This document shows, piece after piece, positions 1-64,000 of a stretch of 64,000 nucleotides of DNA; position 1 is the first letter of the stretch, and every line of letters starts with the position of its first letter. The DNA is taken from sequence record NC_047995.1; one strand, written 5' to 3'. The notes beneath the pieces are model-generated. The model was given only the letters and a program-made list of their open reading frames with translations, was not told the DNA's origin and ran no database searches. The position numbers and the translations under genes were made by a program.

Positions 1-636
1 TCGCATAGGCACTTCGTACCCATCAAGTAAGCCATGTCGCTTATATGCGTTCAGGCGTAGCACAGGTGAACTGACCCGACCAAGTTCCATGATGTTCAGG
101 TCAATCTTGTCAGCGTATATGAAAGGCCGCTCCCGCTTACACAAGATGTAATCTATCTCATGCAAATTAAAGAGTGTGAAATTCATATAGCCAATAATGA
201 ACTCCGCAATCAGCCTGAACGATTCGAACATGTCAGGCCTAAATTGTTGTGTGAGAATCTGATCAACGTAGGGTCTGATCTCGGTACGCATCTCGTACCA
301 ACTCTCACAGAACAATGCAGGGAAGTCTTCAGGGTGATGGGCCATAAGGCCCAACACTTCTTTCTCTGTATCTGCGAAAGAGTATAGGATGTCGGTAACG
401 TCATCGGACGCCTCGACACCTCTACCCGTGGAAATGAAACGTCGCTCAATGTCTCGTAACCACGACTCTGATGCAGATAGGTATTGAAGCAGTGTTTCTC
501 TAGCGGCTGCCGAGAACTCATGCCTGTTTGAGTCAAGAACCTCACCAAGCATGAAGGCTTTCGCTTTGTAGAAATCACTATAGCGTTCGGCGGTGAATCG
601 TCGGAACCCTATGTTATTCCTCAAATAGCCCATCAT
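1..636 (-). CDS. Hypothetical protein, at least 212 aa, truncated by the left window edge and absent from the ORF track
   Basis: My translation gives MMGYLRNNIGFRRFTAERYSDFYKAKAF...YEVPMR with no stop to position 1; its ATG (636) overlaps the TGA of 633..1148 (ATGA coupling). Confidence 0.8.
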   Translation of the reverse strand, partial: MMGYLRNNIGFRRFTAERYSDFYKAKAFMLGEVLDSNRHEFSAAARETLLQYLSASESWLRDIERRFISTGRGVEASDDVTDILYSFADTEKEVLGLMAHHPEDFPALFCESWYEMRTEIRPYVDQILTQQFRPDMFESFRLIAEFIIGYMNFTLFNLHEIDYILCKRERPFIYADKIDLNIMELGRVSSPVLRLNAYKRHGLLDGYEVPMR

Positions 637-1148
637 CGCAATGCCCTCAGATCATTCAACTCCGTGTTGCCTTGAGCGTTAGGAGTTGTATATAGAGAAC
701 TGGAGATACTCTGCAACCGAAGCCCGAGCTTCTCAAGTTCTTGCTGGTTGCCGCCTAACTTATCAAGGACCTCGCGCATGAGATCGACAGACCCTTGATG
801 GTCACGGGATTGCTGAGAGATGATTCGTTCGAAACGCTGCATCGCGCGGAGAACAGAGTTCAATCCCTCTTTCATGTCCAAATTATCGACTGGCGCGGAA
901 TCAGAGATTGACTGAATCATCCTCATCATCTGCGTCAAGTCGGCCTGTAGCTCGTCGTTGTCTGGATTGCTAATGATGCCGCTCTCCAGCTCTGCGTTAC
1001 GTGCTTTAACTTGCTCCAGTTCTTCCAGCTGAGGCAGTAGTTTCCACCAAACGTAGGCACCGCCCACGATCAGTAAGACAACCGAACCGACAGTCGCGTA
1101 GTTGGACGCAAGCAACTTGTCTAAAATTTCCGCCCACATTATATTCAA
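633..1148 (-). CDS. Single-pass membrane protein with a coiled-coil C-terminus (171 aa)
   Basis: Hydrophobic segment ATVGSVVLLIVGGAYVWW followed by heptad-like LEELEQVKARNAELE; coupled to neighbours. Confidence 0.75.
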   Translation of the reverse strand: MNIMWAEILDKLLASNYATVGSVVLLIVGGAYVWWKLLPQLEELEQVKARNAELESGIISNPDNDELQADLTQMMRMIQSISDSAPVDNLDMKEGLNSVLRAMQRFERIISQQSRDHQGSVDLMREVLDKLGGNQQELEKLGLRLQSISSSLYTTPNAQGNTELNDLRALR

Positions 1149-1429
1149 CCCTTACAGGTGTTATCGTTGAGATCAACAATGACTCGTTGAGCACCTGGTT
1201 CGTTTACGTCAGTGGTTTTGTACGTGTGCGCCATCCGAGGCTTGAACTCTAAGCAGCTCTGTCCGTATCTTCCATCTACTACACAAATGGCAGACAAGCA
1301 ACTAACATCTTCCTTGAGAATTAAATTTTCAGGAGATTGGTTAACACTCCTAACGGCAGTGATCACAAAGCCCACCACAGCGATAGCAATGACAACCACA
1401 ATGGCAATCCTAATTCGCTTGGCTTGCAT
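1145..1429 (-). CDS. Small membrane-anchored protein with a Cys-containing extracytoplasmic domain (94 aa)
   Basis: Basic N-terminus KRIR, then IAIVVVIAIAVVGFVITAV, then 4 Cys; GAGG upstream. Confidence 0.75.
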   Translation of the reverse strand: MQAKRIRIAIVVVIAIAVVGFVITAVRSVNQSPENLILKEDVSCLSAICVVDGRYGQSCLEFKPRMAHTYKTTDVNEPGAQRVIVDLNDNTCKG

Positions 1430-1464
1430 TTCTGGTTCTACCTCATGGTCCTTTCATCTGACTG

Positions 1465-1472
1465 AAATTAGC
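1465..1472 (-). promoter_or_regulatory. Putative phage late-promoter octamer GCTAATTT
   Basis: In the intergenic gap, 36 nt upstream of the 1429 start; the same octamer recurs in other gaps. Confidence 0.6.
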
Positions 1473-1495
1473 GAACCACAAGCTATCGGAGGATT

Positions 1496-2524
1496 TTATT
1501 CCTCCAATACACCACTAATCTCCGCAAACATATTTTTGTACACTAAACTACCATCGAGCATGTCCAGCCTGGCTGCCTGTACATAGAGCTTGGGTGTCGT
1601 GCGCATGTTAGCCCACGTCTTCTCGTTCGGGTCAAGGCCGCCCAACATCGGGACGATGACCATGCTAAGGTTGTGGTTAGCACGAACGAAACCAATGTCC
1701 ATGTGTTTCCTGTTTATGGTTCTGATTAGCTTGTTGATTGCGTCCAAACCAACTGGCTTATTGAATTCCGTATCATTGACAGTGTTGACCAGACTAACGA
1801 GAACTCCCTTATCTAAACCGGAGATCTCAAACAGATCCGACTTGAGATCAGCCTGAGTTGTTGCCGAGAAGTACGACACGTCATGGCCAAGATCTTTCAA
1901 GCAGGAGCCGAGAGCGCGTGCCGACTCGATGTGCGCTATGTTGTCATCACGAATAATGTACATAGGTGCATCGGGCTGGTACGTGCGTTTCGTTACCATG
2001 TCGATAAGCTCGCAAGAAGGACGGCCGACAGTGGCCAGCCCTTTGTTTGCGATGAAGAACTTATCTTTGTACTGCGCGTATATGTTCGGAGGCATATACT
2101 TCATGTAGTCATCGTCCAGGCTAAGTATCATTCGAGGCTTAGTGATCTGGACGACGAGTTGCATGGTACGCAGTGAAGCCTTGTACTCTGTATCAGAGAG
2201 CACACGGCTTATTGGTAGGTACTGCACTACAACGAACCGCTCGTCAATCGAATCGACTACAGAGCGAATCAACGTACTACCCAACGTAGGACCTGCCGAG
2301 AACTGAGTAACGATCATCACGCCGTCTTGCACGAGACTTTTCGTTGAGGCTACTGTTGCACCTCTTCCCCACTGTTGTGTAGAGGATTCCCAAGTTATGG
2401 CTGGTCGTTCGTCTCCGCTATCGGCATATACATGAGCTGTGCTACCCCAGAGACAGGCTCCAAGAAGGTAAGCAAGAGCACGTTTTCTGGATCGGCCTCG
2501 GCAGGATTGACCGTTTCGGGCCAT
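1496..2524 (-). CDS. Secreted protein with probable type I periplasmic-binding-protein fold (ABC substrate-binding/sensor-like, 342 aa)
   Basis: GAGGAG 7 nt before ATG; signal-peptide-like RKRALAYLLGACLWGSTAHVYA; alternating beta/alpha pattern with KPRMILSLDDDY resembling the KPD-x-I-x-x-x-DDNA motif. Confidence 0.55.
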   Translation of the reverse strand: MARNGQSCRGRSRKRALAYLLGACLWGSTAHVYADSGDERPAITWESSTQQWGRGATVASTKSLVQDGVMIVTQFSAGPTLGSTLIRSVVDSIDERFVVVQYLPISRVLSDTEYKASLRTMQLVVQITKPRMILSLDDDYMKYMPPNIYAQYKDKFFIANKGLATVGRPSCELIDMVTKRTYQPDAPMYIIRDDNIAHIESARALGSCLKDLGHDVSYFSATTQADLKSDLFEISGLDKGVLVSLVNTVNDTEFNKPVGLDAINKLIRTINRKHMDIGFVRANHNLSMVIVPMLGGLDPNEKTWANMRTTPKLYVQAARLDMLDGSLVYKNMFAEISGVLEE

Positions 2525-3222
2525 AGCACTTCTCCTCTCTCGTCAGTGACGTAAGGAATGCCTGCGCCTTTACCCAATCCATGACGTAAGGCCCACACTG
2601 TATCGGCATTCTCCTGCACGAACACTAACCCTTTGACTTGCGCTTCGTCTGTCGCAGTCTCTAACACCTCAACGCGCTTCTCAAGAAGCTCGGCATCAGA
2701 TTGCAGCACACGAATAGCAGACAGGTTAGAGTTAACACGCTGGTTCATGTTGTTGAACATGGTGAAGAACGAGTTGTTCATCGCCGTGCGAACGCCGTCC
2801 GTATAGGACTTAGGAATTAGTTCATCGTTGTCAAAGACGGTTACGCCTGTGCGAGCGAGAACTTTACCGGTAAGACGTCCACCACTTGCGCTAATGATTT
2901 GAGGAGCAGGTAAATCTGACTCGTCCCAAATCTGAACAGTGGTCATCACCGTATTGTAATCAGTCTCTTCCTGCCACGTATTCTTATACGGAGCAGAAGC
3001 TGCTTTCGACTTACGACGCATGACTTTCTTATAGCCAGCGTTTGCGCCATCAGCGATAATCCAGAGACCGTTTAGTGGAAATACGTGAGTAATCGGTTCA
3101 GCAAACGAAAGAATGATCGTAACGTCTGCGCCTACCTTGTACGCAATATCGTTCGACGCTGACAGACCTTGCTGTTGGGCAAGATTAATCAACGTGTCCA
3201 CGTAGTTAGTCAACTGGCTCAT
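2395..3222 (-). CDS. Putative virion/fibre-associated protein with a short coiled coil (275 aa)
   Basis: Long ORF with GGAG RBS, downstream of fibre genes; coiled coil LQSDAELLEKRVEVLE. Confidence 0.6.
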   Translation of the reverse strand: MSQLTNYVDTLINLAQQQGLSASNDIAYKVGADVTIILSFAEPITHVFPLNGLWIIADGANAGYKKVMRRKSKAASAPYKNTWQEETDYNTVMTTVQIWDESDLPAPQIISASGGRLTGKVLARTGVTVFDNDELIPKSYTDGVRTAMNNSFFTMFNNMNQRVNSNLSAIRVLQSDAELLEKRVEVLETATDEAQVKGLVFVQENADTVWALRHGLGKGAGIPYVTDERGEVLWPETVNPAEADPENVLLLTFLEPVSGVAQLMYMPIAETNDQP

Positions 3223-3682
3223 CCGAAACTCCTAACGATAATAAAAGTGAAGAACTTGTATCGGAGAAGGCCTTAGCGATATGAGAGGCGGCAGCCTTAT
3301 CGACAACGAGAGTGCTGATTCTGCCTTTGGTGTTACACACAATAGTCTGCGGAGCATACTGCGCGAGCGCCAGAGCGAATAGCAGATGATTGCCGAGATC
3401 ACCCGAGATAGATACCTCAACGTCCAATTCAGGAACGTAAATGTTCTGGTTGATTTCAGCAACGAACTGCGCCAGCGCAACGGGGTCGAACTCAGGAGGC
3501 GCTGTATCATAACCTTCAACAAGATCAATCTGACCTGTCTCAGGGTAGTAACGGAAAGCGGCAGGGTCTGAAAGGATTCTGCCAAACAGGTCATCGCTAA
3601 CTTCAATGCAAGACTCGTCCGTCTTCTCTCTAACACGACCAACGATGCTGTTGTTCGCTTGGTTAATACGAATGATAGGCAT
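3206..3682 (-). CDS. Hypothetical protein, possible fibre assembly chaperone (158 aa)
   Basis: Directly follows a collagen-like fibre gene; function inferred from position and size only. Confidence 0.45.
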   Translation of the reverse strand: MPIIRINQANNSIVGRVREKTDESCIEVSDDLFGRILSDPAAFRYYPETGQIDLVEGYDTAPPEFDPVALAQFVAEINQNIYVPELDVEVSISGDLGNHLLFALALAQYAPQTIVCNTKGRISTLVVDKAAASHIAKAFSDTSSSLLLSLGVSDEPVD

Positions 3683-3684
3683 CG

Positions 3685-4506
3685 TTAGTCTCCTACTGCC
3701 GTGTACCAGAAGTCCCAGCCGACAGTGTTAGTGCCGCTAGACTTAATGGTAAAGCCACCTAACAAGGCGTTCTCGTTCATCGCACTGGTGCCGTCCAAGT
3801 TATACAGCGTGAAAGTCTTGGACTGGTTCGTTGCTGCGTTCACAAACGTAATGTGAAGGCTGATACAACGGTTGATGAACGGGCTATTGAAGATAACGTG
3901 CAGCGTGTCAGTTGTCGATTTGTTCACGACTCGACCCATGTTGTGGGTGAAGCCTGTGTTCATATTTCGATTGCTACCAATCCACGCGTTCGCAATAGGT
4001 GCACCAGTTACTGGGTCGAGTGCTTGCGCTGTGCGATATTCATCAATCGCTGCGTCACGCCCTGGACTACCAGTAGGGCCAGTTGCTCCAGTAGGACCGA
4101 CTGAGCCTGTGTTACCTGTAGCACCTACAGGACCTGTGTTACCAGTAGGCCCATTACGACCACGGGGGCCGCGAGGACCGGGACAGCCATCAGTGCCGTC
4201 ACGACCATCGCGTCCGTTAGTACCAGAGAGACCGCGTAAGCCGTCTTTACCCTGTTTCCCTTCACGACCAGACTTGAGCTGATCAGCAGTAGGCAAACCA
4301 ATTACGTTTGACTGACTGCCGTCTGGCCAGATGATTGAAAGTGTACCTGTATTGGTATCGAACTGAGCACCCTGAGCACCTGGAATCTTCGCGGCTTCTT
4401 GCGGGTCAATGAACGCAACAGCCGTGGACGTCTTCTTACCCAGCACTTTACCTACAGGGTCTTTACCACCGTCGATAAGTGATGGGCTAATTCTTGTAAG
4501 AGACAT
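3685..4506 (-). CDS. Collagen-like fibre protein D (273 aa, 24 Gly-X-Y triplets)
   Basis: Uninterrupted GRE..GCP..GRD triplets, preceded by FDTNTGTL..GLPT; globular C-terminal domain. Confidence 0.85.
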   Translation of the reverse strand: MSLTRISPSLIDGGKDPVGKVLGKKTSTAVAFIDPQEAAKIPGAQGAQFDTNTGTLSIIWPDGSQSNVIGLPTADQLKSGREGKQGKDGLRGLSGTNGRDGRDGTDGCPGPRGPRGRNGPTGNTGPVGATGNTGSVGPTGATGPTGSPGRDAAIDEYRTAQALDPVTGAPIANAWIGSNRNMNTGFTHNMGRVVNKSTTDTLHVIFNSPFINRCISLHITFVNAATNQSKTFTLYNLDGTSAMNENALLGGFTIKSSGTNTVGWDFWYTAVGD

Positions 4507-4516
4507 GGGTGAACTC

Positions 4517-4720
4517 CTAACCAGTCAGTGTTGTCCAATCAGGTTGGCCCGATTGTCCGGCTTCGGGATTTTTGACTTTCGTGTTATTGATAGTCATACG
4601 AATCCAACGGACCGTTCCGTCCGTATCTTGCCACCGAACCTTCGTCCCACCGTATGCTAAATTAGCTACCCATCTGTCTCTGCTCGGGTCTTTGAATGCT
4701 AAACGTGCATATGCAGGCAT
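4517..4720 (-). CDS. Small virion protein resembling the N-terminus of 7648..9666 (67 aa)
   Basis: GGAG RBS, fills the gap exactly; RWIRMTINNTKVKNP resembles DWTPLTPEKFSVRNQ. Confidence 0.7.
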   Translation of the reverse strand: MPAYARLAFKDPSRDRWVANLAYGGTKVRWQDTDGTVRWIRMTINNTKVKNPEAGQSGQPDWTTLTG

Positions 4721-4729
4721 ACGCTCTCC

Positions 4730-7606
4730 TTATTCGATTTCACTCGGTTCCCAACATAGAATAGGACGGCGCCACACCTGGAACACACCGATAGGGTTCG
4801 AACGGAAGTCATCAATGTAAGCATCGAAAGTACGTCCGCCACTGTTGCCGCTAGCCATGAGTGTCTGCAAGTTAGACAGCCAAGAAGCACGTCCACCAGA
4901 GTCAGCTTCAAACAATCCTTCCCACACCATGTCGAATGCGCCGCGCCACGCGTTGAAGTGATGAGAAGAATATGCACCATCACCAACTGAACACAGCACC
5001 ATGTACTGGTAGTCTTTCACGCACGGAATCATGTAGTCATTCCCACGTGGGATAGCAGTGCCGTTATTGTTGAAGATACACTCCCAACCAGTACGGTCTG
5101 CGGCGCCTGTCGTCAAGAACAGGGGACGACGAATGATCATCATAATTCCGTTCGCCCAGCCGTCATTGCTTGACTTCTCGCAATACGCATTGCAGCGTAA
5201 CGCACGGTCAACGGTAAACGTGGTAGAGTTTGAGAAGTCACGGCTGTAGAAGTTCGAACCCCACTTAGGAAGATACTCTGCTGGTGGTACGAAGAAGTGA
5301 CGTTCAGCCAATTCAACTTCACCATAAGCATCATACGCAAACACGATGTACTCGAAGCCTGCTTCAATCTGAATGTTATGACCCTGTGAGCCATAGCCAC
5401 TCCACTTCCATACAACCTGCCAATCGTTTGTATCTCGCTCAGGCATTTCCGTGATGAGCTGATATGGGCGCTCGTACACATGCCACACTTTCCCTTCTTC
5501 TGTCGTGTTGATGTACAGAGAGTTAGGGTCATTGATGTTACCGTTAGACGTACCGCAGTAGACTTTGTGTGACGCACCAGCAGAGTTATAGATAGTCCCT
5601 GAGCCTATACCTGCGAACATATCCCAGTTCATCATCAGGTGCGATGTACACATTTCGTTCTGGCCTGCACCATCAGATGTTGAGAGCAGATACTCATTCA
5701 AGTCTTTGAACGCATAGCGAACGTAGTTACTGCCTGCACGGTTAACACGGTGAACCCAGTCGTGCGATTGAACTTTCGGCACAGGGAAGCATGGGTTAGT
5801 GACAGACACGACGAAGTTTTTAGTTTCATACATCGGCAGTTTCTTGAAGCGGTTATCACGAATCGTTACCGTGTGCTTCATGCCGTAGGTCTTACCGCCG
5901 TCCATACCGCCTAACACTTTGTAGTACGACTCATGCGCACTCTTGGTGTTGTCGAACAGTCCAGTGATGCCCATAGCAAGTGTGCCGTCACGATCTGTAC
6001 CTGTGCAGTAAGGCACGTTGCCTGAATCGAAGTCGAAGCCTACAGAGTAGTAGCTGTCAGGCGAACTTGATTTAGGGCCCCAGTAGAGTTCAGTGTAGGC
6101 AGAACCTTCACCGATACCTGGCTCACCGAATACGCAGTACGCAGCACGGTAGACATACTGGCTGCCCTGGAACACACGACGTGAAGCACCGATGCGATAC
6201 ATAGCAGCAGGCAGTCCGCCCTGCACACGGTTAACGTCCGCAGTATCATACGACACAACGAAGACGTAACAGTCGGTTCCAATCGAGTTGAGGAACGCAG
6301 CACATGCGGCAGCATTGGCAACACCTGGGTTAGTACCTTCGGCAGATGCGTGAATGTCAAACGCTCGGCGCTCAAGAAGTGCAAGATCAGACTTACGAAT
6401 CTTATAGACATTTAGGCCACGAGAGTCGTTGTACTGTACACCGTTATATATCGTGTAGCCGTGATCGCCTGTGTCAAGATAGCGCTGATAGCCAACGACA
6501 TGCGAGAACAGTCTGCTACGTGCCTGCAACGCTTGGCCATTCTGATTCGACCAACTGACAGACACATCACCAGCAGCAAGACGCGCTGCCCAGTCATCAG
6601 GCTTGTAGGGGAACGTGGTCACATCGAAGTTAACACCGTACGCCGAACCAGGTTCTACGCAGCATGGATTGCGATAAATAACAGGCGGGTCAACCACAAT
6701 ATCATCAGGGATATCGACCTGTCCGCAATACATCTGCTTCCATGTACCAGGCTGGCCACCTAGCGAAGAAGGTCCTGCAGGAGCTGCACCAGTGAACTGA
6801 TAGATAGCAGACAGACGATAGTTAATCTGGTTGTGCAGCTGAGGCACGTTCGTCCACGAAATGTGATTGCCGAACGAGTTAACGGCCTTAGCGCGAGCAG
6901 CAGAGGTAGAGACAACGTATGCCTGACCGTTACTGCGAATACCTAACGGGTTGAAGATGGCGTTGAAGTTCACGTTCCCTTCATACGCGTTCTTTTGAAT
7001 CACGATAAGACTGACGCCGTTGCGATGCGCTTCACGTAAAGCCGTGAGCATCTGCGTAGGCATACTTTGGTTCGTCGCAGACAGCAGCAGCATTACGCAA
7101 CTAAACTGTTTGAAGTAGCGGTAGTCACCATTGTAGCCGTATGCACCTGCGTTAATCTCCTGCCAGCTATGTGCGAACATGTCCAGAGGCATGCGCTGCA
7201 TATAACCGACAAGCTGTCCCCACGACTCCATCGCACTATCATCATTGACAGGAGCAAGGTCGGAGATGACAAGCATCGAACTGCCGTTCGTAATGTTTGC
7301 GTTATAGCCCCGCTGAGTCAGGAAGTGACGCAACGCACCCATGTTGTTAACGCTCTTATTGCGGAAGTTCCCTAACCAGCCATAGTTAGCATCGACGAGA
7401 GGGCTACCCTCACGAACGAAACGACCATTCATGTAGATAGCGCCAAAGCCACACACGTAAGCGAGAGAGTGGCCATCTACAACAAACGAGGTGAAGCGTG
7501 ACGCATCGACTGCCATAGCATCGACAGCAGACTCGGAACCATTGCCAGGGCTACCGCTGAACACAGGAGTAATGCCTCGTGCGTACAGGCAACTTTGTTG
7601 CAGCAT
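4730..7606 (-). CDS. Large multidomain fibre/adhesin protein with an ILEI/PANDER-like domain (958 aa)
   Basis: RGLNVYKI..FDIH..AAFLNSIG..VFVVSYD..RIGAS..YRAAYCVFGEPGIGEG follows the ILEI pattern; three C-terminal repeats. Confidence 0.7.
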   Translation of the reverse strand: MLQQSCLYARGITPVFSGSPGNGSESAVDAMAVDASRFTSFVVDGHSLAYVCGFGAIYMNGRFVREGSPLVDANYGWLGNFRNKSVNNMGALRHFLTQRGYNANITNGSSMLVISDLAPVNDDSAMESWGQLVGYMQRMPLDMFAHSWQEINAGAYGYNGDYRYFKQFSCVMLLLSATNQSMPTQMLTALREAHRNGVSLIVIQKNAYEGNVNFNAIFNPLGIRSNGQAYVVSTSAARAKAVNSFGNHISWTNVPQLHNQINYRLSAIYQFTGAAPAGPSSLGGQPGTWKQMYCGQVDIPDDIVVDPPVIYRNPCCVEPGSAYGVNFDVTTFPYKPDDWAARLAAGDVSVSWSNQNGQALQARSRLFSHVVGYQRYLDTGDHGYTIYNGVQYNDSRGLNVYKIRKSDLALLERRAFDIHASAEGTNPGVANAAACAAFLNSIGTDCYVFVVSYDTADVNRVQGGLPAAMYRIGASRRVFQGSQYVYRAAYCVFGEPGIGEGSAYTELYWGPKSSSPDSYYSVGFDFDSGNVPYCTGTDRDGTLAMGITGLFDNTKSAHESYYKVLGGMDGGKTYGMKHTVTIRDNRFKKLPMYETKNFVVSVTNPCFPVPKVQSHDWVHRVNRAGSNYVRYAFKDLNEYLLSTSDGAGQNEMCTSHLMMNWDMFAGIGSGTIYNSAGASHKVYCGTSNGNINDPNSLYINTTEEGKVWHVYERPYQLITEMPERDTNDWQVVWKWSGYGSQGHNIQIEAGFEYIVFAYDAYGEVELAERHFFVPPAEYLPKWGSNFYSRDFSNSTTFTVDRALRCNAYCEKSSNDGWANGIMMIIRRPLFLTTGAADRTGWECIFNNNGTAIPRGNDYMIPCVKDYQYMVLCSVGDGAYSSHHFNAWRGAFDMVWEGLFEADSGGRASWLSNLQTLMASGNSGGRTFDAYIDDFRSNPIGVFQVWRRPILCWEPSEIE

Positions 7607-7624
7607 GTTATGTCCTTAGATCGA

Positions 7625-7646
7625 GAAGAGGGGCCGAAGCCCCTTC
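7625..7646 (-). terminator. UUCG-loop hairpin (weak terminator or stabilising hairpin)
   Basis: AGGGGC-TTCG-GCCCCT on the minus strand just after the 7648 stop; poor U-tract. Confidence 0.5.
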
Positions 7647-7647
7647 T

Positions 7648-9666
7648 TTATTCAAATACCACGTTGGTGATTGCGATGTAGTCCATGTTGATGCCGTCAC
7701 CTCTATCCCATCCAGAACTAACATACAACCAAATCTCTTCACCGATCGCTACGTTAACAGGGATGGTGAATGTTTGAATCGAAGTGTTGTTCAGTGGGTG
7801 GAAGACAGCTCCTGGATTAGAACGCTCATACCAATCAAGGCCGCTATGCCAAGAACCCTGTCTACCTGAATAGCGAATATCAACAGTGATCTGAGTGATA
7901 CGACGCGTGAAGAAGTTGTTCCACTTGAACCAACCTTTCGAGCCGCCCCAGAGTACACCGTAGTCACCATCAGGAGAACGCACTTGCGACCAGAAGTCAC
8001 CGAAGCCACGGCCACCAGTATGCTCAATCTGATAGCAGTACCAAGGGAAGCTGTCAGCAACAGGCGGCTGCGCGTTATCGCCTTCAATCGTCACACAACG
8101 ATAAGGAACGGTGAAGTCACTCACGTTGATATGTGGCGGTTGAATCGGGCAGTACACATAGTACGACCAATCACATCCGATAGGCGCCGTCACTCGCACT
8201 GTGATGTTAGAGCGCAGCACATGCTCAGGGTATTTCCAAAATTCCAGTGTGCCAGTACGACCTGCAACAACGATTGACGTATCAAGCAGGTTCATGTTCT
8301 GGTCGAACACTTCGAACTTGGTATCAAAGGAGTTCGCTACGCAAACAATAAGCTCGGCGCGAATATCCGTTTGAGTTCCTAAGGCAAAATTATCTTCTGT
8401 TGTTGGGTGACCGGCAGAGTAGACGCTATAACTCTGACAAGGGTGCATGTATTCACGCGCACCACGTTCGCCAGGGCAATACAGGCTGTAGAAGCAACTC
8501 GCCAGTGATGCAGCATTACCGAAGTCTTTACTGACTACGCGCACCATGATATCACACGCGACGTTTTGCGGGTCGAAGTAGAAGTACAGGTAACCTTCGC
8601 CCGTCTTCGCGTCCAACGTTGTCGCAATGCGTCGGCCTGACTGATACACCTCGATGAAGTCAAACGTTTCCCATGAGGTATAGTCGAGATACATCCAGCC
8701 CGCAGTCCAACCAACGAAGTGATAGTATTCGAAGGCTGAGGAGTTCTGAATGCGCTCGGTAATAGGCCAGACAGTAGCGTGACACGGTGCAGGGAAGATT
8801 GGGCTACCGATGTAATCAGGATGAATAACGTCAGGGAAGTTGATAACGTCATATGCAGCCTGGCTGTCGAGAGCCAACCCACCACGGTCAGACGGTGCAG
8901 CAAGACGAGGCGGATAGACTTCTAAGCTCCAGCCGTAACCCTGTGTTGTACGCACACGTACCATGATACGCATGTCAGCAGCGTCAGGGTCGAACTGGAA
9001 TTTGATACGTGACCGACCAACTACTTTACCGCACGTCGAAGCAACACGCACACCCATGTGATACACGTCAACGCTCGCACCAGCAGGAGCATACGACGCA
9101 ATCATCAGCTCAACGTAGCCCTCAATAGCAGGCATTGCATAGATTGTTTCTGTGACTGTAGCACCGCGGCCATGTACTGAGGCATACGGAACGTTAGGGT
9201 TAGCGTATGTGCCAAGCCCTGAACGCGAGGCCACGCCGACAGGGTCGTAGGTCTCAATAGTTTTAATACCAGGGCGATTGATAGATCTGCCAGTAGGTGG
9301 AGCAAATGAGTTAATAAGGCCGAACCCAGTGCGCCCAGCATCAGGCAAATCAAACCCAGCAGGATAGCCTTTAAGAATATCATATTTCTCTCTGCCACCG
9401 GAGCCGATACCGTTGCCAGAGCCTTTGGTTGTCGATGTAGGACCGCCACCACACGCACCTGTTTCGAGGTTCGAACAAGGGTCATCGTAAGTGGGATCGA
9501 ACGAGTCATCAATTAGATGCCAGCGCTGACCCCACTGATTACGAACGCTGAACTTCTCAGGAGTAAGAGGAGTCCAGTCACCTTCTTGTGTGCGTATGAA
9601 CATAGGCGTGTCAACACAATCGTGCCAACCGTTATTCGCAGCATTACGAACGCGAAAACGTGCCAC
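7648..9666 (-). CDS. Virion fibre-associated protein with three tandem beta-sandwich repeats (672 aa)
   Basis: Three repeats of about 90-110 aa containing VDVY/IEVY/FEVF and ending MVRV/MVRV/TVRV; in the fibre cluster. Confidence 0.65.
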   Translation of the reverse strand: MARFRVRNAANNGWHDCVDTPMFIRTQEGDWTPLTPEKFSVRNQWGQRWHLIDDSFDPTYDDPCSNLETGACGGGPTSTTKGSGNGIGSGGREKYDILKGYPAGFDLPDAGRTGFGLINSFAPPTGRSINRPGIKTIETYDPVGVASRSGLGTYANPNVPYASVHGRGATVTETIYAMPAIEGYVELMIASYAPAGASVDVYHMGVRVASTCGKVVGRSRIKFQFDPDAADMRIMVRVRTTQGYGWSLEVYPPRLAAPSDRGGLALDSQAAYDVINFPDVIHPDYIGSPIFPAPCHATVWPITERIQNSSAFEYYHFVGWTAGWMYLDYTSWETFDFIEVYQSGRRIATTLDAKTGEGYLYFYFDPQNVACDIMVRVVSKDFGNAASLASCFYSLYCPGERGAREYMHPCQSYSVYSAGHPTTEDNFALGTQTDIRAELIVCVANSFDTKFEVFDQNMNLLDTSIVVAGRTGTLEFWKYPEHVLRSNITVRVTAPIGCDWSYYVYCPIQPPHINVSDFTVPYRCVTIEGDNAQPPVADSFPWYCYQIEHTGGRGFGDFWSQVRSPDGDYGVLWGGSKGWFKWNNFFTRRITQITVDIRYSGRQGSWHSGLDWYERSNPGAVFHPLNNTSIQTFTIPVNVAIGEEIWLYVSSGWDRGDGINMDYIAITNVVFE

Positions 9667-9675
9667 ATGTTCTCC

Positions 9676-10167
9676 TTATGGGCGAACCCAGATAGCACCA
9701 GCAGCAATTTCCTGATCGATAGCAGGATCGGTGTCTTGTACAAACACCATCACTGTACCGGGATTGCCGGGAGCACCAGTAGGACCAATAGGACCCGTCG
9801 GGCCCGCAGGACCGCGATTACCCACGTAGCCTTGCTTACCCTGATTGCCGTCAGTACCACGAGGACCCGGGCAACCATCAGTACCACGACGACCATCACC
9901 GCCCATCAGACCATCAAGACCATCACGACCTGAAGGACCTACGCCACCAGCAGGACCGTAGCCGATACTGTGAATCGTAGGCAGCCCTGAGATCTGGAGT
10001 TTACCGAAGGTGGGAATGTTGATAGCAAGCACACCAGTCTGCTGGTCGAATGAACCGTTAAGAGTGCTGTCATCTTCTGTCGTATCGACGACTAAGCCGC
10101 CTTGGGTAGCTAGTACAGGACCAGATGCGTTGGTCTTGACTAGCGCAATATCAACTTTTTCTACCAT
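9676..10167 (-). CDS. Collagen-like fibre protein C (163 aa, about 22 Gly-X-Y triplets)
   Basis: Gly-X-Y run; FDQQTGVL..GLPT motif; C-terminal GAIWVRP. Confidence 0.85.
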   Translation of the reverse strand: MVEKVDIALVKTNASGPVLATQGGLVVDTTEDDSTLNGSFDQQTGVLAINIPTFGKLQISGLPTIHSIGYGPAGGVGPSGRDGLDGLMGGDGRRGTDGCPGPRGTDGNQGKQGYVGNRGPAGPTGPIGPTGAPGNPGTVMVFVQDTDPAIDQEIAAGAIWVRP

Positions 10168-10176
10168 GATTACTCC

Positions 10177-10809
10177 TTACGGCCAGGTAGTGCCTTGATC
10201 TTTAGTAGGGTCAACCCAGATTGTACCAGCAGCAACAGCGCCAGGCTGAGTAGCACTAACGATGATAGACAGACGACCAGCAGGACCAGCAGCACCTGTT
10301 GCACCAGTAGGGCCTGTAGCTCCAGTCTTGCCTGTAGGGCCTGTGCCGCCACGAGGTCCAGTAGGGCCCGTAGGTCCCATAGGTCCAGTACGACCGTCAG
10401 GTCCAGTAGGTCCGACAGGGCCGGGTAGACCATCACGACCATCAGGTCCTGGGATACCTTGCTCACCATCGGGCCCTACGTTACCGTCACACCCAGGTTC
10501 ACCCGGATTCCCATCGCGACCATCACGTCCGTCTTTACCATCAGCGCCCGTCTCACCTCTGCCCCCTTGACGGCCTTCAGGGATATCAGAAGCAGTAGGG
10601 AAGCCATTCACTTTGACAGTCTGACCGTTAGCGAACTTGAGCGTCAAGATACCGCTAGTGGCATCGAACGAGGAGTCGCCTGTCAGCTCGGAAGGTACAT
10701 CAGCATCAGCAGGACTGACTGTAAGAGTTCCCTTAGAAGCACGAACAGCGGTCGGCGTAGAGGACGAGCCTGCTTGAATGAGGCCGGTACTTACTTTAAT
10801 CAGACTCAT
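10177..10809 (-). CDS. Collagen-like fibre protein B (210 aa, about 34 Gly-X-Y triplets)
   Basis: Gly-X-Y run; [12 protein letters not shown] motif; C-terminal GTIWVDP. Confidence 0.85.
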
Positions 10810-12251
10810 TACTTTTTCTCCGCTTTTGCAACGATATCCGTGTTATGCACAAGCACATCTCCGACGAAGTAGCAGTCGAATGGGTCAACGTCAATATCGA
10901 CCGTCTGCACATTATCGTCAACGCGGCGCATCTCGTAGACAGAGACAGGACCGTTGCGGCCTAGAACAGTTTGACCAGCTTGTACATCACGCGCAGGAAC
11001 ATAGCGCCACGCAGTATCGTCGTAAATCAAAACAGGGTGTTCGTGCGTGAACTTCTGTCCGTTGATAACATAGAAGTGGTCCTCTTGACCGCGAACCAAC
11101 GCTTTAACAGTTGCGTACACAGTTGTGCCTTTGAGGCTAGGCGAAGACCAACGTCTGAACTCTTTAGGCTGATTCGAATAGCCAAGAATAGCATCGCCAA
11201 CGCGAAGTTCTTCTACAGTCTTCGGACCAACGAGAGTCTCAACAACGGAACCAAACACGATACAGCCAGATGTTGCAGTGTTGACAGGGTTACGCGCAAC
11301 GACAGTCAACGCAGAACGCGCTGTAGCTGTAGGACGCGATGTTTGTCCCATGTCAGTTACGACGCAGGTGATGGTGCCTTTGATAATACGATCAGCACCA
11401 AGACCAAGCCGCAGGTAGAAGTTAACAATGCAGGTGTTTGTCTCTGTAGCTTCGAGAGTTACACCTTCTGTGGTAGTGACTGTCCATTTATACTTATATG
11501 GACCGACACCGCCACGCGCATTGACAGGTAGATATGCCAGTGACGTAAACACATCAGAGCCTTGCACTGTACGTTGACCTACCAGGTACAGACTCGACAC
11601 TGACGCAGCAAGAGGTGATATTGTAGGAAGCGGTGGTGCTGGCGTAACGTTCGTCGTAGGGTATAACCACACGAACACTTTACTATCCAGAGGTTGAACA
11701 GACGATAGCACTGCTGTAGTGATTGGCGCTGGGCCGGTTGCACCCGTAGCACCTGCGATACAGCTTGGACCGTCATTGCCCCGCGGGCCGATTGGACCTG
11801 TAGGGCCTGTATTACCGTCAGGGCCTGTAGGACCATCGGGTCCCATACGACCCGTATCGCCGTCAGGACCATCTTCGCCGTCTCGGCCAGGGTCTCCGAC
11901 AGGACCTGTCTTACCTCTGTTACCCACACCGCCAGGACAACCAACGCGACCAGTTTCTCCATCACGACCGTTTCGCCCGTCACGACCAGGAGAGCCTGGA
12001 GCGCCTCGACGCCCAGACTTACCTTCACCGAACATGGAAACAGTCGGAAGCCCAGGGACGTTTAGCACCTCCCCGTTCTTCTTGATGAAAACCAATACAC
12101 CTGTCTTGCTGTTAAATCTTACGCTGGCGAGCTGTGTCAGTGTTGCCACATCAGAGGCTTCGAATTTAACACCTCCGTCAACTCCGACTAAGGATTTACC
12201 TTCATCGTTCTGCGTTGTTTCGACTTGCGAAAGTTTTAACAGTGTTGTCAT
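10809..12251 (-). CDS. Collagen-like fibre protein A with a C-terminal Hint (intein-like) domain (480 aa)
   Basis: 29 Gly-X-Y triplets, an interruption, then 3 more; a beta-rich domain; then a Hint domain. Confidence 0.85.
10842..11264 (-). other. Hint autoprocessing domain (141 aa, no endonuclease)
   Basis: Block A CIVFGSVV (Cys1), block B THEHP (TxxH), block [14 protein letters not shown], terminal VHN followed by Thr+1. Confidence 0.85.
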
Positions 12252-14587
12252 TTCGGTTCAACCTTAATGCACAAGTTACCAGTCAGCTTCGAACCGTAGC
12301 TAGTGATCTGCGAATCGGTGATACGCACCTTAGCAACGATATCAATGAAGCCTTGTGGTTGGTTCTCTTTCAGCACCGTGAACATCTGCGTCAGGCTTAC
12401 GTTAGAGTACGCAATTACTTCTGTCAGACTAGCATCGGAAGTAACAACGTTGAACCCTGCGCTGCCTGTGCCTTTCAGTCCACGCCCGTATTCAGCTTCT
12501 GCTGTACCCGGCATCTTGAACGAGAGCACGTACTCGATGTGTTCCTTACCGCTGGTGGCCGCGAAGCCTGGACCCAGTTGACACTGGAAGTCAGCGATAC
12601 AGGTCAGCATCACACCCTTAGAGAAGTCTATACGTTGAACGATGGTCAGTTCTTCCGAATCTGTGACATTCTGTTGGATGTTGTACATGTTCTTCGGGTC
12701 AGCTTCTTCGGCGAGTGCCTGTGTGTTGCTGATCGTAATCTCAGGCCAAGTGCCTTTAATCACAATACCTTCACCCTGAATGATAGCAGGAGCAGCAATA
12801 GGCACGTCAATCGGAGGCAGACCTTGACGCTTGAACATGTAACCTGTTGGCGTAGGGATAGCGTCGATGATAACACCATCAACTGAACTATCTTTTGAGC
12901 CGACTGCCATGACGTTCTCGAAGATGGTTACTTCAATGAGTGTGTCTGCAGGAATAGGCGACGTTGTTTTTAACGAGTTACCAGCCACTGTGAAGTCAAG
13001 CGGGTGTACAGTCAGACCGCCCATCGCCATAACGCAGTGCGCTTTATTTAGTGGCGTAGTAGGCAGAATAAATGTATCAGCATCATAAGGCAGGCGATAC
13101 TGAGCAACACGAATACGAGTAGACCAGTTGGCTCGTTCTTCATAGCGGGCCACATAGAATGAATACTTCTGACCAGATGGAATTGCTTCGGTCAGCGTTA
13201 CCTTGTTACCTGCATTCAGCTTATAGACCGTAGTAGGCTGCCAAGTTGAACCGACGACGCAGAAGATCATGTCCACGCTATCAATCGGTTTGCTGCCTAA
13301 GCTGAACGTTGCTGTCTGTCCATCGCCAGTGCCTTCGTAGACTTCAAACAACACAACGTGGCCTTGAGAAGGCTCAACGCGGAACTGCCTGAGGTCAAGC
13401 GATAGACGCTGTTCAGGGAACGACGAGAGCAGGAGCTGATCATCCACAACGCTGTATGCAGTACGAGGCTGCAAGACACCAGACGTGCCGACTAACAGAT
13501 CAGTCGAGCTATCAAGAATCTCGGACAGCGCATAGCGCATCTTATCAGGCGTCGCAGTTGTCACGACAGAACTAAACAGCATCTTGCCCGGAGGCACGAA
13601 CAACGAGGCTGTAGTCTGGCGCGCTGAGCCGCCAACAGGTGCCCAGTAAGGCTTAGCGTCTTTGCCTCGCATCAGCGCCCATGTATCAGGCACATCGTTC
13701 TGATCGGGCCAAGGCAGACCAGCAGTCGGAGTCGTCGGGTTAGTGATTCGACGCCATACTGCAATCGTAGTCTGCGCTGAGATGAACGGGATAGGTCCAT
13801 CTTGGTTGACAAGTTGACCGCCAACGAATTTGAAGTGACGACACGCACCAGCGCCAGTACCAGCAATCGTCTGAATCAGCACAACCTCATTCGCTTTCAA
13901 CGTACCCGCGAGGCTGGCGATCTTAAACGTGTTGGCGTTGATGAATCCAGCAGTCGTAATCTGGCCGCTGAACAAACGGTCATGCTCGCTGAATGCCCAG
14001 TAATATGAGCCAGCGCCATAACGATACGCAACGCCAGGAGACTTGGAACCATCAGAGTTAACGTGCATATCAAGAACCGATACGGCGTTGAACACGTTGT
14101 CTTTCAGGCTCGGTAAGTTCTCAAGCGTAGCCACACTCGGGATAGAGGTGTAGTCTGCCATTTTAACAGCAAGAATCTTTTGAATGTCCTGCTGGATATG
14201 TACGAGCAAGCTCACGCGATTGATAGAGTTCGGTACAGCGATGATAGGCTCTTCAAGGACAACGTGACCGAAAGGTCTGTTATCAGAGAGCATGATCAAC
14301 AGCTCACCCACACGCTTCATCTGTTCGCCAGCGACGTAGTTGATTTTGATATCGAATACAAATCGGGCACTGTTCTCGGTAAGTACCTGAACGTATGACA
14401 GGGCGCCCGACGCAAGCTCGTTGCCAAGTAACTGCTCTGGAACCACTGATGGGTTTGAGCCTACAAAGTCACCTGCTTTAAACGACACTGGTTGAACTGC
14501 AAGTCCACCAGAGTTAGCGTTCGCAACGGCCTGTTCTCCCTGAGGCGTTAGACGCAATGCGTCAACGTAGATAGATTCAGTGGCCAT
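12248..14587 (-). CDS. Tail-collar/fibre-attachment baseplate protein (about 779 aa)
   Basis: N-terminus LRLTPQGEQAVANA..FKAGD..VGEL resembles phage tail-collar fibre N-terminal domains; ATG at 14587 with AAGGAG RBS. Confidence 0.6.
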   Translation of the reverse strand: MATESIYVDALRLTPQGEQAVANANSGGLAVQPVSFKAGDFVGSNPSVVPEQLLGNELASGALSYVQVLTENSARFVFDIKINYVAGEQMKRVGELLIMLSDNRPFGHVVLEEPIIAVPNSINRVSLLVHIQQDIQKILAVKMADYTSIPSVATLENLPSLKDNVFNAVSVLDMHVNSDGSKSPGVAYRYGAGSYYWAFSEHDRLFSGQITTAGFINANTFKIASLAGTLKANEVVLIQTIAGTGAGACRHFKFVGGQLVNQDGPIPFISAQTTIAVWRRITNPTTPTAGLPWPDQNDVPDTWALMRGKDAKPYWAPVGGSARQTTASLFVPPGKMLFSSVVTTATPDKMRYALSEILDSSTDLLVGTSGVLQPRTAYSVVDDQLLLSSFPEQRLSLDLRQFRVEPSQGHVVLFEVYEGTGDGQTATFSLGSKPIDSVDMIFCVVGSTWQPTTVYKLNAGNKVTLTEAIPSGQKYSFYVARYEERANWSTRIRVAQYRLPYDADTFILPTTPLNKAHCVMAMGGLTVHPLDFTVAGNSLKTTSPIPADTLIEVTIFENVMAVGSKDSSVDGVIIDAIPTPTGYMFKRQGLPPIDVPIAAPAIIQGEGIVIKGTWPEITISNTQALAEEADPKNMYNIQQNVTDSEELTIVQRIDFSKGVMLTCIADFQCQLGPGFAATSGKEHIEYVLSFKMPGTAEAEYGRGLKGTGSAGFNVVTSDASLTEVIAYSNVSLTQMFTVLKENQPQGFIDIVAKVRITDSQITSYGSKLTGNLCIKVEPK

Positions 14588-14616
14588 CAAAGAACTCCTT
14601 GGGTTTTAACTGTTCT

Positions 14617-14624
14617 AAATTAGC
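14617..14624 (-). promoter_or_regulatory. Putative late promoter GCTAATTT
   Basis: Just downstream of a terminator, 30 nt before the ATG at 14587. Confidence 0.65.
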
Positions 14625-14631
14625 GTAAATG

Positions 14632-14666
14632 AAAAAGGGAGCCAGGAACAAGCGCTCCAGACTCCC
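14632..14666 (-). terminator. Intrinsic terminator
   Basis: GGGAG...CTCCC stem followed by TTTTT on the minus strand, after the 14673 stop. Confidence 0.7.
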
Positions 14667-14672
14667 TTTATT

Positions 14673-17600
14673 TTACTGATAGCGCACTGTGATTACGGCC
14701 GTACCGAACGCACGGGCATTGGTGCGATAGATCAAGACGTTCTCTGTCAGGTTATCGTAAACAATCTTACCGACGATAGGTCCTTTCTTACCGTTGTCTC
14801 CAGTGACAGGCCACTGAGCGCCATCGAACCCGAGCCACCCTTTGTTTACTGCGCCTGTTCCATCTGCGGCTGCTGCAAAGACAGCTTGACCGTAAGACTG
14901 TCTGACAACGAAGTAACCGTATTCGTCTGTCTTGGTAGACAACACGAACTGGCCACCATTGTTCGAACGCAAGCGAGTAGTCAACTGCGCCATAGCGATA
15001 CTCACACCAGTAATACCGAACGGTGCAATACCGAAGCGCGGGTATGAGGACATAGCCTTCATGAAGTGCGTTTGCTGTAGACGCTGAGAGCCTTCGGTGT
15101 AGAGAGCTTTCACACCAAATTCAGTGTCGTTCAACAACAGGCCGATAGTCAGGCGTCCAGTAGAAGCATTGATTGATATGCCTTGCACGTCAACCACATC
15201 GCCCTTGCTGTTCGTAATCTGCCACAGGCACTTAGCACTCACATCCTCTTTGACAAACGTACCAGTACGACCAAGCAGTGCATTCATCTGCATAGAGCTA
15301 TCGTCACGCACATTGGTGTAACCACCGACTGTAAGGTCTTGGGGGAAGCCAGTGCCAGGACAAGTAATCTCTTGCACCAAACTGATTTCAGTACGCTGTT
15401 CGGTAATGATACATTCCACCTTAACAGTCTGCGGGTCTTTCGATGCAGGGAAACGGAACGTACCGTCTTGACCCAGCGTGAAGCCACTAACAGACTGAAT
15501 GACATTCCATTTAAACTTCACGGAGTTGGCATCAGGTATAGACGATGAACCACCAGCACCAGAACGACGCTCGTAGTAGGCAATGAAACGATAGTCCGTA
15601 TTAGGGTTGATGTTGCCTGCAGGATTCTCGATATAGCCGTTGAGAATCGTGTTCTGCGTTTGCAACTGAATGGTACGCGTACCAGTGATTGTCTCGTCTG
15701 CGAGTGACAGAGGATTCTGCTTAGTGAATACAGCGCGAAGTCCAATCTGACCATCAGAGAGTTGCGACTGACCGATAAACAGGTGACCATTGAGCGGGTC
15801 AATAGACACACCGTCCACGTTTGTCTCGTCACCAATCGACCACAGTGCATCAGTAGAGAGGAACTCGTCGTCAGGGTCGATGATAACACGCAGCGAGTAA
15901 GGCACGTACCAGCGTCCGTTCTCATAACCGATAGTAGGGTTACGATCAGACACGTCCCAAACAATATCAGGGCCCACGATACCAATCTGTCTCAGGTACG
16001 TGTTGGCCTGCACGAGGAACACCAGCAGCGTCTTCTCAATCTGATACTGGTCGCATGTGTAACGCGCACGAATGAGTACAGCACCGTTCGTGTTCTGGCT
16101 AGGCGTCAGAGAACCTTCGGCGTCAATCTCCGCAACAATATCAGTCGTAGGCATGAGCACCTGCGTATTGTTCGGTCCATCCTGCGTGTAGTAGTTCTGC
16201 ACCACTGCCCACTCAGAATCAACTTCGAGATCAAACGTCTTAGGCGTTTCTTCGGCATACGAACCATCAAGCGTTCGCATCACACCGCCAGTCTTGTACG
16301 TGTTGACCAACGTATAGGACTCGGACAGCACACCAGCAGAGATTTGCGTTGCACCTTCGATACGACTGTTGACGATGTTGTTCACGCTTTGCTTAGGTGC
16401 GGGCGAAACAATCATGTCGATCTTGTTGCTCACACGGAAGAACGAGGCAATGACCTGCGTATACGTGTCATAGTCATACAGGATTTTGCCTGTCTGGAGA
16501 ATCGCACCGTCGTAGTACGCTTTGTCCAGGTCAGCGAGACTACCAATCGCATTGAACATAGGCAGCTTACTGACGTCCATTGCGCGGAAGTCTTTGTAGT
16601 CAGAAGGAGTGCGTCCTTCAATGATTTCCACGATAGACATACCAGAGTAACGTGCAGGACTGAACTGCAAGAACTGATATTCGTCAGTGTCTTTGTCAGG
16701 CCAGTTACCTGTCCACTCGGCCGCAGTCACATATTCCTGTGAGCCATCTACATAGGTCGCAAGCAGACGGACGAACGTGCGTGATTTCTCGTACATGGTG
16801 TCTGGACATTCAATCGTAATGCTGTCCACCAGCGAGCGCGTAGGGATAAGCTGTAGGTCACGATAGTTTGTGAGCTTGGTGCCCTCGAACTCATACGTCA
16901 TGTTGATACGCGCAGAACCATGCAGGTCGCCCTGATAGTACAGCACATATTCTTTGACGCTACGTTTCATCACAGGGTCAAACACGTCAATCGACGAGAA
17001 GCTAACGTTCAACGTAACCCAACGAGCATAGTCAGGATGGTCGGGGTCGAATTGACTTGGGTCCTGTCCTTGCTCCACTGCCTGTTGTTGCAATCGGATT
17101 GTACGCTGGCGCGCTTCTTCCTTTGCACTATCTGACGGAATGTATTCAACCGTAACAGAGCCAGCAGCCGCGTAAGACAGACCGTTGTTCCACAGACACA
17201 TGACAGGCAGCATCAGCGAGGAGCCGCTACTGATAGTCGGAGAGCTACGCAGGTCAACCGACTTAGGTATCATGATCGTGTCATTAACCATAATGATACG
17301 GTTGAACGTTACAGCCGTGCTCCCATCAATGTACGAGAAGTTAAGCGCGTATGGAACTGCGTCGCCTGACACCAGAGGTGCTTCAAACTCTCCAGTCTGC
17401 TGGTCAACACGAGGCAATGCTATAACGTTAGTCGCAGTGTCTTGACTACTGAACCAGATACCAAATACTTCGGTGTACGCTACGACAATCGCAGGGTCAC
17501 GCGCAGCAATCTGGGCGGCAGTAGCAGAGGCCAGCACGTAAAGAGCCATAGCACGAGGACGAATGATCTCACGCTCAACAACTGTCTCAGGAACAACGAG

Positions 17601-19208
17601 GTCGATAGTCGCCAGATTAATCTCTGGAGCTTTCAACGTTACCTGCTTCACTGCCTCAACAGGAACACCTTCACCGAATGCTGCATACACGGACGTCATG
17701 TAGTCTTGGCGCATGACCTTAGACATGAGGACGTTCTCAACAATCTCGGTGTGTTCGCTGGTGGTACGTGCCTGAGCGACGCCCAGCTTCGAGGTTCCAT
17801 CGTTGTACGTCACAGCATAGCGCAGTTCGAAGTCTTCGCCTTGAGGAATCTCGTCGTCAACAATGATACGCAATTGCGTAGGCACGAGGTCCTTCACACT
17901 GCGGTTCACGTCGAACTCTTTCGTCTGGGACATATCAAACTGTCCCTGATACTTGACGTTGATATCGATCGAGGTGTCTGCATCAACACTAGGCAGAATC
18001 AGCGTGGTGCCATTGAACGTACCGAGAGTGGAAGTCAGTGCAATCATGCCACTGTCAGTCAGTTCTTTCGTCGCGCCTGTAGCGAGATACTTGCCGTACA
18101 CACGGACCTTAGCGCTCGCATTACCAAACAGCGTAGGACATTCGATAGTTAGCTCGTCAGGGTCTGGCTCGATACCCATAGGATAGATACGAGACTCAAG
18201 CGGCTGGCTTGTGTTATTGTACGTCAGCGTCAGATGAATAACAGAGATGGCCAGTGGCTCATTGAAGCGCACAGCATTACCATCACGTTCTGCAATCCAA
18301 TCCGAGTCTTCTACCCATACTTCTACCGTTTCTTCCGTGTTGTCGCTGTATTTAACCACAGCACCAAACGTAGTCCACTCGCCACCGCGAATGAACTCAG
18401 GCTGGATGAATGCGACGGATGATTGTAGAGGTCGTCCAACGTTGAAACGACGAACTGGTTCGACAACAACGTGAGCACCGAGATATAACTTCGCGCCGAG
18501 GTTGATTGTGGCATAGACACCTTCCAATACTTCTTCGATTGGTGCCCATTGATAGAACAGGTCTGCGATGCGACGCTGGAACATTGCGCTACGTGCGGTG
18601 AACTGTTCGATATCGTTATTCACAGGTTCGAAGCCGATGTGGTTGTTAAACCAATCTTCTGCTTCCTGTTGCGTCATGCCTACTTCTTGCAGCGCATTAA
18701 CAACGTCTTTCTCTGCGTCTTTCGTGATCGTCAGGTCGATACCACCATCAATCAGATGCGCGTCAACTTCGAGATTAACCTTGGTTGTTTTATACCACTG
18801 ACCGCCATCTTGAATAAGAACACCGAGAGGCGTAGGCACGAACGTCTGATAGTCTGCGGTATACAGGCGAGTAGAGTCGAACTGACCACCGAGCAGCATA
18901 CCAACGAACTTAGGCCATTGAGTTGTACCAGATACTTGCTGCCAGTCAGGCAAGCAGTCGATGACACGTTTCAACGAAGGCAAACGATACTGCATCAGGT
19001 CACGCGTGATGTTGATACCAAGCTGGCGAATAGCAGCTTCGGCCAGCTCGTCGTTTGTGTTTGCCGTGATGCGACGAATATCCAGCAGTTGTTGAATGAC
19101 TGCCAGATTTTCTTCGTCGTTATGTGCATCGAGAATCCCGAACAACTCTGCCCACGCTGGATTGCCTTCGATGAAGTCAATGTTGAAGGCTAGAGTGTTT
19201 GATTTCAC
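14673..19208 (-). CDS. Large baseplate wedge protein (gp7/P2 gpI-like N-terminus) with multiple Ig-like domains (1511 aa)
   Basis: Follows the baseplate J-like gene; repeated Ig-like patterns (LTIECP..V..YxxG..W); GTGA coupling. Confidence 0.65.
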   Translation of the reverse strand: MKSNTLAFNIDFIEGNPAWAELFGILDAHNDEENLAVIQQLLDIRRITANTNDELAEAAIRQLGINITRDLMQYRLPSLKRVIDCLPDWQQVSGTTQWPKFVGMLLGGQFDSTRLYTADYQTFVPTPLGVLIQDGGQWYKTTKVNLEVDAHLIDGGIDLTITKDAEKDVVNALQEVGMTQQEAEDWFNNHIGFEPVNNDIEQFTARSAMFQRRIADLFYQWAPIEEVLEGVYATINLGAKLYLGAHVVVEPVRRFNVGRPLQSSVAFIQPEFIRGGEWTTFGAVVKYSDNTEETVEVWVEDSDWIAERDGNAVRFNEPLAISVIHLTLTYNNTSQPLESRIYPMGIEPDPDELTIECPTLFGNASAKVRVYGKYLATGATKELTDSGMIALTSTLGTFNGTTLILPSVDADTSIDINVKYQGQFDMSQTKEFDVNRSVKDLVPTQLRIIVDDEIPQGEDFELRYAVTYNDGTSKLGVAQARTTSEHTEIVENVLMSKVMRQDYMTSVYAAFGEGVPVEAVKQVTLKAPEINLATIDLVVPETVVEREIIRPRAMALYVLASATAAQIAARDPAIVVAYTEVFGIWFSSQDTATNVIALPRVDQQTGEFEAPLVSGDAVPYALNFSYIDGSTAVTFNRIIMVNDTIMIPKSVDLRSSPTISSGSSLMLPVMCLWNNGLSYAAAGSVTVEYIPSDSAKEEARQRTIRLQQQAVEQGQDPSQFDPDHPDYARWVTLNVSFSSIDVFDPVMKRSVKEYVLYYQGDLHGSARINMTYEFEGTKLTNYRDLQLIPTRSLVDSITIECPDTMYEKSRTFVRLLATYVDGSQEYVTAAEWTGNWPDKDTDEYQFLQFSPARYSGMSIVEIIEGRTPSDYKDFRAMDVSKLPMFNAIGSLADLDKAYYDGAILQTGKILYDYDTYTQVIASFFRVSNKIDMIVSPAPKQSVNNIVNSRIEGATQISAGVLSESYTLVNTYKTGGVMRTLDGSYAEETPKTFDLEVDSEWAVVQNYYTQDGPNNTQVLMPTTDIVAEIDAEGSLTPSQNTNGAVLIRARYTCDQYQIEKTLLVFLVQANTYLRQIGIVGPDIVWDVSDRNPTIGYENGRWYVPYSLRVIIDPDDEFLSTDALWSIGDETNVDGVSIDPLNGHLFIGQSQLSDGQIGLRAVFTKQNPLSLADETITGTRTIQLQTQNTILNGYIENPAGNINPNTDYRFIAYYERRSGAGGSSSIPDANSVKFKWNVIQSVSGFTLGQDGTFRFPASKDPQTVKVECIITEQRTEISLVQEITCPGTGFPQDLTVGGYTNVRDDSSMQMNALLGRTGTFVKEDVSAKCLWQITNSKGDVVDVQGISINASTGRLTIGLLLNDTEFGVKALYTEGSQRLQQTHFMKAMSSYPRFGIAPFGITGVSIAMAQLTTRLRSNNGGQFVLSTKTDEYGYFVVRQSYGQAVFAAAADGTGAVNKGWLGFDGAQWPVTGDNGKKGPIVGKIVYDNLTENVLIYRTNARAFGTAVITVRYQ

Positions 19209-20668
19209 TGGTTCATCTTCCTTTCGCTGTAGGTGATGTTGATGCGAAGGTTACGCAGCGCCACATACTCAAGGACCGTGTTAGGGATGATATCCTGAAC
19301 AGGACTTTGAATGTTGCAGTAGTCCACTTCTGGTCTGCGCTTAGGCTGGTCTACATCAGTCCAGTCGTACAGCACACGGTCTGTAATGTCAGACAGCGCA
19401 AGACGTTTACCAAGCAGACCAGGACGACGCTTGAACAACTCAAGTACGGACGCTTCGAGTACAGCCTGATTCGATTCGCGTGTGCCTGGTGCATCAGCGT
19501 ATAGCGCTACGTTCAAGGTGCAGTCAATCTGGAGCTTATCAGGGTTCCACGATTGCACATCAAGTGGGCTGTGATACTGCGCAAGCCAGTTTAAAAACTT
19601 AGTCCACTGCGCTGAGGTAGGGTTAGGGTTGATGCCTCCCCACGTGCTGGTGTTACGAGGCAGTACGCACACACGCACAACTCCTTGCCACTCACGATCA
19701 TTAGGAGCAATCTCTGCCTGACCTTGTACCACCACATCAGCAACGTCAGGATAGAGCGCACATGCTGCCTTCCATTCGTCACGACGAATCAGTTTCTTAC
19801 GACTGCGACCAACGATAGGGCTGTAGTTGCGATAGTAGTCCACAGGCGTTTCATCGGAGCCGCCAAGACATGCGCTGACAGTCTTACCTTGAAGCTGTGG
19901 GTTAGACAGACACTGTACCTTCAGGCCGATGCTGTCTGTGTTACCAGAGGCACCGAGAGCTTTGATACCCTGCACTTTCAGCGTGTAGCCCGCTGGTGGC
20001 TGTGCGCCCCATTGCTCACCACCGAATTGAATCTCAACGTCACCTTCGTCTGTCGTTACATCGAGAAAGATTTGTTGTTCGGCATAGGCTTCAAACAGGC
20101 ACTTGTCGAAGCGCACGTATTCAATGCGCGTACCTGTCGGATGTTCGAACCAAACTCTGAGGTCATCGGTCAACTGGAAGTTCTCTGTGCCAAGTCGGAT
20201 TGACATGTAATCGACAGTGGCAGGAACAATCTGGCTGAACGTGAACAGGTCAGCGATCACGAAGTCAACGTCCTTAACTTCGCCGGGTTCCCATTGAGTT
20301 ACTTCGGCCAGAAGCGCATTGAAGTTACCGATAGTGAATGGCGTGTACTTGTCGTAACTGACTTTGACGCTACTCAGATTAACGACAGAGGCGGTAACAG
20401 TAGACACGGACTTGCGGCCGATATCGACACCCAAGTAACGGGCATTAGCCAGCACACTGGTGTTACGTCGGGCCAGACGACTGAATGCCTCACGCGCTGC
20501 AATCAGGTTAGCATAGGCGTTGGTTACACCAAGATCGCCAAGCGCATCAGCAAGCAATGACGTTAAGGAGCTTACCTGCGCGTCTGTCCAGTAGCTGGAG
20601 CTATTGATACGCTCAAGGAAGTCACGAGCAAACTCCTCGTGCGTGGTGTACGTGTTAAGCATGGACAT
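19205..20668 (-). CDS. Baseplate wedge subunit, T4 gp6/baseplate J-like (487 aa)
   Basis: EAFSRLARRNTSVLANARYLG, GGSDETPVDYYR, DVADVVV motifs; follows the gp25-like gene. Confidence 0.8.
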   Translation of the reverse strand: MSMLNTYTTHEEFARDFLERINSSSYWTDAQVSSLTSLLADALGDLGVTNAYANLIAAREAFSRLARRNTSVLANARYLGVDIGRKSVSTVTASVVNLSSVKVSYDKYTPFTIGNFNALLAEVTQWEPGEVKDVDFVIADLFTFSQIVPATVDYMSIRLGTENFQLTDDLRVWFEHPTGTRIEYVRFDKCLFEAYAEQQIFLDVTTDEGDVEIQFGGEQWGAQPPAGYTLKVQGIKALGASGNTDSIGLKVQCLSNPQLQGKTVSACLGGSDETPVDYYRNYSPIVGRSRKKLIRRDEWKAACALYPDVADVVVQGQAEIAPNDREWQGVVRVCVLPRNTSTWGGINPNPTSAQWTKFLNWLAQYHSPLDVQSWNPDKLQIDCTLNVALYADAPGTRESNQAVLEASVLELFKRRPGLLGKRLALSDITDRVLYDWTDVDQPKRRPEVDYCNIQSPVQDIIPNTVLEYVALRNLRINITYSERKMNQ

Positions 20669-20669
20669 G

Positions 20670-21092
20670 TTACTGTGCCCTCATAGCGAACGTGACAGAT
20701 TCTTTCGATTCGAGCTTAGGACAACGCCACGTGATAACACACACGTAGGTCTGCTCATATTGATCGCTCATGGTACACGCTGTCTGGACGTTGGTCACAT
20801 CATTAGTCAGACCGTTAGCTCTGTCTTCGAGAGCAAGGCGCATGTACGTTGCAATCCATTCGGCAGTTGTCTGGTCGAAAGGCTCAAACAAATATTTATA
20901 CACATCAGCACCGAAGGACTCTCGCCACTTGCGCGTTCTCTTACGGGTACCGATGACCATCAGAATTTTCTGGACGATGCTGTCCATGTTCTGCACGTTA
21001 TCTCGTGGCTCAAGTTGAATCCACGCATTGATATCACAATAGATTCGCTCGCTGATAGGAACGTCTATTAATCTGATTCCGATTCCTGCCAT
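20670..21092 (-). CDS. Baseplate wedge protein, gp25/GpW-like (140 aa)
   Basis: SIVQKILMVIGTRKRTRKWRESFGADVYKYLFEP is typical of the gp25 family. Confidence 0.8.
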   Translation of the reverse strand: MAGIGIRLIDVPISERIYCDINAWIQLEPRDNVQNMDSIVQKILMVIGTRKRTRKWRESFGADVYKYLFEPFDQTTAEWIATYMRLALEDRANGLTNDVTNVQTACTMSDQYEQTYVCVITWRCPKLESKESVTFAMRAQ

Positions 21093-21382
21093 TAGCCAAA
21101 TCTCACGTTAGAACTACCGTTAGATGCAGTGTCTCCGCAACTGTTACCATCACCCGCACGTTGGGCCGGTTTACCGTTGACACGCACACTCGAACTGGAA
21201 GTAGCTTTGCCTACGTGCGGTGGCTTCTTTGGCTTCCAGTGTGGCATATATGAGTCACCCTGTCTCACGCTTCCCTTACCGTTGATCATCACGTTAGCAG
21301 ACGCTTGCGCGGCGACAACAGGAAAGTAACCGCTATGGCCTGTAGATTGGTCTGCTCCTAGGCGAATAGCTTTCTGTCCCAT
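21092..21382 (-). CDS. PAAR-repeat spike-tip protein (gp5.4-like, 96 aa)
   Basis: AIRLGAD..GH, VMINGKGSVRQGD, VRVNGKPAQRAGD..CG..GSSNV. Confidence 0.9.
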   Translation of the reverse strand: MGQKAIRLGADQSTGHSGYFPVVAAQASANVMINGKGSVRQGDSYMPHWKPKKPPHVGKATSSSSVRVNGKPAQRAGDGNSCGDTASNGSSNVRFG

Positions 21383-21405
21383 GATTATTCTCCTCTGTTA
21401 GACAC

Positions 21406-21413
21406 AAATTAGC
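21406..21413 (-). promoter_or_regulatory. Putative late promoter GCTAATTT
   Basis: Between a terminator and the PAAR gene, 24 nt before its ATG. Confidence 0.65.
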
Positions 21414-21431
21414 TTGTTACGAGACAGAAAC

Positions 21432-21457
21432 AAAAACGGGCAGCCTAATGGCCACCC
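21432..21457 (-). terminator. Intrinsic terminator closing the long non-coding region
   Basis: GGGTGGCC-ATTA-GGCTGCCC followed by GTTTTT on the minus strand. Confidence 0.8.
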
Positions 21458-21493
21458 AGTTTCTGTACGCTTGGATTTTGTGTCGTCATTCCC

Positions 21494-21652
21494 TTACGCC
21501 CGATGCAAGTGCCTATCAGCTTTCGCTGTTAAGCCGGAATGAGTGTTCGAGAGTGAAGGTACACCTGGTACCGACAGAAGGTGACTCTCGGACCATGCAA
21601 GCAATAGACCAAGCATCGCTATTGCAAGCATCGACACTAAGAACAAAAGCAT
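21494..21652 (-). CDS. Putative 52-aa hydrophobic small protein inside the candidate RNA
   Basis: AAGGAG 7 nt before ATG; MLLFLVSMLAIAMLGLLLAW (20 hydrophobic residues), then a polar tail ending ..RHLHRA*. Confidence 0.45.
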   Translation of the reverse strand: MLLFLVSMLAIAMLGLLLAWSESHLLSVPGVPSLSNTHSGLTAKADRHLHRA

Positions 21653-21711
21653 GTTTCGCTCCTTGTGTCATACTTTAAAGGACTACGTTTGATCGACGGT
21701 TACTTTATTCT

Positions 21712-21740
21712 GCTCGTCGCCTAAACTCCACTTGAGTATC
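21712..21740 (-). repeat. Copy 2 of the motif GATACTCAAGTG-N6/7-GGCGACGAGC
   Basis: 22 identical nt shared with 22106-22133; enclosed by an ATTCTG/CAGAAT stem. Confidence 0.85.
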
Positions 21741-22105
21741 AGAATGTTTCTCTGTCTTTACCGCCTACGTTGCGGCAAGCCGCGCACGACACTCACACAT
21801 CAAGGACACTCGGCGGAAGGAGGAAGTTCCGATTGCCCTAACAGCGTAAGTGAAGCGAAGGAGGTCCCGTATCGGTGATCTGCAGGGGTTCACGCACTTT
21901 TAACATTCGCTTCTTTGTGCGTTAAACCTTCGTGGACCCGAATGCCCTGCTAATCATTCCACGAAGATATTGCACACCCTATTGTGAACGAGGGGGTCGA
22001 GCTATGGCATCACGTCAACAGCAGTGGACGGCGGACACACTCCATTGCAATCTGTTAAGGGCAGAATGCAACAGGCTGTGAACAGCTTTGGCCAAATGTA
22101 GAGTC

Positions 22106-22133
22106 GCTCGTCGCCCAACATCACTTGAGTATC
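22106..22133 (-). repeat. Copy 1 of the motif GATACTCAAGTG-N6/7-GGCGACGAGC
   Basis: 22 identical nt shared with 21712-21740; enclosed by an AATGTAGA/TCTACATT stem. Confidence 0.85.
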
Positions 22134-22725
22134 TCGTCTACATTCGTTTACTCCCTGAAAGCATCACTAGGCAGCTTACCTGTGATACCCATGAGGACCT
22201 GCGGATGTTTATCACTCTCAGACTCTTAGTTCCCTGCATGTGAAAACAACACGTTGAGTCGTCCGCTGGATGACGTGCTGTTTATTCTCAATCCGCTTAG
22301 GCAGCGAAAGGCACATATCAGATAATGATGGAACTGTCATGAAGGAATCCCTGGAGGTCATCGCTTCCCAATGCACACAGGGTGAAAGCCTATGCACATC
22401 AGGCAGCGTCTGCTGCGATACTGCTATCCCTATTAGACTGCCCACAGCGTTGAGTTTTCCGCTCCAACAGTCTACGTGCCTGGAAGGTATATGCCGTGCC
22501 AAGTATGTATCAGCATGGTTCCTGCTGGGCCTTGAGAGCGTCAGCGACAGAGCATATATTCATCACGTGGGTGCCGGGGTTGTCCTCACGATTACAGAGC
22601 GCAAACTCAAACCGGCTGGAGGCCTACACAAACCGCATGTAGGTTTCACATCAAGAGAAGCCCGCTATGAGTCCTCTCCCTTGAGACATATTGATATTAC
22701 TATCTGCAATTTTTATTTACAGATT

Positions 22726-24486
22726 TTAGAAGGCTTTTCGTTCCACATTCGAATAATAAGTTTCGTATGGGTCAGAGTACAGCTCAGGACCACGCTGCGC
22801 ACGAATCGTCACGTAACCAGTGTGTCGGTTGAATGCGATGATTTCGACAGTAGGCTGCTTAGGCTTGATGGTCGAATAGATTGGTGCGTCCATTGTCGGT
22901 TCGTCTGTCTGAATCTTATTTACAGATTTCAGAGCATCACCAGACAGCGTAGGCAGATTAAATCTGATCTCAGCGCGTTTCGTACCAAAGGCAATCTTGA
23001 TAACGCCTGCAGGCAGTTCGACACCGTTCTGCTTCATGTACGCGCCGATACGACGAGCAACGCCAGTCAACTGGTCACGAGTACGTGGGTCGAATGTACC
23101 TTCGAAGCTGATTGCTTCTGCTGGCTGACGCACCGACATGTGCAGGCCTGTGTTGAAATAACCTTCGGCCAGAAGTCGCGTCACTTCCTTCACGATTTCT
23201 TTCGTGTTGGATTTGATAGCCGCAATCTTCAACTCAGGCACGTCAACCTTAACAGGGTCACGCATCTCAGTCTGGTTGTCCATGTAACCGAGGGATACGT
23301 GTTTCGCTTTGGTGTACGTGTGCTGGAGCACGCCAGTAGCACGAATCATGACAGAGCCAGACTTCGCTTGGTCGTACAGTTCATCGCTGGTGGTTGTGCT
23401 GAACAGGTAGTAGTCCGTAGGCACAGCCATGCGACCAACCGCTTCAACTGCTTTCGTCTGTACTTCTTTTACAGTCTTGCCGAAGACAACACGACTGCGA
23501 TTCGGCTGGGAAGCAGACACAGGGAAGAATGCGCCGTAAACAACCTGCACGTTCTTTTGAATCGGCTTGGAAGAGTTTACCTTGATGCCACCTTGCAGCG
23601 GAGGTAACTTAACGCCCACCAGCTTACCGCTGACGATAGCCTTGTTAGCGACAACAGGCTTGAGTGCACCAATCAGCTTCTGCACCTCAGCGCCGTCCAG
23701 AATCTTCTCCAGCGGAACAGCGAGGTTCTGCGGCAGATAGTGTTTCTTACGGAACGAGTAGATAACAGTGTCTTTCTTGATCTGCAACGGCGTAGCCATG
23801 TTGCGACCAATCTGACCTACAGGCTGGAAGGTGTTCTTCTTATCGTCAGCGATAGAGCCGAATGCTTTCGTGAACTCTGTCTGGCCGATGATGTTAGCAA
23901 CACGCTGGTGGCCACGAACGATGAAGATAATCTTCGGTTCGTCTTTCAGGCGCAGTTCGTAGCGGTCACGGTTCAAATAAACCATGCTGTACTTGTCGCC
24001 TTTCTCCAACACAAGGTCGTACTCGTCGTTGGCGTCATCGACAATAACTTTCTTACCTTGATAGGTTGCATATTGTCGGGCAGCAGAAGTAGAAGCAATC
24101 TCCAGCGCCTTGCCTGTGTTAGACAATGCAACAGCAAAGTCAGTCACGGCAGGCATCAGGTCAACAGAGGATGCAACCGCATAGCTGTTACGACGTTCAC
24201 CGAGATGCAAATGCACGGCAGATGATGCAGACATGAATACAGTGTTACCTGTGTCTTCATGTTTACCTGCAAAGTTCATGCCGCTAATGCGTTCGATGAT
24301 GTTCGCACTTAGAGCAGGAAACGCGATATCGTCACCAGCAGCGAAGTCAAAGATTTCGCCATGACGCCATGCGTATGCGACGTTGTTGGAGCTAAGTCCG
24401 ATAAACGCATCGCCGATCTGTTTAACAGTCATCGGCATAATACTCAGATCACGAATGACCGAGTTTTGCTTTTGAATAAGATTCAT
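22726..24486 (-). CDS. Hypothetical, probable internal head protein carrying the dispersed paralogous domain (586 aa)
   Basis: YATYQGKK..LEKGDKYSM..RYEL..DEPKIIFIV resembles domains in 37018, 45593 and 52904. Confidence 0.6.
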   Translation of the reverse strand: MNLIQKQNSVIRDLSIMPMTVKQIGDAFIGLSSNNVAYAWRHGEIFDFAAGDDIAFPALSANIIERISGMNFAGKHEDTGNTVFMSASSAVHLHLGERRNSYAVASSVDLMPAVTDFAVALSNTGKALEIASTSAARQYATYQGKKVIVDDANDEYDLVLEKGDKYSMVYLNRDRYELRLKDEPKIIFIVRGHQRVANIIGQTEFTKAFGSIADDKKNTFQPVGQIGRNMATPLQIKKDTVIYSFRKKHYLPQNLAVPLEKILDGAEVQKLIGALKPVVANKAIVSGKLVGVKLPPLQGGIKVNSSKPIQKNVQVVYGAFFPVSASQPNRSRVVFGKTVKEVQTKAVEAVGRMAVPTDYYLFSTTTSDELYDQAKSGSVMIRATGVLQHTYTKAKHVSLGYMDNQTEMRDPVKVDVPELKIAAIKSNTKEIVKEVTRLLAEGYFNTGLHMSVRQPAEAISFEGTFDPRTRDQLTGVARRIGAYMKQNGVELPAGVIKIAFGTKRAEIRFNLPTLSGDALKSVNKIQTDEPTMDAPIYSTIKPKQPTVEIIAFNRHTGYVTIRAQRGPELYSDPYETYYSNVERKAF

Positions 24487-24494
24487 ATAAATCC

Positions 24495-24929
24495 CTAATA
24501 CGAAACAAGGCGGAAGGCGTTCTGCTTGAGCAGATTGAGATTGCCCAGCATCAGGCTGTACGCCAGTGTGCCGTGCTGTTCGATCAGACTCTCAGGAACG
24601 ATAGACCCGAAGTAAATCGAGTTGTCTGGCCGAGTGTTAATCTCCTCACCAATAGACTTCATTGCATCAGGGACAACGAAGCACCACGGTTCAGCAACGT
24701 ACTTACCTTTGACGTACTGAATCCTATAGCCAACAGCAATGTGCTGGCCTTTGGTTGGGCGGCACGAAAAGACGTCCGTATTCTGGTTGCGAGACTTGCG
24801 CACCGCAAACAACGCCATAGTCAGGAAGCGCTGTTCGAACTGCGGGATGAACGCGTTGTCTTCACAAATCTTTTTCAGTACCGCCTCTTGTCGAGCTTTA
24901 GGCATCGACGAGAACAGGTTTAAATTCAT
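24495..24929 (-). CDS. Hypothetical protein (144 aa)
   Basis: ATGA-coupled to tmk; no recognised motif. Confidence 0.7.
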   Translation of the reverse strand: MNLNLFSSMPKARQEAVLKKICEDNAFIPQFEQRFLTMALFAVRKSRNQNTDVFSCRPTKGQHIAVGYRIQYVKGKYVAEPWCFVVPDAMKSIGEEINTRPDNSIYFGSIVPESLIEQHGTLAYSLMLGNLNLLKQNAFRLVSY

Positions 24930-25540
24930 GAGAGCTTGGCGAGAATTTGACGAACAACGTCTGACACCGAATTGACTTCTGTATCAATAACCAAATCAAA
25001 GCCGCCAGGCACTTCGAGGTAGCGCTGATTGTATTGCTCGAACACTTCTTTGGTCTGACGCTTTTCAATGCGGTCTTCACCACCGATGCGAATCTTACGA
25101 CGCTCAACGGAAGTTTCATAACCACAGGTCAGCAGCACGGTCAAACGATTCTCAGGAGCAAGTGCCTCCCAAGTGTGCTGATAGATGTGCGCGTTAACAT
25201 CCGACTCGCCTGCCTGATAAACGTAAGTGGATGGGTAACCACGATCTGCGATAATGACAGTATCAGGTTCGTTCTCCAGAATGCGTTCATAAGCAGTCAT
25301 GGTGGAAGAACGTGCGGCCAGGAAGAGCAGCAGTTCCGTACGCGGGTCCATACCTTCGTTAAGGGTGTTGGTGTTGGACAGCAGAACATCACGAATGTGT
25401 TCAGCGAGCGGCGTACCACCAGGCTCACGCAAGCGCAAAGTCTTCGCGCCACGTTGAGTGAGAATTTCAGACAGAGCAGTACATACAGTAGATTTACCGC
25501 TACCCTCTGGGCCTTCGACTAAGAGATAGGTTGAGTTCAT
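24926..25540 (-). CDS. tmk: Thymidylate (dTMP) kinase
   Basis: P-loop EGPEGSGKST, REPGGT, ELLLFLAAR, IADR..STYVYQ. Confidence 0.95.
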   Translation of the reverse strand: MNSTYLLVEGPEGSGKSTVCTALSEILTQRGAKTLRLREPGGTPLAEHIRDVLLSNTNTLNEGMDPRTELLLFLAARSSTMTAYERILENEPDTVIIADRGYPSTYVYQAGESDVNAHIYQHTWEALAPENRLTVLLTCGYETSVERRKIRIGGEDRIEKRQTKEVFEQYNQRYLEVPGGFDLVIDTEVNSVSDVVRQILAKLS

Positions 25541-25549
25541 AATGATTCC

Positions 25550-26038
25550 TTAGGCAAATCGCCCACCACGCCATGCGGCCTTAATGAGCAATTTCGCCAC
25601 GATTTCGTTCTTCATTGTCTTTCGCTTGGCATTGCTTCTGACAAATGCAGAGCCGAACTTATTCACGACGATTAGGCCGCAGCCTAACTCTTTAATGCGA
25701 CCAATGATCTTATCGCCGTGAGTTTCAAACAGTTGCTCGTCAATGATGAAGTACATGCGCATACAGAAAGGCAAATACTTGTGCCACTTCTTATCAGTGT
25801 TGAAGTCAGCCCAGCAACTCTTAACCTCAGTGATAATCATATCACACTTGGTATTCAGGCAGAACACGTCAGCCCTTAAGTTACCATGCTTTATCAGACC
25901 AAGTTCAACGTGGCAGGAATAGCGTTTGTCAATCCAGTAGCGTTGTGCAGCTTCGGTAAGAAATGCCGTCTTATCAGGACGGCTCATTGATTTGAATACT
26001 GCTTGAAGGGGTTCAGCCTTGCGCCGCTTATAGGCCAT
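25550..26038 (-). CDS. MmcB-family PD-(D/E)xK DNA repair nuclease (162 aa)
   Basis: RADV..IITEVKSCWADFNTDKKWHKYLPFC.RMYF matches the MmcB consensus. Confidence 0.8.
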   Translation of the reverse strand: MAYKRRKAEPLQAVFKSMSRPDKTAFLTEAAQRYWIDKRYSCHVELGLIKHGNLRADVFCLNTKCDMIITEVKSCWADFNTDKKWHKYLPFCMRMYFIIDEQLFETHGDKIIGRIKELGCGLIVVNKFGSAFVRSNAKRKTMKNEIVAKLLIKAAWRGGRFA

Positions 26039-26486
26039 ACGAGTCGATAATGTCCAGGGCCTGCTCTACGATAGGTCGGAGTTTCTTGTCCAACTTACGC
26101 AGTGCCTTATCCGCTTTAAACCATTTGCGTTCACGGGTCAGGGCTTCATCGTACTCGGTCAACATGGTCTTGACCTTCATGACGAACCATTCAACGTGTT
26201 GCTCACGGCCGGTCTTGCCTTTGACGTAACGCATGATATCTACGAAGTCTTTAGGCTTACCAAGAACACCAGCTTCTTCCATTGCTTCTTTAAGCGCACT
26301 GTCGAGTGCAGTCATTCCCTTTTCAACGCCGCCTTTTGGGAGACCCCAATTGCCTGCGTGAGTTGTACGGATGAGCAAGAGTTCAACCGTACCATCCTTT
26401 TTCTTGCGATATGGGATGACGCCAGACTGCTTACGAGGCTTCTTCTCGCTAGGCAGCTTGGCGGACAATGACACGTCGATCATCAT
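26028..26486 (-). CDS. Nudix hydrolase (152 aa)
   Basis: Nudix box GGVEKGMTALDSALKEAMEEAG preceded by WGLPKG. Confidence 0.93.
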   Translation of the reverse strand: MMIDVSLSAKLPSEKKPRKQSGVIPYRKKKDGTVELLLIRTTHAGNWGLPKGGVEKGMTALDSALKEAMEEAGVLGKPKDFVDIMRYVKGKTGREQHVEWFVMKVKTMLTEYDEALTRERKWFKADKALRKLDKKLRPIVEQALDIIDSYGL

Positions 26487-26986
26487 AATGAATCAAGGCC
26501 TCTCGGCAGGTCAACGTCCCACGAGCCAGCGTTGTCTTTCCACAGACCCTGATTCTGTAACTCCTGATAAGCATCATAGAGCGACACGCGAGCCTGCACA
26601 GAGATTTCGTTGATACCAGCAGCACCCATACTGTAGCTGTACATGCAGCCTGGGAAGTATTGTGTGCGACTAGCTTCGTGGGAGTCGAATACGATCTGGC
26701 CTTCGCTGTTAGATACGACAGCATGAGAAGCCATACCACCATGACCGAGAATAACGATATCATATTCAGGGTGCTGTTTGTAGCAGCGTTGAACGAACTC
26801 GGCGACTTCTGCAAATGGTCGAGCTACGGCAGCAGCGCGATTGCAGTTGAACTGGGCAGCAGACTCAGACAGAGAGCGAGCGCCAGTAAGGTTCATGGCC
26901 GAGGCAAAGATAAGAGTTGCGAGCGATTCAGGCTCAACGGCAGTGGGGAAAAACTTTGTGCCCCACGCTTGTGATAGCGAAAGCAT
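26483..26986 (-). CDS. Hypothetical protein (167 aa)
   Basis: AAGGAG RBS; coupled to the Nudix gene. Confidence 0.7.
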   Translation of the reverse strand: MLSLSQAWGTKFFPTAVEPESLATLIFASAMNLTGARSLSESAAQFNCNRAAAVARPFAEVAEFVQRCYKQHPEYDIVILGHGGMASHAVVSNSEGQIVFDSHEASRTQYFPGCMYSYSMGAAGINEISVQARVSLYDAYQELQNQGLWKDNAGSWDVDLPRGLDSL

Positions 26987-27015
26987 GGACGTCTCCTTAT
27001 ACGATAGTCTCAGCT

Positions 27016-27023
27016 AAATTAGT
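27016..27023 (-). promoter_or_regulatory. Putative late-promoter variant ACTAATTT
   Basis: 7/8 match, intergenic, 30 nt before the 26986 start. Confidence 0.5.
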
Positions 27024-27027
27024 GTGC

Positions 27028-27318
27028 TTAGTCTTCTGGGCAGATAAGCACCTGACGACGATTCTTCATAAAGTCGCTCGGAGCTGGACCGCCGATAACT
27101 ACAGCGTGTTTGATACGATGCTTAGGCGGACGCGTAGACACATTGCAGCCGATATGCGACAGCGCGGCCATAGCCTGTGAAGTGGCAGCGCCTGTGATAA
27201 CCAGAGTGTGCGCAAAGAAAGGTTTGCCCACTTTCTTCATTGTTCGTTGCATAAGCTGGTGGATGCGCTCACACTCCGCATGTGTTGGCTTGCGCGAGCA
27301 GTACACGTCGAATGTCAT
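27028..27318 (-). CDS. Hypothetical protein (96 aa)
   Basis: GGAG RBS, ATGA coupling. Confidence 0.65.
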   Translation of the reverse strand: MTFDVYCSRKPTHAECERIHQLMQRTMKKVGKPFFAHTLVITGAATSQAMAALSHIGCNVSTRPPKHRIKHAVVIGGPAPSDFMKNRRQVLICPED

Positions 27319-28040
27319 TTGCCCTCTCCTTTGATGCTCAGAATACCGTTGAAAACACTGAACTTATCAGAGAAATGGCTGACCACATTACCGAAACTAT
27401 GCACATCGCCATGGCCGCCGTAAGGATTAAAATCTGCGATGTTGACGTGCAGATGCGTTGAACTGATGGGGTTGGTGCCTGTTTCTTTAATGAAGATGGT
27501 ATGGCCATCATAACGATGCTTATCAGTAAAGAGCACACCCATGTTAGACCACGTATTGGAGCTGGACTCCAGCACGAAGACAGACGCCTGGTAAAACTTC
27601 GCTCCCAGGTCTGGTGCCGTGTCTTGGACGTAGTGGTAATCTTCATGATCAGCAACGACCAAGTCCACAGTAATGAGTTCCGCTTCATTTCGACGGTTGC
27701 GGAGCCAGCTCTGCATACAGCGCGTAAAGTAGTCAGCCATTGCGCAACAAATGCAGCTACGGTTCGACGGGTCTTTTTCGGCGCGTGGGATTGCAGTGAT
27801 ACTGCGGTCGGAGTATTTCCATGTGACATGATCAGTTACCAGATTACCAGATTGAAACTCGAACTCCTCGTCATTGATAACGAAGATGTTGCGGCGTTGC
27901 ATTGCGATGTTCGACAATACATGGGCCGCGCTGTTTTGCAAGCCCATAGGATATTGAAGTAACACGCGAGCAGTGACGACACGAGGAACCCCGTTTTCGA
28001 GGTAAGCGAAGTTCATCGTGCGGTGCGCTACAGAAAGCAT
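27315..28040 (-). CDS. Hypothetical protein (241 aa)
   Basis: AAGGA RBS; fills the gap; no recognised family. Confidence 0.7.
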   Translation of the reverse strand: MLSVAHRTMNFAYLENGVPRVVTARVLLQYPMGLQNSAAHVLSNIAMQRRNIFVINDEEFEFQSGNLVTDHVTWKYSDRSITAIPRAEKDPSNRSCICCAMADYFTRCMQSWLRNRRNEAELITVDLVVADHEDYHYVQDTAPDLGAKFYQASVFVLESSSNTWSNMGVLFTDKHRYDGHTIFIKETGTNPISSTHLHVNIADFNPYGGHGDVHSFGNVVSHFSDKFSVFNGILSIKGEGK

Positions 28041-28050
28041 GGTACGTCCT

Positions 28051-28839
28051 TTAGTTCAGGTTGATAGTCTGTCCATTTACAGTTACTTCCTGACCTGCAT
28101 CGATCTTAACGGCGCCTTTCACGTCAAGCACGTCATCACCTTTGACCGTGATTTTGCGACTACCACCAATCTCAACAGTCTGGTTGCCTGTGATCTTAGT
28201 GTACTGATTGCCTGCGTCGTTCTTGGCTGTACCCTTGAACTTGATGCGCTTCTTCGGGTCTGGCTTCAAGGACTTAGGCGTCATCACAGGGTCATTCAGA
28301 ATGTAGTCAGGGATATCGCCCTTACTGCCCGTGATAACCAGTTGCTGATTGCCTACGATAGTCTGGTTAACGTCGCCCATGATCGTCATGTTGAAGTCAC
28401 CAGAGGTAACGAGGAAGTGCTCGTTAGTCAGACGGTCGATAATCAACTGTGTACCTGTAGACAGTCGCACACCAATACGATGCGGATAGTTAACAAGGAA
28501 CTCGGGCAGAATATCCTGTTCTGTCATACGCACGTTGGTGCTGTACATGCCTTCGTGCAATTGACCAGTGGGGAACTTCACGTTGACTTTAGCGCCACGC
28601 GTCGGAATGAATGACGAGCCGAACACAACGCCTTGATTACCGCCCTTGAGCCCTTCGAGATGACCGACAGCAGGACGAATCCAGGGAATCATTTCATCGG
28701 CAATGTCATCAGTCAAGCCCATGATACGCGCACGAATCTGACCGATGTGTCGAGGGTCGTTGTTGTCTATAACGATAGCCTCATAGTCCATTTGAGGGTC
28801 AATGCCTTTCTTGGCGTTCACACTATTCAGAGGAATCAT
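28051..28839 (-). CDS. Baseplate central spike, gp5/VgrG-like OB fold plus short beta-helix, no lysozyme (262 aa)
   Basis: YEAIVIDNNDPRHIGQIRARI..IPW..PTRGAKVNVKFPTG; C-terminal GNQ repeats. Confidence 0.85.
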   Translation of the reverse strand: MIPLNSVNAKKGIDPQMDYEAIVIDNNDPRHIGQIRARIMGLTDDIADEMIPWIRPAVGHLEGLKGGNQGVVFGSSFIPTRGAKVNVKFPTGQLHEGMYSTNVRMTEQDILPEFLVNYPHRIGVRLSTGTQLIIDRLTNEHFLVTSGDFNMTIMGDVNQTIVGNQQLVITGSKGDIPDYILNDPVMTPKSLKPDPKKRIKFKGTAKNDAGNQYTKITGNQTVEIGGSRKITVKGDDVLDVKGAVKIDAGQEVTVNGQTINLN

Positions 28840-30731
28840 TTGTTCACCCGTGGCATATACATTTCAAGTTTCTCACCGTCAGGCGTACCGTTCTTGCTTG
28901 AGCCGTCTACAGTACCATCGCCGAGTGAGCACAGGAAGTTACGCAGGTTCTCTTCCTGCTGGCGAATGAGCTGGCTCAGGTTTGTGCTAGGCCCGAGTAG
29001 CTTGCTGATAGACATAGCATCAAGGCACTTGTCCGGCAGCGCATCCGACATCATGCGATTCATGTCGTCCAGCTTGTTACTGACGCAGCGCTGGTTGATT
29101 TGAGGACCGTCGAGATACTCAGCAGGGATATCACCGTTAGCGATCAGGCCGTTCACGTCATTAGTGAATCCGCCAAGCATGTTCTCCATGCTGTCCAGAC
29201 GCGAAGCAAGACCATCGAGTATGCCGCCCTTGTAGTTGATAGCAAGGTTGACGCTCAACTTCTCCAGACTGTTCAGCACGTTACAGATACCTGTCAGGTA
29301 CTTGGCCATGTTGAACTCTTGCATAAGCGCATTCAGGTAGTCAACACCTTCACCGTACTTTGCAGCAAGCTCTGGGAATTTGAATGCCTCAGAGTCTGTC
29401 TGGAACTGATCGAGCATGACGTTGAGTTGCAGATCATGTTGTTGCGATATCCAGTCGATTGGGTTTGAACCATCGAGCGCCTGTTTGATGTTCGCGTTAA
29501 TCTGGAACGGACGCAGAACGTTGGCCACAGTAGACAACGGAGTCTGGATAATGTTAGCGCCACCGCCAATATTTGACGTACCCTCAACAGGAGTGAAGTT
29601 ACGTGACAGCAGGAATGCTTCGCTATACATGCCTCCAGTGAACACGCGAGTACGACCAATGACAAGCCACTTGCCTGACACCTTAACGTCAGTTTCTACT
29701 TCACGGCTACCGTTAATCACACCAGCAGTCACTTCGACAATATCAAAGATATCGACTTCTGGGCAGCCGCCTAATATAAGAGCACGGGCTGTCTCGGTGT
29801 AAGCCATCGACTGGCGCTTGTTGTTGTAGTACGCTTCCATGTACTTGTCGTGGATGTTGATATCGTTGGTAGGTCTGGCGTATGCCTTACGCGCACCAGC
29901 AATGTCACCACGCGTGTCACTGTTAATGTTCAGAGGGTCACGGCCTTTGACGGTCACGGTAGACAGTTCGTTTGTCTTACCTTTCGAGTCAGCCCACAAC
30001 AGCTTCTCGCCGTAGTTCGACATGCCGTTGAAGATACCACTCATGGACTTCGGTCGGAACTCATGCAGGTTATAGATAGGACTATCGCCTGTAGGCTTGT
30101 GGTTGAACAGCCAGTAAGCCTTAGGGTCTTCGTCAAACAGCTTGTTGATATCACGCACGACCATGCGCTTATCAGCAGTGATGAACATCTTAGGCAGGGC
30201 TTCTTCACCTGCCCACATGTGCTGTTCGATTTCGTGTGCGAACTTCTTCGGAGAGCACGTAGCAGATACCCAGCTCATGATATCTTTCGTTTGCAGATCA
30301 CCGAAGTCAGGAGTCAAGCCTCCGAAAGAGGCCACTTGTTTTAATGCGTCAAGGGATGTACCGCGAATGGAGAAACTGCGCGTGTCGAATAGGAAAGCAG
30401 GAGCGTCGAGAGCGCACAGCACGTTAAGCATCTGGGAACCACCCTCACCGTATTCCCTTACAGCAAAAACAGAGAACGTGAAAGTAGACGCTGATTCGCT
30501 ATCAGGTCCCATTACCAATGTCAGCTTCGTGCCGTCCACAATCGCGTGGGTAGAGCGTAGTACGTTCGTCTGGTCAGAGAATACGATCAGAGCGCAGGGC
30601 ACAGCGAATGTGTTTTCAAACACATGGACGGAACGAATAAGATTCGGCATAGACGGCGGTGCTTTACCGTCTAACAAAAGACCAAAGAAGCCTTGGTCCT
30701 TTACGCCGCCAGATGTAGCTTGGTCAGCCAT
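28836..30731 (-). CDS. Baseplate hub protein, gp27/late-control-D-like (631 aa)
   Basis: Position before the spike; SVHVFENTF..IVDGTKL; SGKWLVIGRTRVF. Confidence 0.65.
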   Translation of the reverse strand: MADQATSGGVKDQGFFGLLLDGKAPPSMPNLIRSVHVFENTFAVPCALIVFSDQTNVLRSTHAIVDGTKLTLVMGPDSESASTFTFSVFAVREYGEGGSQMLNVLCALDAPAFLFDTRSFSIRGTSLDALKQVASFGGLTPDFGDLQTKDIMSWVSATCSPKKFAHEIEQHMWAGEEALPKMFITADKRMVVRDINKLFDEDPKAYWLFNHKPTGDSPIYNLHEFRPKSMSGIFNGMSNYGEKLLWADSKGKTNELSTVTVKGRDPLNINSDTRGDIAGARKAYARPTNDINIHDKYMEAYYNNKRQSMAYTETARALILGGCPEVDIFDIVEVTAGVINGSREVETDVKVSGKWLVIGRTRVFTGGMYSEAFLLSRNFTPVEGTSNIGGGANIIQTPLSTVANVLRPFQINANIKQALDGSNPIDWISQQHDLQLNVMLDQFQTDSEAFKFPELAAKYGEGVDYLNALMQEFNMAKYLTGICNVLNSLEKLSVNLAINYKGGILDGLASRLDSMENMLGGFTNDVNGLIANGDIPAEYLDGPQINQRCVSNKLDDMNRMMSDALPDKCLDAMSISKLLGPSTNLSQLIRQQEENLRNFLCSLGDGTVDGSSKNGTPDGEKLEMYMPRVNK

Positions 30732-30733
30732 GA

Positions 30734-31198
30734 TTAACCCTCAGCATCAAGCTCAATCGCAATGGCTTTAAGTTTCGCTGCAAGCAACTTCAATTCAGAA
30801 GACTTGGCCTGCATATTAAAGCCACCGCGACCTGGCTTGATTTCAGAATCGTTTTTGGTGTTGTACCACTTACGCACTTCAACGACACGGTTACCGGCAT
30901 CATCGTCAGCGAGGTCAACAGATAAGAAGCCATGCGGACCAATTTGAATACGAAACAGCTCAGGCTCGGAAGTCTCTTTGCGAGTCTTCTTCGGTTCTTC
31001 TGCCTTAGCTTTCTTCTTCTCTTTCGGTCGCTTGAGTTCAGCGTCTTTACCTGTCAGGGGCTTATCCGCCTTCTTGGCTTTCTTCTCTTTGACACGCTTG
31101 AGTTCAGCCGCCTGTTCAGCTAAAGGCTTATCGCGCTTCAACGCCCTCTTGATCTTCTTCGCCGTCTCACCAACAATTTTGCCGTTAACCATTGCCAT
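30734..31198 (-). CDS. PC4/YdbC-like ssDNA-binding domain with a Lys-rich N-terminal arm (154 aa)
   Basis: VVEVRKWYNTK..KPGRGGFNM matches the PC4 motif; N-terminal half is Lys/Glu-rich. Confidence 0.7.
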   Translation of the reverse strand: MAMVNGKIVGETAKKIKRALKRDKPLAEQAAELKRVKEKKAKKADKPLTGKDAELKRPKEKKKAKAEEPKKTRKETSEPELFRIQIGPHGFLSVDLADDDAGNRVVEVRKWYNTKNDSEIKPGRGGFNMQAKSSELKLLAAKLKAIAIELDAEG

Positions 31199-31491
31199 TA
31201 TATTTGCGTCCTCTTAACTTTTTTGATTGCAGCACTAGGCCGCTTTTGCGGGAGCAGAACGAGCATCCCCGCTTTAAGCTCAGAGGGGTGCATCAGTGCG
31301 TTCGCCACCAGTATGAAATTCCAGTAGACGTTGCTGCCGTAGCTGTCTACTGACAATAGTTGGGGATTGCCTTCCATTGAAGCGTCAATGCGTCTGGACG
31401 TTCCCGTCTGCGCTGCATCAACATCATCGAACAACTTCATGGACAGAGGGTCAATCCCCCACTTGTCGATTACTGCGAGTGTTTCAGCCAT
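31198..31491 (-). CDS. LysM/gp53-like baseplate wedge protein (97 aa)
   Basis: SYGSNVYWNFILVANALMHPSELKAGMLVLLP. Confidence 0.8.
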   Translation of the reverse strand: MAETLAVIDKWGIDPLSMKLFDDVDAAQTGTSRRIDASMEGNPQLLSVDSYGSNVYWNFILVANALMHPSELKAGMLVLLPQKRPSAAIKKVKRTQI

Positions 31492-32285
31492 TTACGCAGG
31501 TCCTCCCTCGTTACAGCGAAGTAGCTACTTACCTGAAGGATGAAGTCAACGCTGATAGGATTCCCTGTACCATCTTCCCACACGTTGTCGAAGTTAGCAT
31601 TCACGCTATCGACTACGCACGGACTCATGGAGAAGAAATTACCAATATCAACAAAGAAGGCTTCACTGTCTTCGAGTATGCCATTCATCGCGGCGTTAGC
31701 AGCATCAGCACTTGCACCAGAAGCCGCAATCGTCATAGTCTCCATACTGACAGACTTCAACGGGCTTGGGCCAGGTGGAAGTAACAGGCCACCGTTCTCA
31801 GAAGGAGCACACAGAGACAGAAGGTTGATGGTCGTATCAACTACTTCGGTCTTCGTATCGGAATAGGCATCAACGAAGATAGGGAGTTCCACAGTCAGAT
31901 AACTAGGACCTCCCCACACGCGAGCACTCGCCAACTTGTGCATTGAACTGGCGCCCGCAAACTTGAGCGCCTTATCCATAGCACCTGCGTTATTACCTAC
32001 GAAGGAACCAGCAGCACCGAGCTTACCGCCGAACGTATTAGCTACCGCGTTACCACCAGCACCTATCACATCAGCAACAGACGTGTTAGCGAACGGTGCA
32101 TCCCATTGGGAAGACAGGCTGAATGCAAAGTCAGGCGGGATGAACCCTGTGAACTGGATAGTACCACTCTTGTTATAGATCTTGACTCGGTACATGTTAT
32201 CGACAGAGATGATATCGTCACGCGACCGAGCAGTACCTATAGCAGTGGCTTGCCCCCCATCGGCAGGCATTAAATAGTTAGCCAC
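31470..32285 (-). CDS. Probable tail-tube initiator/baseplate-tube junction protein (271 aa)
   Basis: Between the tape measure and LysM genes; tube-like beta pattern (CVVDSVNANFD..ISVDFILQV). Confidence 0.55.
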   Translation of the reverse strand: MANYLMPADGGQATAIGTARSRDDIISVDNMYRVKIYNKSGTIQFTGFIPPDFAFSLSSQWDAPFANTSVADVIGAGGNAVANTFGGKLGAAGSFVGNNAGAMDKALKFAGASSMHKLASARVWGGPSYLTVELPIFVDAYSDTKTEVVDTTINLLSLCAPSENGGLLLPPGPSPLKSVSMETMTIAASGASADAANAAMNGILEDSEAFFVDIGNFFSMSPCVVDSVNANFDNVWEDGTGNPISVDFILQVSSYFAVTREDLRKWLKHSQ

Positions 32286-32297
32286 ACAAACTCCTTA

Positions 32298-34964
32298 TCA
32301 CATATAGCCCATTGTTATCATGTTCATCATCGGGTCGTCCATGAAGATTGGAATCGAATCGAGTGAGTGACCATTCGCAGGGCTTGCGCTACTCGTACCT
32401 TTAGAGCTAGGTCGAGAGACAGCGCCGCCTTTAGGCATATTAGCAGTATCAACAGGAGGTGCAGAAGGAGCTATAGCAGCAGGTGCTTCTGTTCGAGCGA
32501 TATCGCCCTCAGTAACGAGAGGTTGTCGTTCTACAGGTGCTTCGGGCCGTGCAGTAGGCGTAATGCGATTCACATCAGGAGAAGCGAGGGCAACACGTTC
32601 TTTGAGTTGCTTATCGTAGTCCTCTTGACTGGAGCGTGGTAGCTCAGGGCCTTTGCCTGTAAGGTCTGGAACATTCTTCAGGTTACTATCAACCTGAGTA
32701 TTCGAATAGTCCTCACCGCTGCCCTTTTTCAGTTCTGGGAATCTTGCCGCAATACGCGCATCCTGCTCGGCTTCCGTCTCAGGCTTATTTACAGCTTTCT
32801 TCTTGCGTTCCGCCTCTGCAACCTTAAGCAATACGTCCTTCTCGTTCTGCGCACGGGTCGCTACAGATTGCTGCGTCTGCGCTGAACTTGACTTGAAGTA
32901 ACGATCAGTCGTCGATGCCTTGTAGTCCTGAATGGTCTTAATCAGGTCATCATCGGACATGGCGTTAACGTCTTTGCCTTGCAGTGCATTGGAGATAACG
33001 CTTGTGCCTGCACCGTACTGGACTGCCGTACTGTACATCAGCTCTTTGACACCTGCACCACGTTTCGTCAGGTCAACACCAACCTCGTTCTGCATCTTCG
33101 CAGCGAGTGGCGCATAGTGAGTACGCGTGATATAGTCCGACTGTGCTTTATCGAACTCGGCGCTGTTGTTACTCGCCACGTCTTTGTAGACAGAGTTGAA
33201 CTGCGCTGTTCCTGGTGCAAGGCCACCGAAGCGTTGTAAGAACGGTTTACCTTCAGGGCTGTTCAGGAAGTTCATCATGCTGCCGTTGTTCGTAGCAAGC
33301 TGGTGCTTACCGTAAGACACACCACCGGCATCGCCCTGACCAGTAGAGACTGTACCAACACCACGACCGCCAGACTCGAACTGTTCTGATACTGAGCCAA
33401 GACCGCCCTCTGCGATTGCACGTTGAGCGATATCGGTTACTTGTTTGCTGTCCATACGACGAGCAGGCTGTGCTCTCATAGGACCTGCGTAAGTACCAGC
33501 ACCAGAGCCAGGCATCGCACCCATACCACCGAAGTTGAAAGGCATTATCGACGGAGCAGGGAACTTCGCTTTGTTCTGGTTCTCGGCTGTAGTGTCGTTG
33601 TACTCGTCCATCTTCTCTTTGCGATCTTTCTCACCATCAGCAAGCATCTTGTCTGATTCATCGGTGATCTTGTCCGCAACGTACTCACCTATAGAGCTTC
33701 CGAAGTAGTCACCCAGTATCCCGCCAAGCAGGCCGCCAAGAGCAGCACCAGCAGCAGTACCGACGACAGGAACCACGGAGCCAAGCGCGCCACCAATCCA
33801 GGCACCAGCAATAGCGCCACCACCACCAGCAGCGGCACCACCGATAGCAGAGCCGGCAGCTTTCTTCTTCTCATGCGACTTCTCTTGTTTTGTAAGTGTC
33901 TCGTCTGCGTCGATGTGTTGAGTCTCGTTCGCATACGTCAATCCATTACCGAGAGCAGGGCCTATGATAGGAATCTTCTTCGATGCGCCCGCAAGTAACA
34001 GACTTGCACCAGCTACAGCAGCATCTTGCGCTTCGGACGGAGGCTTGGGTGCATCACCCTTAGCAGCTTCTTCTGCGCGTTGTACTTCTGGTGCTTGTAC
34101 GATAGGCTGAGGAGTTTGTTCAGTAGGCGCAGCACTAGGTGCACCTGCACCTTCGTTCTCTGCGTTCTGTTCTTCAAACTTCTCGTTAGCGCGGTTCTTC
34201 AACCACAGACCACCGCCAACAGCAGCGCCCAATGCGAGAGCGAGACCCAGCTTGCCTTTAATCTTACCGAAACGACTACGACGAGGCAGGTTACGACCAG
34301 GACCTCTTCGCTCACCACGATTGCGTCCATAACGTCTACCACGACGACGATTGCGTTCATCAGGACCTACATCAGGACCGCCACCGTCATTGTTGTTATC
34401 AGGACCTTGATCATTGCCTGCATCAGGACCTGTGTTCGGTCCACCCGCACCGGGCTGATTACCGTGTGGGTCAGACTTGGCGCGGTTCTTCTCTTTGAAT
34501 GCTTCGCGCTTCTCCCACTCAAGCCAATCTTCGAGGGCTTTCTGCGTCTTGGTTGAGACTGCATTGCCCTCTTTGATGGCAGATACAATGTCCTCACCAG
34601 ACTTCTCACCTGCAATGAACAGGTCTTCCAGTGCGGATTCTACTTCACGAGGATTCGGCTGTTGTGCTACTGCGCGGGGTGCAGGTTGAGTAGAGTCGTT
34701 GCTACTGTCCTGAACGTAACGCACACGCGTGTTGGCCATCTTCTCACGCAAGGCCTTAGCAGCACGGTTCTTAGCGCGAGAGCCTGGCCCCACATATACA
34801 ACGTCCTCGTCGTACATCTCTGGATCGTAATCGTCTACCGAGTCATTAGCAGGTTTACGTTTACGTTTGCTCTTAGGCATACCAGCGACGGAGGAACTAA
34901 CGCTATCCGCATGTTCGATCATTAGTTCGAGTGCGGTTAGTTCTTTCTCTTGGGGCTTAGCCAT
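32298..34964 (-). CDS. Tape-measure-like protein with a VgrG3-type muramidase domain (888 aa)
   Basis: Downstream of tube chaperones; Gly-zipper hydrophobic segments; SEQFESGG..VSTGQGDAGGVSYGKHQL. Confidence 0.7.
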   Translation of the reverse strand: MAKPQEKELTALELMIEHADSVSSSVAGMPKSKRKRKPANDSVDDYDPEMYDEDVVYVGPGSRAKNRAAKALREKMANTRVRYVQDSSNDSTQPAPRAVAQQPNPREVESALEDLFIAGEKSGEDIVSAIKEGNAVSTKTQKALEDWLEWEKREAFKEKNRAKSDPHGNQPGAGGPNTGPDAGNDQGPDNNNDGGGPDVGPDERNRRRGRRYGRNRGERRGPGRNLPRRSRFGKIKGKLGLALALGAAVGGGLWLKNRANEKFEEQNAENEGAGAPSAAPTEQTPQPIVQAPEVQRAEEAAKGDAPKPPSEAQDAAVAGASLLLAGASKKIPIIGPALGNGLTYANETQHIDADETLTKQEKSHEKKKAAGSAIGGAAAGGGGAIAGAWIGGALGSVVPVVGTAAGAALGGLLGGILGDYFGSSIGEYVADKITDESDKMLADGEKDRKEKMDEYNDTTAENQNKAKFPAPSIMPFNFGGMGAMPGSGAGTYAGPMRAQPARRMDSKQVTDIAQRAIAEGGLGSVSEQFESGGRGVGTVSTGQGDAGGVSYGKHQLATNNGSMMNFLNSPEGKPFLQRFGGLAPGTAQFNSVYKDVASNNSAEFDKAQSDYITRTHYAPLAAKMQNEVGVDLTKRGAGVKELMYSTAVQYGAGTSVISNALQGKDVNAMSDDDLIKTIQDYKASTTDRYFKSSSAQTQQSVATRAQNEKDVLLKVAEAERKKKAVNKPETEAEQDARIAARFPELKKGSGEDYSNTQVDSNLKNVPDLTGKGPELPRSSQEDYDKQLKERVALASPDVNRITPTARPEAPVERQPLVTEGDIARTEAPAAIAPSAPPVDTANMPKGGAVSRPSSKGTSSASPANGHSLDSIPIFMDDPMMNMITMGYM

Positions 34965-34966
34965 GA

Positions 34967-35809
34967 TTAACCTCTACGACCTCGCTGTGCAGCCAGTGCA
35001 AGCGCTCGCTGTTCTTCGGCCTTGTTCTTATCGTGAACGTAAGCACTATGCCAGTACAGCAATTTGTTGATCGTTATATTGTCCGGCACGTAGATGTTCT
35101 TGGCACTGGCGAGGTCCAGCGTCATGTTCATCATAGACGTATCGGAGAACACACGGAAGTAACCTAAGATATCGATCGGATTCTTGTAGTTATACGTGCG
35201 GAAGCATTTGTTGCACTTGTGGACAGTAGACAGTTCGCAACTAACATACACATGGTTTCCTGCGTTCATCAGTTCGATAGGGTCTGCATAGTCCAGCGTC
35301 TGCAACAGAGGCAGGTCGCTATCAATGTACATCGCGTTCATGACCTGAGTGCGGTCACGATCTTCCGCAAGTAACTCCGCATCAATCCAGCGTTGAACGG
35401 TAGGATGGCGCAAGCCTTGAGGAAGGTCGCGCCATTTGTGAGCCACTACGTTCTGCTTCATGACCTCTTCGGTGTTAAGCATGTTGCAATCTACTTCTAC
35501 GAATTTGCAACCACGTGGCCTGTCGTAGAAACGTTCTCCTCGCATATCAACGAAGAACGTTTGTGTGCATCGCCATTCGTACAGACGGTGCGACTGCGGC
35601 CAACTATTTCTGTCGAACATCGCCAGCATGTAACGGAAGTCTTCGAGGTACATCTCTCTGATCTTCACGTTGGTGAAGCGTTGCAGCGTATCGACAAAGA
35701 GTTCAGGCAGTCTATGCTTCTGGGCGTTGAACAGGCTGGACATTGCGTCCGCAGTGACCTGTTCTATACGCGCATCGGACCTGCCTGATGGAAGATAGAT
35801 CTCTAACAT
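34967..35809 (-). CDS. gp26-like hub/tail assembly chaperone with a Zn-ribbon (about 280 aa)
   Basis: IYLPSG..EMYLEDFRYML..WRC..CNKC; ATG at 35809 in a TAATG overlap. Confidence 0.6.
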   Translation of the reverse strand: MLEIYLPSGRSDARIEQVTADAMSSLFNAQKHRLPELFVDTLQRFTNVKIREMYLEDFRYMLAMFDRNSWPQSHRLYEWRCTQTFFVDMRGERFYDRPRGCKFVEVDCNMLNTEEVMKQNVVAHKWRDLPQGLRHPTVQRWIDAELLAEDRDRTQVMNAMYIDSDLPLLQTLDYADPIELMNAGNHVYVSCELSTVHKCNKCFRTYNYKNPIDILGYFRVFSDTSMMNMTLDLASAKNIYVPDNITINKLLYWHSAYVHDKNKAEEQRALALAAQRGRRG

Positions 35810-36492
35810 TAGCGGACGAACATCGCAGGATTCATATCCCAAGCGCGAGTGCTTTTGCGCTTACATGCAGGACATGTGAGTTCGATATCAGTCAGCACAC
35901 CGTGACGTGAGGCCAGTACCCATTCAGACAGTTGCAGCCACAGCGCAAGGTCTTCCTGTTCTTCGAGCTTCGCAACGTTGCGGTCGAAGTCACGGCCCAT
36001 GTGCGCTACGTGCCAGCTAAACATATCTTCCGAAGCACGTTCGTAGTGACGCATACGCGGCAGGTCGAACGTTTCATGCTCGGCCACCAGTTGCGCTACA
36101 GTCAGAGAGGTTTCATCAACCACACCGACGTTGTTTGCAGCACACGGGAATGTATTGATTGCTCCGCCCTCAGGACGCAGTTCATTCACGATGCCGTCGG
36201 AATATTCAAACAGCGGTTTATTGCAACGCCAGTGAGTCATCAAAGGCATCACGGTGTTCATCCACATACGCTGCTGGAAGACAAGCGCATAAGCATCAGG
36301 CACTGTCAGTTCTTCGAGAGGGATAGACAGGCACGGCGCTAAGGCATCGAGCAGGATATACTTCATATCCTTCGCATCAATCGCTTTCGCAATAGCGCGG
36401 TTCTCTTTGCCTCCAAAGCGGCGCATCGTAAACAACTCAGGAAGTTGTGCCTTGTAACCATGCGACGGTAAACTCGCTGTTTGAATTTCCAT
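35809..36492 (-). CDS. gp26-like hub/tail assembly chaperone with a Zn-ribbon (227 aa)
   Basis: LPSHG..MRRFGGKEN..ELTVPDAYALVFQQR..WRC..CPAC. Confidence 0.65.
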   Translation of the reverse strand: MEIQTASLPSHGYKAQLPELFTMRRFGGKENRAIAKAIDAKDMKYILLDALAPCLSIPLEELTVPDAYALVFQQRMWMNTVMPLMTHWRCNKPLFEYSDGIVNELRPEGGAINTFPCAANNVGVVDETSLTVAQLVAEHETFDLPRMRHYERASEDMFSWHVAHMGRDFDRNVAKLEEQEDLALWLQLSEWVLASRHGVLTDIELTCPACKRKSTRAWDMNPAMFVR

Positions 36493-36502
36493 TGTTCTTA
36501 TC

Positions 36503-37015
36503 TCACATCATAGGACGGGAAACATCAAGAGCCATTTGAACAGACCACATAGCTCGACCACCGGTGCCGTTAAGCGTAATGCTTTGACCGCCGATAGGCC
36601 AGCAGTTGCGGAGCTGTTGTTCGCCAACCATTTGCCCCTGGTTGTCGTATAGCTCAATGATAATGTTTTTCTTATACACAGAGGGCAGTCTAAAGCCACC
36701 AGTGTATGGGTTTTGAATCAAGTTCTGCCAAGCTGTCATGTACTTCATAACAGCGAGCTTTTGGTCGAGGCCAAACAGCAGACTGAATCCATCTACGCTC
36801 GAACCGTGTGGCCAGTTGATTTGCACCGTGGCCACTTCTTTCGATTTCGATTGATAGACAGAGAACGGCAGGTCTACTTCTTCACACGCAAACGGGCTTA
36901 ACGTCACATTACCAATAATAGGAAATTCTCGCACACGCCACTTGTCTTGCATGAAGGGATCGTCAAGGCCAGGAGCAGAAGAATCATTCAGGTCGTCAAG
37001 CGTAGGCAGCGGCAT
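36503..37015 (-). CDS. Second tail-tube-like protein (gp19/gp54-like, 170 aa)
   Basis: YKKNIIIELYDNQG..LRNCWPIGG, parallel to the tube gene at 37741. Confidence 0.7.
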   Translation of the reverse strand: MPLPTLDDLNDSSAPGLDDPFMQDKWRVREFPIIGNVTLSPFACEEVDLPFSVYQSKSKEVATVQINWPHGSSVDGFSLLFGLDQKLAVMKYMTAWQNLIQNPYTGGFRLPSVYKKNIIIELYDNQGQMVGEQQLRNCWPIGGQSITLNGTGGRAMWSVQMALDVSRPMM

Positions 37016-37017
37016 GA

Positions 37018-37689
37018 TTATTCCTCTACTATGATAAGCACAGGTCGAACATCGTTATCGAACTTGAGGAACGTTGCGCCAACCAGATAACCACCTTTCT
37101 CTACTTGCTTCACTACGGCTTTCTCGTAGTCCGTTTCCCACTTAGTGCGTTGAGTAGCTTTGTAGCCCTCGAACGTTTCAGACGCATCGTAGTAGTTGTA
37201 GACACCACCAGTCGGCATAGGGATACGTGCAAGGAACTGAATGCGGCCGGCGTTCTTAAACTTGACCTTATGCAGTTCTTGAGTCAGCTTGGTGTTCTCG
37301 GCTTTAGAGCCAGGAACGGCTGAGAAAGGTTTCTTTGGTTGAGGTTCTTTGGGTGCAGCAGGCAGCTTCTCACGCGCAGAAGTATTCTTGTCTGAGGCTT
37401 TCTTAACACGAATGCCAGAGACAGTTCCTGTGAATGGACGACTGCGGCCTAACAGTGAACGTGCAACAGCAGCATCCACAGTAAACACGACAGACGGATC
37501 ATCCTTATGCAGCACATAGAACTTGTTGCGCTTTGCGGCCACGATACCGAACACATCTTTTTCTTCGATATCGGCCTCGTGCTCTTTGTTCTCGATACTG
37601 ACCTTGCGCTTACCTTCGAAGCGATACCAGTCGCAGTCTTGAATAGACACGTCAGGTTTACGTGCGCTTTCGCTCAGTAAAATAAGCAT
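37018..37689 (-). CDS. Hypothetical, probable head protein with the dispersed paralogous domain (223 aa)
   Basis: WYRFEGKRK..IEEKDVFGI..KFYVL.KDDPSVVFTV; N-terminal LLSESA. Confidence 0.65.
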   Translation of the reverse strand: MLILLSESARKPDVSIQDCDWYRFEGKRKVSIENKEHEADIEEKDVFGIVAAKRNKFYVLHKDDPSVVFTVDAAVARSLLGRSRPFTGTVSGIRVKKASDKNTSAREKLPAAPKEPQPKKPFSAVPGSKAENTKLTQELHKVKFKNAGRIQFLARIPMPTGGVYNYYDASETFEGYKATQRTKWETDYEKAVVKQVEKGGYLVGATFLKFDNDVRPVLIIVEE

Positions 37690-37704
37690 AGAGTCTCCAA
37701 AACG

Positions 37705-37733
37705 AAAAAGGGCCAGAACGAATCTTGGCCCTT
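37705..37733 (-). terminator. Intrinsic terminator after the tail tube gene
   Basis: AAGGGCCA...TGGCCC-TTTTT on the minus strand. Confidence 0.8.
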
Positions 37734-37740
37734 GTGCTTC

Positions 37741-38250
37741 TTACACGCGTTCTGCGTAGTCGAAGGACCATTCGATTGATACCGGAACAGCCTGCGCAGC
37801 ACCAGAGAAGTTCAGGTCTGGTACCTGTTTCGGCCACACGCCGTAGATGTTGTACTCCGCTACAACCGAACCGTCCATGTCAAACACACGGAACAGAGCT
37901 TTGGTTGCGTAGTCAGCTTTACGTGCGCCCAACTGGGTTTGCGTAGCACGAACGAACTCATGCCAGTCTTCCAGTTGTTTGTACACAGCCATCTCAGAGT
38001 TTTCGTTGTACTCGGTAGAGAGCGCGTGAGAGAAGATCTTACGACCAGCGTAGTTGAGCTGGTGGCCGAACGCTTCTTTCAACACTTCTTCCAAAGTAGA
38101 ACCTGGCTTGATGCCTGTCTTACACATCAGGCGCAGAGTACGCGCGTAGTCCGACCCACCAACAGGCGGGTTAGGGATCAGGAACTCGAAGTTGTCATCG
38201 AGTAACGGATCTTTAGTAGACGCAAATTCGTCCAGAGTTACCTTTGGCAT
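37741..38250 (-). CDS. Major tail tube protein (gp19-like, 169 aa)
   Basis: Directly after the sheath; QLNYAGRKIF..LEDWHE..YNIYGVWPKQV.DLNF. Confidence 0.88.
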   Translation of the reverse strand: MPKVTLDEFASTKDPLLDDNFEFLIPNPPVGGSDYARTLRLMCKTGIKPGSTLEEVLKEAFGHQLNYAGRKIFSHALSTEYNENSEMAVYKQLEDWHEFVRATQTQLGARKADYATKALFRVFDMDGSVVAEYNIYGVWPKQVPDLNFSGAAQAVPVSIEWSFDYAERV

Positions 38251-38261
38251 CTAAAAGCTCC

Positions 38262-39947
38262 TTAGAGTGCACCAGAGTTGATAAGTTGCAGCGCGTACTG
38301 GATATCACCGACAGGCGGTACGATAGCCGTTACGTGAATGCGTTTGGTGTAGCGAGTCGGGTCAAGGAAGATATCAATGATCAGGTCGCCACGCGCTTCG
38401 TCTTCTGCGGTGTTGTTCTTGTAGTCACACTCGACTGCATACCAACGTAACCCACGGCCGAGTTTAATCGGTTCGAGGATTGCTTCCATCGCAGCTTTCT
38501 GGCGCTGTTTCAGAATGTCATCGTTCGGTTCGAACACGGCACTCAGGTTGTTAGCGCGAGCAGAGGCGTGAAGCATTGCCAGCAGACGACGCACACCGAT
38601 ATCCTGAAGAGGAGACTTCGTAGTGTAAGTGGTATCAGCACCCCACATGAAGATACCTTCACCTTCGAAGATAGCAATCGGGTTAATCTGGTTATCAACC
38701 AGAATGTCGCGGTCGTTCTGCTTGAAGCGATAGCGCACGTCAGTTGCGAAGTCCAGCTTACCGCGCTGCATACCGCCAGGAGCAAGCCATGAAGCAACTT
38801 GGTCGGCAGTCAACATGCAGTACGCCATACACACAGACGCAGGCACGTAGAAGTCACGAGCGTTGGTGTTGTCACGCGCTTTAACGTCGGCATTCGACAG
38901 CGCAGACCAAGAACCGATGATAGAGAACTCGGCTTCTTTGTAAGGCTTGTTGCCACGACGATACGCAACAGCAGCGTCACGCGCTTGAAGACTGACAGGC
39001 ACACCGTGAGTTGCGATACAGTCCATACGGCTCTCGGACAGTTCATCGATCTTGTTCGCAATGACAGGGTGTTCCAGACCACCAGCACACAGGATGCCCG
39101 CTTGAATGTCTTCCCAGTCGCGGTAGTTATCCCACGCAGTCAGAACAGCAGACAGGCTGCGGTTAGCGATGATTGGGTCTGAGTGATCAACGTCAATCAG
39201 ATCGCCGTCGCTACCACCAGTGAACTGACCGTTAGGTGCAGTCGGTGCAGTCGGGTCAGCAGGGCCACCGCCGATGGAGTTGATAACCACGAAGTTCGGG
39301 TCTTCCATCAGCTTGTAGTGGTTTTCGTTCAGCTTAACGCGGATGTACTTCGAGGCAACGTTGATAACGTCTTCAATGAAGAACTGGTTACCAGCTTCAT
39401 CTTTGTAGTAACGAGTAGTCACCACGTGCGTTTCCAGCGGAGTCAGATAGCCAACGCGGTACACTTTGATGATGGACTTAATGCCCAGCGCATCAGACAC
39501 GTCAGGTTCGAACGTGATGTACATGTTGTTCGCGTCTGCATACTGCGACATGGCGTAAATCAGGCAGATATCACGATCAGAGAAAGCAATCTGTTCTGGG
39601 TCTACCAGGCCAGCATCACCCAGGGGGCGGCAGGTGGCGAAGTTGTTATACGTTGTGAGATACACACCTGCGTACTTCACGGACAGAGCGACACGGGTAA
39701 TGTTCAGTCTGGTAGCTTTCGTCATCAGAATTTTTGCGTTCTGAACGTTGTTAGCGTACTTCCCAGTTGCTGGACCGAAGAGAGCGTCGATTTCGTCTTT
39801 AGAGGTAACAGTTGTGTTCACACCCACAGGACCTCGCGGGAACGGCAGAACCAGAGTACACATGCCGTACTGGACAAGTGACGCTTGGTTCGAGCGGTCG
39901 TTCTCCTGCGAGTATACCCCCGGAGAGGGGTGATTAGGTTGTAGCAT
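38262..39947 (-). CDS. Tail sheath protein (gp18-like, 561 aa)
   Basis: SPGVYSQEND, PRGPVG, WLAPGG..RGKL, NQINPI..GIFMWG..T..IGVRRL, FEPND. Confidence 0.95.
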   Translation of the reverse strand: MLQPNHPSPGVYSQENDRSNQASLVQYGMCTLVLPFPRGPVGVNTTVTSKDEIDALFGPATGKYANNVQNAKILMTKATRLNITRVALSVKYAGVYLTTYNNFATCRPLGDAGLVDPEQIAFSDRDICLIYAMSQYADANNMYITFEPDVSDALGIKSIIKVYRVGYLTPLETHVVTTRYYKDEAGNQFFIEDVINVASKYIRVKLNENHYKLMEDPNFVVINSIGGGPADPTAPTAPNGQFTGGSDGDLIDVDHSDPIIANRSLSAVLTAWDNYRDWEDIQAGILCAGGLEHPVIANKIDELSESRMDCIATHGVPVSLQARDAAVAYRRGNKPYKEAEFSIIGSWSALSNADVKARDNTNARDFYVPASVCMAYCMLTADQVASWLAPGGMQRGKLDFATDVRYRFKQNDRDILVDNQINPIAIFEGEGIFMWGADTTYTTKSPLQDIGVRRLLAMLHASARANNLSAVFEPNDDILKQRQKAAMEAILEPIKLGRGLRWYAVECDYKNNTAEDEARGDLIIDIFLDPTRYTKRIHVTAIVPPVGDIQYALQLINSGAL

Positions 39948-39989
39948 CGTGAATCTCCATGAGAATGGGCATCGTGAAACGACTATAAC

Positions 39990-39997
39990 AAATTAGC
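39990..39997 (-). promoter_or_regulatory. Putative late promoter GCTAATTT
   Basis: Intergenic, 43 nt before the sheath ATG. Confidence 0.6.
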
Positions 39998-40003
39998 GTA
40001 TTG

Positions 40004-40348
40004 TCAGTAGCAAATGACATTAACGCGTTGTTCTACGTCACTTACCAATACCGATTGCGCCATTTTACCAGTGAGAGTGAATTGGCCTTCGATGATCATC
40101 TGGCCCGCACCGAACTGCAAGATGATAGGCTCCGCAGTGTCGATATACAGCAGGCCCTTAATCTCAGGCAGTTGATATCCTTTCGGACCGACGATGATTG
40201 ATTGCTGCATGTACAGGCCGTCTTCAGGGATTCCCACAGCAGTCGTCTGTCGTTTCATAACAGCGTTCTGTTGACCTGACACGGTACGTACACGGCTATC
40301 AACGACAAGCGTACGGTCTAGCTTGCGATACTTCTCGCGTGTGTACAT
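40004..40348 (-). CDS. Hypothetical virion protein (114 aa)
   Basis: GGAG RBS; TGATG coupling. Confidence 0.7.
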   Translation of the reverse strand: MYTREKYRKLDRTLVVDSRVRTVSGQQNAVMKRQTTAVGIPEDGLYMQQSIIVGPKGYQLPEIKGLLYIDTAEPIILQFGAGQMIIEGQFTLTGKMAQSVLVSDVEQRVNVICY

Positions 40349-41043
40349 CAGTCAATCTCCTCTTCGTCCTGACTATTAGCAGCCGCAGCGCGTGGGCCAA
40401 AGTCAATGTCGATTTCAACGTTCTCGGTAACTTCACCGTAGTTGTTTATCTTCGCCTGCTCCATGTTGAAACCAATCTTAGTCATGATGGTGATTGGAAT
40501 CTCCAGCTCGAAGCTACCTGGCGTACTGCCTTCATCGAGGTCATCAATGTTAGGCATAGGCAAAGAGTCATCGAGTTTAACACGCACAGTCCACTTGGAC
40601 GTAGGCATCTCAATAGAGAAGCTCATTAAGTCGGTCAGGCCCGCGATCATTAGCTGTTGAATACACAGCAGCGCTTGGTTGACGTCCATGAACTTCAAGA
40701 ATAAAGAGCCCGTAAGTGTCACAGGGAAATAATAGTTCGTCACTACAATGGCGTTCGTCCCGTCTTCGTCCGTGCCTATTGCCCAGCCAGAACCGTGTCG
40801 TGCGATGGTCTTCACGTTAGCAGATTCTTCACGGTTGAATGCGATGTTAGGCAGCTTGAACCAACCATAAGGATAGTCAGTGCTTTGATTGTTCGTCGCA
40901 CGAATACCCTGCTTAGGGTTGTTGTGCACCGACCAGACAAAACGCTTTAACTGGAAGCCTTGTCTGAATTGGCGTTGAAAGCCAAAGAGGGTTGCTCGTA
41001 GCGATGTGCTGTTCTTGAGCAGCCCAGAAATGTTAGCACTCAT
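40348..41043 (-). CDS. Probable tail terminator/sheath stabiliser (gp15-like, about 231 aa)
   Basis: Upstream of the sheath; YYFPVTL motif; true start is ATG 41043 with GGAG, since the track start lies inside a terminator. Confidence 0.55.
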   Translation of the reverse strand: MSANISGLLKNSTSLRATLFGFQRQFRQGFQLKRFVWSVHNNPKQGIRATNNQSTDYPYGWFKLPNIAFNREESANVKTIARHGSGWAIGTDEDGTNAIVVTNYYFPVTLTGSLFLKFMDVNQALLCIQQLMIAGLTDLMSFSIEMPTSKWTVRVKLDDSLPMPNIDDLDEGSTPGSFELEIPITIMTKIGFNMEQAKINNYGEVTENVEIDIDFGPRAAAANSQDEEEID

Positions 41044-41060
41044 ATGGCGCTCCAAATACG

Positions 41061-41087
41061 AAAAAAGGGCAGCCGAAGCCACCCTTT
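41061..41087 (-). terminator. Intrinsic terminator
   Basis: GGGTGGC-TTCG-GCTGCCC-TTTTTT on the minus strand. Confidence 0.9.
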
Positions 41088-41107
41088 TGGTTACCCGTAA
41101 TCGGGTG

Positions 41108-41509
41108 CTAGTCGAATCGTAAGCGAATCAGAGAAGACGAGGAGGATTCAGATTCTACCGTAGTATCGTCTTCTTCTTCTTCCAAATCTTCTTCGTCTTC
41201 TTCCTCGCCATCGGAGGAGTTCAGACTAATGATTTCGTCATCACCGTATAACGATGCGACTTGTTCTTCCTCGGCATTAAGCGCTAAAGCAGCAGATAAC
41301 GCAGCGACGGATTCGTTCATGCCTGATGCGGAACTCACGGAGTTAACGAGGCACGAGGCTTCGAAGTTATCAGTAAGTTCACAGCAGAGAAAGTCCTCAG
41401 TGTCTGGCGCCACAGCAGCTTGAGCGAGCAAGCGGGAAGCATCCATCCACTGTCCGTCACGCGCTGCGACGATTGCCAGTGCAGCTAAGGAACCAGATAA
41501 AGTCTTCAT
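41108..41509 (-). CDS. Small acidic head-module protein (133 aa)
   Basis: Directly after the capsid gene; GAGGA RBS; D/E tract and S-x-S motifs. Confidence 0.7.
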   Translation of the reverse strand: MKTLSGSLAALAIVAARDGQWMDASRLLAQAAVAPDTEDFLCCELTDNFEASCLVNSVSSASGMNESVAALSAALALNAEEEQVASLYGDDEIISLNSSDGEEEDEEDLEEEEDDTTVESESSSSSLIRLRFD

Positions 41510-41522
41510 GCTTGGTCCTCAG

Positions 41523-41549
41523 TTAAGAGGGCAACGTTATGCTGCCCTC
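41523..41549 (-). terminator. Hairpin/terminator after the major capsid gene
   Basis: GAGGGCA...TGCCCTC-TTAA on the minus strand. Confidence 0.55.
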
Positions 41550-41561
41550 ATTGCACTATGC

Positions 41562-42662
41562 TCAGCCGCGAACAGCTTTGGCGACAGAACGCACGTTAGC
41601 CAGAGTGAAGGAGAAGGTGCTAGACAGCAACCAACCGCGGTCGGTGTTGCCCTGGTTTGCGCCGCTGGTAGGAGTAGACTGAGTACCGCCACGAGTGGTG
41701 TACACTGCGTGGTAGTCCTGGTCAGCCAGAACGTACAGCTCGCCGTCTTGCAGAACGCGGTGTTCTGGAGCGCGGAAGCCGTCAGTTACCAGTTCCATAC
41801 CCAGCAGGGTACCCAGACGACCGGTGGTGATCAAGTCATACTTGGACACTGGGTCCAGAGCAGAGCTGAACTGATCGTTACCAACGATATCGTTCCAGTA
41901 GTCCTGCGCCATTACAGCGGTGCTTACTGGCAGCGGCCAGCTCGATACAGAATTTTTCAGAGTAGACAGCAGACGCGGAGTCAGGTCACCGTGCACGAAG
42001 GTCATCGGGTTAGCGACGCCAACTGCCTGGTCACAAGCACGTTTCCACAGACGGTCTTCTGCAACCATGATAGAAGACAGGCCGTCTTGCTGCGCACGGT
42101 CCAGCAGGTCACCGTTGATCTGGTCCAGGTCCATCTTGCTTACGCGGATGTTGGATTTCAGTTCGAACTCAGCAGGCGTGTATACACGACCGCGGAATTG
42201 GTAGTAACCCATGTCAGAAGGACCAGTTGCGATGATCGCTTCCGCCTGGTGAATTTTCAGTTCGATACGAGCGATATCGCCCTGACGAACGGTAGCACCT
42301 TTACAAACTTTACGCAGCAGGCCAGCACGTTCTGCACGGTCTTCGATAGATGCAACGATAGAAGCACCCAGAGAAGCCCACTTTTCGCCAGAGCTGTCAG
42401 CTACAGCTTCCTGGAACAGTTCGATTTTCTCTTGCTCGCTCAGACCGCCTGCGTTAGCAGAGGTAGAGTGAACCAGTTCGCCGTTCTGGAATGCGCCCAT
42501 CAGCTTGGTGATTTGGCCCAGCAGGTCTTTTTGGCTTGATGCGTTGATCTCACCAGTGGAAGAGGAAAGCGCCAGCTCACCTTTACCACCAAAACGCAGG
42601 TCTTCGATAGGCGCGCCGTTACGCAGGGTTACTTTAGCGCCGCGCATTAAAGAGTTGTTCAT
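41562..42662 (-). CDS. Major capsid protein (HK97 fold, 366 aa)
   Basis: After scaffold and protease genes; strongly biased codons; TPAEFELKSNIRV..LLDRA..IMVAEDRLW, GRLGTLLGMELVTD. Confidence 0.8.
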   Translation of the reverse strand: MNNSLMRGAKVTLRNGAPIEDLRFGGKGELALSSSTGEINASSQKDLLGQITKLMGAFQNGELVHSTSANAGGLSEQEKIELFQEAVADSSGEKWASLGASIVASIEDRAERAGLLRKVCKGATVRQGDIARIELKIHQAEAIIATGPSDMGYYQFRGRVYTPAEFELKSNIRVSKMDLDQINGDLLDRAQQDGLSSIMVAEDRLWKRACDQAVGVANPMTFVHGDLTPRLLSTLKNSVSSWPLPVSTAVMAQDYWNDIVGNDQFSSALDPVSKYDLITTGRLGTLLGMELVTDGFRAPEHRVLQDGELYVLADQDYHAVYTTRGGTQSTPTSGANQGNTDRGWLLSSTFSFTLANVRSVAKAVRG

Positions 42663-42724
42663 TAGTTGCTCCTGAGATTAATCTCGTAAGTTTTCAGATA
42701 CTAAACAGTCACGGTGCGCGACGA

Positions 42725-43432
42725 TTAAGCGCCGTAAGAGGAAGTGGTTTCGATGATCAGGTAGCCGCGCTCAGTAGTAGGCGCTTGCTTGATGATCAGA
42801 CCTTTCAGCTCGGTGCCGTTACCACCAACAGTCAGCAGACCGTTCGGGCCCAGTGAAGGGTGCAGCACGTTGTCAGCAGACCAGTCAGCGGTTGGATCAA
42901 ACATAGAGGTAGCAACGTTACCCAGTTTGATGTACGCGATACGACCTTCAACGTTAGAAGGCAGGCCGCCGATAGGAGCATCAGCAGTGTACGAACGCGC
43001 TTCGGTCACGGTCAGTTCGTAAGCATACTGGATGCGAACTTTCTTACCAATGTCGTCAGCGTGGAAGTACAGGTCAGCACCCTGAACACCGACTTTACCT
43101 TCAGCAGTAGGAGCAGCGTTAGCTTCCTGATCTGCTTTAGCACCGTCGATTTTAACCAGCAGTGCGCCAGCGTTAGGAACGCGGGATGCAGTGAATTTTT
43201 TGGTAGCGTCGATAACGAACTCTTCCACGCGGTTCATGTTCGCTGGTGGCATGGAGCGAGCCAGAGCGAAACCGGCGAATACTTCGTCAGCAGCACCAGT
43301 AGACAGACGCAGGAAGGAGTGGCCGCCTTCGCGAGTCCAAACCAGTGCAACGCCTTCTTCATGGATTACTTCACCCGGCAGCAGATCAGCTTCCTGGGTC
43401 TGTACGATTGCGGTAGCGTTTTGAAACAACAT
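42725..43432 (-). CDS. Head decoration/cement-like structural protein (about 235 aa)
   Basis: Between scaffold and capsid; EEGVALV..VFAGFA pattern; ATG at 43432 with GGAG. Confidence 0.55.
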   Translation of the reverse strand: MLFQNATAIVQTQEADLLPGEVIHEEGVALVWTREGGHSFLRLSTGAADEVFAGFALARSMPPANMNRVEEFVIDATKKFTASRVPNAGALLVKIDGAKADQEANAAPTAEGKVGVQGADLYFHADDIGKKVRIQYAYELTVTEARSYTADAPIGGLPSNVEGRIAYIKLGNVATSMFDPTADWSADNVLHPSLGPNGLLTVGGNGTELKGLIIKQAPTTERGYLIIETTSSYGA

Positions 43433-43483
43433 AATCAGTTTCTCCAATGAGAGATTGTGCGATTAACTGTTGTCCGCCTTCAA

Positions 43484-45514
43484 TTAGAAGGTCAGACGTT
43501 TCAGTTTGTCGTCGAAGGATGAGCCAGTGGAAGCTGAACTCTGGGATTGAACAGACTCGGTGTCCTGAGACAGGAGTTCAGCAGCGGTAGGCTGTTTAAC
43601 CGGAGCGGTCGTAACCTGCTGTTGAACAACCGACGCGCGTTCAGCAGTAACAGTACCTGCGGCAGCGTCGATAGACTCAGAAATTTCGTTCTGTGCGACT
43701 TCGGACTTGCTCATAAGGTCCATCGCTTTTGACAGCGAGGTAGTGAGATAGTCTTTGCCGTGGGCAATGAATGCACGTTCAATCAGAGGGCGTGAATCTT
43801 TAACGCCAGCAGCAGACAGTGAGCCTACAATGCTATCAACGATTGGGTTGCGTACATCACCCCAGAAGTTTTTGGTGACACCCAGCTGGGAAGCGGACAG
43901 AGCAGCAACCAGACGCTCGCTGTAAGCAGCATTAGCGTTTTCGATGGTTGAAGTAACGTTCGCAGTAGCTTCGCTAATACGAGCATCAGATTCTGCCACC
44001 AGCAGTTTGTCTACCGGCATTTCGAACTGGTGCGGCATAAAGCCGAACGAATCACAAGTACCAGCAACGCCCGTCTGATTAAGAGAGTGCGATACGGCAC
44101 GGATGAAATTATCAGTATCGAAAGATTTCACCGCATTTTCTTCGCCGACTGCGTTAGATACAGAAGCGAGAGTAGCGCGGGCCAGAGGTTCGCCGTCATA
44201 GAACATGTGAACGGTGTTCACTTTGCCTTTGGCGCGGCTCAGGCTGACGAGAGACGGGTCCAGCGTACCGTGTTGTGCGGTAGCGGTAGACAGACTATCG
44301 AAGGTGCGACTGACGGCGTTGCTTTCAGAATCGAAATCGTCTTCGTCATCGAGGTCGAGGTCGTCTTCTTCCAGTTCTTCTTCGTCATCCAGATCTTCGT
44401 CATCCAGATCTTCGTCGCCGTCAGAGCTAGACTCAGAATCAAAATCTTCATCGTCCAGGTCTTCGTCATCCAGATCTTCGTCGAAGTCTTCGTCGTCGAG
44501 ATCTTCATCGAAGTCCTCGTCGTCTTCTTCGTCGTCATCAGAACTGGATTCAGAGTCGAAGTCTTCGTCGAAGTCTTCGTCATCCAGATCATCTTCATCC
44601 AGATCTTCGTCGTCCAGGTCGTCTTCTTCGTCGATATCATCTTCATCATCGTTAGATGATTCAGAGTCGAAGTCTTCATCGTCCAGATCTTCGTCGTCAT
44701 CGAGATCGTCTTCTTCAACGATATCAATGTCGCTGTCATCGCCAGACTGGGATTCGATAGGTTCATCGATCAGCGCGGCAGAGCAGTGCGCACAGAACAC
44801 AGGTTCTTCATCAGAAGACACGGTGAACGGCTGTTCGCAGTTAGCGGAGCAGCTATAGATATGCGCTTCAACTTCATCGCCAGCAGACGACAGAGCGGCT
44901 ACAGCTTCTGGCGCTTCCTGCGGTTCACATGCAGTAACTTCCTGGCCGGTGTACGGGTCGAAGTTAGCGGCAGTCGCAGCATTAAAGCTACCAGTACCAG
45001 ACAGCGCGGTAAACGTGTGTGCGTTGCTCAGAGCCAGCGCAAAGTTGCGTTGTGCAGCTTCGGCAGTCTCGCCCGTTGCAACCAGACCTTCGTGCTCAAT
45101 TTGCTCGTCAGCAGAAGCTGATTCAGCCAGGAACTGAGTAACACGCTCGTCGGTGATTTCGGACAGGTCAGCAGAGCACGATGGGCAGGAGCCCTGAACC
45201 AGTGCGGAGCTGTCAGAGATAACGTGGCAACCACAACCATCGAGACAGATGGTGTAGTGAGCTTTCACGTCACCCGCAGATGACTGCGACACGGTTTCGG
45301 CTTTCTCAACCAAATCAGGATGCTCTACCAGCAGTTCTTCACCGCCAGTTGGATTGTAAAGGTCCGCGCCGCTCTGCGAAGCAAAGCCTACACCGGCAGT
45401 ATTCCCGAAAATCATCAGGTTCTGACCAAGTGCAGTACGGCGAAAGTTCTCTACTGCCTGATTATGGTTTTGACCGACACACAGGATACCCGCGAGTTGG
45501 GTAATCTTTGGCAT
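43484..45514 (-). CDS. Probable scaffold/prohead core protein with two Cys clusters and a long acidic tract (about 676 aa)
   Basis: Position in the head module; CLDGC..CPSC and CSANC..CAHC; about 125-aa D/E tract; ATG at 45514 with GAGG. Confidence 0.55.
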   Translation of the reverse strand: MPKITQLAGILCVGQNHNQAVENFRRTALGQNLMIFGNTAGVGFASQSGADLYNPTGGEELLVEHPDLVEKAETVSQSSAGDVKAHYTICLDGCGCHVISDSSALVQGSCPSCSADLSEITDERVTQFLAESASADEQIEHEGLVATGETAEAAQRNFALALSNAHTFTALSGTGSFNAATAANFDPYTGQEVTACEPQEAPEAVAALSSAGDEVEAHIYSCSANCEQPFTVSSDEEPVFCAHCSAALIDEPIESQSGDDSDIDIVEEDDLDDDEDLDDEDFDSESSNDDEDDIDEEDDLDDEDLDEDDLDDEDFDEDFDSESSSDDDEEDDEDFDEDLDDEDFDEDLDDEDLDDEDFDSESSSDGDEDLDDEDLDDEEELEEDDLDLDDEDDFDSESNAVSRTFDSLSTATAQHGTLDPSLVSLSRAKGKVNTVHMFYDGEPLARATLASVSNAVGEENAVKSFDTDNFIRAVSHSLNQTGVAGTCDSFGFMPHQFEMPVDKLLVAESDARISEATANVTSTIENANAAYSERLVAALSASQLGVTKNFWGDVRNPIVDSIVGSLSAAGVKDSRPLIERAFIAHGKDYLTTSLSKAMDLMSKSEVAQNEISESIDAAAGTVTAERASVVQQQVTTAPVKQPTAAELLSQDTESVQSQSSASTGSSFDDKLKRLTF
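44340..44720 (-). repeat. Low-complexity coding repeat (GACGA/TGAAGA) encoding the D/E tract with four DFDSES units
   Basis: Repeated gtcttcgtcatccagatc-like units on the plus strand. Confidence 0.85.
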
Positions 45515-45559
45515 GGTTAAAACCCTCATAGAATTTTTAGTCGTTGAATCGACAGGTTA

Positions 45560-45567
45560 AAATTAAC
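45560..45567 (-). promoter_or_regulatory. Putative late-promoter variant GTTAATTT
   Basis: 7/8 match in the AT-rich gap upstream of the scaffold-capsid genes. Confidence 0.4.
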
Positions 45568-45592
45568 GATTGCAGAAAAAATTCAGGTATTT

Positions 45593-46789
45593 TTAAACTT
45601 TTCTGCTATCAATGTCAGCTTGTGGAATATAGCGATTTTCGAAGTATTTATTAACCACTTCTACTCCGTTTAACGAGTAAACGTTACGCATACTATCACC
45701 CCAAACCATTAGCTCTGCAAGTGTCGCAAAGTGTTCCGTAGGCACGCTTTTCATGGCCCGGGCATCGAGTGAATCCGGGTGGATTTTCTTGCCGCGAATG
45801 GCCTGATCGAACTTCATACGGTCAACGTTTCGTATCATCGTATGGTCCACAAAGTGTGCCAATTCGTGGGTCATTGCATGGCCAAATGAACGGCTGTTAT
45901 AACCGCCAAACAAATCAACCAACTGCTTCGGACTCATTGAAATTACACCATACAGGAATCCTGACACGGTATATGTAGCAATATGCGAGCCACCAACATC
46001 GTTGCCCTGTTTAACGATACCCACATACAAACGTTTGAATGGCAGGGGCACATTAAGACCGATGCCAGGCATAACGTTTTCCTGAATGTCTTTGAGCACA
46101 TAATCAGGAGGGCTGATACCATCAAGCAGAATCTTACGACCCCCAATAATGAGGTCATCAGCGCCCAATACTTCAAGGTGCACGTTACCGCATTTAGGTA
46201 TCTTCTGGATAGCGTAGTTGTTTGCCGTACCACCAGGATAGATAGCGTTAGCATAGATAAGAGGCTCAGTGGTACCGAACGCTTTCATATCCATCATACG
46301 CCTAGCAGCCGCCTTTCGAGCAGCAGCATCCATATTTGGATCATCCAAGATTTCTTTAGGCAGCGAAGGCTGCATATCAGTAGAACTCGGACGGCGCAGA
46401 ATAGGTGCTTTTGGCACAGGTGTTGATTCTGCTGGTGATGCAGGCTGCTCGGGTTCTGGTTGCGCTTTGACAGGCACTGGCTTTGGTTTAGGCTTAGGTT
46501 CCGCCATTTTCTTCTTCTCCTCGTAAGGAGTGAAGTCAAAGTCAGGCTTAAAGAGGGCGTCAGGCTTAGCAGTGAATGGGCGACTATTCTGGATGATGTT
46601 GTCGCCGTCTTCTCCACTGATTGCATAAGCCATGTCGTATTTAGGATGGGCTATGTAGTACAGGTCGTCACTCACCTTGAGCAGACCCACAACCTCGCGT
46701 GTATGCAGATGCACACCGTTTGAGATCATGGCGTCTGGCCCTAGATAACGAAAGTACGAATAGTCTACGATGAATAGACCTTCGATCAT
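45593..46789 (-). CDS. Head-module protein with an N-terminal paralogous domain and a C-terminal zincin-like HExxH domain (about 398 aa)
   Basis: AMTHELAHFVDH plus downstream PTEHFATL; start at 46789 in a TAATG overlap. Confidence 0.6.
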   Translation of the reverse strand: MIEGLFIVDYSYFRYLGPDAMISNGVHLHTREVVGLLKVSDDLYYIAHPKYDMAYAISGEDGDNIIQNSRPFTAKPDALFKPDFDFTPYEEKKKMAEPKPKPKPVPVKAQPEPEQPASPAESTPVPKAPILRRPSSTDMQPSLPKEILDDPNMDAAARKAAARRMMDMKAFGTTEPLIYANAIYPGGTANNYAIQKIPKCGNVHLEVLGADDLIIGGRKILLDGISPPDYVLKDIQENVMPGIGLNVPLPFKRLYVGIVKQGNDVGGSHIATYTVSGFLYGVISMSPKQLVDLFGGYNSRSFGHAMTHELAHFVDHTMIRNVDRMKFDQAIRGKKIHPDSLDARAMKSVPTEHFATLAELMVWGDSMRNVYSLNGVEVVNKYFENRYIPQADIDSRKV

Positions 46790-47568
46790 TACGCCATCCT
46801 TAACAGGTGTTCTTTGTACGTTGCCGCACACGCGAACGCCGGATCATCAACCGAGCTACATTCGAAGCCAGTCAACATCTTGCAGTCACGATACACCAGA
46901 CGGCCTGTACGACCATCGAGGTACGTTGGCTTGTTGAATGCAGTATGCGAACAGAAGTTACGATGACGAGGAGTAACCAACTGACCACAGATGCTGCACT
47001 TGTAGGCCTTGTACGTTGTGCCTTTCGAATACGTGTTAAGCTCACCACTCAGGATGCGGTCACAACGTTCCTGACAACGTGTACGGTCGAACGCTAACAG
47101 CAGAGTAAGACGCGCATGGTTGCCACGGAAGTTCTGGAGCTTAGACAGATTCGAGTCAAAGATCATGCCCATTGCTTGGCGATAATCTTTATTGTTGTGC
47201 TCGATAAACGTAGGCTTACCGACGAACGTCTGATACGCAAGACGGCCTTGGTCAGGGTTAAACGTCAACCACTCTTCCAGGCTGAATGCGTCGCCGTTCG
47301 TGTTAGGCAGCTCGGTGATGTTTACCGGTACAGGCACGATAACGTAGTCACGGATATTGCGTGAGGTGTTGTACTGCTCGGCTGCTTTCGACAACCACAC
47401 GTTCACGTCCAGATTGAATGAGCCTGACTGAATGCCTAAGCGCGAAGGGTCAACACGAATAGACTTAGCTGTTTGGCTAACGTCTTCTTTGTGCATATCA
47501 ATCGCGCCTAGTCCGACGAGGCCCATGTCCGAGGTATCAAACGACTCGGAACGAATGGACTGATCCAT
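46789..47568 (-). CDS. Prohead (capsid maturation) protease, HK97/herpes-like fold with a Cys cluster (about 259 aa)
   Basis: PTFIEH, YSKG..CSICG..CSH, FECSSVDDPAF; ATG at 47568 with GGAG. Confidence 0.75.
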   Translation of the reverse strand: MDQSIRSESFDTSDMGLVGLGAIDMHKEDVSQTAKSIRVDPSRLGIQSGSFNLDVNVWLSKAAEQYNTSRNIRDYVIVPVPVNITELPNTNGDAFSLEEWLTFNPDQGRLAYQTFVGKPTFIEHNNKDYRQAMGMIFDSNLSKLQNFRGNHARLTLLLAFDRTRCQERCDRILSGELNTYSKGTTYKAYKCSICGQLVTPRHRNFCSHTAFNKPTYLDGRTGRLVYRDCKMLTGFECSSVDDPAFACAATYKEHLLRMA

Positions 47569-47578
47569 CGTGTTCTCC

Positions 47579-48001
47579 CTATTGGAAATTGTTGATGTTA
47601 TCGTGGCTTGCATTGGCAAGACGCACACACGCTTCTTCAACCTGAAACGCGTTGAGTCCATCCATAGTGCTTAGCCAGTAACGTAAGCGTCCATCTGAAA
47701 TTACTGCGTTCTCAACATATGCAGGAACTTCATTGCCTGAATCTTTCATCAAGGCAATGACTTCGACGCCCGGGTAGAACACATCGAAGGACTTCGTACT
47801 GAATATCGGTTTGACAATATCAGTCTCGGTCACAGGGTGCATAGCGTAGCGACTTTGAATCATATAGATCGCTTCGTTAGCACCAATCAGAATCGAGTTG
47901 ATAGTGCCGCGCAATGTGCAACGCGCACTGCCGTCAAGAGTACGCCCGTGGTAAAACGTAACGATATCCGCGATGTTATACGCGAAAGAGAATTGAGCCA
48001 T
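47579..48001 (-). CDS. Hypothetical protein (about 140 aa)
   Basis: GAGG RBS before ATG 48001. Confidence 0.7.
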   Translation of the reverse strand: MAQFSFAYNIADIVTFYHGRTLDGSARCTLRGTINSILIGANEAIYMIQSRYAMHPVTETDIVKPIFSTKSFDVFYPGVEVIALMKDSGNEVPAYVENAVISDGRLRYWLSTMDGLNAFQVEEACVRLANASHDNINNFQ

Positions 48002-48002
48002 G

Positions 48003-48878
48003 TTAACCTCGCAGCGCACCACGCGCCCATGACTTAGCGAGAGCCAGAGTCATACGGCTTGGGTTTTGCAATTTGACTTCACCCTTATGGACGGCAGTGA
48101 ACGGTTCATGCGCGTTCTCTCCGCGACCAGAACGATACGCTGCTTCATTGAAGCCGTCGAATAACGTTACGACCCAGCCAGTGGATTTGTCAGAGCATTC
48201 ACCGCAGGCTTTGTCCCAGCTGATCTTACCGCAGACACGGCCACCAGCGTTCACCGCATAGCTTACCTGCTCAGTGCCTTTGTACACGTCAGAGGCTTTC
48301 AGCGTTTTGAACGTGACACGCGCAGCAGACTCAGAGCGAGGCATCATCTTCTCTTTCAATGCTTCAATGTCGAGTGAAGACCAGAACGATTCAAACAGCG
48401 CAGCGAACTTCTGCTCAATAGGCAGGTCGATAGCGTTGATCTGTGCGATGGTGCTGGAGCTATCGTTAAGCACACGGTTGATGAAGTAACCGCCGAGGAT
48501 GACTGGCATCTGCGTACCTTGATCACCAGCAGTTAGGCCCGCGCGTTTGGCGTAGATCTCACACATCCCGATAGCAAGTCGCGCCAGTGTCTGGAACGTT
48601 TGCTTCTCGGTGCTGTTAGCAATCTCAGTGTAGATGCGACTGGCGATTGACGCAACAACCGTACGCTTCGCCACACTCAGGATATCTTCAGGCGTGATAG
48701 ATTGTCCGAGTTTCTTTTTGGCAGCAAGCTCGAACGCATTAATCAGGCTTGCTTTGTTCGCTGGCGTCAGCGACTCGCTCAACTTGATTGTTGTCTGCTC
48801 CGAACTGCTCACCAGGCTCGGCTCCGGAGTTTTCGTCAGACGACGCACTCCCTTCGTTGTCAATCGGGCTACTGTCAT
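48003..48878 (-). CDS. Hypothetical, probable head protein (291 aa)
   Basis: AGGA before ATG; 5' end overlaps the glycosyltransferase gene; S-x-S motifs near the N-terminus. Confidence 0.65.
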   Translation of the reverse strand: MTVARLTTKGVRRLTKTPEPSLVSSSEQTTIKLSESLTPANKASLINAFELAAKKKLGQSITPEDILSVAKRTVVASIASRIYTEIANSTEKQTFQTLARLAIGMCEIYAKRAGLTAGDQGTQMPVILGGYFINRVLNDSSSTIAQINAIDLPIEQKFAALFESFWSSLDIEALKEKMMPRSESAARVTFKTLKASDVYKGTEQVSYAVNAGGRVCGKISWDKACGECSDKSTGWVVTLFDGFNEAAYRSGRGENAHEPFTAVHKGEVKLQNPSRMTLALAKSWARGALRG

Positions 48879-49983
48879 TTGTTTGTTCCTGAGTAGGAGC
48901 CTGTAGATACTGCAACAGGCCAGAGTTCATAATCTCCTCGTTAACGTCAAGGCCACGCAGCGCAGCCAGGTTAGCGAGGTAATTGAGAGCAGGTTCAACC
49001 ATACCCAGATTGCGGCAGCCCCAGTATGCTAGGTCATAGCACAGGTCCAAGTTAATAGGAGTCTGGTCGAACAAGAAACTTTTTGGATTCTGCTTAGACG
49101 CTTCAATCCCTTGAATAGCTTGACCGATTGCATTGATGTTATCGCCACGGCGGTAGAAGATATCGGCCAGCATCGCGTAGCATTCAATGCGATCAGGACG
49201 AAACGCGATAGCACGATAGCAAGCGCACACAGCTTCCTGAATGAATCCCTGCTTGAACGCAGCCTTAGCAAGTTCGATGTTGGCCAACGCAACGTAGTCA
49301 GGCCACTTAGCGATACCAGCCAAGCGATCAACTTCACGACGCGCATCTTCCAGCAGGTCAGGACGTTCGTAGTACGCAACAGAGTAGCAAAGTTCACGCG
49401 CATAATAGAAACTGCAACGATCATCATGCGGATAGTCACCAACGTCCAGACCAAGCTCCAGCAGATAGTTACGTGCTTTGTCATGGTCAGGATAGTGGTC
49501 AGTTGCGAACGGCGCTTCAACCGATTTGAGTTGTTGTCCAGGCTTACGCGAGGACAGGACTTCGTGCGCACGATACTTCCAGAAATAAGAGCGACGACGA
49601 TACGCTTTCATCTGCTGGTAGTGACTGTCCCCGTTACGCATCAGAATCCAAACAGCTTCTGCTTTCTTGATGCCTTGCGTACTGCGTAGCGCCTCAACCC
49701 AATTAGGGTCATCGAAGCGCTCGTCAATATCAAGCCACACTACAAGGTCGTCTTCCGAGAAAGGCGTAGCGGCCAGTTCACGGCTTGCACCTAAGTTACG
49801 CTCTGGTGATACGTCGAACGTGTGATAGATGTTAGGATGAACGAACGCCGAGATGATGTTCGTGGTCTGGTCTTCGCTGCCCGTGTCAACGATACTGATA
49901 GCATCAGCACAGGCAACGTGTTTCAACCACTCACCGATATTCTTTTCTTCATTGCGACAGATAGCCGCTACGCAGATTCTCAT
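48739..49983 (-). CDS. Family 2 glycosyltransferase with C-terminal TPR-like repeats (414 aa)
   Basis: ICRNEEKNI, IVDTGSEDQT, WLDIDE (DxD), YRAHE, then helical repeats (FYYAREL, AIAFRPDRIECYAMLA). Confidence 0.9.
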   Translation of the reverse strand: MRICVAAICRNEEKNIGEWLKHVACADAISIVDTGSEDQTTNIISAFVHPNIYHTFDVSPERNLGASRELAATPFSEDDLVVWLDIDERFDDPNWVEALRSTQGIKKAEAVWILMRNGDSHYQQMKAYRRRSYFWKYRAHEVLSSRKPGQQLKSVEAPFATDHYPDHDKARNYLLELGLDVGDYPHDDRCSFYYARELCYSVAYYERPDLLEDARREVDRLAGIAKWPDYVALANIELAKAAFKQGFIQEAVCACYRAIAFRPDRIECYAMLADIFYRRGDNINAIGQAIQGIEASKQNPKSFLFDQTPINLDLCYDLAYWGCRNLGMVEPALNYLANLAALRGLDVNEEIMNSGLLQYLQAPTQEQTNDSSPIDNEGSASSDENSGAEPGEQFGADNNQVERVADASEQSKPD

Positions 49984-49998
49984 GTTTGCCTCATTGGG

Positions 49999-50916
49999 TT
50001 ATATTAAAACGTTACCGCTATCCCACCACTGCTTACCGTAGATATCAGACACACGGTACTCAAGGATGAGAGGCTGGTCCAGGTCGACTTGTGTTATATA
50101 GCGCTGTAAGTAAGGACTCCACACTGTTTTCTCCTCAGTGTAAAGCCGTATCTCCAGTTCTATGTCGCCTTGTGAGTTCTTCGGTACGAACGGATGCGAA
50201 TAGTCGCCATCGAAACCCGAACCGATAGAGTCGTCGAAGTATGTGTACGCACGAACTTCCTCACCGCTATTGATGATGGTCGGTGCGTATACCTGACGAT
50301 TGTAATACGAGGTGTAGTCGGCAACGGTTGATTGCCAAATGACACGGCGCTTGTAGATACGCGTTACGCCTTTGCTGTCTGTCTCTGCGCGGTACTGGTT
50401 GTAGTACCAGCTTATCTGCGCAAACTTAACAGGCTTCAATTGCTCTTGGCCAGTAGCGTATTTCATGAACGGCTTCGCAGTGAAACGATGGTATGTCTTC
50501 TGCGTGTTCAGGCGATACAGCAGGACCTGATACGTGTACCACTGATAAACATCAAAGGTAATCGTGCCTGAGTCCGATTGCTGTGTCCCGTTGGTCAGGA
50601 TGTAAGAGAAACAGTCTGTGCCAACGTAACCGCTTCGTGGGTTATAGAGGAACGCATCGTTGAAATAGTTCAGACGCACAGTACCTACCATAGGGTCATT
50701 GACCTTAATAGCAGAAAGGCGCCAACCCCTTTGAGCCGGCACCTTATCGAGTACACCCTCTGTCGGGCTGTGCAACGTCACTTCATCACGAGCGCCTTGT
50801 AAGATCTTTTCGAGCGGAATCTCAGTTTGACCTGAGTTACGCACTCGCACCGTAAAGTTCGGAGCCACTGGTTTGTAGTTGCGCCAGTAGTCGAACGTAC
50901 AAGGCAAAGAGAGCAT
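49999..50916 (-). CDS. Virion protein with a cadherin-like/Ig (Big_9-type) domain (305 aa)
   Basis: GTVRL..FLYNPRSGYVGTDCFSYILTNG..SGTITFDV. Confidence 0.7.
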   Translation of the reverse strand: MLSLPCTFDYWRNYKPVAPNFTVRVRNSGQTEIPLEKILQGARDEVTLHSPTEGVLDKVPAQRGWRLSAIKVNDPMVGTVRLNYFNDAFLYNPRSGYVGTDCFSYILTNGTQQSDSGTITFDVYQWYTYQVLLYRLNTQKTYHRFTAKPFMKYATGQEQLKPVKFAQISWYYNQYRAETDSKGVTRIYKRRVIWQSTVADYTSYYNRQVYAPTIINSGEEVRAYTYFDDSIGSGFDGDYSHPFVPKNSQGDIELEIRLYTEEKTVWSPYLQRYITQVDLDQPLILEYRVSDIYGKQWWDSGNVLI

Positions 50917-50918
50917 AG

Positions 50919-52862
50919 TTACTCCAGTTTGTACTTGCTCTTAAACTCTGCGAGTCCCATAACAGGGATGCCTTTATCTATCGCTTTCTGGAGTTTCGCA
51001 GAACCAGAGCCAGGGTCTTTTGCGATCAGTATCGTCGTATCGGACTTCATGCTATCAGAAGCAGTCCCACCGAGTTCAACGATACGCTTCATCAGGTCAC
51101 GGTCACGAATGCCAGTGAACGCCACGTTAATGCCTTTGAGTTTAGCACTAACCACTTTCACCTTCTTCGGAGCAACGAGAGTCACGCCCATACTTGCAGC
51201 CATTTCGTAGGACTTCACGGCAGCTTCTGCGATAGCGGGGCCGAGTTTATCAATGCCGTGCATACCGCTAATCTTTAACGTCAGGTCAGCAGTGTAACCA
51301 CGCTTGAGGTAATACTCAAGGTTAGGAATGGCATCAACAACTTTGTCGAACGTAGTGTTAGCACCGCGCATAAACAATGACGCTGTAGCTTTCAACCACG
51401 TATTCATCGGCACACCAGCTTTCAGCGCCTTGAGGTCTTTCGCTAACTGACGGCCGCGAGAGTCGCCAACTATCTCACGCAACGCACCCATTGAAGCATC
51501 GAACAACTGCTCTGGTGTTTTGATACCAGAAGCAATCAGCAGCTTACAGGTACTTGGCCCTGTGTTAGCGACGTCCAGCCCTTTCAGGAACGAACCGAGC
51601 ATACGAGCATCAGCAGCAGACGATTTCGTTTTGGCGACAAACTCTACGCCGTTAATCTTGTACGGCACTTTGGGCAACGTAGGCAACTTAGCAGGCTTGA
51701 GAATCTCCATGATGTATGGGATTACCTTACCGCTTCGTATCAACTTAACCTTAGCACCAATTCCCAGAGGACGCTTCGGACCGAGGACACCCTTGCCCTT
51801 AGGCTTGAGATAGCCGTGTTCGACGTAGTAGCCGTTATGCGCAGAAGCACGTTCGACAGTCACACCACCAGACATGATAGTAGGTGGGAAGATTGCGACA
51901 GGCGCCAAGACTCCGTACTTGGACTCTTGGTAGATAACGTCTTTGACAGTCACGACAACCGTGTCCGACTCAACGTTCATCTTGAACTTGAATGCGTGTT
52001 TTGGATTCGACGCAGTGGCCTTTGGAGTCGCTATATCGCGCGTCATCACAACGCCGTCGAGTTCATACTTCGCTTTGGCGATACGCTTGTCCAACCAAGG
52101 AATGAGTTCATCCTCAGAGTTAAAACGCATAGGACCAAAGTGACGCACTACCTCAAATCCCCAGCGCTCCAGTCGAGCGAACTGTTTGGACTGCTTATCA
52201 GTAGCGCCTTTACCGCCAATGATTCCGAAGCATACCATATGGACATACTTGAACTCTTTGGCTGTCTCGAAGTTACGCACTAGGCCAGACGCAGCATTAC
52301 GCGCAGCTTTGAAGCGACCACCAGCAGACTCATGCAGCTTAGCCATGAACGTCTTATACGGAATCAGCGCTTCGCAGCGAAGGACGACCGTACCCTTTTC
52401 AGGTATCTTCTGAGGGATACGCATGGAGGGTAGATGCTGAGAAACATCCTTGCCGCTTGTAGCGTCACCACGAGTGAATGCTTTAACTGGTACGCCTTTT
52501 TCATAAACGAGTTCAATGCTTAGGCCATCCAGTTTGTCCGTAAGAACCCAGTCAACATCTTCGGCCAGAGCTTTAGACAGTTGCTTACCACCAAACGTAT
52601 ACTGATCGAGACTCGCCATAGGAACAGGCAGCTTAACATCAGAATCATCACGCGCACCGACCTTACGCGCCAGCTTAGACTTGGGCCAGCGCGTGTCGAT
52701 GTAGCGACGAATATGGTCATAGACCGCATCCGATATCAAGCCTTCCGAATCAGTGTGAAACGCATCATCAAGATGCGCCACAAGTTTCGTTGTCTGCGTC
52801 AGATTGAGCGTGTCCAGAATCTTATCAGGATTCCTTTCGAGCCGCTTCAATGAGATTTGCAT
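50919..52862 (-). CDS. ligA: NAD-dependent DNA ligase with a C-terminal BRCT domain (about 647 aa)
   Basis: KLDGLS, AFTRGD, ARNAASG, DGVV, FKFK, RASAHN, RSGKVIP, BRCT AFTG; ATG at 52862 with GGAG. Confidence 0.95.
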   Translation of the reverse strand: MQISLKRLERNPDKILDTLNLTQTTKLVAHLDDAFHTDSEGLISDAVYDHIRRYIDTRWPKSKLARKVGARDDSDVKLPVPMASLDQYTFGGKQLSKALAEDVDWVLTDKLDGLSIELVYEKGVPVKAFTRGDATSGKDVSQHLPSMRIPQKIPEKGTVVLRCEALIPYKTFMAKLHESAGGRFKAARNAASGLVRNFETAKEFKYVHMVCFGIIGGKGATDKQSKQFARLERWGFEVVRHFGPMRFNSEDELIPWLDKRIAKAKYELDGVVMTRDIATPKATASNPKHAFKFKMNVESDTVVVTVKDVIYQESKYGVLAPVAIFPPTIMSGGVTVERASAHNGYYVEHGYLKPKGKGVLGPKRPLGIGAKVKLIRSGKVIPYIMEILKPAKLPTLPKVPYKINGVEFVAKTKSSAADARMLGSFLKGLDVANTGPSTCKLLIASGIKTPEQLFDASMGALREIVGDSRGRQLAKDLKALKAGVPMNTWLKATASLFMRGANTTFDKVVDAIPNLEYYLKRGYTADLTLKISGMHGIDKLGPAIAEAAVKSYEMAASMGVTLVAPKKVKVVSAKLKGINVAFTGIRDRDLMKRIVELGGTASDSMKSDTTILIAKDPGSGSAKLQKAIDKGIPVMGLAEFKSKYKLE

Positions 52863-52903
52863 GTTGTTTTCTCCGATCGTCATCAACACTGTTATTTACA
52901 GTC

Positions 52904-54781
52904 TTAGCTGGCGATAGGGTCTTTGTTGACCGGGTAGTCTTCGGTCATGTCTAACACGCGATTGAACAGCTTAGGCGCCATATCTTTCACATGCTCGGCA
53001 TAATCAAAGAGGTTCTGTTTACGCGCACGGTTCACGCGGACCTGACGTACTTCATCAGGGCTGTTGGTGATATCGTACAGCGTATAGATAACGATGTTAT
53101 CCGAAGCATTGTGAGTGCTAACACGAACCACGACCCAATCACGTTTGAGCTTCGCATCTGCTTTGAACTGCAACACGTCACCTTCTTCTGCCTCTTCTGC
53201 GCGAGCACTTGGAGTAGACTGGTTAGCGGCTGCAATCTTCTTGGCAGTCTCTTTCGATTCCTGCTCGGCGGCAGCAACGTCAGAGTCCTGGTCTTCTTCA
53301 GGGTCAACTTCGTCTACAGCGTCGGCGGCGTCAGAGGATTCATCTTCCTCTTCTTCCTCGTCTGCTCCGTCTTCACCTTCTGGATCAGCTCCTTCGTCGT
53401 CAGCATCGGCATCATCCACGGATTCGTCGTCGGACTCGTCATCCCCATCTTCTGCATCAGCAGCGTCTGGATCGCTATCGTCAGTATCTTCTTCCGCATC
53501 AGGGTCCTCCTCTTCCTCGACTTCTTCCTCTTCGACTTCTTCCACCTCAGAAGGTTCTTCTTCCTCTTCTTCGGGATCAGCTTCGACAGGCTTCTTGCCT
53601 TTAACCTTAGCACGAACTTTAGGCGGCGCTACATCTTCTTCGTCGTCTTCTGGTTCGTCAATGTCAGACAGGTCAAGCGAAGGTTCTTCGTGGTCCTGTG
53701 AATCATCGCCACCAAACAGAGAGCCGATGGAGTCTTCGATGTTGTACATGTCACCTGCGAACGGGCTACGAGACAGGACGTCTTCCAGCTTCTGCTCGTC
53801 AAAGTCCAGTTCGATATCGAGTTCTTCGATTGCGTCGTCCAGTTCTTCATGCTCGATAACACGCACACGCTTACCACGTTTGTCGATACCATCTGCATAG
53901 ACAGTACGGACTTCTGCTTTAGGTGCTTCAATCTCGCCGCTCTTAACCTTGCTGCGTAGATCTTTCATCTCAGCAGAACGTTGGGCAGCGGTCTTACGTG
54001 CTTCTTTCTGGAGTTCTTTGCGTTGCTGCTTCTGCTCCAGAATCTTAGCGTTGTTGGCGAGGCGTACTGCTTCTTCCTCCTCCAACTGAGAACGCTTGCG
54101 GTGACGACGCACTTGCTTGCGATATGCCTTGAGCGTATCAACGTCCACTTCACCTTTCGGCCAATCATTGAAAGGCAGAATGTTGGTGTCGTGAACAAGC
54201 AAGTCGTATTGAGCGTCATCGACTTTGATGAACAGACCGTCGGTGTTAATGACTACACCGCCTTTGCCTTGACGCAAGTAGCGCACACCAATCATGTCGT
54301 TCTTGTATAGCTTGAGCATACCCTTAGAGGTCTTCACAGGGTATTCCATGCTCGGCACCATACGCCACTGATAGTTGTCGAAGTTAACGCCATACACAGC
54401 CTCAGACTTCACAGACTTAGGAGCGAAACGAGCGGCGTCGAACTGCACACGATTGATCTGGCGCTGCATTGTCTTAGCACCAGCGGTTTTCGTGCGTGAT
54501 TCACGATTGACAACATCAGGCACCTTACGCAGCTTGGAACTATGCTCCATCAGGAACAGACCAGTGGTCTTATCGAGAGGGAAGTCAACGTGAGGCATAT
54601 CAGCAAAAATGAGCGTGTAGCGTCCGCCATTACGCAGCGGGAGAATGCCGAAAGTATCTCCTTCACGAATCATACGCTTATGAGTTCGTTGGGATACTTC
54701 TTTTCCGCGTGAGCCTTTATACTTCATCCACGCGTACTTCGTTACTGCATCGTTATGAGATGCGGACACGGAAAGTATCAT
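52904..54781 (-). CDS. Probable internal head protein with two paralogous domains, a coiled coil and a long acidic tract (625 aa)
   Basis: WMKYKG..IREGDTFGI..RYTL; second copy ..LYKNDMIGV; D/E tract; N-terminal LSVSAS. Confidence 0.65.
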   Translation of the reverse strand: MILSVSASHNDAVTKYAWMKYKGSRGKEVSQRTHKRMIREGDTFGILPLRNGGRYTLIFADMPHVDFPLDKTTGLFLMEHSSKLRKVPDVVNRESRTKTAGAKTMQRQINRVQFDAARFAPKSVKSEAVYGVNFDNYQWRMVPSMEYPVKTSKGMLKLYKNDMIGVRYLRQGKGGVVINTDGLFIKVDDAQYDLLVHDTNILPFNDWPKGEVDVDTLKAYRKQVRRHRKRSQLEEEEAVRLANNAKILEQKQQRKELQKEARKTAAQRSAEMKDLRSKVKSGEIEAPKAEVRTVYADGIDKRGKRVRVIEHEELDDAIEELDIELDFDEQKLEDVLSRSPFAGDMYNIEDSIGSLFGGDDSQDHEEPSLDLSDIDEPEDDEEDVAPPKVRAKVKGKKPVEADPEEEEEEPSEVEEVEEEEVEEEEDPDAEEDTDDSDPDAADAEDGDDESDDESVDDADADDEGADPEGEDGADEEEEEDESSDAADAVDEVDPEEDQDSDVAAAEQESKETAKKIAAANQSTPSARAEEAEEGDVLQFKADAKLKRDWVVVRVSTHNASDNIVIYTLYDITNSPDEVRQVRVNRARKQNLFDYAEHVKDMAPKLFNRVLDMTEDYPVNKDPIAS

Positions 54782-54815
54782 GTTGTTGTTCTCTATGTTG
54801 TACTAGCACTCGTTG

Positions 54816-54823
54816 AAATTAGC
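54816..54823 (-). promoter_or_regulatory. Putative late promoter GCTAATTT
   Basis: Just downstream of a terminator, 35 nt before ATG 54781. Confidence 0.65.
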
Positions 54824-54834
54824 TTACGCAAGGT

Positions 54835-54857
54835 AAAGCGGGGATTAACCCCCGCTT
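54835..54857 (-). terminator. Intrinsic terminator overlapping the stop of 54845
   Basis: GCGGGG-GTTAAT-CCCCGC-TTT on the minus strand. Confidence 0.65.
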
Positions 54858-57800
54858 AAATACCCTCTTGCAGCACAGGACATAGAGCCACAAGATTCTT
54901 CGCACACGGTAATCTGTGCCCACGTCCAGTAACCATTGACCTGCTGGATAGCGTATACCATAGTCGGGTCAAAGCCCCAGACCTGCGTAGCGTTTTGAAG
55001 CGCCAGCAATTCTGTTTCGAAATAACCTTCTTCGAGTGGCTTATCAATCGAACCGTGGTTAGGCGCAACAGTCCACGCTTCCACAACAGGAGCAACGACA
55101 GTGTAGGTCTTGTTGCTGTCTGCTTTACGTGACTTCCTGATCTCAACAGCAATCGGAGCACGAGAAGCAGGCTTGCCTGGAGTACGCGCAACAGGAATAA
55201 TCCTTGGTGCCTTGATTAGATCTGGTTCAAGCACATCCGTGTTAATCTGCGGTGCAGCGTGGATGAACTTGCCTTCAATCAAATGCAGATACACGGTCGG
55301 AGTATTCTGGGCATTGGCTGTAGCCATATCGACAGGAGCAGCGATCAGCTTGCGTTGTTCGAACTCACCTAGAGCAGGTCCAACTGGATATTTAACAGGA
55401 TGCTCCATCCGCTCAGGCGTGGACGGTGCATAGTGATAAACAACAGCAGGCTGCGTCCAACGTGTGAACGGAATCTCAGGCATGAACAACACAGCAGGGT
55501 GGTAGTCAGGATCGACATACTTAGCCGTCGCTGAGCCTACCTTGTACGTCAGATAGGCAGGACGGAATAGTGGACGTGCCCAACCGATATGATACACAGT
55601 AGACTGCTCGGCGTAACTTGCGTCGGACATCTTCTGCGGGAACAGACCACCATTACCGACTTGTGCAGGAGCAGCGGCATCAGCAGCAAACGCGCCCTTA
55701 GTCTCAACTTTACGCGCATCAAGAAGCGGCGTTTTGTACGTGCCTTTGATATCAAAGAAGCGGGGTCGAATCTGGTCGGACTTCGCCTTAATGCTTGTGC
55801 GATACTCAGGCTCTCTTAGGTCGAAATACTGAGGCGGTTCATCCAGGTGCTCAACGAAGTTGTTGATGAACGTATCATTGACCGTAGCCACATCAGTGAA
55901 GAAGTTTGGCCAGAACCAATCAGAGACAACGGTATCACCAACGACAGCTTCAAACAGCGGGAAGTCGGTAGCAGTATCGACAGTACCTACATCAAACCCA
56001 AACAGAGGGAACGTGTCAGTCGCTGCCCCTTCGTTCGTACCGATGAATGCAAACAGAGGCGTCGTAGTGATAACGTCTTTCTGGCCAAGCATAGGCTCAA
56101 ACAGCGGGAAGTTATCAGAGGCCAGAGCTGGCGCATCCACATGCGTGAACAGAGGGATACTGTCCATCTTGATATCCGACCCCTGAATCAAGTCGAACAT
56201 GCGGAAGTTATCCACGAAGTCCTTATGACCAGTGTCGAAATCATTCCCTTTGAAGGACTGAACTACATCACGCTCACCTGCGACAACAGTACGGACAACA
56301 GATTCGGCAATGTGTGTCGTAGCATCGCTGAAATCAAACCATTGTAGCTGAACATCAAGGTCACGATCATACACAGGCGTAAGCACGATGTTCTGGCAGG
56401 ACGCAGCTATGTAGGTCTTGGTGTCAACGACAGACACAGCATCTGTGGTAGCATTCAGATACGATTGGTCGAACATCTGAATAGCGTCAGTGCCATACGC
56501 GGTGTACGTAGGGTCGACCGTCATGTCGTACAGCCAGCCTGCTTTCGCATTACCGAACTGCAACGTGTGCGGTTGATTGTGCGAAGGTAAGCCATAGATC
56601 TTGAGCATCGTTTCTGCACACTCGAACGGACCAACTACAAGGCCCTGCTCTTTGTACACACCACGCGTATCAAGCTCTTGCACAACACGCACACCATCAA
56701 TGTCCAGCAACATGCCTGCAGGAATCGTGAAGTACGTCCAGAAGTTATCTGGGATGTTGTCGATGAAGAACGTACCGCTATCGCCCATGACGTAACGCTC
56801 GGCGCGTTTAGTCGCAGGCAATGTGCCAAGCCACTCTTTGTCTGCCCACACGTACCACTCATACGCATACTGCTCTGAACGGAACTTAACAGCGTACTGC
56901 TTGTTCTCGCTCGGCGTGAACTTAATGCTGGTGGTTGCGTTGACTGCGAGAGTGATTGTCTGCAATCCGTTTGCGAACACGGCGTCGGTGTCAGTGATAG
57001 TCAACAACAGAGGAATGGTGCCTGTGTTCTTCAACACGTCCGACTGCACTTGCTTGCCGATAGGTGCGTATGCCCAGTGACGCCCTACGTCCAACTGCGC
57101 CTCAACGATAGTGAACAGGTTGAAACTAGAACTGCCCTGCCCTACATTTACGCTGATACGTGTCGTGTCGTTGTCATGCAGAATTTCAAACCCGAGCTTC
57201 TGATTGTTGCGGAGCATAACAGGCATTGCTGTCTCTACGCCGTCCACAAAAATCTTCACACGGTCATATGCTTCTACACCGTCCACCAGCACACTGACAG
57301 GCACAGCAACGTTGATACCGCTGATCGTAACGTCTTCGGTGCGGTTCCAAGTATCGTTTTCAATACCCAGAACGTTCTGCCACGAGAAAGCATTAGGCGT
57401 GTCGTCAGCTTTCATCTCAAACTGGTAAACAGTATGACCGATTGTGATCGGGAACGATGTGCTGGTGATATACGCGTGACTTAATGTAATCGTGACTTCT
57501 TGGCCGTCGTATACCTTTGTGACAGGGACGGTTGTGACAGTCGTAACTTCTTTGCCGTCTACGATATCAGTCGTGGTAACGTCAATCGTGGCAGATACTG
57601 TAACGCCGTCAGGAGCCGTGATAGGCAGAGGGATATCTGGGTCACCTGCATCCACAAGCACCTTGAACTTGACGACAGGTCCGAGTTCGACAGCGTTCAA
57701 GTCAGGCCATACGATATCGTAGTTACGAATAGCCAGGTGCTTCAAACCAGTAGTCGGTCGCGCTGCATAATAGAACAGGCGGTCATACGTGTCGGCTTGT

Positions 57801-59032
57801 GTGTACGGAGGCGTTATGAGTTCGACGTAAGGCCAGTTCGACCGTGTTTGCGTAGGAGCATCAGTCGAGGCGAAGTTGAACAGAGCGTTGGATCCGTTCG
57901 TGTCCATACCAGCAACGAGCTTGCCGCCTTTGTTCGTCCACGCAGCAGTCGTGTTGAATACCACGAGGTCATTAGCCACAAGAGGACGCGCCGCCACGTT
58001 CTGCACGTTATCACGAATGTTGAACTGGTAGATGTTTGTACCGTCATGACCAAGCACTAACAGCGAGCTAGGCACGAACTGATACCAGAAGACAGAGGCA
58101 GGAGCCGCAGCAGTGTTACCGCCCACCAGCTTACCGTCTAATGTTGACAGCACATCATAACTGTCAGAGCCGTTAACGTAGAACTGATCAGACTTGACCG
58201 AAGTCTCCACGAAACTCACATTCAAGTAATGCGCACGGCCGTCTTGGTCGAAAGCCACATAGCTATCAACGGTGTTTGTACCAACGCCAGCACGACGACA
58301 GATAACACGGTTAACCGCGTACCCCAATTGCTTAGGCTCACCGTACTGCGTCATCGCTTCATCAAGAACATCGATCTGGCCTGACGTATGGAAGACGACA
58401 GCACTGCGTTTATTGTTCGTGTCGTAACTGACTTTATAGCCTGCGATATCAACGCCTTCCATGCTGCCGAACACTTTCGTATTCGAAGCATCACCATCAG
58501 TGTGGATGTAATAGAGAACTCGCGCCTGACGGTCATAAACGATTGAAACAGGTTTGGTTAAATCGAAGAACGTACTTTCAAAGTCCGAGAACTTCGCTAC
58601 ACTACTTTGCTGCATGTCCTGCGTGGTAGGGATGCGTACACCTCCACCGAGAACAAGACCACCATAGGTAGGATTGAGCGCAGCGCCCAGAGGCATTGCG
58701 TCCATACCCTTTGTGACAAGACGATAGTCCAGCTCTTTCGTTTGCGGCCGAACGAAGATGCGAGACAGTGAATGCACCAGCACCCACAGATCACCGTCAA
58801 GGTAATACAGCAGAACAGGTTGCGTAGCAGCGGCAGAGACCGTGACTGTAGCCATGAGACTAACAGCATAGTCAGAACCAGAACTCGGCGTGATATCTTT
58901 CTCTGTGGAAGCATCTGCAAACGTACCGCCAACAACACGGAACTTGAGTGCCTCAGTGTGACCAGCAGCGGTGACGCTACCAGACCACGACTGCGCACCT
59001 GTAGCAGATACGACAGGAATCATTTCAGCCAT
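54845..59032 (-). CDS. Large virion/fibre protein (1395 aa)
   Basis: Beta-rich multidomain protein (DDTPNAFSW..VTISGINVAVPV), internal PLF repeats, Pro-rich stalk, Cys-rich C-terminus. Confidence 0.6.
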   Translation of the reverse strand: MAEMIPVVSATGAQSWSGSVTAAGHTEALKFRVVGGTFADASTEKDITPSSGSDYAVSLMATVTVSAAATQPVLLYYLDGDLWVLVHSLSRIFVRPQTKELDYRLVTKGMDAMPLGAALNPTYGGLVLGGGVRIPTTQDMQQSSVAKFSDFESTFFDLTKPVSIVYDRQARVLYYIHTDGDASNTKVFGSMEGVDIAGYKVSYDTNNKRSAVVFHTSGQIDVLDEAMTQYGEPKQLGYAVNRVICRRAGVGTNTVDSYVAFDQDGRAHYLNVSFVETSVKSDQFYVNGSDSYDVLSTLDGKLVGGNTAAAPASVFWYQFVPSSLLVLGHDGTNIYQFNIRDNVQNVAARPLVANDLVVFNTTAAWTNKGGKLVAGMDTNGSNALFNFASTDAPTQTRSNWPYVELITPPYTQADTYDRLFYYAARPTTGLKHLAIRNYDIVWPDLNAVELGPVVKFKVLVDAGDPDIPLPITAPDGVTVSATIDVTTTDIVDGKEVTTVTTVPVTKVYDGQEVTITLSHAYITSTSFPITIGHTVYQFEMKADDTPNAFSWQNVLGIENDTWNRTEDVTISGINVAVPVSVLVDGVEAYDRVKIFVDGVETAMPVMLRNNQKLGFEILHDNDTTRISVNVGQGSSSFNLFTIVEAQLDVGRHWAYAPIGKQVQSDVLKNTGTIPLLLTITDTDAVFANGLQTITLAVNATTSIKFTPSENKQYAVKFRSEQYAYEWYVWADKEWLGTLPATKRAERYVMGDSGTFFIDNIPDNFWTYFTIPAGMLLDIDGVRVVQELDTRGVYKEQGLVVGPFECAETMLKIYGLPSHNQPHTLQFGNAKAGWLYDMTVDPTYTAYGTDAIQMFDQSYLNATTDAVSVVDTKTYIAASCQNIVLTPVYDRDLDVQLQWFDFSDATTHIAESVVRTVVAGERDVVQSFKGNDFDTGHKDFVDNFRMFDLIQGSDIKMDSIPLFTHVDAPALASDNFPLFEPMLGQKDVITTTPLFAFIGTNEGAATDTFPLFGFDVGTVDTATDFPLFEAVVGDTVVSDWFWPNFFTDVATVNDTFINNFVEHLDEPPQYFDLREPEYRTSIKAKSDQIRPRFFDIKGTYKTPLLDARKVETKGAFAADAAAPAQVGNGGLFPQKMSDASYAEQSTVYHIGWARPLFRPAYLTYKVGSATAKYVDPDYHPAVLFMPEIPFTRWTQPAVVYHYAPSTPERMEHPVKYPVGPALGEFEQRKLIAAPVDMATANAQNTPTVYLHLIEGKFIHAAPQINTDVLEPDLIKAPRIIPVARTPGKPASRAPIAVEIRKSRKADSNKTYTVVAPVVEAWTVAPNHGSIDKPLEEGYFETELLALQNATQVWGFDPTMVYAIQQVNGYWTWAQITVCEESCGSMSCAARGYLSGG

Positions 59033-59056
59033 TGTTCACCTCACGATGTAGAAACG

Positions 59057-59080
59057 AAAAAGGGCGGCCGAAGCCACCCT
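59057..59080 (-). terminator. Intrinsic terminator
   Basis: GGGTGGC-TTCG-GCCGCCC-TTTTT on the minus strand. Confidence 0.9.
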
Positions 59081-59093
59081 GTGAGGAATAGGC

Positions 59094-60275
59094 TTAGCCG
59101 CCTGATACTTCTGGTGCTTTGTAGCCCTGCAGGAAGAATACGCGCATACCAGTGTTGTTCGGACTGTTAGCAGTCAGAGCTTTGTAGGTACGTTTCTTCG
59201 GAGTGCTGCCGTCGTCTTCCATTTCGTTGTACACTTGCACGTCGATCAGGGTACCGTTGGAGATAACGTCAGCAGACGCATAACCCACGATATCCATTTC
59301 ATACGGATAGCTGTAGCGCTGGGTGTTGAAGCCAGCAGGGAGACGGAAGTCGAAGTGGTTATCTTCGGAGAACGGCACCATCTGGTACGGGTTAATAACC
59401 GCGTAGCTATCAGCACTGTGAACGTGCGCAGGTACTGGTTGAGTTGGTGCGTTCACATCAGCCTCACGCACTGTGAAGCGCATGATCTGGAACGAGCCAG
59501 GGCTGAACGATGCTGGACGAACTTCCAGGTCGTTGTTGATAGAGCCGCCGCCGTTAACAGAGAACATGCAGAACAGAGGTGCTTTACCATCAACCACAAC
59601 AGTACCATCAGAGTTGATAGCACGTTGAACAACCAGCCACGCTGCGCGACAACCATCAGAGTCACGACCTTCAACACCGATATGCAGCGCGAAGCCGTGG
59701 TCAGTGAAGGACAGGTGATACGTGAACGGAGTCGCTTCCGGGTCAGCCCAAATCAGGCTGTCTGGGTTTGCAGTACCAGCAGTGTTGTTCGTGGCATTGG
59801 TAGGATAGTTCATCGTACCGCCGTAGTACACGCTGTTGCTTGGACCCGCGATGCCGCGATGGTAGAAGCATACGTCAGTGTCGCCTACAACACCACCCGT
59901 AGTGCCTGCGAAGCGAGCACCAATCTGACCGGAGTATTCAGGGATACCGCTGGAACTGACCGCAGAAGAACCAGTCTTAGAGATGGTGCCCGTGTCAGAG
60001 ATCTGCTCAGGTGCTGCGCAGTACAGGTTGGTACGTTTGTCAGTACCTTTCATGGCTAAACGCCAGCGCTGCTTACCAGCACCCGTGCCCGCCAGTGGGT
60101 CGATGGTATCAGTCGCTTCAACAACGAAAGACGCCAGGTCAGTCGAAGGGATCTCACCCGCGATGGTACCGTTGTAGCTCACCAGCTGGAAGCCGTTGTC
60201 CAGCATATCCTGCAGGATAGCTTTCCACATTTTCAGGTTGCTGGTGAAGCCAGATTTCACAATCAGTTTGTTCAT
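59094..60275 (-). CDS. Virion structural protein, paralogue of 60295..61281 (393 aa)
   Basis: Shared NGFQLV/AGFELV, HGFALHI/HGIALHI, WLVVQR/WFVAQR, PLFCMFS/PLFCIFS, GYASADVIS/GYTSADVLS. Confidence 0.75.
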   Translation of the reverse strand: MNKLIVKSGFTSNLKMWKAILQDMLDNGFQLVSYNGTIAGEIPSTDLASFVVEATDTIDPLAGTGAGKQRWRLAMKGTDKRTNLYCAAPEQISDTGTISKTGSSAVSSSGIPEYSGQIGARFAGTTGGVVGDTDVCFYHRGIAGPSNSVYYGGTMNYPTNATNNTAGTANPDSLIWADPEATPFTYHLSFTDHGFALHIGVEGRDSDGCRAAWLVVQRAINSDGTVVVDGKAPLFCMFSVNGGGSINNDLEVRPASFSPGSFQIMRFTVREADVNAPTQPVPAHVHSADSYAVINPYQMVPFSEDNHFDFRLPAGFNTQRYSYPYEMDIVGYASADVISNGTLIDVQVYNEMEDDGSTPKKRTYKALTANSPNNTGMRVFFLQGYKAPEVSGG

Positions 60276-60294
60276 GAGTCGTTATCCCTTAAGA

Positions 60295-61281
60295 TTAAGC
60301 CGCATCACCAGTGCCGACAGGAAGCATCAAACGCATACCACGGTTGTCTTTACCGTTAGCGTTCATGCCCAGATACTTAGTTTTGTTGGTCGCGTTCAGC
60401 GGGTTCAACTGAATCTCTGAACCAGCAGACAGGACGTCCGCAGAGGTATAGCCCAGCATGTCCAGTGTAGCGAAGTACACATAACGCTGGGTGTTGATCA
60501 TCTGTGGGAACAGGACGATCGCACGGTTACCTTCTGCAATCATAACCTGCTGGAGCGGGTTGATGATTGGTGCTGCGTCAGGGCTTGCCTGTACAGCAGA
60601 CAGAGGAACAGTCGCAGAGTAGATACCTGTTTCGATAACAGTGTAACGCTGAACAGCTTCTGGCTTGATGGTGTCAGGGTCGCCGGCCAGACCACCACCG
60701 CATGAGAAGATGCAGAACAGTGGGCTGTGATCACCAGGCGTAGTATCACCAGCCTGTACTCCACGCTGCGCAACGAACCAACTGAACGCGGTGCCAGTGT
60801 TGTCGAAGCCTTCTGCGTTGATATGCAGTGCGATACCGTGGTCGGTAGTGATGAAGTCATACGTCAGTGGGTACGCAGACAGGTCGGCAGTTGCATCCAT
60901 CTTCCAGTCAGCAACCAGATCGATGAATGAGTTTGCAATCTGACCGCCTTTAGACAGGCGACCGATCTCAACAGTTGCAGAGCGCTTAGCCGCAGCGTAG
61001 TCAGTCTCGCTCACCTGAATGTCAGGCAGAATGTTGATTGCCAGAGTTTTGGCGTCGTTATCTGCTTTGAACAGGATGCCCCATTGCTGGGTAGCAAACA
61101 GTGGGTCCACTGAGTCAGAAGCCAACAGGTAAAATGCTTTACCGTCAGGTTTAATCTGAGTACCAGCGACACCATCGACAGCGACAAGTTCAAAACCTGC
61201 CGCAACCATTTTCGTCACCAGGTCACGGGTCAGTGCTTCCAGACCAATGAGCTTAGTGGCGTTTACACGTTGAATAGCCAT
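60295..61281 (-). CDS. Virion structural protein, paralogue of 59094..60275 (328 aa)
   Basis: Same shared motifs; codon bias similar to capsid and sheath. Confidence 0.75.
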   Translation of the reverse strand: MAIQRVNATKLIGLEALTRDLVTKMVAAGFELVAVDGVAGTQIKPDGKAFYLLASDSVDPLFATQQWGILFKADNDAKTLAINILPDIQVSETDYAAAKRSATVEIGRLSKGGQIANSFIDLVADWKMDATADLSAYPLTYDFITTDHGIALHINAEGFDNTGTAFSWFVAQRGVQAGDTTPGDHSPLFCIFSCGGGLAGDPDTIKPEAVQRYTVIETGIYSATVPLSAVQASPDAAPIINPLQQVMIAEGNRAIVLFPQMINTQRYVYFATLDMLGYTSADVLSAGSEIQLNPLNATNKTKYLGMNANGKDNRGMRLMLPVGTGDAA

Positions 61282-61288
61282 ATGTCAA

Positions 61289-62074
61289 TCACTCCATTAC
61301 CAGATAGGTTACAGTGAGTTTCGGTTTCGACGGCGACGTTCCGATATTCCTCATACGCCATGCAATCGCAGGCGTGTTGTCCTTGTTGGACAGGAAGCTA
61401 TATCGGCGCAGCTTGCGTATAACAGGATTACCCTCGCTATCCACATCTGAAAACACGCCATCATCTTCAAGAAAATTAGCAGTGGAGCGGAATAAATACG
61501 GGTTTCTGTCATCTCGTTGCGCAGTAGGGAACGCAGAGAGTTCAATGTCAAAGGCATTGAGCTTGACCGAAAGCAGCATCACCGTCTTGTTCATCTGCAA
61601 GTCAAAATCAACCTGCTGACCAGGGGTAATGTACGCAGGAGATTCATACTCCACAGTCTTACGCACACCAGCACTTTCATTACCACTAAGGTCTGCCCAG
61701 AACATCGTACCGTTAGCACCAGATACGAGGGTCATACCCGCATATTCAGGCTCAGGCACTTGTTTGCTTGGGTCGAGGCCTACAACAGTCAAACCTGTTT
61801 CATCCACAGCAGTAACGAAAGGCGATTCAAACTTATAGTTCGAACCACCGAATTTCGCTTCTTCCCACGTCACGTTGTCAGCACCAAGTTGATACATCTT
61901 CTTGGTCTCGGTGACGTAACACAACATCCCAGGCTTTTTATTACCTACGGACATTGTGTCACGTTCCGTCATTGTGGCTACGCAACGCATACCTCCACGA
62001 AGATATTTATCCTCGAGGAGGTATGGAAGTGCTGCGGATGCTGGCAACAGGAACGAAGTCATGTATACCGGCAT
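61289..62074 (-). CDS. Fibre-associated protein (261 aa)
   Basis: N-terminal LRGGMRCVATMTERD..KKPGMLCYV.ETKKMYQL, a motif I associate with phage fibre proteins. Confidence 0.6.
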   Translation of the reverse strand: MPVYMTSFLLPASAALPYLLEDKYLRGGMRCVATMTERDTMSVGNKKPGMLCYVTETKKMYQLGADNVTWEEAKFGGSNYKFESPFVTAVDETGLTVVGLDPSKQVPEPEYAGMTLVSGANGTMFWADLSGNESAGVRKTVEYESPAYITPGQQVDFDLQMNKTVMLLSVKLNAFDIELSAFPTAQRDDRNPYLFRSTANFLEDDGVFSDVDSEGNPVIRKLRRYSFLSNKDNTPAIAWRMRNIGTSPSKPKLTVTYLVME

Positions 62075-62084
62075 CTCTTTCTCC

Positions 62085-64000
62085 TTACGCGATACCTGAA
62101 CTTGGGTTCGATGAACCGTAGGTCAGTTTAAACGTATACGCCAGGTTATCGAACGGGAAGTCGTTACGGTAGATAACGTAATCGACACCATTGATAGTCA
62201 CTTCGGCAGGACCAGCAAAGTTGAAGTCATCGAACTCCAACGCACCATCCCATGAACCAGCGAAGCCTTGTGCGGATTCGACGAAGTAACCATAGCCGAG
62301 AGACTTAGGCCACGCGACGTAGAAGTACACGCCGTTCGAACTCGTACTGGTATTCGCAGGACAGTTCAGGAGTTGCTCACCTGTCTGAGTTAGCGCAGTT
62401 TGCAGACCTGCAACGAATGCAGCGTCATAGCCAGACACAGCGCGAATCTTAGTGTGCGAACCGAAGCGAGCACCCAGAGTAGCAACCTGTTCTGGTTTCA
62501 GCGTAACATCTTTCGTTGCAGTGACAGTCTTACCGTTCAGAACAAACGACACGGTGATTGTCACAACGGCGTCAGCAGTAACCTTGTTAGACTTCAAGGA
62601 GCCGCCTACAACACTCAGGCCGGTCACAGTACCAGACTTCACAGCTACCGACCACGTTGTACCGCTGTTCGCAGTCACGTCAGGTGTAGTACCATCAGAC
62701 AGAGTTGCCGTTGCAGTGTATGCAGTGGTCACGCCGCCGATGATTGAAGCAGGTCCAGTGATGGTCACAGAGTCAGGCGTTGGTGGAGCTGGCGTGTTCG
62801 TTACAGTCAACGTTGCCGATTGAGACACGCTGTTGTACGAAGCAGTACCAGTGATGACCGCAGTCTGCACAGTGCTCACAGTGTTACCTGTGATGGTGTT
62901 GTTATTGTTGAACGTGAAGCCTGTAGAAGAACCAGAGCTACGCGTAACAACAGGCGTCAGGTCTACCGTGCCGCCACCAGAGAACGTCAGGCGAAGAATG
63001 TACGTACCAGTCTCACCTTTGTTCACAGCAGTAGGACCAATCAGTTCGCGCTTGGTGATTGTTTCCGCGCTATTGATGATCTGCACAACCTTCTCAGGTG
63101 CGTAGGTCTTACCGTCAATAACAACGTTAGCAGCACGAAGCGTTGCTGTCTGGTTCTGCGTGATGGAGTTCGGCTGCGAGGTCAGCTTGGTGCGCGAAGC
63201 CAGAGTACCAGGAGTCAGCGTAACGTAGGCCGCGCCTTGAGGCAGTGACCACGTAGGAGCATTGCCGTATTCGGCAACAGCACCAGACATACGCGTGTAG
63301 CTAACCCAGTAGTCACCAGTCACAGTACCTTCAGGCATTGAATCAGGCCCTAAGATCTCAACCGTGCTCACTTCATCAGTAGGACCAGTCACAGTGAACT
63401 GTACGCTACCAGTCTTGTTCACGCTGCCTACAGTAGCAACAACGTTAAGCTGGAAGGTCAGCAAACCGAAGAAGCCATTGAGTGTTTTCTTGGTGCGAAT
63501 GCGCCAGCCAGTAGTTCCACCAGCAACAATCTCAAAGTATTCCTGAGCGTTGGCGGAAAGCGTATAGCTGAGTTCACCACTTGTACCCTCACGAGTAGAA
63601 GAATCGGAGAACGTCAAGGTGCTATGCAGGTCGCGGGTTACCGCAGCCGCTGTACCAAAGTCAAACACAGGTGCTGGCGCCAGAGGCTGTACGCTCAACA
63701 ATGAGATGACGATGATGTTCTTGACCAGCACAGACTTCTGCGCGTTGCGTCCATCGTAGGCTGCACGAATCAGAACAGTTGTGTCCTGAGTTACTTCCCC
63801 AGCAGACAGTACACCAGTTTGAGCAATGCTCGCAATCGCGCTGCCCTGAATAACAGACCACGTAGGGTTCGTTACCTGTCGCTCTGAACCATTAGAGAGA
63901 ATCTCCCACGCAGTATAGGTCTGCACGGTGTTTTCATTCATCTGGTCAGCACCACGAACTTCCAGTGAAGTCACAACCGGCGGGTTACCGACGATGGTTA
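62085..64000 (-). CDS. Ig-like repeat fibre/whisker protein, 5' end outside the window (more than 637 aa)
   Basis: Frame stays open to 64000 (..TIVGNPPVVTSL); repeated (V/I)-x-I-x-GP..G..Y..TW Ig-like units; C-terminal domain shared with 14673. Confidence 0.75.
   Translation of the reverse strand, partial: TIVGNPPVVTSLEVRGADQMNENTVQTYTAWEILSNGSERQVTNPTWSVIQGSAIASIAQTGVLSAGEVTQDTTVLIRAAYDGRNAQKSVLVKNIIVISLLSVQPLAPAPVFDFGTAAAVTRDLHSTLTFSDSSTREGTSGELSYTLSANAQEYFEIVAGGTTGWRIRTKKTLNGFFGLLTFQLNVVATVGSVNKTGSVQFTVTGPTDEVSTVEILGPDSMPEGTVTGDYWVSYTRMSGAVAEYGNAPTWSLPQGAAYVTLTPGTLASRTKLTSQPNSITQNQTATLRAANVVIDGKTYAPEKVVQIINSAETITKRELIGPTAVNKGETGTYILRLTFSGGGTVDLTPVVTRSSGSSTGFTFNNNNTITGNTVSTVQTAVITGTASYNSVSQSATLTVTNTPAPPTPDSVTITGPASIIGGVTTAYTATATLSDGTTPDVTANSGTTWSVAVKSGTVTGLSVVGGSLKSNKVTADAVVTITVSFVLNGKTVTATKDVTLKPEQVATLGARFGSHTKIRAVSGYDAAFVAGLQTALTQTGEQLLNCPANTSTSSNGVYFYVAWPKSLGYGYFVESAQGFAGSWDGALEFDDFNFAGPAEVTINGVDYVIYRNDFPFDNLAYTFKLTYGSSNPSSGIA

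What the first reader, a model, noticed from the sequence alone, without database searches (positions are those of the whole stretch)
21707..22144. Duplicated RNA module GAUACUCAAGUG-N6/7-GGCGACGAGC presented on two different stems
Two copies about 394 nt apart share 22 identical nt, while the spacer and closing helices differ completely (ATTCTG/CAGAAT versus AATGTAGA/TCTACATT). A conserved core on unrelated stems suggests a protein-binding site or tertiary module rather than a recent duplication. CUC/GAG can pair next to an unpaired AUA.
Basis: seen in the sequence. Interest (0 to 1): 0.65.

Follow-up and report, generated by a model that had tools for sequence, protein, structure and literature searches.

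The report
Twin hairpin modules in phage RNA
Two copies of one small folded RNA element, kept almost unchanged on otherwise unrelated stems, sit inside an undescribed, highly structured 1.3-kb RNA of giant Erwinia phages and most likely act as paired docking sites for one common partner.

Summary
The window is Erwinia jumbo phage vB_EamM_Alexandra. The two hairpins (window 22095-22144 and 21707-21745, read on the minus strand, which is the gene strand) share 12+10 identical bases. They are the only two copies in the 266-kb genome.

Both copies sit at the same positions in about 17 related phages whose surrounding RNA is only 57-85% identical. The outer stems differ between phages but still pair. 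The CUC/GAG helix switches to CCC/GGG, CCA/UGG and CCU/AGG. The next pair switches between A.C, U-A and A-U. A nearly invariant U.G pair fits only the minus-strand transcript. The element is therefore an old, selected RNA module, not a DNA site or a recent duplication.

The hairpins are side branches of an unannotated transcription unit of about 1.28 kb:
- a recurrent promoter-like box;
- about 1.06 kb of helices (288 predicted pairs, 133 with compensatory change);
- a conserved 52-codon membrane-peptide ORF;
- an intrinsic terminator.

Rfam has no match, and the module occurs nowhere else in the viral or prokaryotic collections searched.

Its function is inferred only. The two copies are most likely equivalent docking sites for one partner, a protein slightly more likely than RNA. 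First-stage notes of this scan (s1-155863, s1-416042) had already flagged the large RNA and the ORF on this same DNA.

The parts
22095..22144 (-). HP-A, the distal (5') copy of the module. It has an outer stem of 8 bp and a C.C/G.A/A.G internal loop in Alexandra. Then come the invariant G-C pair, an AUA bulge, the CUC(A)/(C)GAG helix and the irregular apical part AGUG-AUGUUG-GGCGA. The core is 22106-22133.
   Evidence: 67.1 bits; covariation; alifold columns 683-731; core 97% column identity.
21707..21745 (-). HP-B, the proximal (3') copy. Its 6-bp outer stem lies directly on the G-C pair, and the core is the same with a 7-nt tip GAGUUUA. The core is 21712-21740. It ends 55 nt upstream of the start codon of the small ORF.
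   Evidence: 54.3 bits; columns 1101-1139; core 89% identity.
22144..22156 (-). 5' flank of HP-A: the 3' strand of the preceding helix followed by the A-rich linker (G)GAGUAAA(C/A)GA. It resembles the flank of HP-B.
21746..21765 (-). 5' flank of HP-B: GGCGG (3' strand of the domain-closing helix) followed by UAAAGA and a purine-rich linker.
   Evidence: pairs 963-966 with 1083-1086.
22693..22726 (-). An invariant 34-nt element that starts at the gp118 stop codon. It contains the promoter-like box AAUC-UGUAAAUA (TGTAAATA at 22714-22721) and is the presumed start of the transcription unit.
   Evidence: invariant in 17 of 18 sequences; 24 boxes in the genome against 8 expected; most lie 17-80 nt upstream of an SD plus start codon.
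21425..22713 (-). The presumed transcript of about 1.28 kb that carries both modules. It comprises about 1.06 kb of covarying helices, the small ORF and the terminator. It is unannotated in GenBank and RefSeq.
   Evidence: no feature annotated; no conserved long ORF; 288 pairs, 133 with compensatory change; no Rfam family.
21494..21652 (-). A 52-codon ORF with an AAGGAG ribosome-binding site and a hydrophobic N-terminus. It stays in frame at 47-53 codons in all 18 relatives.
   Evidence: homologous peptide in distant relatives directly behind the promoter-like box.
21425..21458 (-). Intrinsic terminator: a 9-bp G+C-rich stem that covaries, a tetraloop and a U-run.
   Evidence: pairs 1413-1421 with 1426-1434.

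Best explanation
The two hairpins are two anciently duplicated, orthologously conserved copies of one RNA structural module on the transcript of the window's minus strand.

Each copy is a peripheral hairpin that follows a domain-closing helix and an A-rich UAAA(A)GA linker. The two copies lie in two different sub-domains of a transcription unit of about 1.28 kb: a promoter-like box, about 1.06 kb of covarying helices, a 52-codon membrane-peptide ORF and a terminator.

The module is an irregular hairpin with these parts, from the base to the tip:
- a free-to-vary outer stem;
- an invariant G-C pair;
- a 3-nt A-W-A bulge;
- a 4-bp helix that covaries;
- an invariant purine-rich irregular region (A, then G-C and U.G pairs, with GA unpaired on the 3' side);
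- a variable 6-7-nt tip.

The paired positions keep only their pairing, while the unpaired positions keep their identity, and the hairpins are thermodynamically weak on their own. The module is therefore most likely read through its unpaired nucleotides. On this reading the two copies are equivalent docking sites that bind two copies, or a dimer, of one partner. A phage or host protein is somewhat more likely as that partner than another RNA element.

Binding would then either fix the two sub-domains relative to each other or couple the large RNA to its regulated 3' end. HP-B lies 55 nt upstream of the hairpin-occluded ribosome-binding site of the small ORF.

Shown here: sequence, uniqueness, conservation, covariation, strand and context. 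Inferred: transcription, the partner and the effect.
For: - Two exact copies exist and none is expected by chance. They are the only two in the genome.
- Both copies are present at orthologous positions in Alexandravirus phages, pEa_SNUABM_7 and metagenomic contigs. Their spacing is 350-393 nt.
- Covariation on 23 distinct hairpins: 76% of cells paired against 63% in shuffles (0 of 500 shuffles reach the observed value). 48 cells changed on both sides against 18.5 in shuffles. Sliding the 3' partners by one to three columns drops pairing to 26-46%.
- The core pairs show U-A/C-G/U.G at the second pair, C-G/A-U/U-A at the third and A.C/U-A/A-U at the fourth.
- RNAalifold independently predicts the same five core pairs.
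- The U.G pair (21 of 23, otherwise U-A) and the minus-strand-only model hits assign the strand.
- The HP-A core has 97% column identity, at the 99.9th percentile of 29-column windows. The outer stems have 64-72% against an RNA mean of 82%.
- Both copies are preceded by a helix 3' strand plus UAAA(A)GA.
- Context: 288 predicted pairs, 133 with compensatory change; a promoter-like box; a terminator; a conserved small ORF.
- The module is absent from every other context searched. This fits a dedicated partner that co-evolves with this RNA.
Against: - No partner was identified. The phage encodes no recognisable L7Ae or ProQ homologue; a RegA search also found nothing, but its control matched in no genome, so that result is uninformative.
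- No RNA-seq run holds this phage, so even transcription is inferred.
- The folding energies of the isolated hairpins are not better than shuffles (z -1.7 and -0.3).
- In Sasquatchvirus (Y3, pEp_SNUABM_52) the HP-A position carries an unrelated hairpin and HP-B is altered. Two copies are therefore not indispensable for the RNA as a whole.
- The inner two pairs (G-C, U.G/U-A) rest on a change on one side only.
- An alternative register exists for the A-type copies: GU pairing with AC next to the CUC/GAG helix.
- The family has about ten independent lineages only, so the statistics are limited.
Confidence: 0.45

Rival explanations
1. The modules are RNA-RNA tertiary or quaternary contact elements. 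Each would dock on another conserved part of the same RNA, or of a second copy of it, as kissing loops and A-minor contacts do in the ROOL, GOLLD and OLE assemblies. On this reading they are architectural and bind no protein.
For: - The modules are peripheral hairpins in a very large RNA rich in covariation.
- An A-rich bulge and A-rich 5' linkers are typical A-minor donors (established knowledge of RNA tertiary motifs).
- Exactly two further conserved ACUCAA(C) elements lie in loops of the 5' half (window 22447-22460 and 22252-22264). They are complementary to the UUGGG of most module tips.
- In pEa_SNUABM_7 and the JACCDR contig, a C-to-U change in the second element coincides with a G-to-A change in HP-B.
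- The weak stand-alone stability fits elements that are stabilised by packing.
Against: - The complementarity is not kept consistently. Alexandra's own HP-B tip (GAGUUUAGG) cannot pair with ACUCAA. The UCGGG variants in four phages give A.C mismatches without compensation. pEa_SNUABM_35 gives a C.A mismatch.
- Systematic scans for conserved complements found only invariant, wobble-rich matches that carry no covariation signal.
Confidence: 0.3
2. The modules are processing signals. An endoribonuclease would cut at both hairpins and release the segment of about 390 nt between them, or trim the leader from the small-ORF mRNA. The layout of 3-nt bulge, 4-bp helix and opposite-strand bulge loosely resembles a bulge-helix-bulge splice motif.
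For: Two identical signals lie in direct orientation at a conserved spacing of 350-393 nt. The bulge(3), helix(4), bulge(2+1) layout is seen.
Against: - The genome encodes no splicing endonuclease (PF01974) and no RtcB ligase (the controls matched in known genomes).
- The second bulge is a 1x2 internal loop, not a 3-nt bulge.
- The hairpins are too short and irregular for RNase III.
- No read data exist to show RNA ends.
Confidence: 0.07
3. The modules are two copies of a small-ligand or ion-binding aptamer. They would act as riboswitch-like tandem sensors that tune the folding of the large leader and translation of the small ORF.
For: Invariant unpaired nucleotides on variable stems are also the signature of aptamers. 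HP-B lies close to the occluded ribosome-binding site.
Against: No Rfam family matches even at E=10. The element is confined to one small phage lineage. The copies are 390 nt apart, not adjacent, and HP-A is far from any expression platform.
Confidence: 0.05
4. The repeat acts at DNA level, either as a double-stranded operator or partition-like site, or as single-stranded DNA hairpins for a nuclease or recombinase. On this reading the stems are incidental.
For: There are two copies of a bipartite 12+10-bp sequence with fixed spacing. The surrounding region lies at the head of the baseplate gene block.
Against: - Compensatory changes inside the 'site' (CUC/GAG to CCC/GGG, CCA/UGG and CCU/AGG) conserve pairing, not sequence.
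- The conserved U.G pair would be a C.A mismatch on the other strand.
- The whole 1.3 kb around it behaves as structured RNA with GNRA and UUCG tetraloops.
- No transposase, recombinase or HUH gene is adjacent.
Confidence: 0.03

Closest known systems
GOLLD and ROOL large ornate RNAs (phage- and prophage-borne; cryo-EM in PMC12286853)
   Same: They are very large, intricately structured, phage-associated non-coding RNAs of unknown function. They have many covarying helices and conserved peripheral loops, and those loops make higher-order contacts.
   Different: There is no sequence or structure homology: Rfam models give nothing. This RNA is longer (about 1.06 kb of structure plus an ORF). It lies at the head of the baseplate cluster of enterobacterial jumbo phages, with no tRNA genes in the 64-kb window. 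It carries a translated-looking small ORF and contains a duplicated module. Multimerisation is untested.
Phage leader-RNA recognition hairpins: lambda nutL/nutR boxB (N protein) and HK022 putL/putR (RNA polymerase)
   Same: Repeated small hairpins in phage transcripts whose conserved unpaired bases are read by one partner. They are placed between a promoter and a terminator that precedes a long late or delayed operon.
   Different: boxB is a 15-nt hairpin with a GNRA-like pentaloop, and put is two adjacent stem-loops of about 70 nt. Here the copies are 390 nt apart within one transcript, carry an A-W-A bulge and a 15-16-nt irregular apical part, and are embedded in a 1-kb fold. No N-like protein is known. 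Antitermination is only a conjecture, drawn from the layout of promoter-like boxes.
Coat-protein and repressor operator hairpins (MS2, PP7) and other bulge-plus-loop protein sites
   Same: The stem sequence is free while the bulged purine(s) and loop bases are fixed. Multiple copies bind multiple protein dimers.
   Different: Those operators have a single bulged A and 4-6-nt loops. The sequences and dimensions differ, and no related protein is encoded (no candidate found).
Kink-turn (L7Ae-type) motif
   Same: A 3-nt bulge sits between two helices. In HP-A of most phages, tandem G.A/A.G pairs lie next to the invariant G-C pair.
   Different: The order of elements is wrong. The G.A pairs lie 5' of the bulge on the bulged strand, and the helix 3' of the bulge is Watson-Crick (CUC/GAG). 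HP-B and the HP-A copies of pEa_SNUABM_7 and JACCDR lack the G.A pairs. There is no L7Ae gene.

Membership tests
Any curated RNA family (Rfam 15, 4227 models, including GOLLD, ROOL, HEARO, OLE, riboswitches and ribozymes) | Covariance-model score at or above the family's gathering threshold | tested here: not met
   0 matches in the whole window; at E up to 10 over 21350-22780, the only match is a 14-bit chance hit to an L31 leader on the other strand.
GOLLD/ROOL-type large ornate phage RNA (as a phenomenological kind) | More than 500 nt, no conserved long ORF, and dense covariation-supported secondary structure | tested here: met
   288 predicted pairs, 133 with compensatory change over about 1.3 kb; no conserved ORF in the first 1.06 kb.
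GOLLD/ROOL-type large ornate phage RNA (as a phenomenological kind) | Frequent neighbourhood of tRNA genes | tested here: not met
   no tRNA or tmRNA gene in the 64-kb window.
GOLLD/ROOL-type large ornate phage RNA (as a phenomenological kind) | Homo-oligomeric RNA-only assembly | not testable with these tools
   Needs cryo-EM, SEC-MALS or native gels of the transcript.
Kink-turn | On the bulged strand: C-stem, a 3-nt bulge, then tandem sheared G.A/A.G opening the NC-stem | tested here: not met
   the bulge is followed by the Watson-Crick CUC/GAG helix. G.A pairs occur only in some HP-A copies and on the wrong side.
Bulge-helix-bulge splice motif | Two 3-nt bulges on opposite strands separated by exactly 4 bp | tested here: inconclusive
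   a 3-nt bulge and a 4-bp helix are present. The second 'bulge' is a 1x2 internal loop.
Bulge-helix-bulge splice motif | A cognate splicing endonuclease (and ligase) is available | tested here: not met
   no PF01974 and no PF01139 in the phage genome, with the controls positive. The host was not searched.
lambda-type nut boxB | A short 5-bp stem closed by a GNRA-like pentaloop, preceded by boxA | tested here: not met
   the apical part is 15-16 nt with an internal bulge, and no boxA-like element was noted.
Intrinsic terminator or attenuator hairpin | A G+C-rich stem directly followed by a U-run | tested here: not met
   One search lists only the terminator at 21437-21458 on the minus strand. 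Neither module is followed by a U-run.
Iron-responsive-element-like hairpin | A six-membered CAGUGN loop five base pairs above a bulged C | tested here: not met
   CAAGUG is present, but inside a 15-16-nt irregular apical part. The bulge is A-W-A, 3-4 bp below.

The most novel reading that the evidence does not exclude
The twin modules are the anchoring points through which a giant phage leader RNA captures a partner, either RNA polymerase or a phage factor, or pairs with a second RNA copy. The RNA would then work as a put-like, RNA-based processive antitermination or assembly device of more than 1 kb. It would let transcription that starts at its own promoter-like box pass its own conserved terminator into the minus-strand baseplate and tail-fibre genes downstream. 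The stretch from genome 42 kb to 84.7 kb has no other strong box on the minus strand.
Probability: 0.1. Interest if true: 0.85.

Novelty: new variant of a known kind. Interest (0 to 1): 0.66.

Why it matters
Large structured RNAs of phages (GOLLD, ROOL) are among the least understood RNAs, and none has an assigned function.

This finding gives a new, unrelated example in cultivable jumbo phages of Erwinia amylovora and Dickeya. Those phages are used in biocontrol work and can be handled genetically. The example comes with a defined experimental handle: two 28-29-nt cores that are the most conserved part of the RNA and should mark where a partner binds. Pull-downs or loop mutations of these hairpins are the shortest route to the function of the whole 1.3-kb RNA.

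The comparison with distant relatives adds a second point of interest. In those phages the same promoter-like box sits directly in front of the small ORF. This suggests that a kilobase of structured RNA was inserted into, or grew inside, a 5' leader, which is an unusual evolutionary event.

If the partner turns out to be RNA polymerase, or the RNA itself, the module would define a new recognition motif.

Tried and rejected
1. Known families. Rfam at gathering and at E=10 thresholds gave nothing.

2. Wider duplication. Local alignment of the two halves found no significant similarity beyond the module and its UAAA(A)GA flank. The RNA is therefore not a tandem duplicate.

3. More copies.
- The covariance model R1 on the genome, on the RNA with filters off and on five distant relatives' whole records found none.
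- One weak module-like hairpin (15 bits) turned up in the distant contig L027 at 1583-1629.

4. Module elsewhere in nature.
- IMG/VR pattern scans found only this phage family plus four non-structured chance hits.
- GTDB genomes gave 42 hits, about the chance number, all at 21 bits or less by the model against 44-67 bits for true copies.

5. More homologues of the RNA.
- The metagenome scan added one contig, L055.
- A module-independent IMG/VR pattern gave 26 new loci, none confirmed by nhmmer; the only confirmed locus, L103, is the known phage Y3.
- Distant relatives keep gp118, the box, the small ORF and the terminator, but have no recognisable large RNA.

6. Tertiary partner. Single-column covariation was uninformative. 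Conserved complements were only invariant, wobble-rich segments. The ACUCAA/UUGGG kissing idea is not consistently supported.

7. Thermodynamics. The isolated hairpins do not fold better than shuffles.

8. Enzymes and partners in the phage genome. No splicing endonuclease, RtcB, L7Ae or ProQ was found. The RegA search is uninformative because its control matched in no genome.

9. Expression. No RNA run holds the sequence.

10. Coding explanation for the core conservation. ORFs overlapping HP-A differ in frame and start between relatives, and a 1-nt indel lies in the 3' stem.

11. Literature. No paper on a structured RNA in Alexandravirus was found.

Full report
**Identity and context.** The window is genome positions 62001-126000 of Erwinia phage vB_EamM_Alexandra (MH248138 / NC_047995, 266,532 bp, genus Alexandravirus). 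All genes around the finding lie on the minus strand. The two hairpins lie in an unannotated 1343-nt gap (21383-22725). On one side is gp118, a 586-aa protein with a KMPT-N domain (22726-24486). On the other is the PAAR spike-tip gene gp117 (21092-21382), which opens a baseplate and tail gene block. The gap is also unannotated in Dickeya phage AD1. Where it is annotated in other relatives, the short ORFs are inconsistent.

**The observation.** None is expected in shuffles. Each half alone is at chance frequency elsewhere. Pattern and covariance-model searches find no further copy in the genome or, with filters off, in the gap.

**Conservation and covariation.**
- BLAST finds the gap at 72-85% identity in 32 further Alexandravirus records. 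It is partly conserved in Sasquatchvirus Y3 and in pEp_SNUABM_52.
- I collected 24 loci through the PAAR protein, five more from GenBank and one metagenome contig.
- Both hairpins are present at orthologous positions in all Alexandravirus-like sequences, in pEa_SNUABM_7 and in the metagenome contig JACCDR. Their spacing is 350-393 nt.
- Across 23 distinct hairpins the outer stems are different sequences that still pair.
- The second pair of the inner helix is U-A (13), C-G (9) or U.G (1). The third is C-G (21), A-U (1) or U-A (1). The fourth is A.C (13), U-A (7) or A-U (3).
- Overall, 76% of cells are paired against 63% in shuffles (0 of 500 shuffles reach this). 48 cells changed on both sides against 18.5 in shuffles. 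Sliding the 3' partners by one to three columns drops pairing to 26-46%.
- RNAalifold, given only the alignment, predicts the same five core pairs.
- An inner U.G pair (21 of 23, U-A in the other two) would be a C.A mismatch on the opposite strand. The model hits are on the minus strand only, so the fold belongs to the gene-sense transcript.
- The HP-A core has 97% mean column identity, higher than 99.9% of all 29-column windows of the RNA. HP-B has 89%. The outer stems (64-72%) are below the RNA average of 82%.
Elsewhere HP-B reads GAAACCCUAGUG...GGCGAAGGGC, which differs from HP-A mostly by compensatory pairs.

**Anatomy of the module.** From outside to inside:
- a variable stem of 5-8 bp;
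- in most HP-A copies, an extra C.C/G.A/A.G internal loop, which is absent in HP-B, pEa_SNUABM_7 and JACCDR;
- an invariant G-C pair;
- a 3-nt bulge A-(U/A)-A;
- four pairs, C-G, Y-R, N-N' and W.H;
- an unpaired A on the 5' side;
- G-C and U.G pairs;
- an 8-9-nt tip that starts with G-A and ends with G-G around a variable centre (AUGUUG, AAGUUG, AAGUCG, AUCGUG, AUAGUG, GAGUUUA);
- an unpaired G-A on the 3' side.

Two points are uncertain. The inner two pairs rest on a one-sided change only. For the copies with A...C at the fourth pair, an alternative register (GU with AC) is possible.

Both copies are preceded by the 3' strand of a domain-closing helix and the linker UAAA(A)GA. The repeated unit is therefore about 60-65 nt. 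No further similarity exists between the two halves of the RNA.

**The surrounding RNA.** The gap is one transcription-unit-like block.
- At the gp118 stop codon lies a 34-nt element that is invariant in 17 of 18 sequences. It contains AAUC-UGUAAAUA.
- TGTAAATA occurs 24 times in the genome (8 expected), always in the local gene orientation. Most copies have the same AATC prefix and lie 17-80 nt upstream of a Shine-Dalgarno sequence and start codon. By analogy with the T4 late promoter TATAAATA, which I recall from knowledge and did not test, I read it as a phage promoter.
- About 1.06 kb follows without any conserved ORF. It has 288 predicted pairs, 133 of them with compensatory change, and GNRA and UUCG tetraloops.
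- Next comes a 52-codon ORF with an AAGGAG site and a hydrophobic N-terminus. It keeps its frame at 47-53 codons in all 18 sequences. Its ribosome-binding site is predicted to lie in a hairpin.
- A covarying intrinsic terminator closes the block.
- Rfam has no match, the window has no tRNA genes, and I found no paper that describes the RNA.
- In the consensus fold, HP-A is one arm of a three-way junction closed by GACC/GGUC. HP-B follows the helix that closes the next large domain.

**Distribution.**
- In Y3 and pEp_SNUABM_52 the RNA is present. The HP-A position carries an unrelated hairpin, and HP-B is altered: an AGA bulge, CUU/GAG, and then a regular 5-bp helix with an AGUUGG loop.
- More distant relatives, with PAAR at 68-75% identity, keep a gp118 homologue, the box, the small ORF and the terminator. 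In them a box sits about 50 nt in front of the small ORF, and no large RNA is recognisable. One of them has a single weak module-like hairpin elsewhere.
- The kilobase of structure, with its two modules, thus looks like an elaboration of the leader of an older small-ORF cassette.
- Outside this lineage the module does not occur. IMG/VR and GTDB pattern hits are at chance number and fail the structural model. Five whole distant phage records have none.

**Mechanism.** The paired positions conserve pairing only. The unpaired positions conserve identity. The stand-alone folding energy is unremarkable. This is the usual signature of a hairpin that is recognised through its bulge and loop by a specific partner. 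Two equivalent copies imply two equivalent contacts.

I could not decide between a protein and an RNA partner.
- For RNA: two further conserved ACUCAA loops in the 5' half are complementary to the UUGGG of most module tips, and one apparent double change supports this pairing. Against it, Alexandra's own HP-B tip, the UCGGG variants and pEa_SNUABM_35 break the complementarity. Systematic scans gave no covarying partner.
- For protein: the variable centre of the tip and the lineage-restricted distribution fit a dedicated co-evolving factor. However, no candidate RNA-binding family was found in the phage (the first uninformative).
- I therefore give a protein partner 0.45 and an RNA partner 0.30. 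Processing sites get 0.07; the bulge-helix-bulge-like layout has no endonuclease or ligase to go with it. Ligand aptamers get 0.05 and a DNA-level role 0.03.
- No RNA-seq data exist for this phage, so transcription itself is inferred from the box, the terminator, the strand-specific pairs and the covariation.

**A speculative wider reading.** The RNA's box and one 200 nt upstream of it are the last strong boxes on the minus strand before the baseplate and fibre genes. From genome 42 kb to 84.7 kb the minus strand has no box above 15 bits. Within the window the long ORFs from 10.8 to 21.4 kb are on the minus strand. If those genes depend on this start, polymerase must pass the RNA's own terminator, and the RNA could be a put-like antitermination leader. 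I rate this at about 0.1.

**Verdict.** The RNA-module reading is supported by independent compensatory changes. The duplication is ancient. The modules are the best-conserved parts of a new giant structured phage RNA. Their partner and effect remain to be found by experiment.

Noticed in passing
window 22693-22726 (-), and genome-wide: The promoter-like box (G/T)AAATC-TGTAAATA occurs 24 times in the genome against 8 expected. It always follows the local gene orientation and mostly lies 17-80 nt upstream of an SD plus start codon. It resembles the T4 late promoter TATAAATA. The copy at the head of the large RNA is embedded in a 34-nt element that is invariant across relatives and can itself fold as a hairpin.
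   Followed up: partly
window 21494-21652 (-); L024, L025, L027, L018 at about -560 to -400 before the PAAR gene: The unannotated 52-codon membrane-peptide ORF is kept in frame in all 18 relatives. In distant relatives a homologous peptide (ending ...HVRGMW) sits about 50 nt behind the same promoter-like box with no large RNA in between. The 1-kb structure therefore looks like an insertion or expansion inside an older leader. The 3' half of the ORF overlaps covarying hairpins with tetraloops.
   Followed up: partly
window 21855-21865 (-): A conserved segment ACCUCCUUCGC, predicted to be single-stranded, carries the anti-Shine-Dalgarno core CCUCCU. GCAGAUCACCGAU lies just upstream of it. It is complementary to the AAGGAG site of the small ORF about 200 nt downstream. 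It may be a long-range occluder or a decoy.
   Followed up: no
window 22447-22460 and 22252-22264 (-): Two further conserved ACUCAA(C) elements sit in loops of the 5' half. Together with the two modules this makes four ACUCAA copies in one RNA, against about 0.3 expected for a 6-mer in 1.3 kb.
   Followed up: partly
window 21390-21415 (-): A 26-nt segment between the terminator and the PAAR start codon (AAGCUAAUUUGUGYCUAACAGAGGAG) is nearly invariant. It is unique in the genome, so it is not a general promoter. It may be a translational operator or a processing site for the baseplate operon.
   Followed up: no
genome about 160,287 (-), 174,949 (-) and 187,204 (+), outside the window: Three further TGTAAATA boxes are followed by 700-1200 nt without an SD-preceded ORF of 50 codons or more. 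These could be other long leaders or non-coding RNAs in this phage.
   Followed up: no
L007, L012, L026 (AD1, pEa_SNUABM_3 and pEa_SNUABM_33), between terminator and PAAR; L024 and L025 at -131 to -3: Some relatives carry an extra ORF of about 40 codons between the terminator and the PAAR gene (in the distant relatives L024 and L025 it reads MTRL...KIP...). Alexandra lacks it.
   Followed up: no
window 22726-24486 (-): gp118 (586 aa, KMPT-N domain, PHROG 32352) always lies directly upstream of the RNA. It also occurs at 40-50% identity in relatives without a recognisable RNA, so it is not strictly linked to the RNA.
   Followed up: partly

What the first reader, a model, noticed from the sequence alone, without database searches (positions are those of the whole stretch)
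48739..49983. GT2-TPR glycosyltransferase that may glycosylate the phage's own collagen fibres
Seen: a GT2 catalytic domain plus TPR-like repeats among structural genes, and four collagen genes whose C-halves are rich in Thr at Y (GPT, GAT, GNT, GKT). Known: TPR repeats imply protein substrates; spore collagen-like BclA proteins are O-glycosylated, in C. difficile depending on the glycosyltransferase SgtA; and glycosylated virions are known in some mycobacteriophages. Inference: protein O-glycosylation of Gly-X-Thr repeats, which could stabilise hydroxyproline-free triple helices or shield the virion.
Basis: partly seen in the sequence, partly recalled or inferred. Interest (0 to 1): 0.72.

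Follow-up and report, generated by a model that had tools for sequence, protein, structure and literature searches.

The report
Phage enzyme that likely sugar-coats collagen fibres
A jumbo Erwinia phage encodes a soluble sugar-adding enzyme whose nearest relatives in bacteria and in many unrelated phages sit right next to collagen-like fibre genes, so it most likely attaches sugars to the phage's own collagen-like tail fibres, a virion modification not yet described for phages.

Summary
The window is Erwinia phage vB_EamM_Alexandra, bases 62001-126000. The ORF at 48739-49983 (-) is gp148, labelled "beta-1,4-glycosyltransferase" in RefSeq.

- gp148 has a GT2/GT-A domain with intact DTGS, DxD and HE motifs.
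- This is followed by about five TPR-like helical hairpins and a disordered acidic tail. There is no membrane segment.
- Four collagen-repeat genes lie 37-45 kb away. Thr at the Y position is enriched in their C-terminal halves (23/56 against 3/54).

The interpretation gains strong but indirect support:
- The best fold matches are peptide and protein glycosyltransferases (SunS/ThuS, GmaR).
- Of the 80 closest cellular relatives, 43 lie within 2 kb of a Gly-X-Thr collagen gene. That is the arrangement of C. difficile SgtA-BclA3, where O-GlcNAc transfer to Thr has been shown in vitro.
- A phage-only profile aligns full-length with these collagen-linked enzymes (hhalign E 1.6e-43).
- In 49 of 80 unrelated viral contigs such a GT lies within 10 kb of a collagen-like gene, in the three loci examined a tail-fibre gene. 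In 31 it is within 2 kb, always on the same strand and often overlapping.

Caveats: in this phage the GT is not adjacent to the fibre genes, and no glycan has been observed. I rate it a new variant of a known kind, interest about 0.7.

The parts
48739..49983 (-). gp148, 414-aa soluble GT2-TPR glycosyltransferase (whole gene, stop codon included)
   Evidence: ORF. RefSeq CDS HOT49_gp148. PHROG 13126 at E 1.8e-113. No transmembrane stretch: maximum 19-aa hydropathy 0.81.
49489..49983 (-). GT-A (GT2) catalytic domain, residues 1-165, with DTGS 33-36, D85-x-D87 and H140-E141
   Evidence: Pfam PF00535 at 25.9 bits. The motifs are invariant in the phage lineage and also in the collagen-linked cellular enzymes. 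GmaR GT domain matches at E 9.4e-17 with the lineage profile. The model shows a beta/alpha fold.
48925..49464 (-). TPR-like helical repeat domain, residues 174-353 (ten helices)
   Evidence: Consensus TPR and OGT TPR sequence matches for residues 232-300. AlphaFold helices at pLDDT above 90. Foldseek matches to OGT, MamA and CTPR. The domain aligns with the TPR domain of the collagen-linked enzymes up to column 350.
48742..48894 (-). Disordered acidic C-terminal tail, residues 364-414
   Evidence: pLDDT below 50. 13 Asp/Glu against 2 Lys/Arg, with 10 Ser/Thr. Present only in the Erwinia/Dickeya/Yersinia-type relatives; the last residues are conserved among them.
3685..4506 (-). gp106, collagen-like fibre protein (proposed acceptor); collagen run 4054-4269, 24 triplets, Thr at Y 7/12 in the C-terminal half
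   Evidence: Pfam Collagen 53.5 bits. RefSeq 'tail fiber protein'.
9676..10167 (-). gp110, collagen-like fibre protein; collagen run 9751-9957, 23 triplets, Thr at Y only 2/12 in the C-terminal half
   Evidence: Pfam Collagen 34.7 bits. RefSeq 'tail fiber protein'.
10177..10809 (-). gp111, collagen-like fibre protein; collagen run 10270-10575, 34 triplets, Thr at Y 10/17 in the C-terminal half
   Evidence: Pfam Collagen 55.3 bits. Homologues occur in exactly the same phage genera as the GT.
10809..12251 (-). gp112, collagen-like virion protein with a C-terminal Hint-like domain; collagen run 11763-12023, 29 triplets, Thr at Y 4/15 in the C-terminal half
   Evidence: Collagen 50.7 bits; PT-HINT and Hint_2 below cut-off. 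RefSeq 'virion structural protein'.
48003..48782 (-). gp147, conserved downstream neighbour of unknown function; its start overlaps the end of the GT gene (context, not shown to be a functional partner)
   Evidence: RefSeq coordinates. PHROG 31537. The order GT, two small genes, head protease is kept in PaBG, and the surrounding order is kept in Sen-NF.
49999..50916 (-). gp149, conserved upstream neighbour with a bacterial Ig (Big_9) domain (context)
   Evidence: Pfam Big_9 at 26.5 bits. PHROG 36743. Same position in Sen-NF and in metagenomic relative L006.

Best explanation
gp148 is a soluble, cytoplasmic, metal-dependent GT-A (GT2) glycosyltransferase. Its C-terminal TPR-like domain recruits a protein substrate. 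It belongs to the same superfamily as the protein and peptide glycosyltransferases SgtA, GmaR and SunS/ThuS.

The most likely acceptors are Thr (and perhaps Ser) side chains at the Y position of Gly-X-Thr triplets in the phage's four collagen-like fibre proteins: gp106, gp111, gp112 and, less so, gp110. The enzyme would use a host nucleotide sugar, UDP-GlcNAc or a UDP-hexose by analogy. It would modify the chains in the infected cell before or while they trimerise and are mounted on the virion.

Shown here: the domain architecture, the intact catalytic motifs, homology to collagen-linked enzymes, and the gene linkage in relatives.

Inferred: the acceptor in this phage, the sugar, the timing and the benefit (helix stability, protease or antibody shielding, or receptor interaction).
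For: (1) Architecture and fold.
- GT2 domain plus about five TPR-like hairpins, with no membrane segment.
- The best full-length fold matches are the peptide glycosyltransferases ThuS and SunS (E 2e-12 and 8e-12).
- The best sequence match among solved structures is the flagellin O-GlcNAc transferase GmaR (E 1.8e-5 single sequence; 9.4e-17 with the lineage profile).

(2) A characterised analogue. C. difficile SgtA is 358 aa, with GT-A then TPR domains, encoded next to bclA3. In vitro it puts beta-O-GlcNAc on Thr of GPT collagen repeats (PMC7157674).

(3) The 80 closest cellular relatives of gp148.
- 45 have a Gly-X-Y run of at least 8 triplets within 10 kb, and 43 within 2 kb.
- Collagen-coding bases fall from 176 per kb in the first kb of flank to 0-5 per kb in most bins beyond 3 kb.
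- Thr occupies 62% of the Y positions.
- 37 of 53 enzymes of SgtA size are collagen-linked.
- 11 of the 14 best hits are linked.
- Linked enzymes score higher with a jumbo-phage-only profile: median 90 against 70 bits, p = 2.5e-5.

(4) Profile comparison. The phage-only profile against the collagen-linked cellular profile gives hhalign probability 100%, E 1.6e-43, 322 columns, covering gp148 residues 1-350. DTGS, DxD, HE and a later His are invariant in both sets.

(5) Independent phages.
- 49 of 80 IMG/VR loci with such a GT have collagen-like genes within 10 kb.
- 31 have them within 2 kb, all on the same strand; 17 have a gap of 50 nt or less, or overlap.
- L090, L167 and L108 are tailed-phage tail modules in which a PHROG-13126 GT abuts a collagen-like tail fibre gene.
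- Two records of the annotated phage collection outside the lineage carry a gp148 homologue: Actinomycetia phage DSL-LC01 and a 5-kb faecal phage contig. Both have collagen genes in the same block.

(6) Within the lineage. The GT and the collagen fibre genes are both kept from Alexandra to PaBG and Lu11, where GT identity falls to about 25-30%.
Against: - In this phage and its whole lineage the GT gene is not next to the fibre genes. It lies 37-45 kb away, in a block conserved with the DNA ligase and the head protease.
- Co-presence inside one lineage is confounded by common descent.
- The Alexandra fibres are less Thr-rich than the collagen partners of the relatives: 24% of Y positions overall and 41% in the C-terminal halves, against 51-62%. 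gp110 has hardly any Thr at Y.
- About 45% of the closest cellular relatives have no collagen gene nearby, so the family also has other substrates.
- The sequence of SgtA itself could not be retrieved for a direct comparison.
- No proteomic or glycan data exist for this phage in the papers I could read.
Confidence: 0.55

Rival explanations
1. gp148 is a protein glycosyltransferase, but its acceptor is another protein. Candidates are a head or other virion protein encoded in its own gene block (as capsid glycosylation is proposed for some mycobacteriophages), or a host protein such as flagellin (as for GmaR).
For: - The GT gene is embedded in the conserved block ligase, gp149, GT, gp147, gp146, head protease, then the major capsid protein. 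That order persists in PaBG, Sen-NF and metagenomic relatives.
- GmaR is the best sequence match among solved structures.
- About 45% of the close cellular relatives lack a collagen neighbour.
- Capsid glycosylation is inferred for mycobacteriophages that carry GT genes (PMC11256854 abstract).
Against: - No relative examined here showed a conserved link to capsid or flagellin genes.
- The one recurrent neighbour across bacteria and independent phages is a collagen-like gene.
- Gene order in jumbo phages is a weak guide to functional partners.
Confidence: 0.25
2. gp148 acts on a non-protein acceptor. Either it modifies host lipopolysaccharide, exopolysaccharide or cell wall to block superinfection, or it glycosylates phage DNA to escape restriction. 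These are the two roles usually assumed for phage glycosyltransferases.
For: - The RefSeq and PHROG label is 'beta-1,4-glycosyltransferase', in the category 'moron, auxiliary metabolic gene and host takeover'.
- There is a weak PHROG 841 (GtrB-like) hit at E 6e-5.
- TarS and RmlT (teichoic-acid GT2 enzymes) appear among the weaker fold matches.
- Papers on other phages default to these roles (PMC10202952 and PMC7029224).
Against: - gp148 has no membrane segment, whereas GtrB-type enzymes are membrane-bound, by my recollection.
- No GtrA or GtrC partners are annotated nearby.
- The TPR domain and the top full-length fold matches point to peptide or protein acceptors.
- No base-hypermodification genes were seen in the window's annotation.
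- The gene linkage of relatives is to collagen genes, not to polysaccharide loci.
Confidence: 0.1
3. gp148 serves mainly as a non-enzymatic binding or regulatory protein through its TPR domain, as GmaR doubles as an anti-repressor. Alternatively it is an assembly chaperone for fibres.
For: GmaR is described in the PDB as an antirepressor as well as a GT (entry 7x9r). TPR domains are general protein-binding modules.
Against: All nucleotide-sugar and metal-binding motifs (DTGS, DxD, HE, His163) are invariant across a lineage that has diverged to 25% identity. That pattern argues for retained catalysis.
Confidence: 0.05

Closest known systems
SgtA / BclA3 of Clostridioides difficile (spore-surface collagen O-GlcNAc transferase)
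   Same: - Same architecture and size class: GT-A domain then TPR, 358 aa against 363 aa plus a 51-aa tail.
- The acceptor type matches what is proposed here: Thr in Gly-Pro-Thr collagen repeats (PMC7157674).
- gp148 is a full-length homologue of the bacterial enzymes that share SgtA's architecture and gene context.
   Different: - gp148 is phage-encoded, in a Gram-negative host that makes no spores.
- The proposed target is a virion fibre, not an exosporium protein.
- The gene is not adjacent to the collagen genes in this phage.
- Sugar and linkage are unknown.
- Direct comparison with the SgtA sequence was not possible.
GmaR of Listeria monocytogenes (flagellin O-GlcNAc transferase and anti-repressor)
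   Same: Best sequence match among solved structures for the GT domain. It is also a GT2-plus-helical-repeat protein acting on a protein.
   Different: No flagellin or MogR-type partner is apparent here. GmaR is longer. The match covers the GT domain only.
SunS / ThuS glycocin S-glycosyltransferases (SunS is SPbeta-prophage encoded)
   Same: Best full-length fold matches: GT-A plus a TPR-like substrate-recognition domain acting on a peptide. Weak but significant profile similarity, E about 1e-6.
   Different: They glycosylate Cys or Ser of small bacteriocin precursors and, by my recollection, are encoded with the precursor and export genes. No such genes flank gp148.
Virion glycosylation in mycobacteriophages
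   Same: Phage-encoded glycosyltransferases thought to decorate the phage's own structural proteins (PMC11256854 abstract; further details from my own knowledge).
   Different: As far as I know the targets there are capsid and tail-tube proteins and the enzymes are of other types. No collagen repeats or TPR domains are involved.
Glycosylated collagen-like fibre proteins of giant viruses (Mimivirus)
   Same: A virus that encodes both collagen-like proteins and the enzymes that glycosylate them. This is the topic of PMC4691112; the details are from my own knowledge.
   Different: By my recollection it is a eukaryotic virus using hydroxylysine-linked sugars and a different enzyme family.

Membership tests
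Glycosyltransferase family 2 (GT-A fold) | Match to the Pfam Glycos_transf_2 model above its curated cut-off | tested here: met
   PF00535 scores 25.9 bits against a cut-off of 23.3, residues 5-105. The margin is small but is backed by PHROG 13126 at E 1.8e-113.
Glycosyltransferase family 2 (GT-A fold) | DxD metal and nucleotide-sugar binding motif, and a Rossmann-like alpha/beta fold | tested here: met
   D85-I-D87 and DTGS 33-36 are invariant in 22 relatives. The model has alternating strands and helices at pLDDT above 90. Fold matches include SunS, ThuS, TarS and RmlT.
SgtA-type collagen-repeat O-glycosyltransferases | N-terminal GT-A domain followed by C-terminal TPR repeats, about 360 aa, soluble | tested here: met
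   SgtA is described as 358 aa, GT-A at residues 1-260 and TPR at 262-358 (PMC7157674).
SgtA-type collagen-repeat O-glycosyltransferases | Sequence homology to SgtA itself | not tested
   The SgtA sequence was not retrievable: it was not among the 120 listed hits. The proxy tested was full-length homology to 27 collagen-linked bacterial enzymes of the same architecture, hhalign E 1.6e-43.
SgtA-type collagen-repeat O-glycosyltransferases | Gene adjacent to a Gly-X-Thr collagen-like gene | tested here: not met
   In Alexandra the collagen genes lie 37-45 kb from gp148. The feature is met in 43 of the 80 closest cellular relatives and in 31 of 80 viral relatives.
SgtA-type collagen-repeat O-glycosyltransferases | Transfers beta-GlcNAc from UDP-GlcNAc to Thr or Ser of collagen repeats | not testable with these tools
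   Biochemical property. Known for SgtA only.
GmaR-type flagellin O-GlcNAc transferases | Homologous GT domain | tested here: met
   22ao_A matches at E 1.8e-5 (single sequence) and 9.4e-17 (lineage profile).
GmaR-type flagellin O-GlcNAc transferases | Acts on flagellin and binds the MogR repressor | not testable with these tools
   No flagellar or MogR-like gene is annotated in the window.
Glycocin S-glycosyltransferases (SunS/ThuS) | Similar overall fold: GT-A plus a helical peptide-binding domain | tested here: met
   Foldseek E 2e-12 to 1e-11, TM about 0.5 over 374-382 columns.
Glycocin S-glycosyltransferases (SunS/ThuS) | Encoded with a glycocin precursor peptide and its export and disulfide genes (as I recall the system) | tested here: not met
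   The neighbours are a DNA ligase, an Ig-domain protein, two unknowns and the head protease.
GtrB-like O-antigen conversion glucosyltransferases | Membrane-anchored enzyme with GtrA and GtrC partners (as I recall the system) | tested here: not met
   Maximum 19-residue hydropathy is 0.81, so no membrane helix. There is only a weak PHROG 841 hit, E 6e-5. No Gtr partners are annotated.
Collagen triple-helix repeat proteins (the four proposed acceptors) | Uninterrupted Gly-X-Y repeats passing the Pfam Collagen cut-off | tested here: met
   23-34 triplets each. PF01391 scores 34.7-55.3 bits against a cut-off of 27.2.

The most novel reading that the evidence does not exclude
O-glycosylation of collagen-like tail fibres by a dedicated GT2-TPR enzyme would be a widespread, so far unrecognised maturation step of tailed-phage virions. 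It would occur in many unrelated phage lineages and in the 'hairy' jumbo phages. It would be evolutionarily continuous with the SgtA-BclA spore-surface system of Firmicutes. Many phage 'auxiliary' glycosyltransferases now read as DNA- or LPS-modifying would in fact be virion glycosylation enzymes.
Probability: 0.45. Interest if true: 0.8.

Novelty: new variant of a known kind. Interest (0 to 1): 0.7.

Why it matters
Glycosylation of Thr in collagen repeats is a known way to stabilise triple helices that lack hydroxyproline. On C. difficile spores it masks the peptide backbone from antibodies (PMC3368898 and PMC7157674).

If phage fibres are coated in the same way, the sugar layer becomes part of the surface that meets the host receptor, proteases and antibodies. 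That bears on host recognition and particle stability, and on how therapeutic or biocontrol phages, including fire-blight phages of this group, are seen by immune systems.

It would also re-assign a large set of phage 'auxiliary' glycosyltransferases, PHROG 13126 and its relatives. The gene pair GT2-TPR plus Gly-X-Thr collagen gene would then serve as a simple genomic marker for glycosylated virions.

Tried and rejected
- NCBIfam gave nothing near any cut-off.
- Gene context of two bacterial relatives. Anaerofustis P0225 turned out to lie beside a BclA-like gene. Clostridia P0209 did not: its neighbour is a non-collagen surface-type protein.
- Papers on this phage group hold no mention of the enzyme, of collagen or of glycans (PMC6143709 and PMC7412058). 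The PaBG virion proteome lists only 14 bands and does not help. The Y3 paper is not held.
- A literature search for phage collagen fibres together with a glycosyltransferase found only papers that assign phage GTs to DNA or LPS modification.
- An attempt to retrieve C. difficile SgtA with a profile search failed. The family is so large (7901 hits below 1e-30 among the 8000 candidates scored) that it was not in the listed 120.
- Promoter and terminator scans around the gene gave no more sites than shuffled sequence, so no separate transcription unit can be claimed.
- No tRNA genes are in the window.
- DNA glycosylation and LPS conversion were considered and set aside: no membrane segment, a TPR domain, and collagen-linked relatives.
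- Co-distribution of the GT and the fibre genes inside the jumbo lineage is perfect. I rejected it as independent evidence because both are lineage core genes.
- I did not scan the rest of the Alexandra genome for further glycosyltransferases or sugar-nucleotide genes.
Full report
WHAT AND WHERE. The window is 100% identical to Erwinia phage vB_EamM_Alexandra (NC_047995.1), bases 62001-126000. This is a 266-kb jumbo myovirus of the genus Alexandravirus. It belongs to the lineage that includes Y3, Dickeya AD1 and JA phages, Yoloswag, PaBG and Lu11. Members imaged by EM have been called 'hairy Myoviridae' (PMC6143709; PMC7412058). The finding's ORF, 48739-49983 on the minus strand (414 aa), is RefSeq gp148, 'beta-1,4-glycosyltransferase'. 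That name is inherited from PHROG 13126 (E 1.8e-113) and does not rest on any experiment I could find.

The catalytic domain:
- Pfam Glycos_transf_2 passes its cut-off narrowly (25.9 against 23.3 bits, residues 5-105).
- In an alignment of 22 relatives down to 25% identity, several motifs are invariant: DTGS (33-36), D85-x-D87, H140-E141 and others.

The repeat domain:
- An AlphaFold model built on that alignment is confident (pLDDT 86).
- It shows an alpha/beta domain (1-165), ten helices (174-353) and a disordered acidic tail (364-414).
- No Pfam TPR model reached E 0.01. However, residues 232-300 match consensus TPR proteins (E 1e-10) and the TPR domain of human OGT, and the helical domain superposes on OGT and MamA.
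- There is no hydrophobic stretch able to span a membrane.

The collagen genes:
- A six-frame scan finds exactly four long Gly-X-Y runs in the window, in gp106, gp110, gp111 and gp112, with 24, 23, 34 and 29 triplets. All pass the Pfam Collagen cut-off.
- Each run has a charged N-terminal half (many G-R-D and G-K-D triplets), one central Cys, and a C-terminal half where Thr sits at Y.
- Thr at Y is 23/56 in the C-terminal halves against 3/54 in the N-terminal halves (p = 1e-5).
- The bias is strong in gp106 and gp111, moderate in gp112 and weak in gp110.

'Among structural genes' needs a qualifier. gp148 sits in the block DNA ligase, gp149 (Ig-like), GT, gp147, gp146, head protease, then the major capsid protein. 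It is 37-45 kb from the fibre genes.

WHAT KIND OF ENZYME.
- Over its full length the model is most similar to ThuS and SunS (Foldseek E 2e-12 to 1e-11). These glycocin glycosyltransferases recognise a peptide through a TPR-like domain.
- By sequence, the best solved relative is the GT domain of GmaR, the Listeria flagellin O-GlcNAc transferase (E 1.8e-5; 9.4e-17 with a profile of the phage lineage).
- A profile search of 1.84 billion representatives shows that gp148 belongs to a very large family: 67,730 hits at E of 0.001 or below and 1,833 at 1e-30 or below. Many members are about 360 aa and match end to end.

THE DECISIVE CONTEXT. The first such bacterial relative I looked up is a 358-aa enzyme of Anaerofustis stercorihominis. 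It lies immediately upstream of a BclA-like protein made almost entirely of G-P-T and G-A-T triplets. That is the arrangement of C. difficile SgtA, which is 358 aa, has GT-A then TPR domains, and is encoded directly upstream of bclA3. Recombinant SgtA adds beta-O-GlcNAc to Thr (and Ser) of peptides from the GPT collagen region (PMC7157674).

I then fetched the 80 loci of GTDB genomes that best match gp148 and scanned them:
- 45 have a Gly-X-Y run of at least 8 triplets, and 43 have one within 2 kb of the enzyme gene.
- Collagen-coding bases amount to 176 per kb in the first kb of flank and 0-5 per kb in most bins beyond 3 kb. The far flank is an internal control drawn from the same genomes.
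- Thr fills 62% of the Y positions.
- Among enzymes of SgtA size, 37 of 53 are collagen-linked.
- 11 of the 14 best hits are linked.
- Linked enzymes score higher against a profile built from jumbo-phage sequences only (median 90 against 70 bits, p = 2.5e-5).
- The three sequences nearest the jumbo clade (L010, L011, L012) are all linked.
- In L010 a BclA-like gene is followed by two tandem enzymes. Each is 28-29% identical to gp148 over residues 2-335.

A profile of the phage lineage alone aligns with a profile of 27 collagen-linked bacterial enzymes at hhalign probability 100%, E 1.6e-43. The alignment spans 322 columns and covers both domains. The two sets share the same invariant catalytic positions.

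INDEPENDENT PHAGES. A scan of IMG/VR with the collagen-linked profile returned 80 viral loci:
- 49 hold collagen-like genes within 10 kb.
- 31 hold them within 2 kb, every one on the same strand as the enzyme gene. In 17 the gap is 50 nt or less, or the genes overlap.

Three loci examined in detail are tail modules of ordinary tailed phages:
- L090: two tail-fibre genes, a collagen-like tail fibre, then a PHROG-13126 enzyme whose start overlaps the fibre gene's stop.
- L167: a head-tail adaptor/portal-like gene upstream, then the enzyme and a 1639-aa collagen-like fibre, with a 4-bp overlap.
- L108: central fibre J, an ORF, the enzyme, then a 1068-aa collagen-like fibre.

In the annotated phage collection, 67 records hold a gp148 homologue. 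Sixty-five belong to the jumbo lineage, which also holds the fibre homologues, with identical counts by host genus. The other two are Actinomycetia phage DSL-LC01 and a 5-kb faecal phage contig. Both have GPT-rich collagen genes in the same gene block. PaBG and Lu11, the deepest branches of the lineage, keep four or five collagen fibre genes with the same layout, and keep the enzyme.

MECHANISM, WITH ITS STATUS.

Shown:
- gp148 is a soluble GT-A enzyme with intact donor and metal motifs and a protein-binding repeat domain.
- It is homologous end to end to enzymes whose genes are coupled to Gly-X-Thr collagen genes in bacteria and phages.
- One member of that architecture and context (SgtA) is biochemically an O-GlcNAc transferase for Thr in collagen repeats.

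Inferred:
- In infected Erwinia cells, gp148 uses a host UDP-sugar to glycosylate Thr at Y positions, mainly in the C-terminal halves of gp106, gp111 and gp112, before or during trimerisation.
- The sugars stabilise the hydroxyproline-free helix or cover the fibre surface. Thr glycosylation as a collagen stabiliser is cited in PMC3368898, and masking of BclA3 epitopes in PMC7157674.
- Sugar identity, linkage and any extension are unknown. The label 'beta-1,4' has no support.

WEAKNESSES.
- The link in this particular phage is co-presence, not adjacency, and inside one lineage that is confounded by descent.
- The gene's conserved company is the head-morphogenesis block, so a head protein remains a credible acceptor.
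- The Alexandra fibres are less Thr-rich than the typical partner collagens.
- Nearly half of the close bacterial relatives have no collagen neighbour.
- The viral background frequency of collagen fibre genes was not measured with a matched control. The same-strand, overlapping arrangement is the argument there.
- SgtA's own sequence could not be compared.

RIVALS. These are another protein acceptor, whether head, other virion or host protein (0.25); a non-protein acceptor such as LPS, EPS or DNA (0.10); and a mainly non-catalytic role (0.05). See the rival entries for the evidence on each.

NOVELTY. The enzyme class and the chemistry are known from spores (SgtA-BclA3). Phage-encoded virion glycosylation is proposed for mycobacteriophages. 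The open literature I could search holds no link between phage collagen-like fibres and a phage glycosyltransferase; such enzymes are routinely read as DNA or LPS modifiers. I therefore rate it a new variant of a known kind, supported by comparative genomics only.

Noticed in passing
window 10809-12251 (-), gp112: This collagen-repeat virion protein ends in a Hint/intein-like domain (PT-HINT and Hint_2, both just below cut-off). The counterpart in phage NCTB is annotated 'intein domain protein'. This suggests self-cleavage of a fibre protein.
   Followed up: partly
window 4054-4269, 9751-9957, 10270-10575, 11763-12023; also L008 and L009: Every collagen run has a single Cys near its middle, between the charged N-terminal half and the Thr-rich C-terminal half. 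It is conserved in PaBG and Lu11 and could form an inter-chain disulfide knot.
   Followed up: no
window 43484-45529 (gp143) and 52904-54781 (gp151): Both proteins carry very long Asp/Glu-rich tracts. gp143 is labelled 'ATPase' through PHROG 20988 but has no Pfam hit. gp144 (45593-46831) and gp151 both begin with a KMPT-N domain.
   Followed up: no
window 48742-48894 (-), tail of gp148: A 51-residue disordered acidic tail whose last residues are conserved among Erwinia, Dickeya and Yersinia phage relatives. It is absent from shorter relatives. Its purpose is unknown.
   Followed up: partly
window 21383-22725: A 1.3-kb stretch between the PAAR gene and gp118 has no annotated CDS. It holds only short ORFs on the gene strand and no tRNA.
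   Followed up: partly
L010 2-2898: In a Bacillota MAG contig, a BclA-like collagen gene is followed by two tandem GT2-TPR genes. The second matches PHROG 13126 at E 6e-110 and is followed by a PHROG 19509 gene, so this contig end may be phage-derived.
   Followed up: partly
L090 9455-11068: In this viral contig the collagen-linked glycosyltransferase is fused to an N-terminal methyltransferase-like domain.
   Followed up: no
L170 (Actinomycetia phage DSL-LC01) 6535-13077 and 18805-20941: One block holds two collagen genes, a hypothetical gene, a 'tryptophan halogenase' and the GT2-TPR gene. A UDP-galactopyranose mutase and a second glycosyltransferase lie nearby, hinting at a longer glycan.
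   Followed up: no
window 4730-7606 (-), gp108: This large fibre-module protein has a borderline ILEI domain hit, 27.0 bits against a cut-off of 27.0.
   Followed up: no
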